55,752 nucleotides of DNA from Macrostomum lignano (lineage: Eukaryota). Positions 1 to 55,752 of the stretch are shown here, one piece after another. Position 1 is the stretch's first letter. Every line of letters begins with the position of its first letter. The notes beneath the pieces are model-generated. The model did not search any database. It was not told the DNA's origin and saw nothing but the letters and a program-made list of their open reading frames with translations. The stretch is taken from the NCBI GenBank assembly GCA_002269645.1, contig NIVC01000167.1, positions 46,877 to 102,628 of the forward strand, written 5' to 3'. The translations under genes and the position numbers were made by a program.

Positions 1-3000
1 CTCCCTAGCAGTGCTGGTGGTACACGCTCCTCCTCGAAGTGGGCCGCCTCCTCCTCCCAGCTGACGCACTCTTCCGCGTACACGTACATCTTGTCGAAGG
101 CTTCGTGCTCCTGCAACAAGCCTCGCTCATCAGGCACTGGCAGGTCGGCTTCTTCTGCGGATGGCTTCTTCTTCGCCTCTTCCTCAACGGCCTCGAAGAA
201 GTGCTTCTTCTCCTCTCGCCGCCAGAGCTCTTCCTCCCTAGCCAGTGCTGGTGGTACACGCTCCTCCTCGAAGTGGGCCGCCTCCTCCTCCCAGCTGACG
301 CACTCTTCCGCGTACACGTACATCTTGTCGAAGGCTTCGTGCTCCTGCAACAAGCCTCGCTCATCAGGCACTGGCAGGTCGGCTTCTTCTGCGGATGGCT
401 TCTTCTTCGCCTCTTCCTCAACGGCCTCGAAGAAGTGCTTCTTCTCCTCTCGCCGCCAGAGCTCTTCCTCCCTAGCCAGTGCTGGTGGTACACGCTCCTC
501 CTCGAAGTGGGCCGCCTCCTCCTCCCAGCTGACGCACTCTTCCGCGTACACGTACATCTTGTCGAAGGCTTCGTGCTCCTGCAACAAGCCTCGCTCATCA
601 GGCACTGGCAGGTCGGCTTCTTCTGCGGATGGCTTCTTCTTCGCCTCTTCCTCAACGGCCTCGAAGAAGTGCTTCTTCTCCTCTCGCCGCCAGAGCTCTT
701 CCTCCCTAGCCAGTGCTGGTGGTACACGCTCCTCCTCGAAGTGGGCCGCCTCCTCCTCCCAGCTGACGCACTCTTCCGCGTACACGTACATCTTGTCGAA
801 GGCTTCGTGCTCCTGCAACAAGCCTCGCTCATCAGGCACTGGCAGGTCGGCTTCTTCTGCGGATGGCTTCTTCTTCGCCTCTTCCTCAACGGCCTCGAAG
901 AAGTGCTTCTTCTCCTCTCGCCGCCAGAGCTCTTCCTCCCTAGCCAGTGCTGGTGGTACACGCTCCTCCTCGAAGTGGGCCGCCTCCTCCTCCCAGCTGA
1001 CGCACTCTTCCGCGTACACGTACATCTTGTCGAAGGCTTCGTGCTCCTGCAACAAGCCTCGCTCATCAGGCACTGGCAGGTCGGCTTCTTCTGCGGATGG
1101 CTTCTTCTTCGCCTCTTCCTCAACGGCCTCGAAGAAGTGCTTCTTCTCCTCTCGCCGCCAGAGCTCTTCCTCCCTAGCCAGTGCTGGTGGTACACGCTCC
1201 TCCTCGAAGTGGGCCGCCTCCTCCTCCCAGCTGACGCACTCTTCCGCGTACACGTACATCTTGTCGAAGGCTTCGTGCTCCTGCAACAAGCCTCGCTCAT
1301 CAGGCACTGGCAGGTCGGCTTCTTCTGCGGATGGCTTCTTCTTCGCCTCTTCCTCAACGGCCTCGAAGAAGTGCTTCTTCTCCTCTCGCCGCCAGAGCTC
1401 TTCCTCCCTAGCCAGTGCTGGTGGTACACGCTCCTCCTCGAAGTGGGCCGCCTCCTCCTCCCAGCTGACGCACTCTTCCGCGTACACGTACATCTTGTCG
1501 AAGGCTTCGTGCTCCTGCAACAAGCCTCGCTCATCAGGCACTGGCAGGTCGGCTTCTTCTGCGGATGGCTTCTTCTTCGCCTCTTCCTCAACGGCCTCGA
1601 AGAAGTGCTTCTTCTCCTCTCGCCGCCAGAGCTCTTCCTCCCTAGCCAGTGCTGGTGGTACACGCTCCTCCTCGAAGTGGGCCGCCTCCTCCTCCCAGCT
1701 GACGCACTCTTCCGCGTACACGTACATCTTGTCGAAGGCTTCGTGCTCCTGCAACAAGCCTCGCTCATCAGGCACTGGCAGGTCGGCTTCTTCTGCGGAT
1801 GGCTTCTTCTTCGCCTCTTCCTCAACGGCCTCGAAGAAGTGCTTCTTCTCCTCTCGCCGCCAGAGCTCTTCCTCCCTAGCCAGTGCTGGTGGTACACGCT
1901 CCTCCTCGAAGTGGGCCGCCTCCTCCTCCCAGCTGACGCACTCTTCCGCGTACACGTACATCTTGTCGAAGGCTTCGTGCTCCTGCAACAAGCCTCGCTC
2001 ATCAGGCACTGGCAGGTCGGCTTCTTCTGCGGATGGCTTCTTCTTCGCCTCTTCCTCAACGGCCTCGAAGAAGTGCTTCTTCTCCTCTCGCCGCCAGAGC
2101 TCTTCCTCCCTAGCCAGTGCTGGTGGTACACGCTCCTCCTCGAAGTGGGCCGCCTCCTCCTCCCAGCTGACGCACTCTTCCGCGTACACGTACATCTTGT
2201 CGAAGGCTTCGTGCTCCTGCAACAAGCCTCGCTCATCAGGCACTGGCAGGTCGGCTTCTTCTGCGGATGGCTTCTTCTTCGCCTCTTCCTCAACGGCCTC
2301 GAAGAAGTGCTTCTTCTCCTCTCGCCGCCAGAGCTCTTCCTCCCTAGCCAGTGCTGGTGGTACACGCTCCTCCTCGAAGTGGGCCGCCTCCTCCTCCCAG
2401 CTGACGCACTCTTCCGCGTACACGTACATCTTGTCGAAGGCTTCGTGCTCCTGCAACAAGCCTCGCTCATCAGGCACTGGCAGGTCGGCTTCTTCTGCGG
2501 ATGGCTTCTTCTTCGCCTCTTCCTCAACGGCCTCGAAGAAGTGCTTCTTCTCCTCTCGCCGCCAGAGCTCTTCCTCCCTAGCCAGTGCTGGTGGTACACG
2601 CTCCTCCTCGAAGTGGGCCGCCTCCTCCTCCCAGCTGACGCACTCTTCCGCGTACACGTACATCTTGTCGAAGGCTTCGTGCTCCTGCAACAAGCCTCGC
2701 TCATCAGGCACTGGCAGGTCGGCTTCTTCTGCGGATGGCTTCTTCTTCGCCTCTTCCTCAACGGCCTCGAAGAAGTGCTTCTTCTCCTCTCGCCGCCAGA
2801 GCTCTTCCTCCCTAGCCAGTGCTGGTGGTACACGCTCCTCCTCGAAGTGGGCCGCCTCCTCCTCCCAGCTGACGCACTCTTCCGCGTACACGTACATCTT
2901 GTCGAAGGCTTCGTGCTCCTGCAACAAGCCTCGCTCATCAGGCACTGGCAGGTCGGCTTCTTCTGCGGATGGCTTCTTCTTCGCCTCTTCCTCAACGGCC

Positions 3001-4590
3001 TCGAAGAAGTGCTTCTTCTCCTCTCGCCGCCAGAGCTCTTCCTCCCTAGCCAGTGCTGGTGGTACACGCTCCTCCTCGAAGTGGGCCGCCTCCTCCTCCC
3101 AGCTGACGCACTCTTCCGCGTACACGTACATCTTGTCGAAGGCTTCGTGCTCCTGCAACAAGCCTCGCTCATCAGGCACTGGCAGGTCGGCTTCTTCTGC
3201 GGATGGCTTCTTCTTCGCCTCTTCCTCAACGGCCTCGAAGAAGTGCTTCTTCTCCTCTCGCCGCCAGAGCTCTTCCTCCCTAGCCAGTGCTGGTGGTACA
3301 CGCTCCTCCTCGAAGTGGGCCGCCTCCTCCTCCCAGCTGACGCACTCTTCCGCGTACACGTACATCTTGTCGAAGGCTTCGTGCTCCTGCAACAAGCCTC
3401 GCTCATCAGGCACTGGCAGGTCGGCTTCTTCTGCGGATGGCTTCTTCTTCGCCTCTTCCTCAACGGCCTCGAAGAAGTGCTTCTTCTCCTCTCGCCGCCA
3501 GAGCTCTTCCTCCCTAGCCAGTGCTGGTGGTACACGCTCCTCCTCGAAGTGGGCCGCCTCCTCCTCCCAGCTGACGCACTCTTCCGCGTACACGTACATC
3601 TTGTCGAAGGCTTCGTGCTCCTGCAACAAGCCTCGCTCATCAGGCACTGGCAGGTCGGCTTCTTCTGCGGATGGCTTCTTCTTCGCCTCTTCCTCAACGG
3701 CCTCGAAGAAGTGCTTCTTCTCCTCTCGCCGCCAGAGCTCTTCCTCCCTAGCCAGTGCTGGTGGTACACGCTCCTCCTCGAAGTGGGCCGCCTCCTCCTC
3801 CCAGCTGACGCACTCTTCCGCGTACACGTACATCTTGTCGAAGGCTTCGTGCTCCTGCAACAAGCCTCGCTCATCAGGCACTGGCAGGTCGGCTTCTTCT
3901 GCGGATGGCTTCTTCTTCGCCTCTTCCTCAACGGCCTCGAAGAAGTGCTTCTTCTCCTCTCGCCGCCAGAGCTCTTCCTCCCTAGCCAGTGCTGGTGGTA
4001 CACGCTCCTCCTCGAAGTGGGCCGCCTCCTCCTCCCAGCTGACGCACTCTTCCGCGTACACGTACATCTTGTCGAAGGCTTCGTGCTCCTGCAACAAGCC
4101 TCGCTCATCAGGCACTGGCAGGTCGGCTTCTTCTGCGGATGGCTTCTTCTTCGCCTCTTCCTCAACGGCCTCGAAGAAGTGCTTCTTCTCCTCTCGCCGC
4201 CAGAGCTCTTCCTCCCTAGCCAGTGCTGGTGGTACACGCTCCTCCTCGAAGTGGGCCGCCTCCTCCTCCCAGCTGACGCACTCTTCCGCGTACACGTACA
4301 TCTTGTCGAAGGCCTCGTGCTCCTGCAACAAGCCTCGCTCATCAGGCACTGGCAGGTCGGCTTCTTCTGCGGATGGCTTCTTCTTCGCCTCTTCCTCAAC
4401 GGCCTCGAAGAAGTGCTTCTTCTCCTCTCGCCGCCAGAGCTCTTCCTCCCTAGCCAGTGCTGGTGGTACACGCTCCTCCTCGAAGTGGGCCGCCTCCTCC
4501 TCCCAGCTGACGCACTCTTCCGCGTACACGTACATCTTGTCGAAGGCCTCGTGCTCCTGCAACAAGCCTCGCTCATCAGGCACTGGCAGG
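1..4590. repeat. 234-bp coding tandem repeat, ~19.6 near-identical copies
   Basis: Exact 234-nt periodicity. One T/C variant in the two rightmost copies and a 1-bp deletion at ~9-10 (ctagcagt vs ctagccagt). Confidence 0.97.
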
Positions 4591-6071
4591 TTGGCCTTTT
4601 TTGCTTGTTTTCTAATTGCCTTAAAAATTTGCTTCTTTTGTAAGGGTTCGGCGATTGAGAGCGTGACTTCGTATTCAGTAACAAGGATGTGTTGAAGTTC
4701 TTGTAGTTCTGAATCGACGATGGAGCCCGTCATGATAATTTTTTTTTCTCCTTTTTTTGCTTGCTGAGTTTTTAATGGGACTAAGCTTTGTTCGAGTAGA
4801 ATGTAATTTTCATCTACGTGTTCACTTATTAGATTCGAATAGAGTTCTGGAATGGATTGGATAATGTTTATTTGTTGTTCCACTTGATGGCTCAGAATAA
4901 CGTTCGGTGTTATTTTTCTGAGTTCGTCTGGTTGTAACATCGTCGTAGCAGCATCGGTGAACTCAGCGCTTCCACAGTCCGGGCTTGAAACTTTGCTGCC
5001 TTTTGTAGTTTGTAGTTCGTCGACTTTTTTAACCGATTCGTTTCTTGTCTCAGTTGTGGAAAATTCTTCAAATAATGACACAGTTGCTTCATATTCAGTA
5101 ATTGTTGTTTGCTGAACGATAAGCTGTTCAGGCTTAGTAAGCAATGCCATCATAGGAACTGGTTCATGGACATCTGTAGCTTCCACCATCTCTTCTTGGA
5201 AATCACTGTTGAAAGTGTGTAGGTGCTGCTGAGCTTGAAGGTAATGGTCATTTACTTGTTCTTGAATTAGTGTCCAAGAATCTGCTCGAACAGATTCACG
5301 ATTATTTTTTGGATGTTGAACCTGATGGTTGACAACAAGAGTACTGCTTAGTGCTGTCTGTTCCTCATCTTTTAACACAGAGATCCACTCAACCTCAAGA
5401 GTCTCCCACTCAGTGGCACATGAAGAGCCGCTTGCACTTTTATTCTGAGACAATATCACTCTATTTACCAGTTCATTGTTGCCAGACGCCTCAGTACCCC
5501 AGTGGCCTAACCAATATTTAGGTTCCTTTGTTTTTTGAGCTTCTTTTTCTACTGGCTTCGAATGAGCTTCCGATTGGGCGCTTGTCGCGATGTTTTTGCT
5601 CATTGCACTTTCGTTGCTGGGGCGAAGTCGAACTGAGCATAGCGGGCTAATCTGGTTTTCTAGTGAGCAGCGCAGACGAAAGAAGAGAGACTGGCTTCCT
5701 GTGGCAATGCTTGGTTGATTTTGTCTGGACTCGACTGTCTGTCTGAGTGGCATTTGTTCCAAAGCTTGCGGATGCTGCCTTGCACCAAATGACCGCTGAC
5801 TATCGACATCGTGCTCTGTAGAAACTGGAGCAGCCTGATTCTTACTGACACTCCTGTGATGGGTTGGAGCCGATTCAGACCGTGTTTCGGTCGCAATCGC
5901 AAACTGCGAATGATGTAGTTGTGGTGCTCGTTCTGATCGATAATTGCTAATGATGATTGGCAAAGGGATAGGCGGCGGTTGAGTATTTGGCAGAGCGAGT
6001 CTCACTTTCAGCTTTTTTGTACTTCTATCGCGGCGAATTCCTGGTTGATTGAAGTATTGCGCGACGCTGAA
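1..6071 (-). CDS. Giant acidic tandem-repeat protein, partial (3' end beyond left edge). About 500 aa of polar unique sequence is followed by ~19.6 x 78-aa repeats (LPVPDERGLLQEHEAFDKMYVYAEECVSWEEEAAHFEEERVPPALAREEELWRREEKKHFFEAVEEEAKKKPSAEEAD)
   Basis: Manual translation of the minus frame whose codons occupy + positions 3n..3n+2 gives no stop from 6071 to the window edge (upstream in-frame TGA at 6072-6074; first ATG at 5753). The frame stays open across ~1.5 kb of AT-rich non-repetitive DNA (4590-6071). The only internal unit variant (4313, 4547) is synonymous in this frame (GAA/GAG). The true 5' exon structure is unresolved. Confidence 0.8.
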
Positions 6072-7575
6072 TCACTGCGCGTAGAATCAATTGTGCAGAG
6101 CAATCGAAGCTCGGCCGTGCAGGTTTGATTAGACTCCTGTATTCGAACTTTGATTGGGTTCCTATGGTAATCGAAATCAGTAGTGGAATTTTTGTCGCCA
6201 GTAGAAGTACTTACAGCATTGAAATCACAACTAAACTCGTCTTCGACTCGAGAATCGGTCTCAGCGAAGCTCGGATGAATTCGATTTTGCTTACTTTTTC
6301 TTCGTTTCATTTGTTGAAACTTTGGTTGTCAAGAAGAGAATTCCTGAAATGGGTTATTTGAACGGATGCGTGCAAAATAAAGCAGAAAAATGTAAAACTT
6401 ACATGAACAGGCAATGTCGCTTTCTGGTCTGGAAATGTTAGTTAATTAAATAAAGGTAAAAATGAGATTAACTCTACTGTTTACGCAGAATGTGAGCTTT
6501 TATTACAAGCAGCTACGCTGATTGCTTTCAAGGCGCAAGCATTTAACTGTTAGTTCAACCCACAGACGTTTTCTGTTGAGATTCTTTCTCAGGAATTCCT
6601 TGGTTTTCTTGATAAAAATATTCAATGCATTCGTTAAACCAACGAAGACCAAAATGCAAATTTTTCCCTTTAGTTTTTGAAGAGGATGCAATTTTTTTCC
6701 TTTCGTTTTTGATGAGGACGCACTTTTTCAGATTATACAGCACGGACTACTAGCAATCGGCCGCCAGAGTTTTGTCAGTTGTCTGATTTCTCACTTTTCC
6801 GAATTTTCCCAAATGCCATCATGATCCTTCTACTGAATTTGTCCTTTGGGGTCGTACTATAAAGATGTCGTAGCGTAAGTTCGATCGTACGTCGGAACTT
6901 TTACACTGCGGAGATAGGAGCCAAGAACGATCTTATCTGGCCGGGGATCTCAGCTCTTCTTGTATTTCTAAGCTGTGTGCTCTTGCATGGTTCCATTGAT
7001 AACCAATTCATAGCTGATGAATAATCAGCTTTGAAAAATGTGTGTTTTCTAGTGCTCCCAGCTACAAGACAGTAAAACACGAATTTGGAACAGAAACGAA
7101 AAGGGCCTCTAAACACGGCTTTTTAAAATTGTATAACAAATTCCAGTGCTTCTTAAAAAAACAGGAAAAGCAGTCTTGATTTAAATAAAAATTAGAACTT
7201 TTTCTTTAAAATGAGTTTACTTTTAATTCTATTACGACAACATATTAAATGCACATTGTTTTGATTCATCTTCAACAACATTAGCTATCAGTAAGAGTAC
7301 TATGACGACCTTTAGACTTGTCACTTTATCCAACCAACCAGCCAAGTAAAAATAAATTGAGAACCGAAAACGGAAGTATTATACATTAATAAGTCAAATT
7401 CAAACTTTATTCGAAGATATTTCATTACATTTACTTCTCATTCAACTTTTTTTAGCAATTGTAAGCTTGTTTTCAACCTACCAATTATAGCCTGCATATA
7501 TTAAATACTCACTTCAACAATACTTAGTTCGTTATTAATTGACTCTCCAAAAGGCTTACTAACCTGAACTGAACC

Positions 7576-10500
7576 ATGCTTAAGTTGGAATCGACTGCTT
7601 TGTTCTTATCACTGTTAGTCCTGAATTCATCTGCATTCTATTTGCCAGGATTAGCACCTGTCAATTATTGTGAACAGGAAAATGAAAATAATTGCAAGGT
7701 AAGCAGATTTTATTTAGAGTAACTTGCTTTTAATTCAATTCTAATCTAGTATCCTAGCTAATAACTGTATGTTAAATCAACTTAAATGGTTGTTGTGTTG
7801 AGAGATATTAAGATTGGACATTTTTTAAATTAATTAGAATAATTTAAATCAATTATTAATAATTGTTATTAATATTACACAAAATTTTATCCTAAAATAT
7901 AATCATAAAAAGTCTTTAAGGTGTCTTCATTCCTTTAAATATAAATTTGTATTTTAATAATATATATTAATAGAATGTATATAAAAGGTAAGCCTATATT
8001 TAAGCTTTTAAATTTTAGATAAAATGCAACGATACCACAAAATGTAAACCCAGCATCCAAATTAAATGCTTCCTATGGTTTTAGAATTAGTTTAGTGATA
8101 AAATACCATGAATTTATATGTTAATATAATTTATAATATATAATATAATATATTAATATATATTATCAAAAGTATCAAAAAGAAAATAGATAAACAAGTA
8201 AACTGTAAAGTAGTATTCCATTGTAAAAAAAGGTTCATGTGCCATAGCCATAGCTGTAAGCAAAACTATGGCCTTTTCTAATTCTCCATATTCCATAGTT
8301 GTAGGGATCCCAATATTATCATATTCTTATAATTCCCATAGTCATAGCCATAGTCTTAACAAAAAGTCTAAGAACCAAAATATTTTGAATCAAAAAGATA
8401 ACCTGCAATCTGCAATTTGATTGAATCAAAAAGATAACCTGCAAACACTTAATTGACTTTATAAGACTATATTTTATCTTTTTTATAAAGTAACAAATAA
8501 CAATACTTAATCATTATTAAAAGTACTAATGTACAATTTTTTATATTACTAAAAGTTAGAGTTTGCTTGTGTTTTATTAAACTTTATTATGTGCAGGGCC
8601 CCTCCCGATTTCTTTATAAAATAGTCACCGTTTAGTCAATTTGAATTCATGCCAAAACTAAGAAACATATTTTGTTTTAATACTTGTATTTTCTATAATA
8701 TTTTGCGCTAACAAATTTTTGTTTAAAACTGTAGCAAATTTTATAGTATAAATAGAAGCATTTTTGGCAGAGGAGAGACCAACCTCGCGCATCGCGGTTC
8801 ACTAACAAAACAGTCATATCAAAGAATAATAGTTCCAAGAAAATAAGAATTGAAGAAGTGTTTTCTATGTTGATTCTTTTTAAGAAGTGAGAGTGAAATA
8901 GACTGAAGAGTATACAGTACATACTATTGAGAAGCAGCAGTATTGAGTAGTAAGAGAATACGAAGCAGATTTGAAGTGATATGTGTAAGAATAACCGAAG
9001 GCTGTGACCCTCTGATCTTGGTAATGCCCAAGGACTTGCAAAGTACATAAAATATATATACAGTATAGCTAGTAGACTGCTCAGGCCAAAAGTACAGTGA
9101 ACGCTACTGGAATCAGAATAAACGCTACCAGAATAACAGAGGAGTAAAATCTTTCAAGGCTAATAGTTTTCTAAGAATAATACTCAGACTAAATACTCAG
9201 ACCTATTCTAAGAAATATTCTCAGACTTATTCTAAGATTAATAAACTCATAATTTATTAATAGAATAGTCTTGGTGGCAGCTACCAACATTTATAAACAG
9301 GAGTTTAGCCCTTTGACAACTTTAGTGACAGCTGTGGAATCATTTGAAGAGACAGAAGAATCAGCCCTTTGACAACTTGGTTGCAGTAGTGGGATAATTT
9401 CAGTGAGAGCAATTACGCCTTTGACAACTTTGGTGTCAGCAGTTGAGATTTAAATAGAGAGAACAAGAAACACTTTGACAACTTGGTGTCAGCAGTTGAG
9501 ATTTCTAGAGAGAGCTGAAAGGCCTATGACAATTACTATTAGGTATCAACTATAAGTTTCTAAGTCTAAAATACAATTTACCAAAGTATCTTTATTTTAC
9601 TCTACCTGTTTTAATGTTTAAAACTAAAATCATTTTATTTTATAACCTCATTGCTTTCAAATTATAAAAAAAACAGTTTTTGAAAAACTTGTCACCATTT
9701 TTTGATTTTGCTATATGCATATTTTTATTATATTATCTCTTATTTAGAATACCTAAATGTTTAATTAATTCTAACTTTTTAAAATTATCATGTTGATATA
9801 ATTTCAACTATAAATTTAGACACTAAGTTTAAAATCTGCTAAATATTTTATATTTAGCATCAATATCAAACTAGTAGTATATATTAATGTTGCTATACTT
9901 TGTTCTAATTTTAGCAATTTTTTGAACATTGACAAAGACAAATTAAGCAGTTTTTCCAAAGATACCTTTAGTTAATTGCCATAAACTATCACAGCTACTA
10001 TACTATATGAATATAGTAGTTGACCTGTTTACTTAAGACCCAGGCTAGGTGAGAAAAAGAAAGTTGATATTCTAATTACCAAAGAAATATTTATTCTAAG
10101 GTCTAGACATAGCCTAGGTCTATTATACATTTAAGCATAGTTTAGCTATAGTTAAGTTTATTTTAATTGGGTCAATATTAGAGGAATTTTTATGAATATA
10201 TTTATTTGTGTATATGTATATATATAGAAGATATATATTCATATAAAACTTCTAATATTATTTATTCAAATAATGAAGTATAATATAATTGAATGCTAAA
10301 TATTTTTGAGAACTATTGCCCTGATCTATTATTTTAATAGTATATTTGAGCTCATATATTGTTATAGGCATAAATACAAGTCCAATTTTACTTTTATATG
10401 AATATATAGTTTATTTACATTTTCTTTGCTTGTAAAATTTAAATGGTGGCTTTATAGTTCTATTCTATTTAGCTGCTTAGATCAAAATGAAATTTCTTAT

Positions 10501-13500
10501 TATTAGTAATCAAAGCAAATTGTCCTTACAAGTTCTAGCTTAGTATTGATAAATACATTTTACTACTATGCAGGGTAAAATAGTATTTTTATCTTAAAAA
10601 TAATACAAGTTTAACATATTTAAGTCCACAATCTCTTAAATATGGCTATACATTCATAGATGACAATAATTGGCAAAATTATTGTTTTACCAATGCTTAT
10701 CCATGCTATCCAATTGCTGATTTTAGTCGCAGGTCCCGCTGTTTGTAAACAGACTGGATTCCACTCAGTCTGTTCTGCCATACGAGTATGACAGGTGAGC
10801 CCCCGCAGTCACGGTTCTGCTAAGCTGAGCTTAGTCTGCCTGTGCTCAATTCCGTTTTTTATATCATTAACTTAACTATCCACAGGTTCGACTTCTGCGA
10901 GTCGCCAAGCGACTCGTCCAGCCCGGTTGAGAACCTCGGCCAGGTTGTGTTTGGCGAGCGAATCCGGCCAAGCCCTTACACTGTGAACTTTCTCAAGGAG
11001 GTCAACTGCAAACTCGTCTGCACAAAAGAGTATACTAAAGAGTCCAAGTCTAGTCTGGAGAAGCTGCAGTTTCTGAGGAATAGCATCATATTGAACTACC
11101 AGCACCACTGGATCATGGACAATCTGCCTGTTACCTGGTGCTATACGGTTGACAGCGGGCAGCAGTTCTGCGCGCCCGGCTTCCCTGTTGGTTGCTATGT
11201 GACCGAGAAAGGCGAACGGCGCGACGCCTGCTCAACTAGTTCCAGGTCTGCCTCACTGCACTCTTTCCCAATAGTTTCGGCTTTTTTTAGTCCCTATGAC
11301 ATCATACATGCGCAACCTTGGGAATCACTCGGCCGTTTCTATTGGCAACACACGCATGTAATTCGCTATTGACTGAGAGCAATCACGTGACTACTATTCC
11401 GTCCAATAGCGACTTACATGTGTGTGTTGCCAATAGAAACGGCCGGGTGAATCCCTAGGTTGCGCCCAAGCATGTGAGGTGGGGTGGAGAAAGTTTTGTT
11501 TGGAGATTGGTCGGTTGCTGTCACCAGTGAGGTGGGGCGGATTCCACGTTTGAATTCCCGCCGGCGTTGCGTTCGCACGAATAAATCCGGAGCGTCGCAC
11601 AGACGAATCACAACGAAATTCTTTCTGCTGTTTTACTCCGACTGCCGGGGGTCCTCAAATCCCGGGGGGAGGGTAGTTGTCATCGTAGCGGAGCGGTCGT
11701 TTCTGACACCGTAAATTAATGTGTCGATTTGTTAAACTGATTACTTTCAGTAGGGTAGAGCTGCCACCACCGTAATTTACGTATTACGGAACGAATAGGT
11801 CCCAGAGCTTTCTTTGAGTTGATAACTTTAATTGTTTTACGCCCCGTGGGCAAATGACTAAGATAGACTATGGCTTGATTGATTAACGAATAAATATGGT
11901 GTAATTTATTAGGTATTTGGTTATTATTAAACAGCAGGTTTGAAATAAATTGAAGGTTATTAATATTACTATTGCTTTAATAAATTTACGACTGAAAAGA
12001 TTTCATGAGCGCCGGGGCGCTAAATATCAACTAAATAAAATAAAAGGCAAGTTACGTAAGCTAGTGTTGGTCGCACGAAGAAAATGCGAGTGCGGGAAAA
12101 CACGTTAAGCAGTTAGCCGGTGAGGAGGGGAAGGAGAGAAAAGAGAGAGAGAGAGAGTGAGAGTTTTTGTTTGGAGACACTAGCAATGAGCTGTTTAATA
12201 TTAGTGAAACGCATGTCAAGACATTGGTTGGATCAACGGTTGGGCATGCTTCTGGACAATAATTACAGCGCGTGGTCGAGGCACTGGACGGCCTTAAAAC
12301 TGAAGGAAACGGTTGGGCATGCTTCTGGACAAAAATTACAGCGCGTGGTCGAGGCACTGGACGGCCTTAAAACTGAAGGAAACGGTTGGGCATGCTTCTG
12401 GACAAATATTACAGCGCGTGGTCGAGGCACTGGACGGCCTTAAAACTGAAGGAAACGGTTGGGCATGCTTCTGGACAAAAATTACAGCGCGTGGTCGAGG
12501 CACTGGACGGCCTTAAAACTGAAGGAAACGGTTGGGCATGCTTCTGGACAAAAATTACAGCGCGTGGTCGAGGCACTGGACGGCCTTAAAACTGAAGGAA
12601 ACGGTTGGGCATGCTTCTGGACAAATATTACAGCGCGTGGTCGAGGCACTGGACGGCCTTAAAACTGAAGGAAACGGTTGGGCATGCTTCTGGACAAAAA
12701 TTACAGCGCGTGGTCGAGGCACTGGACGGCCTTAAAACTGAAGGAAACGGTTGGGCATGCTTCTGGACAAATATTACAGCGCGTGGTCGAGGCACTGGAC
12801 GGCCTTAAAACTGAAGGAAACGGTTGGGCATGCTTCTGGACAAATATTACAGCGCGTGGTCGAGGCACTGGACGGCCTTAAAACTGAAGGAAACAGAAAA
12901 ATTTAACAAAATGTCCAGTGGGAGGAGGATGAATTTCCAGAAAAAGGATGCAAAACCTCCACTGGGCGGTCCGTCGGCGGGACCAAACAGGGGAAACAAA
13001 TCAAATAGTGGACAAAAAATAAAGAAAACTTTTCGCATGCATTTCAAAGTTACTAAATTTGTTAATCAAAGTCAAAGTGGCATCCCACCTGCCACACATG
13101 TATGAGATCCGAATTAGGGTCGGGTAATTTCGGATCTCAGATCTTAAAGTCAATCGAATCTGTTTCCTTGCCCAACTTTTGAATTGGATCAATGGAAAGA
13201 ATAGTCAGTATGGACATACTTTATCGAGACAAATAATAAAAACGGATCTAGTTTTCTATTCTTTATTTGTTAGGATTAAATGTAAAGTTCTTACACCCGC
13301 TTAGAAATAAATGATAATAACAATTCTGCTTCAGGTTACACCAAAAATGCTGCAGAGTCTTTTAATGCTCAAATTTCCAACTGTGAAGCCTATTTGGCAT
13401 TATTGATAGATCTTAGCCTCCAGCCCACCATAAGTTTTATGTCAATCTGTGTGCCTCAGGCGACTGTCGCACATAAATGCGATGGAGAGCGTAAAAATGC

Positions 13501-16500
13501 GTTGTTATAAATGCGAAATCCGATTCTAATTCATAAAGTGACGCAGTTGAGCTTTATATGCAACTCAGTGATTCCACAGCGACTCCAGCACGCCTCATAT
13601 GCGACCCTACGGCCCCAGTCATTATAGTAGCGCCTCAGAGTCACTTGCGTCGCCATAGGGTCGTTTCAGAGTCGCAGACAATCAAACGACTCTTTGACAA
13701 CTTTCTGGCAACTTACCGTGACATCTCGTCGTTTAGAGTCGTCTAGACTCACTTCTTTCCTATTTTACCTGTGTTACCTGCAACGACTTTGGGCGACGCA
13801 AGTGACTCTGGGATACTACTTGGCCTAGTTACCGTTTTCATCGGGTATTCTATCGCCCATAGTAACTCGCCTCGCTCTGCAGGTACAGCTCGCCGAACAC
13901 GGTGTACCTGTTCAACCATGTGCAGCTGGTGATCTCCTATCACAGCAGCGCCGAGGAAAGCTGGGGCGCCGGAATCTCCGGTCGCGGCGGGAGGATCATC
14001 TCGGTTAAAGCGCTTGTGCAAAGCTACAAGCACAGTGGCAAGGATTCTATACGATGCAACGATCAGACTCCTCCGTTAGGCATCTCGGCTACAAGCAGCG
14101 ACCTGCCGGAGCCAGTTAAAGTGTTCTACACCTACAGCGTGTCTTACAAGCAGGATAATAGCGTTCGCTGGAGCTCCCGCTGGGATTATATCCTGGAATC
14201 CATGCCGCACTCCAATATCCAGTGGTTTAGCATTCTAAACTCGCTAGTCATAGTCCTGTTCCTAAGCGGCATGGTTGCTATGATCCTGCTGCGCACTCTG
14301 CACAGGGACATCTCTCGCTACAACCAGCAGGAGGCGCACGAAGAGGCCCAAGAAGAATTCGGCTGGAAGCTGGTGCACGGCGACGTGTTCCGGCCGCCAG
14401 CCAAGGGTATGCTGCTCAGCGTGTTCCTAGGCAACGGAGTCCAGATCCTGTGCATGTCGCTCATCACGCTGGCCTTCGCCTGTCTCGGCTTTCTCAGTCC
14501 GGCCAATCGCGGCGCCCTCATGACCTGCGCCATGGTGCTGTACGTCCTGCTGGGCACACCGGCTGGCTACGTGTCCGCCAGAATCTACAAGATGTTTGGC
14601 GGCCTGCGCTGGAAGCTGCACGTCTTATTAACTGCGCTGCTGTGCCCCGGCCTGGTGTTTGCCATCTTCTTCGTGCTTAACCTGGTGCTGTGGGCTAAGG
14701 GCAGCTCGGCCGCTGTGCCGTTTAGCACTATTGTTGCCATCCTGGCTCTCTGGTTCCTCGTCTCCGTTCCGCTCTGCTTTCTAGGCGCTTATTTCGGTTT
14801 TAAGAAGCCGCCGATAGAGCATCCGGTTCGCACTAATCAGATACCCAGACAGATCCCCGACCAGAGCTTCTACACGAGGCCCCTGCCCGGCATTCTAATG
14901 GGCGGCATCCTGCCATTCGGCTGCATCTTCATCCAGCTGTTCTTCATTCTGAACTCGATCTGGGGCTCCGATGTGAGTTCGCCTACCTGTATTTCTGCTA
15001 CCTCTGTGACCTTCAATGTGACACCGCTACCCCCTGTGACATTCAATGTGATAACACTACCCCCCTGTGACCTTCAATATGATACCGCTACCCCCTGTGA
15101 CCTTCAATGTGATACCGCTATGCCTTTGACCTTCAATGTGATACCGCTATCCCTTTGACCTTCAATGTGATACCGCTACCCCCTGTGACCTTCAATGTGA
15201 CACCGCTACCCCTGTGACCTTCAATGTGATACCGCTACCCCCTGTGATCTTCAATGTGATACCGCTACCCTTGTGACCTTAAATGCCTCCCTTGAACGGA
15301 GATATAATATAGTTTCAAATGTCTTCTGTGATAAAATAAGCAAGCAAAAATAAACCTCACTGCTTCTTTAAAACCGATTTCTACTTAACCAGGTGTACTA
15401 CATGTTCGGCTTCCTGTTCCTGGTGTTCCTCATCTTGCTTGTGACCTGCTCGGAGGCCACCATTCTGCTGTGCTATTTCCACCTGTGCGCAGAGGACTAT
15501 CACTGGTGGTGGCGCGCCTTCCTCACGGCCGGGTGCACAGCCATGTACCTGTTCCTCTATTCCGTGCACTATTTCTTCGCCAAGATGGAGTTGAGCGGCG
15601 CCGCTTCTACTTTCCTGTACTTCGGCTACACCTTCATCATTGTGCTGCTGTTTTTCCTTTTCACAGGTGAGGAGCATGCATTTGAGTTTGTTGCAAATAA
15701 AACTTTATTGTGTGCCGATTTCGATAACTGTACTCCGATCCCTGATCTCCCTCAGTTCTCAGTCTGGGCCGCTGTCACCCTCCAGTTCTCAGTCTGGGCC
15801 GCTCTCACCCCCCCCCCATTTCTCAGTCTGGGCCGCTCTCACCCCCCCCCCATTTCTCAGTCTGGGCCGCTGTCACCTCCATTCCTCAGTCTGGGCCGCT
15901 CTCACCCCCCCCCCAGTTCTCAGTCTGGGCCGCTCTCTCCCCCAGTTCTCAGTCTGGGCCGCTCTCTCCCCCAGTTCTCAGTCTGGGCCGCTCTCTCCCC
16001 CCCTCCCCAGTTCTCAGTCTCGGCCGCTCTCTCCCCCAGTTCTCAGTCTGGGCCGCTCTCTCCCCCAGTTCTCAGTTTCGGCCGCTCTCACCCCAATTTT
16101 TCAGTCTGGGCCGCTATTACCCCCAGTTCTCAGTCTGGGCTGCTCTCACCCCCCAGTTCTCAGTCTGGGCTGCTCTCACCCCCCAGTTCTCAGTCTGGGC
16201 TGCTCTCACCCCCCCCCATTTCTCAGTCTGGGCCGCTGTCACCCCCAGTTCTCAGTCTGGACCGCTCTCACCCCTATTTCTCAGGGGCCGCTCTCATCTC
16301 ACCCAGTTCTCAGTCTGGGCCGCTGTCACCCCCCAGTTCTCAGTCTGGGCCGCTCTCACCCCCCCCATTTCTCAGTCTGGGCCGCTGTCACCCCCATTCC
16401 TCAGTCTGGGCCGCTCTCACCCCCATTCCTCAGTCTGGGCCGCTCTCACCCCCCCCCCCCCAGTTCTCAGTCTGGGCCGCTCTCTCCCCCAGTTCTCAGT

Positions 16501-16958
16501 CTCGGCCGCTCTCACCCCCCCTCCCCAGTTCTCAGTCTGGGCCGCTCTCACCCCAATTTTTCAGTCTGGGCCGCTCTTACCCCCCAGTTCTCAGTCTGGG
16601 CTGCTCTCACCCCCCAGTTCTCAGTCTGGACCGCTCTCACCCCTATTTCTCAGGGGCCGCTCTCATCTCACCCAGTTCTCAGTCTGGGCCACTCTCACCC
16701 CCCAGTTCTCAGTCTGGGCCGCATTTCTCAGTCTTGGCCGCTCTCACCCCCCATTTCTCAGTCTGGGCTGCTCTCATCTCCCTAATTCTCAGTCTGGGCC
16801 GCTCTCATCTCCCTAATTCTCAGTCTGGGCCGCTCTCATCTCCCCAGCTCAGTTCGCAGTCCAATCCGCCTATACTTTTACTCATTTTAGGCACCGTGGG
16901 CTTCTTCGCCACGTTTTGGTTTGTACGCAAAATCTACAGCGTTGTAAAGGTGGATTAA
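7576..16958 (+). CDS. TM9SF2: Transmembrane 9 superfamily member 2 (nonaspanin), 660 aa; exons 7576-7698, 10727-10794, 10886-11245, 13883-14972, 15393-15666, 16891-16958
   Basis: Signal peptide followed by [13 protein letters not shown]; [14 protein letters not shown]; [12 protein letters not shown]; [17 protein letters not shown]; WSSRWDYIL; IQWFSILNS; C-terminal KIYSVVKVD. All introns are GT-AG with consistent phases (0,2,2,0,1). Exon total 1983 nt = 661 codons including stop. Confidence 0.95.
9308..9533. repeat. Five degenerate ~51-56-bp repeats with conserved core CTTTGACAACTT(T)GGTGTCAGCAGT and variable spacers (TM9SF2 intron 1)
   Basis: Cores start at 9311, 9367, 9419, 9473 and (degenerate) 9524. 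Confidence 0.75.
11310..11465. mobile_element. MITE-like long inverted repeat (65-bp arms, 27-nt loop) in TM9SF2 intron 3
   Basis: 11310-11373 aligns to the reverse complement of 11401-11465 with 5 mismatches and 1 indel. No clear TSD, so the inverted repeat is certain but the MITE call is tentative. Confidence 0.55.
12235..12894. repeat. 73-bp tandem repeat, 9 copies (TM9SF2 intron 3)
   Basis: Unit AACGGTTGGGCATGCTTCTGGACAAA(A/T)ATTACAGCGCGTGGTCGAGGCACTGGACGGCCTTAAAACTGAAGGA; two variants are interspersed. Confidence 0.95.
15001..15283. repeat. ~30-bp minisatellite CCCCCTGTGACCTTCAATGTGATACCGCTA, ~9 copies (TM9SF2 intron 4)
   Basis: Direct reading. Confidence 0.9.
15749..16846. repeat. ~29-30-bp minisatellite CCCCAGTTCTCAGTCTGGGCCGCTCTCACC, ~38 degenerate copies (TM9SF2 intron 5)
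   Basis: Direct reading; explains the repetitive ORF-track peptides. Confidence 0.9.
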
Positions 16959-17490
16959 TGCGGCAACTGTACGCGGCTTTGGTACTGGGATACCCGCTCG
17001 ATTTTGCTGAAAACAATACGGCGGGATTGAATTTTGCACTATTTCGCCATCACTCACTTGTTACTTACTCCAGTGTACCCAGTTCTTGCTTGTGATGGGA
17101 TTCCTTGCTCTCTATATTCGTGTTTAGCCAGCATGTGATTACCTTACCGCCCCGTATATCCTTTATCAGCATCTACTATAGAAGTCTATGTATCATTTAT
17201 TGTCGATAAACGCATATATCGGTTGTTGAATATCAATAGAATGCGTAAACATTAATAATAATACGAGTGTGTAGTACCATATAAAATAGTTTCGCTAATG
17301 GTTTTATTAGTTTTACAGTAACAACATAATTCTGCACCAAATGCGAGCTGTTATATTGATTGTGTAAGAGTAAAGGACTGGCTTTCCTAGTGAATATGTG
17401 CATGGACTATATCTGCTTTATTAATAATCCTGTCATATTTCCTAATTTTTTTCGATGTGTTAACTGTACCGGTCGTCGCCATGATCTCAA

Positions 17491-18690
17491 CCCGCTGCCA
17501 CACTGAATCCGCCCCTTCTTACCCGCTGCCACACTGAATCCGCCCCTTCTTACCCGCTGCCACACTGAATCCGCCCCTTCTTACCCGCTGCCACACTGAA
17601 TCCGCCCCCTCTTACCCGCTGCCACACTGAATCCGCCCCCTCTTACCCGCTGCCACACTGAATCCGCCCCTTCTTACCCGCTGCCACACTGAATCCGCCC
17701 CTTCTTACCCGCTGCCACACTGAATCCGCCCCCTCTTACCCGCTGCCACACTGAATCCGCCCCTTCTTACCCGCTGCCACACTGAATCCGCCCCCTCTTA
17801 CCCGCTGCCACACTGAATCCGCCCCTTCTTACCCGCTGCCACACTGAATCCGCCCCCTCTTACCCGCTGCCACACTGAATCCGCCCCCTCTTACCCGCTG
17901 CCACACTGAATCCGCCCCCTCTTACCCGCTGCCACACTGAATCCGCCCCCTCTTACCCGCTGCCACACTGAATCCGCCCCTTCTTACCCGCTGCCACACT
18001 GAATCCGCCCCTTCTTACCCGCTGCCACACTGAATCCGCCCCTTCTTACCCGCTGCCACACTGAATCCGCCCCTTCTTACCCGCTGCCACACTGAATCCG
18101 CCCCTTCTTACCCGCTGCCACACTGAATCCGCCCCTTCTTACCCGCTGCCACACTGAATCCGCCCCTTCTTACCCGCTGCCACACTGAATCCGCCCCCTC
18201 TTACCCGCTGCCACACTGAATCCGCCCCTTCTTACCCGCTGCCACACTGAATCCGCCCCCTCTTACCCGCTGCCACACTGAATCCGCCCCCTCTTACCCG
18301 CTGCCACACTGAATCCGCCCCCTCTTACCCGCTGCCACACTGAATCCGCCCCCTCTTACCCGCTGCCACACTGAATCCGCCCCCTCTTACCCGCTGCCAC
18401 ACTGAATCCGCCCCTTCTTACCCGCTGCCACACTGAATCCGCCCCTTCTTACCCGCTGCCACACTGAATCCGCCCCTTCTTACCCGCTGCCACACTGAAT
18501 CCGCCCCTTCTTACCCGCTGCCACACTGAATCCGCCCCTTCTTACCCGCTGCCACACTGAATCCGCCCCTTCTTACCCGCTGCCACACTGAATCCGCCCC
18601 TTCTTACCCGCTGCCACAATGAATCCGCCCCTTCTTACCCGCTGATGCACTGAATCCGCCCCCTCTTACCCGCTGCCACACTGAATCCAC
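17491..18690. repeat. 31-bp minisatellite CCCGCTGCCACACTGAATCCGCCCC(T/C)TCTTA, ~39 copies
   Basis: Direct reading; two variants. Confidence 0.95.
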
Positions 18691-19870
18691 CGCCCCCCCT
18701 CTTGTGTGGCCACATGTGTAAACAATAGTTAGCCGTTTTGCTTTTCCTATCTGTTATTCTAGCGACTGGATGCTATTCCCCATTAACTGGGATAATCCCG
18801 ATCAGCCATACTCCCCTGTACACCCCAAATGTCGTTAAGCAATAATCAGTCCCATAAACTACGCCTGCTTATATACTATAGCAGCATATACTATAAGCTA
18901 TAGCTTGAAATTTGAAAACATTAATTTCACCTGGCTGACCAGGGTCCAGTTAAAGTAAGCAACGTCATCCAAGTTTTGTTTTAATCCTTTTTTCACTTTT
19001 TTTTCACCACCGTGACAGTGGCTAAGTACCTTTAGTTAGCCTTGGCTGTCATTGCTGATAAATTGCCTGATAAATAAATAAATTTACGCACGAGTTCTGG
19101 CATTGGCACCGCACTCTCAAATAAAGAGTTTATTTGATCTTGTTTTCGATTTGCTCTGTTGTTTGTATACGGATTAAACATTTTCCTGGATAATACTAGT
19201 GTTGTGTTTTATTTTCAGCATCGCCTCTTTGCTGCCCCGTTTAATCTATAGTTATTGGTTTTAGATTCTGCTCGCGTCGGCCCGTGGTTCATTTCGCTGA
19301 TTTTTATTTGTTATCAATTGTCCTTTGTTTGCTACTTTGCAGTAGTGTATGATGAAAACTATTTTGTTTTGTTTATTCAATTGTAGCCAGTTTAATATTC
19401 ATACTGCCTAAAGTAATAATGCCCGCTATTATTCGGTTGCAGAAATAAGCCAGCCTCCTCTTTCCCTTTTGTTTGATCGCTGTGCGCTGCTGAATTCGGC
19501 TACCAGGGTAAAATAATACAAGGCGACACTTGTCTGTCTCTGTCTCTCTCTAACTCTTCATTTTGCTATCAACACTGCAATTCTGATGCATAGCAATCCT
19601 ATGCGTTCTTTTTCAATGGTTTTTTGTTTATACGTAAATACGAGGGTCGCTAGTCGGGTTCAGATTAAGCAGACTTGACCGTGGTTAGTACAGAGCAATC
19701 CGAAATAAATGCATGTGTTGTGGGAGGCTGGGAGCTTCAGAGGCATAGCTGGTGGGGGGGGGGGGTAAGGGGCGGCGGCCCCTCAATAGGCTATAAAAAG
19801 TTATGGCGCCCCTTATCCAGTAGGTTAAGAGCCCCTGTTTCCAAGTTTAACGCTTCCCCAGCCACTACTG

Positions 19871-20510
19871 TGGCGCCTCTTGATGCTGGCGCCTCTTGAT
19901 GCTGGCGCCACTTGGTGCTGGCGCCTCGGTGCTGGCGCCTCGGTGCTGGCGGCTCGGTGCTGGCGCCTCGGTGCTGGTGCCTCGGTGCTGGCGCCTCGGT
20001 GCTGGCACCACGGTGCTGGCGCCACGGTGCTGGCGCTACGGTGCTGGCGCCACGTGGTGCTGGCGCCTCGGTGCTGGCGCCTCGGTGCTGGCGCCACGGT
20101 GCTGGCGCCACGGTGCTGGCGCCACGGTGCTGGCGCTACGGTGCTGGCGCCACAGTGCTGGCGCTACGGTGCTGGCGCCACGTGGTGCTGGCGCCACGGT
20201 GCTGGCGCCACGGTGCTGGCGCCACGGTGCTGGCACCACGGTGCTGGCGCCACGGTGCTGGCGCCACGGTGCTGGCGCCTCGGTGCTGGCGCAACTTGGT
20301 GCTGGCGCCACTTGGTGCTTGCGCCACTTGGTGCTGGCGCCACGGTGCTGGCGCCTCGGTGCTGGCGCAACTTGGTGCTGGCGCCACTTGGTGCTTGCGC
20401 CACTTGGTGCTTGCGCCACTTGGTGCTTGCGCCACTTGGTGCTGGCGCCACGGTGCTGACGCCACGGTGCTGGCGCCACGGTTCTGGCGCTACGGTGCTG
20501 GCGCCACTTG
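19871..20510. repeat. 14-16-bp satellite with core GGTGCTGGCGCC
   Basis: Direct reading; mixed unit lengths. Confidence 0.9.
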
Positions 20511-20795
20511 ACGCGTTACCGTCGAGCTTACAGTAGGTCGATTCATTCGGCTAATGTTTCAGGTTGCATTTTTGCTTTCTTCCTTTCCTACTAGTTTATC
20601 GGGTTTAAGTAGTATGGTTAGTGTAGGTGAGTTAGTACAGAAGCAGTTGCGTCGGGATAAGCGAAATGAAACTTTTGAAACTTAGCATTCAAGATTTGAA
20701 CATGTAAAAAGGCGCTTCAGTAGTCATTCGTATTGGAACGATCAGCCGCAGTTGATCGACTTGACGTCCTGCATAAGACCTGATTAGTCGAGAGC

Positions 20796-21000
20796 AACAC
20801 ATGCGCGCTCAGTCAGAATCGGGCATAAACACGCGCGCGCTCAGTCAGAATTGGGCATAAACACGCGCGCGCTCAGTCAGAATCGGGCATAAACACTTGT
20901 GTGCTAAGTCAGAATTGGGCATAAACACGCGCGCTTAGTCAGAATATGCCGAATAAACACCTACGTGATTAGTCAGAAAATTGGGTAAATAACCTACGCG
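20796..21000. repeat. ~32-bp repeat GCGCTCAGTCAGAAT(C/T)GGGCATAAACACGC, ~6 copies decaying rightwards
   Basis: Direct reading. Confidence 0.85.
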
Positions 21001-23065
21001 CTTGTTCCACAGTCGTACCCATTTGTTGCGCTATTAGTATGAGCTCGTATATACATGTATTAGCTTACATGTATTTAGCGTGTATGTGCATGCCCGTTGC
21101 AATCATCGCAGCAATTGTTTCTCAATATTTCCAAATTTTCATTACACGGAACGCGACAGTCAGCACAGCTCCAATTTTTCACTTCCGCTTCCAAGCCCAA
21201 GTGACTGCAGCGCCATAGTCTGACTCGAGGTGCTGCCTTTGTGCCCGACCTGATCTACTCAGCGGGGGAGCATGTCGGCTGCTCAGTCTAAGGGGGACCC
21301 TCTCTACTCTAAATGAGTAACCGTGTTTTTTAATCACAGTGATTTTCGCCAATCTGTGACCCCCCGACTTATCTAAAGGAAAGCGCAGTGGCCCCTCTCG
21401 TGCACGCGAATTCAGGATTGGCACAGATGTCTGTCTGTCAGCATCACCTCTCTCTCTCTCCATCCTTATTGCTCACGCGCCGCGCCACATGGGCTCCGCG
21501 TGGATTAGGAAATTTGCCTGCCTCCCGGCTGACTCTTCATAATTATAATTGCTCCCCTTTCTGCCCAACCCCCCTCCAGTGTTGCCTCACAATATCCGCT
21601 TTATCATTGTCATTATAGTCCACAGTTGTCTATTATTTCTGCTGCTATTATTAGGCTATACCTGCAAAGCGTGTTTGCTGTGAATGGGCATGGGAAATTA
21701 TCCATAATAGAAATTTACTTTCGCCTTTTTAAGTTGAAAGTTGGCGCATGCACGCCTTTGCCTTTTCTAGAAAGTTCCTGATAATAAGCGGATATGGTGG
21801 AATAACTGATCTATAACTTATGCATAAAGTATCAATAGTTTAATTTCCATAACCATATACGAACCTCATTCCAGAACCTGCACTAGCATTATTCATTTGG
21901 ATCATTGGCCTTCGCAACTGTACTAGCTATTGAAAAGCATTTTCAACACCTGTTTCTGTAGGGATGCGATAAGTTCGATTGGCTCGTATAGTGCAATTTG
22001 TCAGTTTCCACTGTTCAGCTGTGCAAATTATATTATCAAATTATAGTCGAGGAAAAAGCCGCTTGTTTATTTATCCGCCTCAGGCGGTATCCGAGCCGTC
22101 ACCGACCAAAACAGACAGGCGGACAGCAGCTGACCTGCTGAGGCCGCCGGCAGAGGTTCTGCATCAATGATGATGATAGCCGCAAATATTGACGAGCCGA
22201 TCCGAAACTGACAAATGCACTGGCGCAATGGGCCTGCCCGGCTCTCCAAAGCTTCCTCTCTCTCTCTCTCTCTCTCGTTTAAAAAAGAAAGCAATAATCA
22301 GGTTTCTTGCGCAACCAGGAAATACAACATATCTGGCGCATGTGTCCGGGCACGCTTCGCTTGCATTGCCACAGCCTCCACTCCCTATTTAAAGCCATCT
22401 TAGCCTTGCCAACCAATACATTTGTGAGGCTTCCTTCAAGCCGGAGGTGAAAGGATATGAAAGGATAACAAGAAATCTGCCGCGCCAACTGGTCCTGGGC
22501 CGAGTTTATTTTTAAATAAACTGCAACAAAAGTTTGCGATCTGTCGTCTTTTCGACATCTTAGCTAAAGGGATTTGCTAATGCTTTCAACTGTGCAAATT
22601 GCCCGGGTTGCTAGGGCGGGCGAGTGTAAACCACGGCCCGAGTTCGAACAGGCCGGCCAAGCAGTTGTCACTGGCAGTCAGGTGAGGCCGAAGCCGTCCC
22701 CGAGTCACCTGTCGGAGGCGCCATGCGACCTCGGCTGCGAGGCTGCTGCTGGTGAAATATTTGGCCTGGCGTTGCGGCAGCCGGCGCCCGTCTCTCCCCC
22801 CCCCACTGATCTGCTAAATATTTCGCTGGCCGAATCGCTCGCTCGGACTCGGGCTAATCCGCGATAATCATCCACCATTTTTCACTGCACTGGAGTGCGC
22901 TTTCTTTGACCTGCTGACAGTCTCGACTGATGATGACCCAGCAGTGCTGTGCTGCTTTCGCGTGACTTTCAATTTATTTAGGAAGCAGCTAGATCTGTGG
23001 GTCATTATTGACCAGCATCACTGATCACTAAGTGATATTGATGGGCACAAATATGGGTATTCGGC

Positions 23066-23604
23066 GTGTTTTGGGAGTGTCAAGAGGTGTGCTTTGGGAT
23101 TGTCAAGATGTGTGTTTTGGGATTGTCAAGATGTGTGTTTTGGGAGTGCCAAGAGGTGCGTTTTGGGAGTGTCAAGATGTGTGTTTTGGGAGTGCCAAGA
23201 GGTGTGTTTTGGGAGTGCCAAGAGGTGTGTTTTGGGAGTGTCAAGATGTGTGCTTTGGGAGTGTCAAGATGTGTTTGGGAGTGTCATGATGTGTGTTTTG
23301 GGATTGTCAAGGGGTGTGCTTTGGGAGTGTCAAGATGTGTTTGGGAGTGTCATGATGTGTTTTTGGGAGTGCCAAGATGTGTGTTTTGAGAGTACCAAGA
23401 GGTGTGTTTGGAAGTGCCAACAGGTGTGTTTTGGGAGTGCCAAGAGGTGTGATTTAGGAGTGTCAATACGTCATTTGGAAGTGTCACAAGACGTGAGTTA
23501 GGAGTGCCAATATGTGTGATCTAGGAGTGCTAAGATGTGTGTTTTGGGAGTGCCAAGAGGTTTGTTTTGGGAGTGCCAAGATGTGTGTTTAGGAGTGTCA
23601 AGAT
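23066..23604. repeat. ~24-bp minisatellite GTGTTTTGGGAGTG(T/C)CAAGA(T/G)GT, ~22 copies
   Basis: Direct reading. Confidence 0.9.
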
Positions 23605-24167
23605 GAGATGGGCGCAAACCACAGGATGGAACTAGGTGTATGCATTGGCTATTTTGGCTGGACAATGGAAGAAATTTGAACAGTGATTGTCAGAGCTGCG
23701 CCGGACGCCAGACTCCCCGCAGTCTTTGTTGTCCTATCAACAAAGACTATATCTATAGTTATTTGTCAGCATAAGCTCGTAGAGTCTTGCAAAATTTATT
23801 TAGAGTCAAGTGGAAGATCAACTGCAGTCGCATCAGGCCAAGTCTAATAGACAGAGCATCGAAGTCCAAGGTGTCGCCCACAGAGTAAACAGGCATCTCC
23901 TGCGGAATGTTTGCCGTTCATCAGTCAATTGTGGCAGCATCGAGAATGCGCTAGCAAACTATAACAAAGACCCCCCAAATAGCCTGAAATGCTGCCTGCA
24001 CATTGGGGAGGCACAAGCAGAATCGATCCATCAAATTCCAAGTCCCATAAGTATATTGATTAACATTTTTGTTACAAAATGTATAGTTTATACACGATTC
24101 TGTAAGCATGCCACACTAAATGTCAACTATTGTTATCGTTCTAAGATTTTTGCTGTCTCTTTAATTT

Positions 24168-24464
24168 CCCTACAGCCAATATCTCTAGAGCCAATACAGC
24201 CAATATCCCTACAGCCAATACAGCCAATATCCCTACAGCCAATACAGCCAATATCCCTACAGCCAATACAGCCAATATCCCTACAGTCAATACAGCCAAT
24301 ATCCCTACAGCCAATATCCCTACAGCCAATACAGCCAATATCCCTACAGCCAATATCCCTACAGCCAATATCCCTACAGCCAATATCCCTACAGCCAATA
24401 TCCCTACAGCCAATACCCCTACTGCCAATACAGCCAATATCCCTACAGCAAATATCTTTACAGC
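24168..24464. repeat. Modular 9/15-bp satellite (CAGCCAATA and CAGCCAATATCCCTA)
   Basis: About 20 AGCCAATA copies counted. Confidence 0.9.
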
Positions 24465-25224
24465 TGGCGAGTTGGAAAGACCCTGAGAGGACCACTTCTG
24501 GCTGCTTTTTTGAAGAAATTATAAAACTAAAGGCAGCTTATTTGTCACCTTTTGCTTAGCCTAATAAGCCTGTCTGTCTGGCTGGGCTGCCCACACAGTC
24601 CGGGCAGAAAAAAAACCGAATCATAATAGAAATTTTCACAGCGCATGATTAAAAAACTTCGGGATTCCCTCGAGTGGAAACTTATTCAATGTTGAGAAGT
24701 TTTTGCCAAACAACAAACAAGCCTTCTGTGCCTGTGAGCAAGGGGAACTGCCTTACCTGTATACAAATAAACAGGCGAATGCACAACAATTAAGAGCATT
24801 AAGGGCCCCTGCCGACAGCTTTTTCACTTCTTTTCTTCTTCCATTCTTGCTTCTTCTTTCGGAGCTGTTTTTCTTCTATGCAGCTTTTCCCTCCCTCGGT
24901 TCCCTAATTTCGATCTCCATGTCCCCACTGTTCCCCCTGATTAGCGGGGGGTCCGTCTAAATTAAAACTCATATAGGCTATACATTTCAATAGCTCCCGT
25001 TCTGAGCTCAGTTGGGCCGTGAATAATGGGAGCCAATGCTTCTCCGCATTGTGTTAGGAGAGTTATTTCGGCCCTGTAGCTGTGTGCAGGCAGCCTGTCT
25101 GTCTGTAATGTTCCAAATTCTACGAAATTAAATTTGCCTCAACTTAATTTCATTTGTGGCTGTAAGAGTCAAATGCGTTCAAGGTTGCCAAGCAGGTGTT
25201 TGTACTTTGTAATTCTCAATACAT

Positions 25225-25654
25225 GGCGCCCCTGACTCCAGCATTGGCGCACCCCCTGACTCCAGCATTGGCGCACCCCCTGACCCCAGCATCGGCGCCC
25301 CCTGACCCCAGCATCAGCGCCCCCTGACCCCAGCATTGGCGCCCCTGACTCCAGCATTGGCGCCCCCCTGACTCCAGCATAGGCGCCCCCTGACTCCAGC
25401 ATCGGCGCCCCTGACTCCAGCATTGGCGCCCCTGACCCCAGCATTGGCGCACCCCCTGACTCCAGCATCGGCACCCCCTGACTCCAGCATAGGCGCCCCT
25501 GACTCCAGCATTGGCGCCCCCTGACTCCAGCATTGGCGCCCCTGACTCCAGCATTGTCGCCCCTGACTCCAGCATTGGCGCCCCTGAATCCAGCATTGGC
25601 GCCCCTGACCCGAGCATTGGCGCCCCCGACTCCAGCATTGGCGCCCCTGACCCC
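25225..25654. repeat. ~22-bp minisatellite GCGCCCC(C)TGACTCCAGCATTG, ~19 copies
   Basis: Direct reading. Confidence 0.9.
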
Positions 25655-26158
25655 AATAAAGGAGTCCAAAGCAGTCCGGCAACCGAAAGCCGCACGGCAA
25701 GACACCGCAATGCGGAAGGAAGTGACGGAAGGCAGACAAAAGTCGATTCGGGCGCTGCGATTCAGCAGGAGGGCCGGCCCGGCCTCCCACTGTTTAAGGG
25801 GGTCACCGAAACTCTGTGGAGCTGGCTGCGACTGGACCACATGGCAATCAATGTGTATTATTTTCCCATGGGATCTTTGCATCGCATCGCATGGTCAGTC
25901 AGTCAGTCAGTCCAAAATACGCAGCTTCAACTAATGTCCCGCTGATTTCCAATATTGACAATGATCTCTCATTATGCTATGCCCTCCTTGCCTAGTGGTC
26001 CTCATTAGGCCAGGTACACGCGTATATGTTGGCCTTGTTCCATGCTTTGGCGGCCTGCTCCGCTTCAACCGATGCCTATCATAATGGCGGGGTACTTCAT
26101 CTGTCTCCACAACTCGCAGTCCGCAAAAATCACTCTCAGGTTTGACGTTTGGAATTTA

Positions 26159-26534
26159 GGGAACTGTGAAGCTTAGATATTGTGAAGTTTGGATATTGTG
26201 AAATTTGGGGATTGTGAAGTTCGGGGATTGTAACGGTTGGGAACTGTGCAGTTTGGGGTTTGTGAAGTTTGGGGAATGTGAAGTTTGGGGATTGTGACGG
26301 TTGGGGATTGTGAAGTTTGGGGATTGTGACGGTTGGGGATTGTGACGTTTGGGGGTTGTGAAGGTTGGGGATTGTGAAGGTTGGGGATTGTGAAGGTTGG
26401 GGATTGTGAAGGTTGGGGATTGTGAAGGTTGGGGATTGTGAAGGTTGGGGATTGTGAAGGTTGGGGAATGTGAAGTTTGGGGAATGTGAAGTTTGGGGAA
26501 TGTGAAGTTTGGGGATTGTGAAGGTTGGGGATTG
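26159..26534. repeat. 16-bp satellite TTTGGGGATTGTGAAG, ~23 copies
   Basis: Direct reading; same family as 51500-52140 in opposite orientation. Confidence 0.9.
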
Positions 26535-27599
26535 GAAAACACAGGTGACAGGACCTCCTCAGCTTCCTCAATACGTAATGTATGCCACTGAACAGAAGTA
26601 GTGCAGTATACATAGGCTGCCAAGGTGTGAATTAGCTTTTCAACGACATGACAGCCAACGAGTTAGCTGAAGAAACAATTATATTTATTGTTAACATTAA
26701 TATCGAGGTTATAATTAATTTACAGATGCAACAAGAATCTGCAGTTCATAAAGTGCTCGGGTAAAACATGCAAATTTCAAGCGGAGGGAACCAGTTATTT
26801 GGACTGACAACACGGACATAACGGGGGCGACAATTTTGAAGGAAAGTCTTGACAGGAAATTCGACCCTGTAAAAACACGGCTGATGACAGGACCAGCCAG
26901 CGGATGGTTTCACAGCAGCCACTTTTAAACAACAGCAACAACAAAAATTTGCGAATCTTTTTCAGTCTTCGCAATTGCCGTTGCAGCAGGTGAAAATTGC
27001 AAATGTTTTTCTTTGTTTAAGCCACACTCTGTGCAGTTGCCATGCCGAAGATGTTCGAGTTTCGGAAATTTAGACTATATATGTGGTCATAGGCAGCATA
27101 TTCTTTGGGATCAATGTGGGACACAACTAGGCTGGCTGTGTTCCCTCTGCGCACTTCAGGTGAGCCAACATAGGAGAGGAGAATTCTCCCCTCCTGCGCC
27201 GCTAAAAGCTGTTAGGGTTAACTTAACCTATAAGGAAAAGTTGCTAAAAGACAGAATAAATTAAAACAAAAAATCTTCTTTATGAACCTGAAGGCCTTTA
27301 TAACTGCGCGGGGCCAACACGAGATCAGGCGAGTGGAACACAATGAATACGACTAGAAATCTGGAGGCTACAGTCTTAGACACAGAAAATTGAAAATTAA
27401 TATGCAGATTATATTATTCAAACAGTGCGGGACCAAGAGACTGAACGCCATCTGCTTCGAGGGCACTTAAAGACGCGCGAATAAGCAAAACTTATGGAAA
27501 ATGTTTGCTGTTTAGAAGTTTAAAACAGTTCACTTTGTGTGCACAATTGTTCCGCTCTGCATTTCGCAGCCGCGCTGGAAACAGGGGAGGCTGGAAGCC

Positions 27600-28988
27600 T
27601 CATCTCTGGCTGGGCAGCTGCGGCAACATGCACGGTGGGTACAGCGGAACCCGGAGGAACGGCGCCCAGCCTCCGGCCTGTGCCGCTGCTGCCGCCGCCG
27701 CAGCCGCAGCCACTGCCGCCGAATTCGACGATGTCGCAGCTGTTGGAACGCCGCTCGACGAGGTCGACGACGGCGAGGGCTGCTGCTGCGGCGACTGCGA
27801 CTGAGCAGCTGCAGCGGCTCGGCGGCAGGCCAAGTCCAGCGGGCTGCCGTGGTGCAGCGGGTGCCCGCCAGGCCCGTGGAGCATCGACGATGCTGGCGGA
27901 GGCGGCGGAGGCGGCGGCGGCCCGTGGTGAGGCTGGTGGTAGGCACCAGGCGGCAGATAGCCGGCAGCGGCAGCAGCGGCAGCGGCAGCGGCAAAGCCGA
28001 GCGGATGCGGCGGCGGGTACGGCAGGCGCGGCAGCCCCGGCCATTCCGGGTGGCCGCCGACGCCGCCGATAACTCCGCCAGGACCGACGCCCATTCCGCC
28101 GCCGCCTCCGCCGGTTCCACCGCCGCCGCCGCCGCCTCCGCCAGGCGGAAGGAGGCCGCAGCGCAGGCCGAAAAGGCGCGACCGCTGCAGCGAAGTGGTC
28201 CGCCGGCGCAGCTTGCCGGTGGTGCCGCCGATGTACACATCGTCGCAGGACGGGTCCAGCATCCAGTAGTTGCCCTTGCCCGGGTCGTCGTAGCTCCTCG
28301 GCACCTTGACGAAGCACTTGTTGAGGGACAGGTTGTGCCGGATGGAGTTCTGCCAGCCCTGCTTGTTCTCCCTGTAGTAGGGGAAGTTTCTCACGATGAA
28401 CTCGTAGATGCCGTTGAGGGTGAGCTTCTTCTCTGCGCTGCTCCGGATGGCCATCATGATGAGCGCATTGTAGCTGAAGGGCGGCTTCTCGTGGCCGCGC
28501 GGCCCGTCTTTGCCGGCCTCGCCGTCCGACGATTTTCCAACGCCGGCGGTGGACTCGTCCGGCTTCTCCGAGCCGCCGACGTCTTTGAGCAGCCGCTCCT
28601 CGTCGGTGGCCTCGGCGGCCTCCTCTTCTTCCTCTTCGTCTTCTGCGGCGGCTTCTTCAGTCGCTGTGTTGTCGCCGGATTCCTCAGCGGTTCGTCGGCA
28701 TGGCAGCTTCGAAGCGGCGACCAAATCGTCGTCGTCGTCGTCTTGCGGCGCCCGGCGCCGGAGATGGCGCTGGCGACGCCGAGTGTTGCGCCTCTTGACT
28801 GCCGACTCAGCCCGCGCTGGCGCCGGAAGCTGCGGTGGCGTCGGCAAGGGCGGCAGGCCGCCGTCGCTGTCACTGCAGCCGCCGTCGTCGCCACTGCTGG
28901 CGCCGCTGTCAACGCCGAGCATGTTGCGGATGGAGAAGCTGCTGACAAAGCGGCTCAGCTGCTGCTGCTGCGGGCTGCGCATCGCCAT
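27600..28988 (-). CDS. FOXG1: Forkhead box G transcription factor (BF-1/sloppy-paired class), single exon, 462 aa
   Basis: Forkhead domain [15 protein letters not shown]...[35 protein letters not shown] followed by the FoxG-specific [11 protein letters not shown]; N-terminal eh1 motif FSIRNML. Confidence 0.95.
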
Positions 28989-29094
28989 AGTTCTGTGACT
29001 GGGATCGGGGAAGATTGCGCTTACCTCCTATGGGAAGAAGGAATTTTCCAGGTGAATCGGAGTGAAGTGTCACCTGGGCTGGGAATTTGGGCGC

Positions 29095-29192
29095 CTTTTT
29101 AGTCTGAAATGCCCGCCCCCTGCGCCGCCCCACCCCGCCCACCTTTAGCTGGCGAGGGCCAATCGGAGAGGCGCGCCAATGAGGCTGGGCGG
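29095..29192 (-). promoter_or_regulatory. Candidate FoxG proximal promoter: GC boxes and CCAAT boxes
   Basis: CCGCCC at 29113, 29125 and 29135, GGGCGG at 29187, CCAAT at 29159 and 29176, all 110-200 bp upstream of the ATG. TSS not determined. Confidence 0.45.
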
Positions 29193-31062
29193 CTTCATCA
29201 GGGCCAGTTGGGTGATGGTGGAGCCAGAGGCTGTGGGAGGGGGTTGGGCAGGCCGCGCCAGTCCCGAGTGCAGGAGAAATCAATGAAAAAAAGATTCTTG
29301 AGAGCAGATAAACAGCAATTTTGTTGGCGGTGAGTCAACTCTTGTTGTTGGATCAAGCATTGCTACTTGTTAGCCGAGAAGCTCACTGCTTCACTCGTTT
29401 CTGAACTTTTCTCTTTGAAATCTCTTAGACGAAAAACATTTACCGTTGCCTACTTTCCCAATGCTTCTTAATTCATTGATCAATTTAACTTTTTAGTGAC
29501 CAGTGAGCTATTAAAAAGCTTTCACAATTCCATTTTTTAAAACCAACCCAACCGTCTGACCTCCAGGATCTCTAAGACTAAAAAGAAAAATGATAAGAAA
29601 TTGAAATCCACATGTTTAATACGCTGTCATTCTTTTTTTACTAAGCTGATAAACCAGGAGTCGGAAAACTCCGGCCTTCGAAGCCTCTCTACCCGGTCCT
29701 CGGGTCCTTTGAAACATCAACATAGCAATCCGGCCGTTCGGGGTCTGTGCCTCTTCTCGGTTCTCTCCTCTCTCCCCTCCTCTCCCCTCTCATCTCTTCG
29801 GGGCGCTTTCATATCTCCAAAATTTCATATCTCCGACACTTCATTCTCAGCTCTCTACTCTCCTCTTTGCCGCGAGCATCCGACAACCTTAGCAACAGAA
29901 GTCAAAGAGGCTGTTAACCTGATATGAACTTTCGGAGATTTGAAACCCTCTATCTCCTATCTCTCCTTTCCTTCCGCATCTTAGCTCTCTCCCTTCTCCT
30001 CTCTTCTCTAATCTATCATCTCTCTCCTTCGTCTCTCTCCTCCATTCCCTCTCCTCTCTCATCTGGCCCGCAGCCATGAGCTGGATTCTTCATCAGGCCT
30101 TGGGGTAAAAAATTTACCCAACCCCCGTGATAACCTATACATATTGGTATTTATACTATAAACGTCCTAAGGGATACAAAATCCATTTTATTACTTCGAT
30201 ATTCTTTAGATTCCGGTATAAATCACAATTTTTAGAATTTTCTGTCTCAAATCAATCAGAACATTCGAATTCGCGGACCAAATTATCCAATTAAAAATAT
30301 GTACAGTTTTTTTAACGAAAAGAATCCCTTCCATCCTCTTGAGTCGGGCGACTCAAAAAAGGGGGAAGTGAGAACGCAGATGAGCTCCCAGGGAATTTGC
30401 CACCTCATATGGGTGCCAACACCACAGCTGCCTGGCCTCACAGTCCATTAGACAAAACAAAATACATTGGGGAGCTGTTAATGCGAAAATGATATATAAA
30501 TGCCCGAGCTCGGGTTGCTGGTGTCTCCATCGCCCCCGCAGGCATGGGGAGGAGAACTGCTCAGCAACCAGAATTACGGCATTGCCAGTTATATAGGCAC
30601 GTTCTGCCGCTATTTATAAACCTCTATCCGTATATGCAAGCAGCCCATGAGAGGGGGTGTTGATTTCATCTGCGGCAAATGTCAAACGCATCACAGTGTA
30701 AGCCGGGTTTACATATAGCTTTAGTACAGAAGCGAGAGTATTATTATGCTATTGTCAAGTTCTCGAGTGTGCAATTAACACTTCTGGCTAAACATTCGAT
30801 CTGTCTGTGTAGCCACTGAACTCCGCTTTATTATATCGAGCCGTCATTAGAGATCGCTAAATTATTACTTTAGTTGGAAATTTAGCATTTCCAGTATCGA
30901 CGAATGACTCAACAATCAATAACAGTTCTAGCTCGAATAGGGCCTTGGCAACAATGGTGGCGCTTACAGATTGCTAACAAATATTTCTGCTATCACCTCT
31001 ATCGAAACACGAGACACTCTGTTTCACATGAATATGACGGCGGATGATGTACTGCAATTATA

Positions 31063-32730
31063 TCAGCTACACCCAGAATGGGGCCCATAGCTCAGCTACA
31101 GTACACCCAGAATGGGGCCCATAGCTCAGCTACAGTACACCCAGAATAGGGCCCATAGCTCAGCTACAGTACACCCAGAATAGGGCCCATAGCTCAGTTA
31201 CAGTACACCCAGAATAGGGCCCATAGCTCAGCTACAGTACACCCAGAATAGGGCCCATAGCTCAGCTACAGTACACCCAGAATAGGGCCCATAGCTCAGC
31301 TACAGTACACCCAGAATAGGGCCCATAGCTCAGCTACAGTACACCCAGAATAGGGCCCATAGCTCAGCTACAGTACACCCAGAATAGGGTCCATAGCTCA
31401 GCTACAGTACACCCAGAATGGCGCCCCATAGCTCAGCTACAGTACACCCAGAATGGCGCCCCATAGCTCAGCTACAGTACACCCAGAATGGCGCCCCATA
31501 GCTCAGCTACAGTACACCCAGAATGGCGCCCCATAGCTCAGCTACAGTACACCCAGAATGGCGCCCCATAGCTCAGCTACAGTACACCCAGAATGGCGCC
31601 CCATAGCTCAGCTACAGTACACCCAGAATGGCGCCCCATAGCTCAGCTACAGTACACCCAGAGTGGCGCCCCATAGCTCAGCTACAGTACACCCAGAATG
31701 GCGCCCCATAGCTCAGCTACAGTACATCCAGAATAGGGCCCATAGCTCAGCTACAGTACACCCAGAATGGCGCCCCATAGCTCAGCTACAGTACACCCAG
31801 AATGGCGCCCCATAGCTCAGCTACAGTACACCCAGAATGGCGCCCCATAGCTCAGCTACAGTACACCCAGAATGGCGCCCCATAGCTCAGCTACAGTACA
31901 CCCAGAATGGCGCCCCATAGCTCAGCTACAGTACACCCAGAATGGCGCCCCATAGCTCAGCTACAGTACACCCAGAATGGCGCCCCATAGCTCAGCTACA
32001 GTACACCCAGAATGGCGCCCCATAGCTCAGCTACAGTACACCCAGAATAGGGCCCATAGCTCAGCTACAGTACACCCAGAATAGGGCCCATAGCTCAGCT
32101 ACAGTACACCCAGAATGGCGCCCCATAGCTCAGCTACAGTACACCCAGAATGGCGCCCCATAGCTCAGCTACAGTACACCCAGAATGGCGCCCCATAGCT
32201 CAGCTACAGTACACCCAGAGTGGCGCCCCATAGCTCAGCTACAGTACACCCAGAATGGCGCCCCATAGCTCAGCTACAGTACACCCAGAATGGCGCCCCA
32301 TAGCTCAGCTACAGTACACCCAGAATGGCGCCCCATAGCTCAGCTACAGTACATCCAGAATAGGGCCCATAGCTCAGCTACAGTACACCCAGAATGGCGC
32401 CCCATAGCTCAGCTACAGTACACCCAGAATGGCGCCCCATAGCTCAGCTACAGTACACCCAGAATGGCGCCCCATAGCTCAGCTACAGTACACCCAGAAT
32501 GGCGCCCCATAGCTCAGCTACAGTACACCCAGAATGGCGCCCCATAGCTCAGCTACAGTACACCCAGAATGGGCCCCATAGCTCAGCTACAGTACACCCA
32601 GAGTGGCGCCCCATAGCTCAGCTACAGTACACCCAGAATGGCGCCCCATAGCTCAGCTACAGTACACCCAGAATGGCGCCCCATAGCTCAGCTACAGTAC
32701 ACCCAGAATGGCACCCCTAGCTCAGCTACA
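31063..32730. repeat. 34/35-bp satellite CCCAGAAT(GGCGCC/AGGGC)CCATAGCTCAGCTACAGTACA, ~48 copies
   Basis: Direct reading; two variants occur in blocks. Confidence 0.95.
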
Positions 32731-35700
32731 AGGCATCACAGACGGGAACCGCAGAATTTTAAAGCTGACAGCAACCTTAAATAATATGTAATAAAAGATG
32801 AGGCACAAATTGATAAATTCGCGCCATTGTTAGACACTTGCAGCCCCCGACACTGCACAAATGTTTGCCCCGATCAAACAACCGCGCGCCCTCCAGCTGC
32901 TCTGTTGGCAAAGGGCCGAGCCGAGGGGTGAACAATGAATGAAAGAAAATAATCGCCCAGGAATTCAGGCGAAAGATAAAAAGGGCGAAGGAAAAAGCAG
33001 AGCCAGTCGATACAAAAAAGGGCGCAACAGACTGATAGACACTCCAAATTGGACGCCAATTAAATTTCCGCCGCATCCAAATTCCAATTAACAAAAAAGC
33101 ATGCAGGCCGGGCGTTGCTAATCCTCTCTAAGCAGGGCCATTGTGCCTCTCCGCGGTATATGGTGTCAGGGATGTTTAGATTCTCCTCTGCGGCACCTCC
33201 TAGCCAAATATTGTCTAAAGAGCGAAGGTATGAAAAGAAAGGAGAGCTAATCGAATTAAACAGGATTACCCAAGACTGTGTCTACCGATATGTTGCGTAT
33301 AAGCCAAAAATCTATGACCTGTAGTTTCCTAACTATTAACAAAAATGTTTTATAAATATCCAAAAGTCGCATTAATCATTTAAATTCTACTTCAGAAACT
33401 AACACAGGATAAAACACTTTCAGGATCTGTATTATCCAACTTTTAAGAGACAGCTAAAAAGGTTGTATTAAGACAGGATATCCCCGCTGGATTGCCGTGC
33501 ACGGACCACAGAGCAGACAAATGGAGGCACAGTTGGAAGACAAATTGCAGGTTCGCGGTCAAATGCTATCAAGCCGGAACCTTATTCAGCTTGACGCAGG
33601 ATGACAGCCAATATTTTCCTTAGACAGCGATACAGATCAGTGTGGGCTAGAAAGTTGTCAAAAATCTGGAGCGCGAGGTGCGAGTGAAAGCGGCCCCGGT
33701 TACCCCCCGATGTTTACACAGGAAAAGAAAATGGCGGAGCTGAGACGGCCAGCAGCCTTCGGGTGCGCGAAGCATTCAAAACGGGATAATCCGCTCGCTC
33801 CCAAGAGGCCTGTTATTTTTAACTCCCAATATAGTTGTATAGCCTGGGATTTCTTCCCAATCGCTCCGCGTATAGAGAGGCAGGTTTGTTTTACAAATTG
33901 GTGTAAATTCGGCAATGCAACGCTTCAAACTACTTGCCCGACAGCCAGCTCGCTCGGCTCCGCATGGATACAAGGCCTCCCGGGACTGCGGCTCGTTTCG
34001 CTGCAAGCCCTCCCCACCTGCTGATCCCGCAGACTGTAAGCTGATAAGTATCAGGCCATGGGAGCGAAAACACGGGCTCTGTGCAGACTCTTTAAGCTGG
34101 GCAGGGCGGTCCGCCTGCAACAACACGCCAGCTGAGTGACGCCCATCAATAACAGCCTAAGCCTGATGTTAGCTGGCGCGTATTAATGCCGCCCGCTCCT
34201 GCCGAGCCGCAATGCCGTCATTATAAAGCCTATGGATACACTGCAAATTGAGCGTTGGAGAGTCACTTACCGGGGTGTAAGGACCCCTGAAACTACGCCT
34301 ATGGACTGGGGCCAGACTTTTAAGCTTCAAAATTTTAATCTATCACGCCGCGCTACATTGTAAAGTTTGGCCATAATGTTTGGAAGTGAAGCTCCGAAGT
34401 GAAGTAAAAATTAATGTGTTCTAATATTAATAATTCTACATTGCAACAGGGGCAGGCAAGATTTTAGTGCTAGTTTGTCATTGCGGAGTTGAGCCTAAAG
34501 ACGAGGATATATGAGCATGAAATAATTGAGCCTCTTCCCCGGCTAGTTTCCAATCCAAGAATTCCGGGAGTCCCTGGAAATCTGCAAAGTTGTGGGGATC
34601 GGTTTTACATTATTGTTAGACAGCATTTAATGAGGCCCGCCCCCGGCTGCTGATTAAGAGAGCAGATAAAGACGGATAGCTTGCAACGGGACCCCCCTCC
34701 ACCCTGCATTTGCATTTCGATTCGGGCCATGCTGGCGGGAGGTAAGAGAAATTGAAAATTCCAGGGACAGCTAGACCGCCCTGACGGCCACTAAAAAGCG
34801 AAATTTCAACAACAAAAATTATGCACGGAAGCGGCTGGTCGCAAACTGACCGATCATAAATGCAGAGTCAGCTGACCCGTCCTCTAATGAGCTCATGCTG
34901 CGGCATTCGGTTGCCCACTAACAGCGGGAGTTGTTAAAGTTGCAGACTGGGGCGAAGCGTCTCCCTGTTCGCGACCCCCTTCGAGATGGATTAAGCAAAG
35001 CCAGACTCGAGAGGCCTCGCCATTCGGCCGTGTGTTTAACAAACATTCAGTCTAATTCGACATTCGAGTTCGAGCCCGGTGAGCCGGGTGCCCACCTGGG
35101 GTGCCTCATTAAGCCAGCAGCTTGAAAACGCGTTGAGGCCCGGAGTCGATGGGGCTAAGAGAGGGGAATCAAATTGGGAAGTGTGAGGATGGGATAAACT
35201 GGGGGACTTATTTAGGGGCCCAGGCACGCACCGAGGGCTGTTGAGTCTGCAGGAGTCTCCAACTCTGGGCCAAGCCGTGTGCCAACAACTCGCGCACACA
35301 AACACCTCCTGCTCAGCGCCAGTCCGGAAAGTCAGGAGCCCCGCCGAGTCCGAGTGTGCCAGGCCGAGCCCCCCCCCCCCTCCAGCGCATGCAAGAATGC
35401 GAGCGTGAGGTCTCCAATTAGGTTGGCGCTGATAATTATGCCAATTGTGCTGGTGCGCCCGCGCCACCATCAGCACACACCAGCCTCCGCTTGGCCCAGT
35501 CAGCCGCGAGCTCCTTCATCGCTTCATCGTCTCAGCCTCCCCCTGCCTGAGTCCACCCGCCCGCACCCACCTCTCAGAAGAGCAGGAGAAGCTAGATTGG
35601 CGTTAAAATCAGAGAGAAAGTCTTAGGGGGAGACACGATGCCGGCTCGAGTATAGGAAATTCGGCACTTAAAGTCGTTCAAGCCTTGCTCAAGTGCGGGT

Positions 35701-36898
35701 CGTGTTGAGTCAGCTGCGGCTCAAGTTGTGCAAAAACACTCCCAACTAACTTGTGACAAGGGACTTCTTCGTTAGGAGGACTTGGCCACTCTCAAACGGT
35801 GGGGATTTTTATTGAAGACCGAAAACGTGTTGGATAAGTCAGGTTGCTTTTGCGATGAGGCGGATTGTACAGCATCGAAGCTTCAGTTTTAGTCCCGGAG
35901 CTGATTTTTAGCTGCTCGCAGAGGACTGACTCTACATGCACAGCGGCCATGACTTTCTAATCGTCAGGCATGTACACTCCCTGTGCCTTGGGGGTCATGG
36001 CAACGTACGAATCGAATCAGTGTGTACTTTGGCGCCGAGCTGGTCCGCCTCCTCTCGCTTCAGTTAAATAATTTTCTTATTGAGACTTTGAAATGTTTGT
36101 CCGAATTCGGAAGAGAACGGCTGCTTGGGGGGAGCTGTCCCACCACGCATAGGAGGCCCAGGTGATGCCAATCTGGTGGCACGCGCCGACGGTCTCACAC
36201 TCGAAGACGGAATTAATTTTGCACCTATCATTAGCGAGGCGGCTTTAGCAAAATGCAATTATAACAGACTATAGAGACGGACGGACATCCCGTTACCATT
36301 ATAGAAAAGTAGCAGTTTTGATGTTGAGACAGATTCCCAACAGTATCCAGTTTCACTCTCCCTCCCTCCCTATTCCCATCCAATTCTGTCCGCGCGCTAA
36401 ACAACTATGGTGCGAATTGTCCCCACTATACAGGCCATGTAGGCATGCAAGGCTTACACAAACTTTGCACAAAACCGAAACGAGATCCTCCGAGGGCGGG
36501 CCCGTCCAGGCCGGCTGTCCGGGGCCTGGTGAAACTCAATCCGCTCGTTTTTTTGTCTCGTCCGTAACTTACCAGAGCCGCCAACCCCACCAGCGCGCGC
36601 CTGTAACCATTATTTTTCCAACGCGATATTGAGACGCGGAGGGCTGCGTGTTTTGTGGCAACGATTTATCATAATGGCTGAGTAGTGCCGACTCAAAATC
36701 ACTCATTATGAGAATGTTATCTCATTGACTCACTGCGTGTTGCATGCGCCCAGCTTTGTGAGTTCAAAGATATTTTTGTCTACAAAAATAAATATCAATA
36801 TTCTCAGAGGAGGCTGTGAGCACCACCCTAGCGCAACGCCTTCGGCAACATGGTCTCACAACCAGCGCTGAGGTAATTCTGTCAGGCATGTACACTCT

Positions 36899-38133
36899 CT
36901 GAATATGGAGCATAGTGTGAGAGTCAGGCTGAATATGGAGCATAGTATGAGAGTCAGGCTGAATATGGAGCATAGTGTGAGAGTCAGGCTGAATATGGAG
37001 CATAGAGTGAGAGTCAGGCTGAATATGGAGCATAGTGTGAGAGTCAGGCTGAATATGGAGCATAGAGTGAGAGTCAGGCTGAATATGGAGCATAGTGTGA
37101 GAGTCAGGCTGAATATGGAGTCTAGTGTGAGAGTCAGGCTGAATATGGAGTCTAGTGTGAGAGTCAGGCTGAATATGGAGTCTAGTGTGAGAGCCAGGCT
37201 GAATATGGAGTCTAGTGTGAGAGTCAGGCTGAATATGGAGTCTAGTGTGAGAGTCAGGCTGAATATGGAGTCTAGTGTGAGAGTCAGGCTGAATATGGAG
37301 TCTAGTGTGAGAGCCAGGCTGAATATGGAGTCTAGTGTGAGAGCCAGGCTGAATATGGAGTCTAGTGTGAGAGTCAGGCTGAATATGGAGCATAGTATGA
37401 GAGTCAGGCTGAATATGGAGCATAGTATGAGAGTCAGGCTGAATATGGAGCATAGTGTGAGAGTCAGGCTGAATATGGAGCATAGTATGAGAGTCAGGCT
37501 GAATATGGAGCATAGTATGAGAGTCAGGCTGAATATGGAGCATAGTGTGAGAGTCAGGCTGAATATGGAGCATAGTATGAGAGTCAGGCTGAATATGGAG
37601 CATAGTGTGAGAGTCAGGCTGAATATGGAGCATAGTGTGAGAGTCAGGCTGAATATGGAGCATAGAGTGAGAGTCAGGCTGAATATGGAGCATAGAGTGA
37701 GAGTCAGGCTGAATATGGAGTCTAGTGTGAGAGTCAGGCTGAATATGGAGTCTAGTGTGAGAGTCAGGCTGAATATGGAGTCTAGTGTGAGAGCCAGGCT
37801 GAATATGGAGTCTAGTGTGAGAGTCAGGCTGAATATGGAGTCTAGTGTGAGAGTCAGGCTGAATATGGAGTCTAGTGTGAGAGTCAGGCTGAATATGGAG
37901 TCTAGTGTGAGAGCCAGGCTGAATATGGAGTCTAGTGTGAGAGCCAGGCTGAATATGGAGTCTAGTGTGAGAGTCAGGCTGAATATGGAGCATAGTGTGA
38001 GAGTCAGGCTGAATATGGAGCAAGTGTGAGAGTCAGGCTGAATATGGAGTCTAGTGTGAGAGTCAGGCTAAATATGGAGTCTAGTGTGAGAGTCAGGCTA
38101 AATATGGAGTCTAGTGTGAGAGTCAGGCTGAAT
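36899..38133. repeat. 30-bp minisatellite GAATATGGAG(CAT/TCT)AGTGTGAGAG(T/C)CAGGCT, ~41 copies with higher-order structure
   Basis: Units align with the 60-nt print lines; variant blocks are visible. Confidence 0.95.
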
Positions 38134-39002
38134 GCAGAGGGAGAGAGACTTATGAAGAAGTGGGTTTGCCAGACATGGACAAAAATGGAAGCCTTCGAAG
38201 TCCCATTCAAACACAGCGATGTCAAAGCTAAAATTTACAGACGGCGCCCCTGCTGCGTCTGGCTGAATCAAAAGATTTTTGAAAAGCTTAACAAAGTGGC
38301 CAACAGGCACAGAAATGCGACTGTTTCCCTTCGAAAAGTCTTTGTGCGACAGTCTTTATTGACCAAGACAGAGATCTGGGACATTGGGGGGCACTAATCT
38401 TGTTTTGGCCAACATTGGCTGCAGCCGCCCCCCGTGTCCCCGCCGTGCCACGCACGCGCACTTGACTCTATTTTATCCCCAATCTGCGCCTCTGCTCCCC
38501 AGTCTCCGCAGGTGGTCCTCTGGACGGCGCGGGCCTGCACCATTTATCTGACCGGAGATCCTCGCTGCCACCGAACCCATCCCAAGGGGACCTCGAGTGT
38601 TTCTTGGAATGGGAATCGGGAGGAACAGTCGCACTTGACCACTGACTGCCGGCCGCTTGGGGAGGGGAGTGGAGGGTTGGAGCGAGTTGGCTAAAATGGG
38701 ATAATTGCCTTGTTGTTCCCTCTCTCGCATGCTCTATCAATCCCGGGTGGGGCTGGGGGACCCGCGGCCCCAATGGCCCCCGCGGGGACTCCCGGCCATA
38801 GAGGGGCCAATTGCAGATTTCCCCTGCAGATACCCGGGCCGCAGCAGCAGCAGCAGTCGCTGTTTGTTTTGCGGGGCCCCCGTCCCATACAGTCCGGTGT
38901 TTGGCCCCGCCCCCGGCTTTCAATCTGCATGGTCCATCGTTAGCTATGGGTGGCTATAGCTGGGCCAAGGACTTCTTAAATCAGAATCAGGAGTGCCCAC
39001 TT

Positions 39003-39610
39003 TTCACCAAATCTTCACCAAATCTTCACACCAAATCGTCACACCAAATCTTCACCAAATCTTCACCAAATCTTCACCAAATCTTCACCAAATCTTTACC
39101 AAATCTTCACCAAATCTTCACCAAATCTTCACACCAAATCGTCACACCAAATCTTCACCAAATCTTCACCAAATCTTCACCAAATCTTCACCAAATCTTC
39201 ACACCAAATCGTCACACCAAATCTTCACCAAATCTTCACCAAATCTTCCCAAAATCTTCACACCAAATCGTCACACCAAATCTTCACCAAATCTTCACCA
39301 AATCTTCACCAAATCTTCACCAAATCTTCATCAAATCTTCCCAAAATCTTCACACCAAGTCTTCACCAAATCTTCACCAATCTTTATCAACTCTTCACTA
39401 ACTCTATCAACATCTCATCGACTCTAGCAACTCTTTACCGACTCTTTATAAACTCTTCATTAGCTCTATCAACTCTTAACCAACTCTTCGCCAACTCTAT
39501 CAACTCTTCACCGACTCTTCATCAACTCTTCATCAACTCGTCACCAATTGTTTATCAGATCTTCACTGACTCTTTATCAATTCTTCACCATCAACTCTTC
39601 ACCAACTCTT
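39003..39610. repeat. 11/13-bp satellite AAATCTTCACC, decaying into AACTCTTCA-type units
   Basis: Direct reading. Confidence 0.85.
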
Positions 39611-41450
39611 GGTTGAGATGCGGTGAATCAGAGAGTTGGGGCAGGATTGGCACTCCAGGATTCAGGTTCAAGGTGTCCCTGGGTCTCGAAGATTCCCGCT
39701 GAGCGGCGCGATGCTCTGCGGAGATACAGTCGACCGCGAGAGAGCGCAGCGCGGAGGGAGATCCCCGTTGGGATCTCAGAGCAACTTCGCCAACACGCCA
39801 ACTTTGATGGCAATGTGTGGGATTCCGAGGGAAGGAAGGACTGTGTATTATTCCCTATTAGACACGTTGACGGTTCGAAACAGTCTGACATTTCCAATTT
39901 CGAAGATTTTCAAAAAGTCTTGAAAGTGCACTAAATAGTTTTTGATGTTATCGACAAGTCAAAGCCAGCCAATGATCTGGGAGGCATTGTGTGTAGCTAT
40001 AGATGACAATTCCAGCATAAGAGGCGCGAGTCACTTCGTTATTGGCATCTCCTTATTTCTCAAGTGGATTTTTCACCATAATCTGGCCTAAGGCATCGAG
40101 GCCGCCATTGTATTTGAGAACACTTGACTCAGTTCTAATCTACAAAAGCCATATACTCGTATTGTTATCCAAATATGCCTCATTCGCCATGATTTATGCC
40201 ATAAATTGAGTCTGATGAAAAAAAACTTGAAAAATCCAACGTGGCTGAGAAGCTGCTCAACGCGGACTGGAATCTCGACAAGGGCTTAAAGATAACATTC
40301 GAACACAGAGGGGAACAATGCTTACCGATGAGGAAAAACTTAGATCTCAACCATCCACCCCCCCCCCCAAAGAAAGCCAGGATAAAGTCAGACTGAAGGG
40401 CCTGACTGAACTCTGTTTGATCCGAGCTCAGTTGCGTGTCCGGCGTCTCCAACTCCCCCAAACGAAGCCCGTGTGGCAAAAAAACGACCAACTGGCCCTT
40501 TGAGCCGCCCGCTCGGACGTGACTTGCCGTCCACTCGGCCGGCCGGCCGTCCGGAGCCGCTGCCGCTCTTTGTTACAAAGAGTTTCCAGCGTAATTGGAA
40601 AACAATTAAACAACTGGCGGATCCTGTTTCTCTGCCTGTGCTGACCAGACTCTTCTTTTTAACTTGGCTTTTTCCTCAGTCCGCTCGGGCCCCGCGGCGG
40701 GGAGGGGGGAAGACAGGGCACGAAGAAGCTTCAGCTTCGTCTGCAAAAAAATTGGAGAAAGCGGAATCGAGCGCTTCCGGAAAGATTCGAAAAGGAGCCT
40801 CGGGGGAGGGGGGCGGTTGCCAGGAGACTCGTCAACTGAGTAGCTATTTGAGAGCTGAGAACTCCAAATCACCAATTCTTATTCAATCTCAATCTGGATC
40901 GATCGAAACTTGATAGCTCATAGGAAAACTCGCAGATAGGAACCGCCGTTCAAAAGAGATTTTTTTAGAAATCGAATTTCGCCGGCATTTGGTCGGCAAC
41001 AATCGAACCGGCCAATCTGCCCCGTGCGGGCTGGGATTCAAAAAATTTCGTTACAAAAGTCAAGAATTCGCTTTGAGTCAAAAATGTTTCAATCAATAAT
41101 TGAGTGAATTGAGCTAATTGTGTCTTTAACCATCCATGTCTCTCAATTCTGTAAGCCAGTCTCCCATGCAAATTTGATAATCCGATACACTTACAAAAAG
41201 CATCTGATGCCTGAGAAACTGTGGGCAGATGATCGATGAGCACTGACCCCACTGGCTCTGTGTGCAACCATATAAAATTTAACCAAAAATGGCCTCTTTA
41301 TCAGTCTTTCGCTAAAAAATTACTTTAGTTTCATCCACATTTGCCTGCTGAGAATCGAGCCTACGACCGCGGGCAAAAAGCTTCTACGCTTTGATCGAGC
41401 ATTGCTCAGAACTGCTCAGAAGTTCGTTTTTTTAAACAAGCACAAAAATT

Positions 41451-41805
41451 GTGCTGGCGCCTCTGGTGCTGGCGCCTCTGGTGCTGGCGCCTCTGGTGCT
41501 GGCGCCTCTGGTGCTGGCGCCTCTGGTGCTGGCGCCTCTGGTGCTGGCGCCTCTGGTGCTGGCGCCTCTGGTGCTGGCGCCTCTGGTGCTGGCGCCTCTG
41601 GTGCTGGCGCCTCTGGTGCTGGCGCCTCTGGTGCTGGCGCCTCTGGTGCTGGCGCCTCTGGTGCTGGCGCCTCTGGTGCTGGCGCCTCTGGTGCTGGCGC
41701 CTCTGGTGCTGGCGCCTCTGGTGCTGGCGCCTCTGGTGCTGGCGCCTCTGGTGCTGGCGCCTCTGGTGCTGGCGCCTCTGGTGCTGGCGCCTCTGGTGCT
41801 GGCGC
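41451..41805. repeat. Perfect 15-bp satellite GTGCTGGCGCCTCTG, ~23.7 copies
   Basis: No variants seen. Confidence 0.97.
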
Positions 41806-42354
41806 ATACGAGTACTCAACTCTCAACTCAATTGGTGCCCAGTGAAAGAAGATTAGGTTTGCGTACAGACAACCCTTCCCCAAATAGAAAATTTTGGCTA
41901 CGCTCTGAGCGTGGATGCGATGTGCTTAGCCTGAAAATATTATTCAGTCACTATATGTACTACTTACAGTAAGAGATTGCAAGTAAGTAGTGGAAATCAC
42001 CCGCGTTGAATTTAAATACAAATTCAATGAAGCTTTCGTACTAAGCAAGCAATATACAGTGTGTAATATCAAGGACATAAAAGCGATTGACATAGGCTTG
42101 TACATACAAAGCATCAAGCGTAATCAGTGTATTATTTCTTCTCTTGAAAAGGACTGAAAACCAAAAAAATGAATTCGGTGATCCAAGTGCTTTACAGGAA
42201 ACTAGCTATCAAAATAACTGTCAAAACCAAAGCAACAAATAAATTTGATTGGGAAAACGGAGATTTCATTAGGGTGTAGCTTTTCTCGAGTTAAATTCAA
42301 CAAATTGCAACGAGGCTCTGCCAAATCTGGGCCAAAAGCCCGAGAACATGGCCT

Positions 42355-42903
42355 TTCATAAACCTCAACCTTCACAAACCTCAACCTTCACAAACCTCAA
42401 CCTTCATAAACCTCAACCTTCACAAACCTCAACCTTCACAAACCTCAACCTTCACAAACTTCAACCTTCACAAACCTCAACCTTCACAAACCTCAACCTT
42501 CATAAACCTCAACCTTCACAAATCTCAACCTTCACAAATCTCAACCTTCACAAACCTCAACCGTCACAAACCTCAACCTTCACAAATCTCAACCTTCACA
42601 AACCTCAACCTTCACAAACCTCAACCTTCACAAACCTCAACCTTCACAAACCTCAACCTTCACAAACCTCAACCTTCACAAACTTCAACCTTCACAAACC
42701 TCAACCTTCACAAACCTCAACCGTCACAAACCTCAACCTTCACAAATCTCAACCTTCACAAACCTCAACCTTCACAAACCTCAACCTTCACAAACCTCAA
42801 CCTTCACAAACCTCAACCTTCACAAACCTCAACCTTCACAAACCTCAACCTTCACAAATCTGAACCTTCACAAACCTCAATCTTCACAAACCTCAACCTT
42901 CAA
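42355..42903. repeat. 16-bp satellite AAACCTCAACCTTCAC, ~34 copies
   Basis: Direct reading. Confidence 0.92.
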
Positions 42904-43091
42904 AGCACCAACTTTGCCCAGTTGGATTCTTAAAATCGTGAAAAAATCAGAGGCTGCAAAGTTTAGGCCTTGTGAATTTTTTGGACTCGTGAAGCTCTTC
43001 TTCCAGCAAACAACGCATCCGGTGAGGTGGACAAGATGATGCAGGCAGCTGTCAAACCGCCATCGGAGAGGCAGTCAGCCCTGAGCCCCCC

Positions 43092-44122
43092 TCATACCAG
43101 GCCGTGAGAGTCCAGGCCGAGCTTGCGCTGCAGGTCTAACATCACCCGGTCGAACTCCGACTCCAGTTGGCCACCGCGCTGCTCCGCGGCCGACACCTCC
43201 GCTGCCAGTCGGTCCGCCTGCTGCTGCTGCGCCTGCTGCTGCTGACCGCGCCGTCTGCCAGATGGGACGAGACGCCCGGAGGCCAGGCGCTGCTGCTGTT
43301 GCTGCTGCTGATTCCTGACTGAGAAGCCGCCGCTCTCCACCGCCGACCCGCCGCCGCGCTCGAACTTCAACGGCCGCTCGCCGATCACGGAGACGCCGGC
43401 GGGCCCCGACGGAATCGGCGTCGGCGGTATTGACGAAGACGACGACGAGGACTGCTGACGTCGCCGCTGCTCAGCCGGGCCGCCAGTGCGGGGCCGTTGC
43501 CGCCCGCCGCCGATTGACGAATTCGGACGCGGAGGCGGCGGGCAAGCGGCCGACTGGACGCGGGCGTTGGCGCGGGCCATCAGGCTCTGCGGGTCGAACA
43601 GGTCGTCTGGAGGCTGCGGCGGTGGTGCCGGTGCCGGCATCCGCGGTGATACGCGGGCAACTGGCGCGCCCGAAGCTGGCAAGACGAGGTCGCGGACTCG
43701 AATCCCCGTTGCTGAAGCCCCGGTACCACCGCTGCCGCCGCCAAAGTGGCTGGCATTGCCGGACGTCGGTCGAAATGAGACTCGGCGCTTCTGGGTGTCC
43801 CAGGCGGCTCGGAGCTCCTCCTGGCTGAGCAGGTCTTCCAGCTGAGACACGCGACGGCGGAGGGCTTCTTTCTGCTCGTGAGAGAGCAGCAACGTCGATG
43901 CCGACGGCTCCAAGTCTTCCACCGCCGCTTCGCCAGTCCAGTTGACGGCGTCAGCCAGCTGGTCGGTGGCCTCCTGGCTGCCGGCCCAGGCGGCGCGGAC
44001 CAGCGCCACCACTGTGGCCAGTTGAGTGCGCAGCTCGGCGGCTTCGTGTTCCAGCTGCTGGATTCGCCTGCGGCTGTCTGCGCCGTCGCCGGCGTTTGGC
44101 GAAGCTGGTCGCTGCTGCATCT
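43092..44122 (-). CDS. Uncharacterised protein exon (342 aa from first ATG) with N- and C-terminal coiled-coil-like segments and a Pro/Gly/Gln-rich linker; probably a terminal exon
   Basis: Long GC-rich ORF with the same codon style as the known genes. Heptad-like RRIQQLEHEAAELRTQLATVV and LAAEVSAAEQRGGQLESEFDRVMLDLQRKL. Acceptor-like CTGCAG immediately 5' (44123-44128). Upstream exons were not resolved. Confidence 0.7.
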
Positions 44123-46597
44123 CTGCAGTGTATGTTGAGCAAAAGCAAAATTAAAGCAATACTAGCCATTGTAAACCATGGAACTTAAGCTATTATTTGA
44201 AGTAGCGGTTTTAAGAGTTAAATAAAAATAGGCATAACCTACTCAGGTGAAAAATAGGAGATTGGTAAAAAATCTCATTTTTAGTAATATTATTTCAGCC
44301 AAAGTTGCTATTTGCAGTTGTGTTAAGAAAGGCACTACTATTGGTTCTAGCTCATTTTTAATCTTAGTGATTTGAGCTAAGAGTTTTTTACTTTTACTTT
44401 AAAGGTCATGAGAATTTGAATTTAGCAGCTAAGCCCTAACTTTAATATCAGCCTAGACTTATAGAACGTGTAACAATAATATAAATTACATACAGTATTA
44501 AGTAGTTCATTTTGATATACGAGCGTAAAAACAAAGTAAAATATCACACAACTTAGTAGTTTGCTATTAAAAACATTTCGGACTTTTAATATGGCTTGTT
44601 ATAAATGCAACATTTCTGATGCTAATAGATAAACTCTATAGTCACATTCACAATCATTTTTAAGGAATGAGGATGCATCCAGCAGAGCAAATTACTACTA
44701 CGAGCTGAGAAAGTAAAGCAAATTAGTCTTTAAAATTAAAAAATCTAATATTTAAATGATTTCGAGTAATATTTTTCAAACTTTCAGAACTATGTAATCC
44801 AATTGAAATCATACTGCTTCTATAGGCATCAATATCTCATACCTGGTCAGCTGTAGCTCATCAAAACTTAAAAAATCTAATCAGTTAACCCCAAGCCCAA
44901 GGCACACAAACAAAATGTAAAAGCTATATATACAGATTGAATAATAAATAGAAACAAAGATAGTATCGCATTGTATATTCTTTGAAATTGGATCGTAAAA
45001 ATATTCGGATCTGCATCTGCATGCTGTTGAATCTTCAGACGAAGTGAAAAGTGTTTTTGGAGTATTAATAACTAGAATTCTCAACATTGAAGTCATGTCA
45101 TAGACGGCGTAAGTAGTTACTACAATATTAGTATAAAATTTCAGGTCGGAACCACAAATTTTGAAATAAATTTTATCAATACAGCTAATCTCAAATGCCT
45201 TAATTTTTTCAATGTTTTATGTCTAAAACTCTCTTAAGAATATTTGTTTGAATGCTTGTAGCTTTCGGGTTTGGAAATTTGAACGCCGTTACAATAATTG
45301 ATGGACCGACTTTAAAATGAAATTGCTTCAGTGATCAACAATCGTCAATAGATAACATAGATCAGCGGTTAAAATTCATAACATAAAAAATCTTTTTACA
45401 GAACAATTCGTCACAAGATGTCGAATTGAATCTGGTTTAATTCATGCATCAAAACATTAGGCTTCCACAAAGCCGCTCCATTGGTACCAACGTTTTCAAA
45501 ATAGCCTGATATACTTTATCTTCTCACATCTTGCTAAAAATAGTTAAGCAAACAGCAGTCTTTATATAATCCAGAGAAAAAATTCATTAACGTAATTCAG
45601 CTTATATAAATAGGGGTCTCAATTCTCTCTTAAGTTAAATATCATTAACGGTGATATTGCCAATATACATGTACTCGTACATGTACATATACTACATGAA
45701 TACCCACGTACGCGTACGCGCTCTATGCTATGGCAATAGCTGTTACACATAAAGTGATACTTTTGGTTCTGGCCGCAACTTTTAAAAGTACTGGGATTTT
45801 AACATAATTACATGTAGCTATCTGCGATAGATAAAAATATTGAGAAAATTGAGAATATGACAACTTTAAAAGATGTGTGCGTACACGTGTATGTGCTTGC
45901 AAATTGCACTGTATTGAAGCATAAATATTATTTTTATTTAAAGGAGACTAAACTACATAAGCCATCAAAATAAAGATATAACCTTTTTGACCTTTTGCCT
46001 TTGTTCTTCAAAAACATCTGAACCTCATCCGAGTTACTAAAATGATCGTATTATTAGCCATCAAAGTTCCGGAGGGGTGACTGTACATGTACATTCGCAA
46101 TTTTAGCAGCAAAAGTTCTGAACAGCAGCAATATTTTATTTCCGGAAAGACAATAAAAACTTTTCCCAGAAACTTATAGAAAATAATTCACACAAAAATC
46201 ATAGAAAAAGTCTATCTTATTGAACCGCTATTTCTGCATGGCTATTTGGGGCTCACTATACCTACTTACATGTAAGCTATAATTTTAATAATAATTTTAA
46301 CCATACGAGCTACTTATGAATAACGCCTGAACTTGATAAGAGATCTCAAATTGTGAGCACACATGCAAGCATGCGCGATACGAACAGCCAGCTATCAAAC
46401 GTTGTATGCTCACGCATGCTTGGCAACGTCCAAGTGAAAGAAAAATAGCTCATTCCAGTTTTTTTGAAAATTTGCCTGTCTCAATCGTGAGCACATGTTT
46501 AATGATCTTCAGCATATTAGGCGCAATTTCGACGAGATTGTATGGTAATTTCAATAGAAAAACAAAACTATTTGAGTAACCAAAGTTTCCAATTCTA

Positions 46598-49500
46598 ATG
46601 GCAGTTCAAGAGCACGGTGTGGAGACTGCGCTGGGAAAATTCCAGAATTCCGCTGAATCTGACGAGCTTGGTAAGAGAGTCTTGGGGCTGTTTTAACCAG
46701 ACAGGTACGTTTCAAGGACCACCTAGAAGTTTACTACCCTTTTAATTGGGTCATAGGCAATTTTTGAAAGTAGAGAAGTTCAAGTAGAGAACTTTTTGCA
46801 CTAATTGATCAGTACATGTATTGCTTTTTTCAGCCAAGTTGGTAGTTTAGCCAATTCCAAGTTGTTAATTCCCATTTGGCAAGTACATGTAGATTTGGTC
46901 TTGCCCATAGACATAGACGGAAAACAGGCAAGCAAGTTGATGATTCGGCCATAGACATCAGCACAAATAAGAATGCCAGCAGCAACCTCTCTCATAGACT
47001 TGAAATCTCCCAGTTTTCAAAACTGTTTTTCATTTTTTAAGCTCAATCAGTTAAGTATCATGCTTAAAATCGCCTTCCTTAAGCTTGCCTTTTTCTGTCT
47101 TTGTTTATGTCTATGGGCAAAACTAAATCTGCTGCCTGCTGAATGGGAATTGTCAAATTGGATGACAAACTACAATTTGAGCAAAAACTCCTATAATGCA
47201 CCTTTGAAGCAACATTGAACCTTGAAATAAACTCCGTATAAGAGCGTACAATAAGCACCAGTAAGTCATTGGACGTGACTCAAAGAAATTATTTCAAGTG
47301 CGGTTCAGCAAGACAATCCCGCATTTTCGGTTCCTGTATTTCATATACTTCCTTCTCGCGACTTCATAAGTTAAAATTAAACGAGGACAAACTAATTTTT
47401 CCCTACATCGCTTCCCAAAACAATCCAGAAGCAGCAAGCAGCGCCGACGATGTTGACGACGCGAGGGAGACACCGAAGCCACCCAACGTTGACGCCGCAA
47501 CTCGAGAAGCCTGGATGTCGGCTTTTCGCACTGTTTCGCGTCGCCGCGGCGTCGGCCTTGCCGTCGGGCAGCTGGGCGACGCGCTCCGGCTGGCAGGCTT
47601 CGTCGTGACGGAGGCGGAGGTGGCGCAGTACCGCGCCGAGGCCGACCCCGGCGGCACTGGCCGGATCGGCGCCGATGCCTTCGTAGCGCTGGCGGCCAAG
47701 GTAACCTGCCAGTTGAAAACGCCGTTAGTAAAAACTCTGTAGCGACTCTGGGTGACTCTTGTGACTTTTTAACGACTCAAACGGCTCTAATACGACGGTG
47801 AGGCGACTTTTGAGTAATGAGCGAGTCACGTGTGTTGTAGAATCGTAAAAGCGTTGAGAAAGAGCCGCCCAAGAGTCTCGTACTAGTGCTTAACTTTCTA
47901 ATAGCTCAAGAAGGCTAATTAGTGTCTAATATGCTCATCCACACTTACTATTTATGCCACTAAAATTAATGAAGCTTACGTCGCCTTAGAGTCAGTTGAG
48001 TCAGAGTTTCATAGGAAATCGCAGTTGAGTCATGGAATATCATTGGGAATCGCAGTTGAGTCATGAAACATCATAGGAAATCGCAGTTGAGTCATAGAAT
48101 TTCATCGGAAATCGCAGTTGAGTCAGAATATCATTGTAAATTGCAGTTGTGAGTTGAGTCATGAAATCTCATAGGAAATCGCAGTTGAGTCATAGAATAT
48201 CATTGTAAATCGCAGTTGAGTCATAGAATATCATAGGAAATCGCAGTTGAGTCATAGAATTTCATCGGAAATCGCAGTTGAGTCATAGAATTTCATCGGA
48301 AATCGCAGTTGAGTCATAGAATTTCATCGGAAATCGCAGTTGAGTCATAGAATATCATCGGAAATCGCAGTTGAGTCATAGAATTTCATCGGAAATCGCA
48401 GTTGAGTCATAGAATTTCATCGGAAATCGCAGTTGAGTCATAGAATATCATCGGAAATCGCAGTTGAGTCATAGAATATCATTGGAAATCGCAGTTGAGT
48501 CATGGAATATCATTGGGAATCGCAGTTGAGTCATAGAATTTCATCGGAAATCGCAGTTGAGTCATAGAATTTCATCGGAAATCGCAGTTGAGTCATAGAA
48601 TTTCATCGGAAATCGCAGTTGAGTCATAGAATATCATCGGAAATCGCAGTTGAGTCATAGAATATCATTGGAAATCGCAGTTGAGTCATGGAATATCATT
48701 GGGAATCGCAGTTGAGTCATAGAATTTCATCGGAAATCGCAGTTGAGTCATAGAATTTCAGCGGAAATCGCAGTTGAGTCATAGAATATCATAGGAAATC
48801 GCAGTTGAGTCATAGAATTTCATCGGAAATCGCAGTTGAGTCATAGAATTCATCGGAAATCGCAGTTGAGTCATAGAATTTCATCGGAAATCGCAGTTGA
48901 GTCATAGAATATCATCGGAAATCGCAGTTGAGTCATAGAATTTCATCGGAAATCGCAGTTGAGTCATAGAATTTCATCGGAAATCGCAGTTGAGTCATAG
49001 AATATCATCGGAAATCGCAGTTGAGTCATAGAATATCATCGGAAATCGCAGTTGAGTCATAGAATATCATTGGAAATCGCAGTTGAGTCATGGAATATCA
49101 TTGGAATCGCAGTTGAGTCATAGAATTTCATCGGAAAACGCAGTTGAGTCATAGAATTTCATCGGAAATCGCAGTTGAGTCATAGAATATCATTGTAAAT
49201 CGCAGTTGAGTCATAGAATTTCATCGGAAATCGCAGTTGAGTCATAGAATATCATCGTAAATCGCAGTTGAGTCATGGAATTTCATTGGAAATCGCAGTT
49301 GAGTCATGAAATATCATAGGAAATCGCAGTTGAGTCATAGATGCAGAGTCAGGTCCAAGTCAATTTCACCTCCTATTCGCTCGTCGCCACAGGCTCGTCT
49401 TGAACTTGGCAGCGGGGAAGACGGCGAGGCCAGCGCTGACAGCGACTTCAAGCGGCTGCGGGCAGCTCTGGCCGTCTTCGACAAGCAGTCAACCGGGCGT

Positions 49501-49646
49501 ATTAACGCCGGTGATCTCCGGCACTGGCTGACCAGCCTTGGCGAGCCAATCGACGAAGCCGATGTTAATCGAATGCTGGAGCACCTGGTTGATGATAGGG
49601 CTTGCTGGACTGTGCCGAACTGGCACACAGGCTGGTGGGACCTTGA
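46598..49646 (+). CDS. Calmodulin/myosin-light-chain-like EF-hand protein (~199 aa); exons 46598-46670, 47429-47700, 49393-49646; 1-bp deletion at 49598-49600
   Basis: LGDALRLAGFVVTEAEV..ADPGGTGRI and AVFDKQSTGRINAGDLRHWLTSLGEPIDEADVNRML match the CaM/MLC pattern. GT-AG introns with phases 1 and 0. Restoring one G gives DDRGLLDCAELAHRLVGP-stop. Exon 1 is less certain. Confidence 0.78.
47993..49341. repeat. 31-bp minisatellite GGAAATCGCAGTTGAGTCATAGAAT(T/A)TCATC, ~43 copies (intron 2 of the EF-hand gene)
   Basis: Direct reading. Confidence 0.95.
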
Positions 49647-49947
49647 TTCTGTGCCAGAGTCTCCCCTTGGGTTTGACGTAAAAAAGACACTGTGCACTTA
49701 AATTTCAGGCTGTACTCACACTTTACAGGAAATTTTGCTTCAGTTATATTTATATAGTATTCATTTTTAGGTATCCGCATCTTTGGCTTACATTTATGGT
49801 TCCATCATGTTTATTTTCTTCAGATCTATAAAGAGTAGTTTGTAAGTCTTGGTAATATAGTCAAATGTCTTACCAAGTTACAGCAATCCTACGGTATCAT
49901 TGGAAGCATTTTTGAGTCGTATGCTCGTACAATCCTTAGAGGTCACT

Positions 49948-50716
49948 ATTGGGTCATAGACAATCATTGGAGATCGTTATTGGTCATATACAATCCGTGG
50001 AGATGGTTATTGAGTCATATACAATCCGTGGAGATCGTATTGGTCTTATACAATCCTGGAGATCGTATTGGTTCATAGACAATCCTTGGAGATCGTATTG
50101 GGTCATAGACAATCCTTGGAGATCGTATTGGGTCATGTATAATCCTTGGAGATCGTATTGGGTCATAGAAATCATTGGAGATCGTATTGGGTCATAGACA
50201 ATCCTTGGAGATCGTTATTGGTCATAGACAATCCTTGGAGATCGTATTGGGTCATAGAAATCATTGGAGATCGTATTGGGTCATGTGTAATCCTTGGAGA
50301 TCGTATTGGGTCATAGAAAATCATTGGAGATCGTATTGGGTCATAGACAATCCTTGGAGATCGTTTGGGTCATAGACAATCCTTGGAGATCGTATTGGGT
50401 CATAGACAATCCTTGGAGATTGTATTGGGTCATAGACAATCCTTGGAGATCGTATCGGGTCATAGACAATCCTTAGAGTCGCTATTGGTCATAGACAATC
50501 CTTGGAGATCGTATTGGGTCATAGACAATCCTTGGAGATCGTATTGGGTCATAGAAAATCATTGGAGATCGTATTGGGTCATAGACAATCCTTGGAGATC
50601 GTATTGGGTCATAGACAATCCTTGGAGATTGTATTGGGTCATAGACAATCCTTGAGATCGTATTGGGTCATAGACAATCCTTAGAGGTCGCTATTTGGTC
50701 ATATACAATCCTTGGA
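49948..50716. repeat. 30-bp minisatellite ATTGGGTCATAGACAATCCTTGGAGATCGT, ~25 copies
   Basis: Direct reading; lies between the convergent 3' ends of the EF-hand gene and synaptogyrin. Confidence 0.92.
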
Positions 50717-51214
50717 AGTCAAAATGACAAAAAGTTTTTAAAGTTCAATAATTCATTTACGATACTCGTACATTCATTCTGAGCGGTAAAATTTCTCAAA
50801 AGAGCTAGCGGATGTAGATAAGAGTTATACTTTAAATCAATGACAAACAAGTATCGGAGGGATATAAGAAAAACTAAAACACATTACAAGTCAGCTGGAT
50901 ATTTACTTACGCTATAATATGAGCAACAGTAGAGATTAGTAGGTACATTGGTCAGTTAATCTCGAAGAAGAGGTGGGGTCACAATCTCAATATCTTTCAT
51001 TAGTGATACCACACAGGACCAAGGGCCACTCGGGAGAAAATAAAATTAAATAAAATTCTCAGAATTTAAATTTAAATCCTTTAAAGCTGGATTAACAAGC
51101 TTCTGTGTTTTAAGTTAGTGAAACTATTTTGTAATGCGGTTAGCTGTTGAATGAAATAAGACGCAAAAAGTTGGTAAGATTTATTGAATAAAAACAAATC
51201 TTAACTAGCTACTG

Positions 51215-53655
51215 TCAGTAGGTCGGTTGCCTGTGCTGATCGTCGATGTCGGCAGCGGCGCCACCGAAGCTGAACGGCGGCTGCTGGTAGTTTGAATCCG
51301 GCCTGGTCGGTGGCTGCTGAGATGCCACTTCCGACTCGACCTGCGGCATGGAGGATTTGGGAATTGAAACTGAGCGGAATTGCCAGAATTTATAGGCTGT
51401 TGCAATACGATAGAATATTTATTGTATGTTTTGAGTTAATTAATTAATCTTATTTGTTAATACTTCAGATTCACGGAGAAAAAGAGAGGATAAAATTCTC
51501 CCCAAACTTCACAATCCCCAAACTTCACAATCCCCAAACTTCACAATCCCCAAACTTCACAATCCCCAAACTTCACAATCCCCAAACTTCACAATCCCCA
51601 AACTTCACAATCCCCATCCTTCACAATCCCCAAGCTTCAAAATCCCCAAACTTCACAATTCCCAAACTTCACAATCCCCAAACTTCACAATCCCCAAGCT
51701 TCACAATCCCCAAACTTCACAATCCCCAAACTTCACAATCCCCAAACTTCACAATCCCCATCCTTCACAATCCCCAAGCTTCACAATCCCCAAACTTCAC
51801 AATCCCCAAACTTCACAATCCCCAAACTTCACAATCCCCAAGCTTCACAATCCCCATCCTTCACAATCCCCAAGCTTCAAAATCCCCAAACTTCACAATT
51901 CCCAAACTTCACAATCCCCAAACTTCACAATCCCCAAACTTCAAAATCCCCAAAATTCAAAATCCCCAAACTTCACAATCCCCCAAACTTCAAAATCCCC
52001 AAACTTCACAATCCACATACTTCACTGTCCCGAAACTTCACGATCCCCAAACTTCACAAGCCCAATGCAAACTTCACAAACCTTAAACTTCAGAATCCCC
52101 AGACTTCAAAATCCCCAAACTTCACAATTCTCAAACTTCACTAAGCTTTACTAAGTTTGGGGATTGTTAAGTTTCGTTTAGTGTTAAGTTTGGAAATTGT
52201 AAAATCTTGGAATTGTTGAGCTTGGGAATTATGAGGTTTGGAGATTGTAAGGCTTCGGGATTTGAGGCATGTGAATACTTTGAGGGTTTTTGACAAAAGA
52301 AACTCGAGACAAGATTATGGTTTTCGCGTGTTTTTCAATCTTCCATTGAGTCATTACGAAGTTGAAAGTTCTAACAAATGCCATGCATCCGCATTACTAT
52401 AGTAAGTATAGTGGGACCTCACCTGAGCAGCGGCAGGAAACGCCTCCTGCTGGCCCTGGCGGTATTTTTGCACGGCAAAGAAGACCAGCAGGCCGAATGA
52501 GACAATTGAGAGAAAGCAGAAAGCAACGCTGGCCCGAGCGTTGTTGAACTGCCACTGCTGAATGCTGAGCAGAGCCGCGAAGCTGTCGGGCAGGGACGCC
52601 AGCCGATTGGTCAGGTAGCAGAAGGCCACAAAGTAGAAGAATGCCCACACGGCTGCACAGGAGAATCGACAGATAATTATATAACAGACCGGCGTAAAGG
52701 CAAGGTTACAGCACCCGATATCCGGCAAGCTTTGGTTAAATTTGGTTCTAAGTTTGACACGATTGAAACGAAGTAAGTTTTCGGACATTGAAGATGGGAA
52801 TTTTGGAAATATATATATACGTTTCTTTGTTAACAAATTATTGCGGAAATATTCTGCACTGCAGAAAATTGTGTGAATGGGGCAGCCAAATGACGGTAAC
52901 TCCCTACGAGCTACAATTCTAAGTGATCGCGCTTACCAGAAAATATTGCATCCGCCAGGACAACATACTTCCTGATCTGCGCCGAGGACAGCCTTGGAAA
53001 CAGGGCGTCCATAACGAGGAAGCCCATGCTAGCCAAAAATGCGACAACACCAACGATTAGGCCGTAGGCGCAGGCGTTTGCGTCAAAATTAAAGATGCAG
53101 ATGCTCTCAACGTAGCAGCCGCTACTGATGCAGCCAAACACAATTATTGAGAATATCTGAAAGGATAAAAATAAGGAAAATATATTAATCAATTCAGACA
53201 CTAAATTAAACACAAGTTAAACTACACAATTAAATTAAGCAATTTGTTTTGTACAGCTAATAATTTCTGTCAACGGGTCAATTTGACAATTTTACAATAC
53301 AATAAAGCATTAAAGTTTACTTGTGTCATGTATAACGAAAAATACAACTACAAGTATTTTAGTTTCGCTGCTTCACATTTCAATTTTTTAATGACATTGG
53401 TTCACTTTGTAAAATGTTAATCTTTCAGCTAATGCAAAATGAAATAATAAGCCTAAATCTGTACGTTTTTTTCAGTACAATATATTTTGAAACCACAATA
53501 TTATACACAAATCGGAAGATATATTGGTTAAAAAAACTTACCCAAGAAATTATTCTAACAATAGTTGTCGGTTGCTTTAGAAATAGGACTGGGTCAAACG
53601 TATAATTAAGACCAACAGTAGGTCCTGCACCATAAACATTTTGCTGGGATGACAT
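51215..53655 (-). CDS. SYNGR: Synaptogyrin (MARVEL-domain tetraspan vesicle protein), 229 aa; exons 53655-53542, 53156-52937, 52652-52423, 51340-51215
   Basis: YGAG...FDPVLFLKQPTTIVRIISW|IFSIIVFGCIS..CIFNFDANACAYGLIVGVVAFL..DALFP; WAFFYFVAFCYLTN; ARASVAFCFLSIVSF; acidic/Pro C-tail ending in Y. GT-AG introns with phases 0,1,0; total 690 nt; AATAAA 30 nt after the stop (+ tttatt 51180-51185). Paralog assignment is not possible. Confidence 0.92.
51500..52140. repeat. 16-bp satellite ACAATCCCCAAACTTC, ~40 copies, followed by a degenerate inverted block (52153-52265); synaptogyrin last intron
   Basis: Direct reading. Confidence 0.92.
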
Positions 53656-55752
53656 CTCAATACGCGTAGTACTTGCGAAATATTGTTTTAAATTCTTGAT
53701 ATATGTCAAACAGTATTTATTTAAATTGATTTATAAAATAATTTTTTGATTAGCGGATAAAGAGATTGTAGTCAAAACATGGAAAATTCAGTAATTTTTT
53801 AACATGAACTATAAATTAAATGCTGCAAAACCGCCTTCGACTGCGTTATATAAATTTTCAATTCAAGAAAAAATGTAGAAAGTTGAAAACTGTGGGTAAA
53901 GGATGACTCTATCTCTATTCCTATCTCTAGTAAAAATATTTTACTACTCAAAAAATTATTTAAAACTCTTTTCTGAGTACAATATCAGTGATAAACCTAC
54001 GTATGATTTATTTTCTGCTTAATACATTTGTTTTGACGATTTAAAAAAGTTCCGAGAATAAAAAATAATTGGTATACTTGGTATTTGTTGGTGGAAATGG
54101 AAACCAAACAAGCCAATATAGTTGTTTATGGCAAAATATGTATTTCAAAGCACAGATGTATACATAGGCCATGGCTATGTTTTAAGAAAACATTGTTGCA
54201 GTGTGAGAGACAAAGCGAGTTCCAACGAAAGCTTGCAAGGGGCCACGTTTAGTCGAGTTTTTGAGAGAGAGTAGAGTAGTCCCTCCTTTTGTATTTAACT
54301 GTTCATGTCGATGACAAAAGTATGATAGCGTGTTCTCAGATTTTCTCAAAAAGAGTTTTCAAGCTGCCCAGAAAAACAAGCTGCTTAAAGTTGTGGCAAA
54401 TCCAACCCTCAGATATCTGACTTGTTCGATCACAGTGCTTAGATGTTTAAGTTGCAATGCTTTAGTTAGGACCATTGATACTATTTATTAATGCTCTTAA
54501 ATAATTTTTTATCCTAAATCATCTTGAAAAAAAAGTTCTATATCAATAAAACACGATCGATTTTTATAATGTTGCTTTCTTACTCGGCGCGATTTTAAAA
54601 CTTTTTAATTTTTCAGTCCGCTTATATAGAGAGCTCTACCTAGAACTTGATCGAGTCTATAGAATAGTGACCTAGCGAGTGTGTATTAGTTTATAGATAG
54701 AAAACAAGTTTAAAGCTGTGTCAAGACCTTTTAAAAGCGACTTTTAGTGTTAAAGATTAATATTTTCTTGTAAATCAGTGTCAAATGAACTCTCTTCTTT
54801 CGATTGTCACTCGCGGTCAAGCATCACGCCTGCTTTCAGTTGGAAAGAGCATTAAACTCTCAAATATCTATCATGGCAATTTTCGAGTCTGTTCTTTTTC
54901 TCAACAAGCGAATAAAAACCAAGGTGAAAATTAATTATTTGATCTTTGACACTTATAATAACTTATAGTCTGGTGCTTTTCAGCTAGATGTTGCATTGAC
55001 TTTTCAGTGCTGTGCACTTTTAAAGTGAGCTATTTTTTGTCAATGAGATAGCTATCCCAACCGGCCAACCTCCACCTGCCTGTCCTTCCTGATCTAGGCC
55101 TAGATGTATAAAAGGGATTATATAATTTATATAATTTTGGGTAAATAGCAGGAGTAACTATGACTAAACTACTAAGGCAAAATGCCCCATCATCTAATTA
55201 GTACTGCATCTGTATTTTTTAAGTTTGCATTTTTAAAGTTTACCTTGGCTAGACCTCTTGCCACTTATTGGCCAATTGGCTGGGGTTGGGCATGTATGGC
55301 AAGGATATTGTTGACTATAGTAAAGCACTTAGTAGCTAATCAAGTGGCTCATAGTAGCACAACCAGAAATTTTTTGAGGGGAGGGCAGATTCTAGAGGGT
55401 AAAGTTCCGGAGGGGGTGGAGGGTGGCTCTGTTTTTGGCAAAAATTTGCTTGGTCCTCCTTACTGGTGGCTCATTATATATATAAGCCATAGCTGGGAAG
55501 TGGCAATTCCGGCACAAATTGGCCGCTTTTTTGGCACACACGATGCACATAGGGTACAAGGAAAAATTGAAAATGCTCTGGCGGCGCACATGGCGCATGG
55601 CACTGAAAAATATATAGTTACACTTTGTTATACTTTGCAAAATATATAGTATCAGGCCTAATTCCATAATTCATAAAATAAAATGTTATACTAACATATG
55701 AAACATTCGCCGACACTTATTCAGACACTTCTACAGACACTTTAGTTTCTGT

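Follow-up and report, generated by a model that had tools for sequence, protein, structure and literature searches.

A putative giant polyanionic tandem-repeat protein gene restricted to the flatworm Macrostomum lignano

A stretch of 55,752 nucleotides from Macrostomum lignano scaffold NIVC01000167.1 (hereafter the window) probably carries part of a gene for an orphan, intracellular, polyanionic tandem-repeat protein of helical build, whose array we infer to be translated. As judged from the sequence, the open reading frame (ORF) at the left end of the window appears to be the 5′ part of a single, very large gene that is restricted to M. lignano and apparently single-exon. Its product would begin with a 574-aa, mostly disordered N-terminus without a signal peptide and continue into at least 42 identical acidic units of 78 aa, each predicted to form two amphipathic α-helices (35 and 28 residues) with a VPP kink between them and a 13-residue linker to the next unit. 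N-terminus and 42 units together would amount to at least 455 kDa with a net charge of about −600, and the length of the protein would be set by the unit copy number. Such a product may act as a structural polymer, most plausibly a polyanionic rod, spacer or scaffold inside the cell, rather than as an enzyme or a secreted glue. If translated, it would be among the largest proteins of M. lignano, a model flatworm for regeneration and bioadhesion; it would be an orphan without relatives, whose array of 42 or more units, identical at the DNA level, is unusually perfect, and would offer biophysical study a natural helical polyanion of tunable copy number.

On the minus strand, the frame extends from 6071 to 3 through 2023 codons without a single stop, in agreement with the original prediction of a long stop-free frame, and it is absent from the list of ORFs because it runs off the end of the window, as had been supposed. 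Since the left edge of the window is an assembly gap of 2221 N, the frame leaves the window at a scaffold gap and not at the end of the gene. Across the 78-aa array, no stop interrupts four of the six frames; openness within the array is therefore weak evidence when taken alone. Outside the array, a unique Ser/Thr/Gln/Glu-rich part (4590..6029, minus strand), corresponding to residues 95–574 of the full N-terminus, runs without a stop for 480 codons, and for 574 in the paralogues, compared with a maximum of 251 among 1000 dinucleotide shuffles. This part enters the array in frame, which counts in favor of one giant gene.

The start of the gene lies further upstream than the window copy suggests. 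The frame as originally drawn is indeed free of stops, but its apparent start at 6071 arises artificially from a 1-bp (G) deletion at 6029..6030 (minus strand), identified by MAFFT alignment with two other scaffold copies (L001/L002/L003); the site reads CGCCGC-GAT in the window copy and CGCCGCGGAT in the others. This deletion may represent a genuine frameshift or a mistake in the assembly. In the two near-identical scaffold copies, an ATG equivalent to window position 6310 opens the 574-aa unique N-terminus. The probable start codon in the window is accordingly placed at 6308..6310 (minus strand; MKRRKSKQ...), at the head of an ORF spanning 6008..6310 that is read through in L002/L003 (product P0002), and an in-frame TGA at 6329–6331 lies seven codons upstream. 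The first ~94 codons of the gene (6030..6310, minus strand) are out of frame with the remainder in the window copy; the segment MKRRK...INQEFAA is continuous with the downstream frame in L002/L003 and occupies a different frame in the window. Within the unique part, the motif TEYE(A/V)T occurs twice, as had been noticed, at the ends of the two copies of a diverged internal duplication of ~65 aa. Copy 1 (5067..5270, minus strand) ends in TEYEATVSLFE and copy 2 (4647..4832, minus strand) in TEYEVTLSIAE, and their local alignment scores 63 against 29.8 ± 5.4 for shuffled sequences (maximum 55, n = 500). A derivation of the unique part from degenerate 78-aa units was also considered and was not significant; the 15-residue match beside the array, QKKQIFKAIRKQAKK versus EKKHFFEAVEEEAKK, gave z = 2.3.

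The 78-aa array occupies 1..4595 (minus strand) and comprises 19 full units and a 143-nt partial unit before it is cut by the scaffold gap (TRF: 234-bp unit, 19.6 copies, 99% matches). The 19 full units differ solely by an A/G exchange at unit position 42 in units 1–2, and this variant (GAA/GAG) is synonymous in the predicted frame, which counts for a coding role. The array is either young or strongly homogenised. Each unit contains 22 E, 3 D, 6 K, 5 R and one Cys (net charge −14) and carries two hinges, LPVP and VPP, as well as the block EEELWRREEKKHFFEAVEEEAKKK, all as first described; its pI is 4.5, its mass 9.3 kDa, and five of its 78 residues are Pro. Tryptic digestion of the array is predicted to yield the peptides GLLQEHEAFDK, MYVYAEECVSWEEEAAHFEEER and HFFEAVEEEAK. 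A duplication of two 39-aa halves within the unit is unsupported (z = −0.2). For the unit and the unique part alike, codon-usage likelihood peaks in the predicted frame. The GC3 of the unit (0.76) and its preferred codons (GAG, AAG and TTC) match those of the neighboring TM9SF and Forkhead genes. The unique part, with a GC3 of 0.37 versus 0.72–0.80 in neighboring genes, shows atypical codon usage, which counts against a giant gene.

A different explanation, which we consider rather unlikely but treat as the main rival, is that the region is transcribed yet untranslated, or is decaying, satellite-like DNA that yields no giant protein. A 234-bp satellite, rich in purines and possibly coding-derived, would then adjoin a young orphan ORF at its 3′ end or have invaded it there, and the long open frame would be a by-product of a perfectly repeated unit that lacks stops by chance. 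More than half of the M. lignano genome is repetitive, with simple and tandem repeats making up 15% (PMC5730564), and the window itself is packed with minisatellites (47 TRF rows); both observations accord with such an origin, as do the four open frames, the frameshift at ~6029 in the window copy and the unusual codon usage of the unique part. Constraint on the array is, moreover, unmeasurable, a dN/dS test being impossible because identity is 100% among the units and ~99.8% among the scaffold copies (~6 differing sites in 4.4 kb, mostly indels). An untranslated satellite is nevertheless harder to reconcile with a 574-codon unique ORF that lies in frame with the array and far exceeds the shuffled expectation, and with a unit whose codon usage is best, and gene-like, in the predicted frame. 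None of 1000 shuffles of the unit produced four open frames, which suggests a codon-structured (GAR-rich) sequence rather than a random satellite. The periods of both large arrays, 234 bp here and 297 bp in the adjoining array discussed below, are divisible by three, which again favors a giant gene; among the window's remaining tandem arrays, most periods are not so divisible (e.g., 73, 29, 31, 14, 23, 16, 35 and 11). Rfam and tRNA scans for RNA genes within the window gave no match.

Transcription of the locus is supported by the public annotation. The GenBank annotation of the M. lignano assembly was produced by RNA-seq-guided transcript assembly and TransDecoder (PMC5730564), and it assigns CDS fragments to the minus strand both across the unique part and within the array; several of them are in the frame proposed here. 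These include a partial CDS of 331 aa (P0001; 4761..5753, minus strand) in the same frame as the giant ORF and pieces of 292 and 687 aa within the array; the paralogue product P0002 (PAA53306.1/PAA77023.1, BOX15_Mlig022173g3) is likewise partial. The original prediction had called the protein hidden. With regard to annotation, this is true in the sense that several pieces alone are annotated, and that the pipeline picked the +1 frame for some array pieces, a choice that counts against a giant gene; it is not true in the strict sense, as GenBank already holds partial hypothetical proteins. Annotation based on short-read transcripts shatters genes of this kind into partial “hypothetical proteins” in different frames, and because the gene is split into fragments, M. 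lignano gene counts and proteome databases misrepresent it. What was known already is therefore a set of gene fragments, and the translation and function proposed for them are putative. The identifiers Mlig022173 and Mlig012748 did not occur in the full texts and M. lignano supplementary files searched, no expression or proteomic data for the locus were found, and a collection of 15 billion proteins contained no independent transcript-derived protein for the locus, which also counts against a giant gene.

Searches for relatives returned M. lignano sequences alone. Exhaustive phmmer comparison with 1.84 billion representative proteins found no homologue outside M. lignano, the sole matches being two fragments from this species, P0001 of the window and P0005, which matches the 78-aa unit. 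A word-indexed search with the unique part and two units recovered only the window's own annotated fragment, and one with the 99-aa unit of the adjoining array recovered M. lignano fragments only. No matches were obtained in the PDB by phmmer against its sequences or by Foldseek, and Pfam, queried with the unique part, the junction and units of both lengths, gave no valid match. The repeat accordingly belongs to no named family, as had been surmised, and the central claim of a modular, acidic, very long tandem-repeat ORF in this frame is supported. The guess of a flatworm as the source of the DNA was likewise correct. The complete lack of homologues is also what a satellite without a protein product would show. 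On present evidence, the ORF remains an ordinary lineage-specific repetitive ORF of a kind common in the M. lignano genome.

Structure prediction is consistent with a regular helical polymer. Single-sequence AlphaFold2 modeling of three units gave a mean pLDDT of 73.7, confident helices (10-residue block means of ~73–87) and the same pattern in all three: a helix of 35 residues, the VPP kink, a helix of 28 residues and a Pro-containing linker of 13 aa. The predicted helices are amphipathic, and a confident prediction of this kind counts in favor of a giant gene; so regular a two-helix design is not readily expected of an untranslated satellite. The unique part is mostly predicted to be disordered, with low-confidence helices (mean pLDDT 38.9), and its want of a confident fold agrees with the satellite alternative. 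Single α-helix (SAH) domains are uninterrupted helices, typically of at least 30–40 and often of more than 100 residues, composed nearly entirely of E, K and R (plus A and Q), in which dense i to i+4 salt bridges between E and K/R maintain a monomeric helix that is stable in solution. The unit resembles them in having E blocks that alternate with R/K in a predicted helix, and a stretch of ~40 aa in the 99-aa unit is even more ER-rich. The proposed ER/K single α-helix is not supported, however: the block lies in the 28-residue predicted helix, which is bounded by prolines (VPP and KKKP), is ~67% charged and has L, W, H, F, F and V among its residues. In a window of 21 residues, the 78-aa unit has at most five i/i+4 pairs of opposite charge and the 99-aa unit at most six, compared with 17 for an ideal E4K4 pattern. 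In the predicted model, the block fits better with an amphipathic packing helix than with a classic SAH. Titin-like elasticity, also suggested originally, was not supported either. The predicted product resembles titin PEVK in its giant size and in tandem modules containing E, P, V and K. Unlike PEVK, the units are predicted to be helical rather than disordered or polyproline-like, with few prolines, and the parts covered (unique part, 78-aa and 99-aa units, junction) have no PPAK, Ig or Fn3 Pfam match at E ≤ 1.

A further reading, a high-capacity cation (Ca2+) binder built from degenerate EF-hand-like helix-loop-helix units, we regard as quite improbable. EF-hand_15 (PF23617) scores 34.8 bits on five units (cut-off 27), the match takes in helix 2 together with the acidic loop and reaches into the beginning of helix 1, and the density of acidic residues is very high. 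The five-unit score, however, merely adds up weak matches that are all identical, and not one stretch is significant by itself; two units reach 16.4 bits (E = 0.01), below the cut-off, so that membership of this family was rejected. The loop KPSAEEADLPVPDERG contains three prolines and does not fit the canonical 12-residue Ca2+-binding loop, and the empty Foldseek and phmmer results against the PDB likewise speak against a Ca2+ binder.

An adhesive function, also raised in the original prediction, is unlikely because there is no signal peptide. A hydropathy scan of the N-terminus beginning MKRRKSKQNRIHPSF... detected neither a signal peptide nor a transmembrane segment (9-residue maximum of 0.61 in the first 48 residues; every 19-residue segment ≤0.72), and the interval from 6311 to the divergent TM9SF gene, which lies at 7576, shows no evident upstream exon with a signal sequence. 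Models of flatworm adhesion postulate a negatively charged releasing molecule, and flatworm adhesive proteins are of giant size and repetitive build, their exons being very large (PMC9229212). Together with the extreme negative charge of the unit, these features would suit a polyanion secreted within the duo-gland adhesive system, such as a negatively charged release factor, or another extracellular adhesive or elastic polymer. We nonetheless judge this the least probable of the explanations, since the ATG-defined N-terminus shows no signal peptide or transmembrane segment, Pfam detects no lectin, vWD, EGF or TSP domains, and the strongly acidic product differs from the Gly/Arg/Lys-rich macrostomid adhesives (PMC9229212). 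The M. lignano adhesives Mlig-ap1 and Mlig-ap2, combining Gly/Arg/Lys-rich repetitive flanks with lectin-, vWD- and EGF-type domains, share with the present locus their host and a giant, repetitive, hard-to-assemble gene with very large exons, and their flatworm relatives are secreted, Lys-rich proteins with signal peptides (PMC9229212). The orphan protein is, by contrast, acidic and lacks both a signal peptide and known domains.

A bolder form of the preferred intracellular polymer is put forward tentatively, as possible rather than probable. The locus would encode a previously undescribed, Macrostomum-specific, megadalton polyanionic polymer of two-helix units, a copy-number-tunable intracellular structural element that arose by very recent expansion within the gene. 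The chain would comprise 574 aa followed by at least 42 × 78 aa, and it may run on through at least 41 × 99 aa; the expansion would account for the 234-bp coding units, dozens of which are identical in their DNA. Example sites are the epidermal cytoskeleton and the elaborate sperm. A more speculative variant casts the product as the negatively charged factor responsible for release in the duo-gland adhesive organ. Giant, lineage-specific cytoskeletal repeat proteins with near-identical units include the trypanosome MARPs and mammalian trichohyalin. The locus presumably shares several of their traits, namely very high mass, dozens of charged helical units, restriction to few taxa, the lack of a signal peptide and unit identity kept at the DNA level. 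It differs from them in showing no sequence similarity and in its 78-aa two-helix unit with strong net negative charge, and its cytoskeletal association is hypothetical.

Copies of the locus were found on four scaffolds. The unit count in the window is a lower bound owing to the gap at its edge, and at least 42 units are present on another scaffold, where the copy L003 contains 3856 uninterrupted codons with 42 identical units. On the fourth scaffold, the 78-aa array passes into a 297-bp (99-aa) Glu/Arg/Asp-rich array, and the junction between the two arrays is ungapped in L004/L005. This second array, 3′ of the first, is the older of the two. It is frame-broken in the assemblies and rich in frameshifts, with indels mostly of 1–2 bp and stops every 150–330 codons; between two scaffolds, the best register is 98% identical with ~28 gap openings in 3 kb. 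Its variants are distributed evenly over codon positions, and 29% are synonymous compared with a random expectation of 22%. The adjoining array thus looks neutral, showing no coding constraint, which again accords with an untranslated satellite. The C-terminus would lie either ~100 codons past the 78-aa array or, if the frameshifts are assembly errors, further on in a protein that continues. A kinship between the 78-aa and 99-aa units was not significant (E = 2.1). Downstream of the scaffold gap, a protein of 1457 aa is annotated.

The minus-strand frame encoding the acidic repeats (hereafter the acidic frame) is stop-free from window position 6071 to 3, over 2023 sense codons, as originally predicted, and it is missing from the ORF track since the ORF reaches the window end. 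TRF gives a 234-bp unit, encoding 78 aa, repeated 19.6 times at window 1-4595, and the per-unit composition reported earlier (22 Glu, 3 Asp, 6 Lys and 5 Arg) is exact. The 19 full units are identical save for a single synonymous A/G difference (GAA/GAG), which affects position 42 of units 1 and 2. The proposed start at 6071, by contrast, is an artefact: the window copy lacks one G at ~6029/6030 relative to near-identical copies on two other scaffolds, L002 (NIVC01003104.1) and L003 (NIVC01000770.1). The ORF of both copies opens with an ATG (MKRRKSKQ...) that corresponds to window 6310 and has an in-frame TGA upstream; the unique N-terminus is thus 574 aa long.

The array can be read without stops in four of the six frames, so that the absence of stops from the array alone is weak evidence for a gene. 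Four open frames never arose in 1000 trials with a shuffled unit, and their occurrence in the real unit points to a codon-structured, GAR-rich sequence. The strong evidence for an ORF is the unique 5' part (window 4590-6029), which has 480 codons without a stop; in dinucleotide shuffles, the mean is 98 and the maximum 251. Both TEYE motifs noted in the original prediction are present here, as part of a genuine, diverged duplication of ~65 aa (score 63 vs. 29.8±5.4 for shuffles, maximum 55). Relatedness was not supported between the two halves of the unit, between the unit and the unique part, or between the 78-aa unit and the 99-aa unit of a second, downstream array.

The giant ORF is, on balance, likely to encode a polyanionic orphan protein that is built of helical tandem repeats and is probably intracellular; its repeat core, in this best-supported reading, expanded or was homogenised very recently. 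Counted for coding are the continuation of the long unique ORF in frame into the array, the lengths of both large periods (divisible by three, which most other periods in the window are not), a codon-usage likelihood that is highest in the acidic frame for the unit as well as for the unique part, and a unit GC3 of 0.76, similar to that of TM9SF (0.72) and Forkhead (0.80). The GenBank annotation of the assembly, derived from RNA-seq-guided transcripts (StringTie/TACO/TBONE plus TransDecoder; PMC5730564), further places partial CDSs on the same strand, both over the unique part (P0001, 331 aa, window 4761-5753, and P0002, the product of a copy) and inside the array, where pieces of 292, 687, 219, 175 and 77 aa lie in the acidic frame and pieces of 380 and 526 aa in the +1 frame. 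On the window's own scaffold (L001) and on a fourth one (L004), this annotation breaks the array up into a succession of partial proteins in which the acidic and +1 frames alternate. The +1 reading is a basic Ser/Arg/Cys-rich peptide (CQCLMSEACC..., pI 12) and is probably an annotation artefact polluting protein databases.

Several observations count against coding. With identical units, and scaffold copies that share ~99.8% identity, no selection test is possible. The collections searched yielded no independent transcript-derived or orthologous protein, and the literature searched gave no record of expression for either Mlig022173 or Mlig012748. GC3 in the unique part is 0.37, and its AlphaFold2 model has a mean pLDDT of 38.9. 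Composition changes sharply within one ORF: the unique part uses AAA, GAA and TTT, whereas the array uses AAG, GAG and TTC, as in neighbouring genes. This break could reflect GC-biased conversion in a recombining array or separate origins of the two parts.

On the window's own scaffold, a run of 2221 N lies immediately past window position 1 (scaffold position 46,877; the window end is the scaffold end, and the overlap with L001 has 0 mismatches over 15,753 shared bases). What ends the acidic frame at the window edge is thus an assembly gap, not a biological boundary. In L003, it is open for 3856 codons with 42 DNA-identical units, a lower bound as the frame is still open where the examined flank stops. 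The gap-free scaffold NIVC01002625.1 (L004/L005) carries at least 31 units of the 234-bp array, up to its 3' end, followed by ~2.2 kb of degenerate units readable only with frame changes and, last, by a Glu/Arg/Asp-rich 297-bp (99-aa) array (RRRERRRRDERARRDIARAERRFEDDQFKVDEIVQADEEVLVDEDVRHQIDLFDDKVLEDREASEIEEDLPPMRKEDELKAPE) of at least 41 copies with 94% matches and 3% indels. The latter array (L004:8461-20423) has the same orientation and is also present beyond the 2221-N gap of NIVC01000167.1 (L001:17975-20993). In L004, the acidic frame stops ~100 codons past the last 78-aa unit.

The main rival explanation, a satellite-like ORF that is transcribed without being translated, or is decaying, draws its strongest argument from the state of this adjoining array, yet appears rather unlikely. 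The 99-aa array has stops every 150-330 codons, and a 1-bp C deletion common to 14 of 41 units yields '...AARQKSS*'. Its substitution variants are spread evenly over codon positions (24/20/22), 29% being synonymous against 22% expected at random, and its indels are mostly 1-2 bp. The shared deletion, even variants and short indels argue against coding constraint. Between two scaffolds, even the best register gives no more than 98% identity and needs ~28 gap openings over 3 kb. Either the array is not, or no longer, one ORF, or it has been corrupted by repeat-induced consensus errors in long-read assemblies.

For the orphan protein, the N-terminus plus 42 units would amount to 3850 aa (455 kDa, pI 4.6), each unit being 9.3 kDa with a pI of 4.5. 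AlphaFold2, run on three units in single-sequence mode (mean pLDDT 73.7), predicted in every unit a 35-residue helix, a VPP break, a 28-residue helix and a 13-residue linker (KKKPSAEEADLPVPD); with a pTM of 0.19, the relative placement of the helices is not predicted. Both predicted helices bear a hydrophobic and aromatic stripe, a pattern that suits an amphipathic helix pair more than a single alpha-helix exposed to solvent. As a classic single alpha-helix, the ER/K guess of the original prediction fails on helix length and on the aromatic and hydrophobic residues. Its titin-like alternative (PEVK) found no PPAK, Ig or Fn3 matches. An adhesive or secreted protein is likewise disfavoured, as the predicted protein has no signal-peptide-like or transmembrane segment and its charge and domains are wrong compared with Mlig-ap1/ap2-type proteins (PMC9229212). 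Foldseek and phmmer searches against PDB structures and sequences, respectively, returned zero matches, and Pfam EF-hand_15 exceeded its cut-off only by summing five identical weak matches, no single stretch passing, so that the EF-hand match was rejected. Judged by its architecture, the protein may act as a spacer or scaffold.

The giant ORF belongs to no named family and is described in no publication; it is present in GenBank only as partial hypothetical proteins divided between frames. A giant lineage-specific tandem-repeat ORF is a familiar kind of thing in a genome that, like that of M. lignano, has 15% tandem repeats (PMC5730564). P0001 is encoded on GCA_002269645.1, scaffold NIVC01000167.1 (102,628 bp), and has cluster mates titled 'hypothetical protein BOX15_Mlig022173g3, partial [Macrostomum lignano]'. 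Its 90%-identity cluster also includes a 46-aa JGI/IMG protein, P0003 (MVNMGHIMAVDT), which has no obvious similarity to the other members and may be a clustering oddity.

The neighbouring genes are eukaryotic. A TM9SF/EMP70 gene (window 7576 to beyond 15155, + strand; annotated product 660 aa) is divergent from the giant ORF, its start lying ~1.26 kb from the ATG of the latter. It includes an exon-like ORF of 430 codons (13866-15155, +; Pfam EMP70, E = 3.7e-145), and its span contains a 73-bp x9 array (12235-12894); the end of the 430-codon ORF falls within a 30-bp array (14997-15285). A single-exon-looking Forkhead-domain gene lies at 27603-29027 on the minus strand (Pfam Forkhead, E = 8.6e-39). 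The opposite strand also has an open frame, of 528 codons (27516-29099, +), presumably as a side effect of the GC-rich composition. A minus-strand ORF of 352 codons (43095-44150), in a GC-rich stretch not tied to a tandem array, had no Pfam match (top-scoring Rab11-FIP3, E = 0.27).

Four minisatellite families, with units of 14, 21, 35 and 15 bp (window 19900-20507, 25224-25655, 31068-32730 and 41451-41805), contain the palindrome GGCGCC. The window has 114 copies of this palindrome, where 11.6 would be expected, and 0 of 100 shuffles reached that number. Two 16-bp satellites, ATTGTGAAGTTTGGGG (26179-26534) and TCCCCAAACTTCACAA (51499-52141), are exact reverse complements after rotation and thus represent one satellite that is present twice, inverted and 25 kb apart, with the related 16-bp unit TTCACAAACCTCAACC in the interval (42355-42902).
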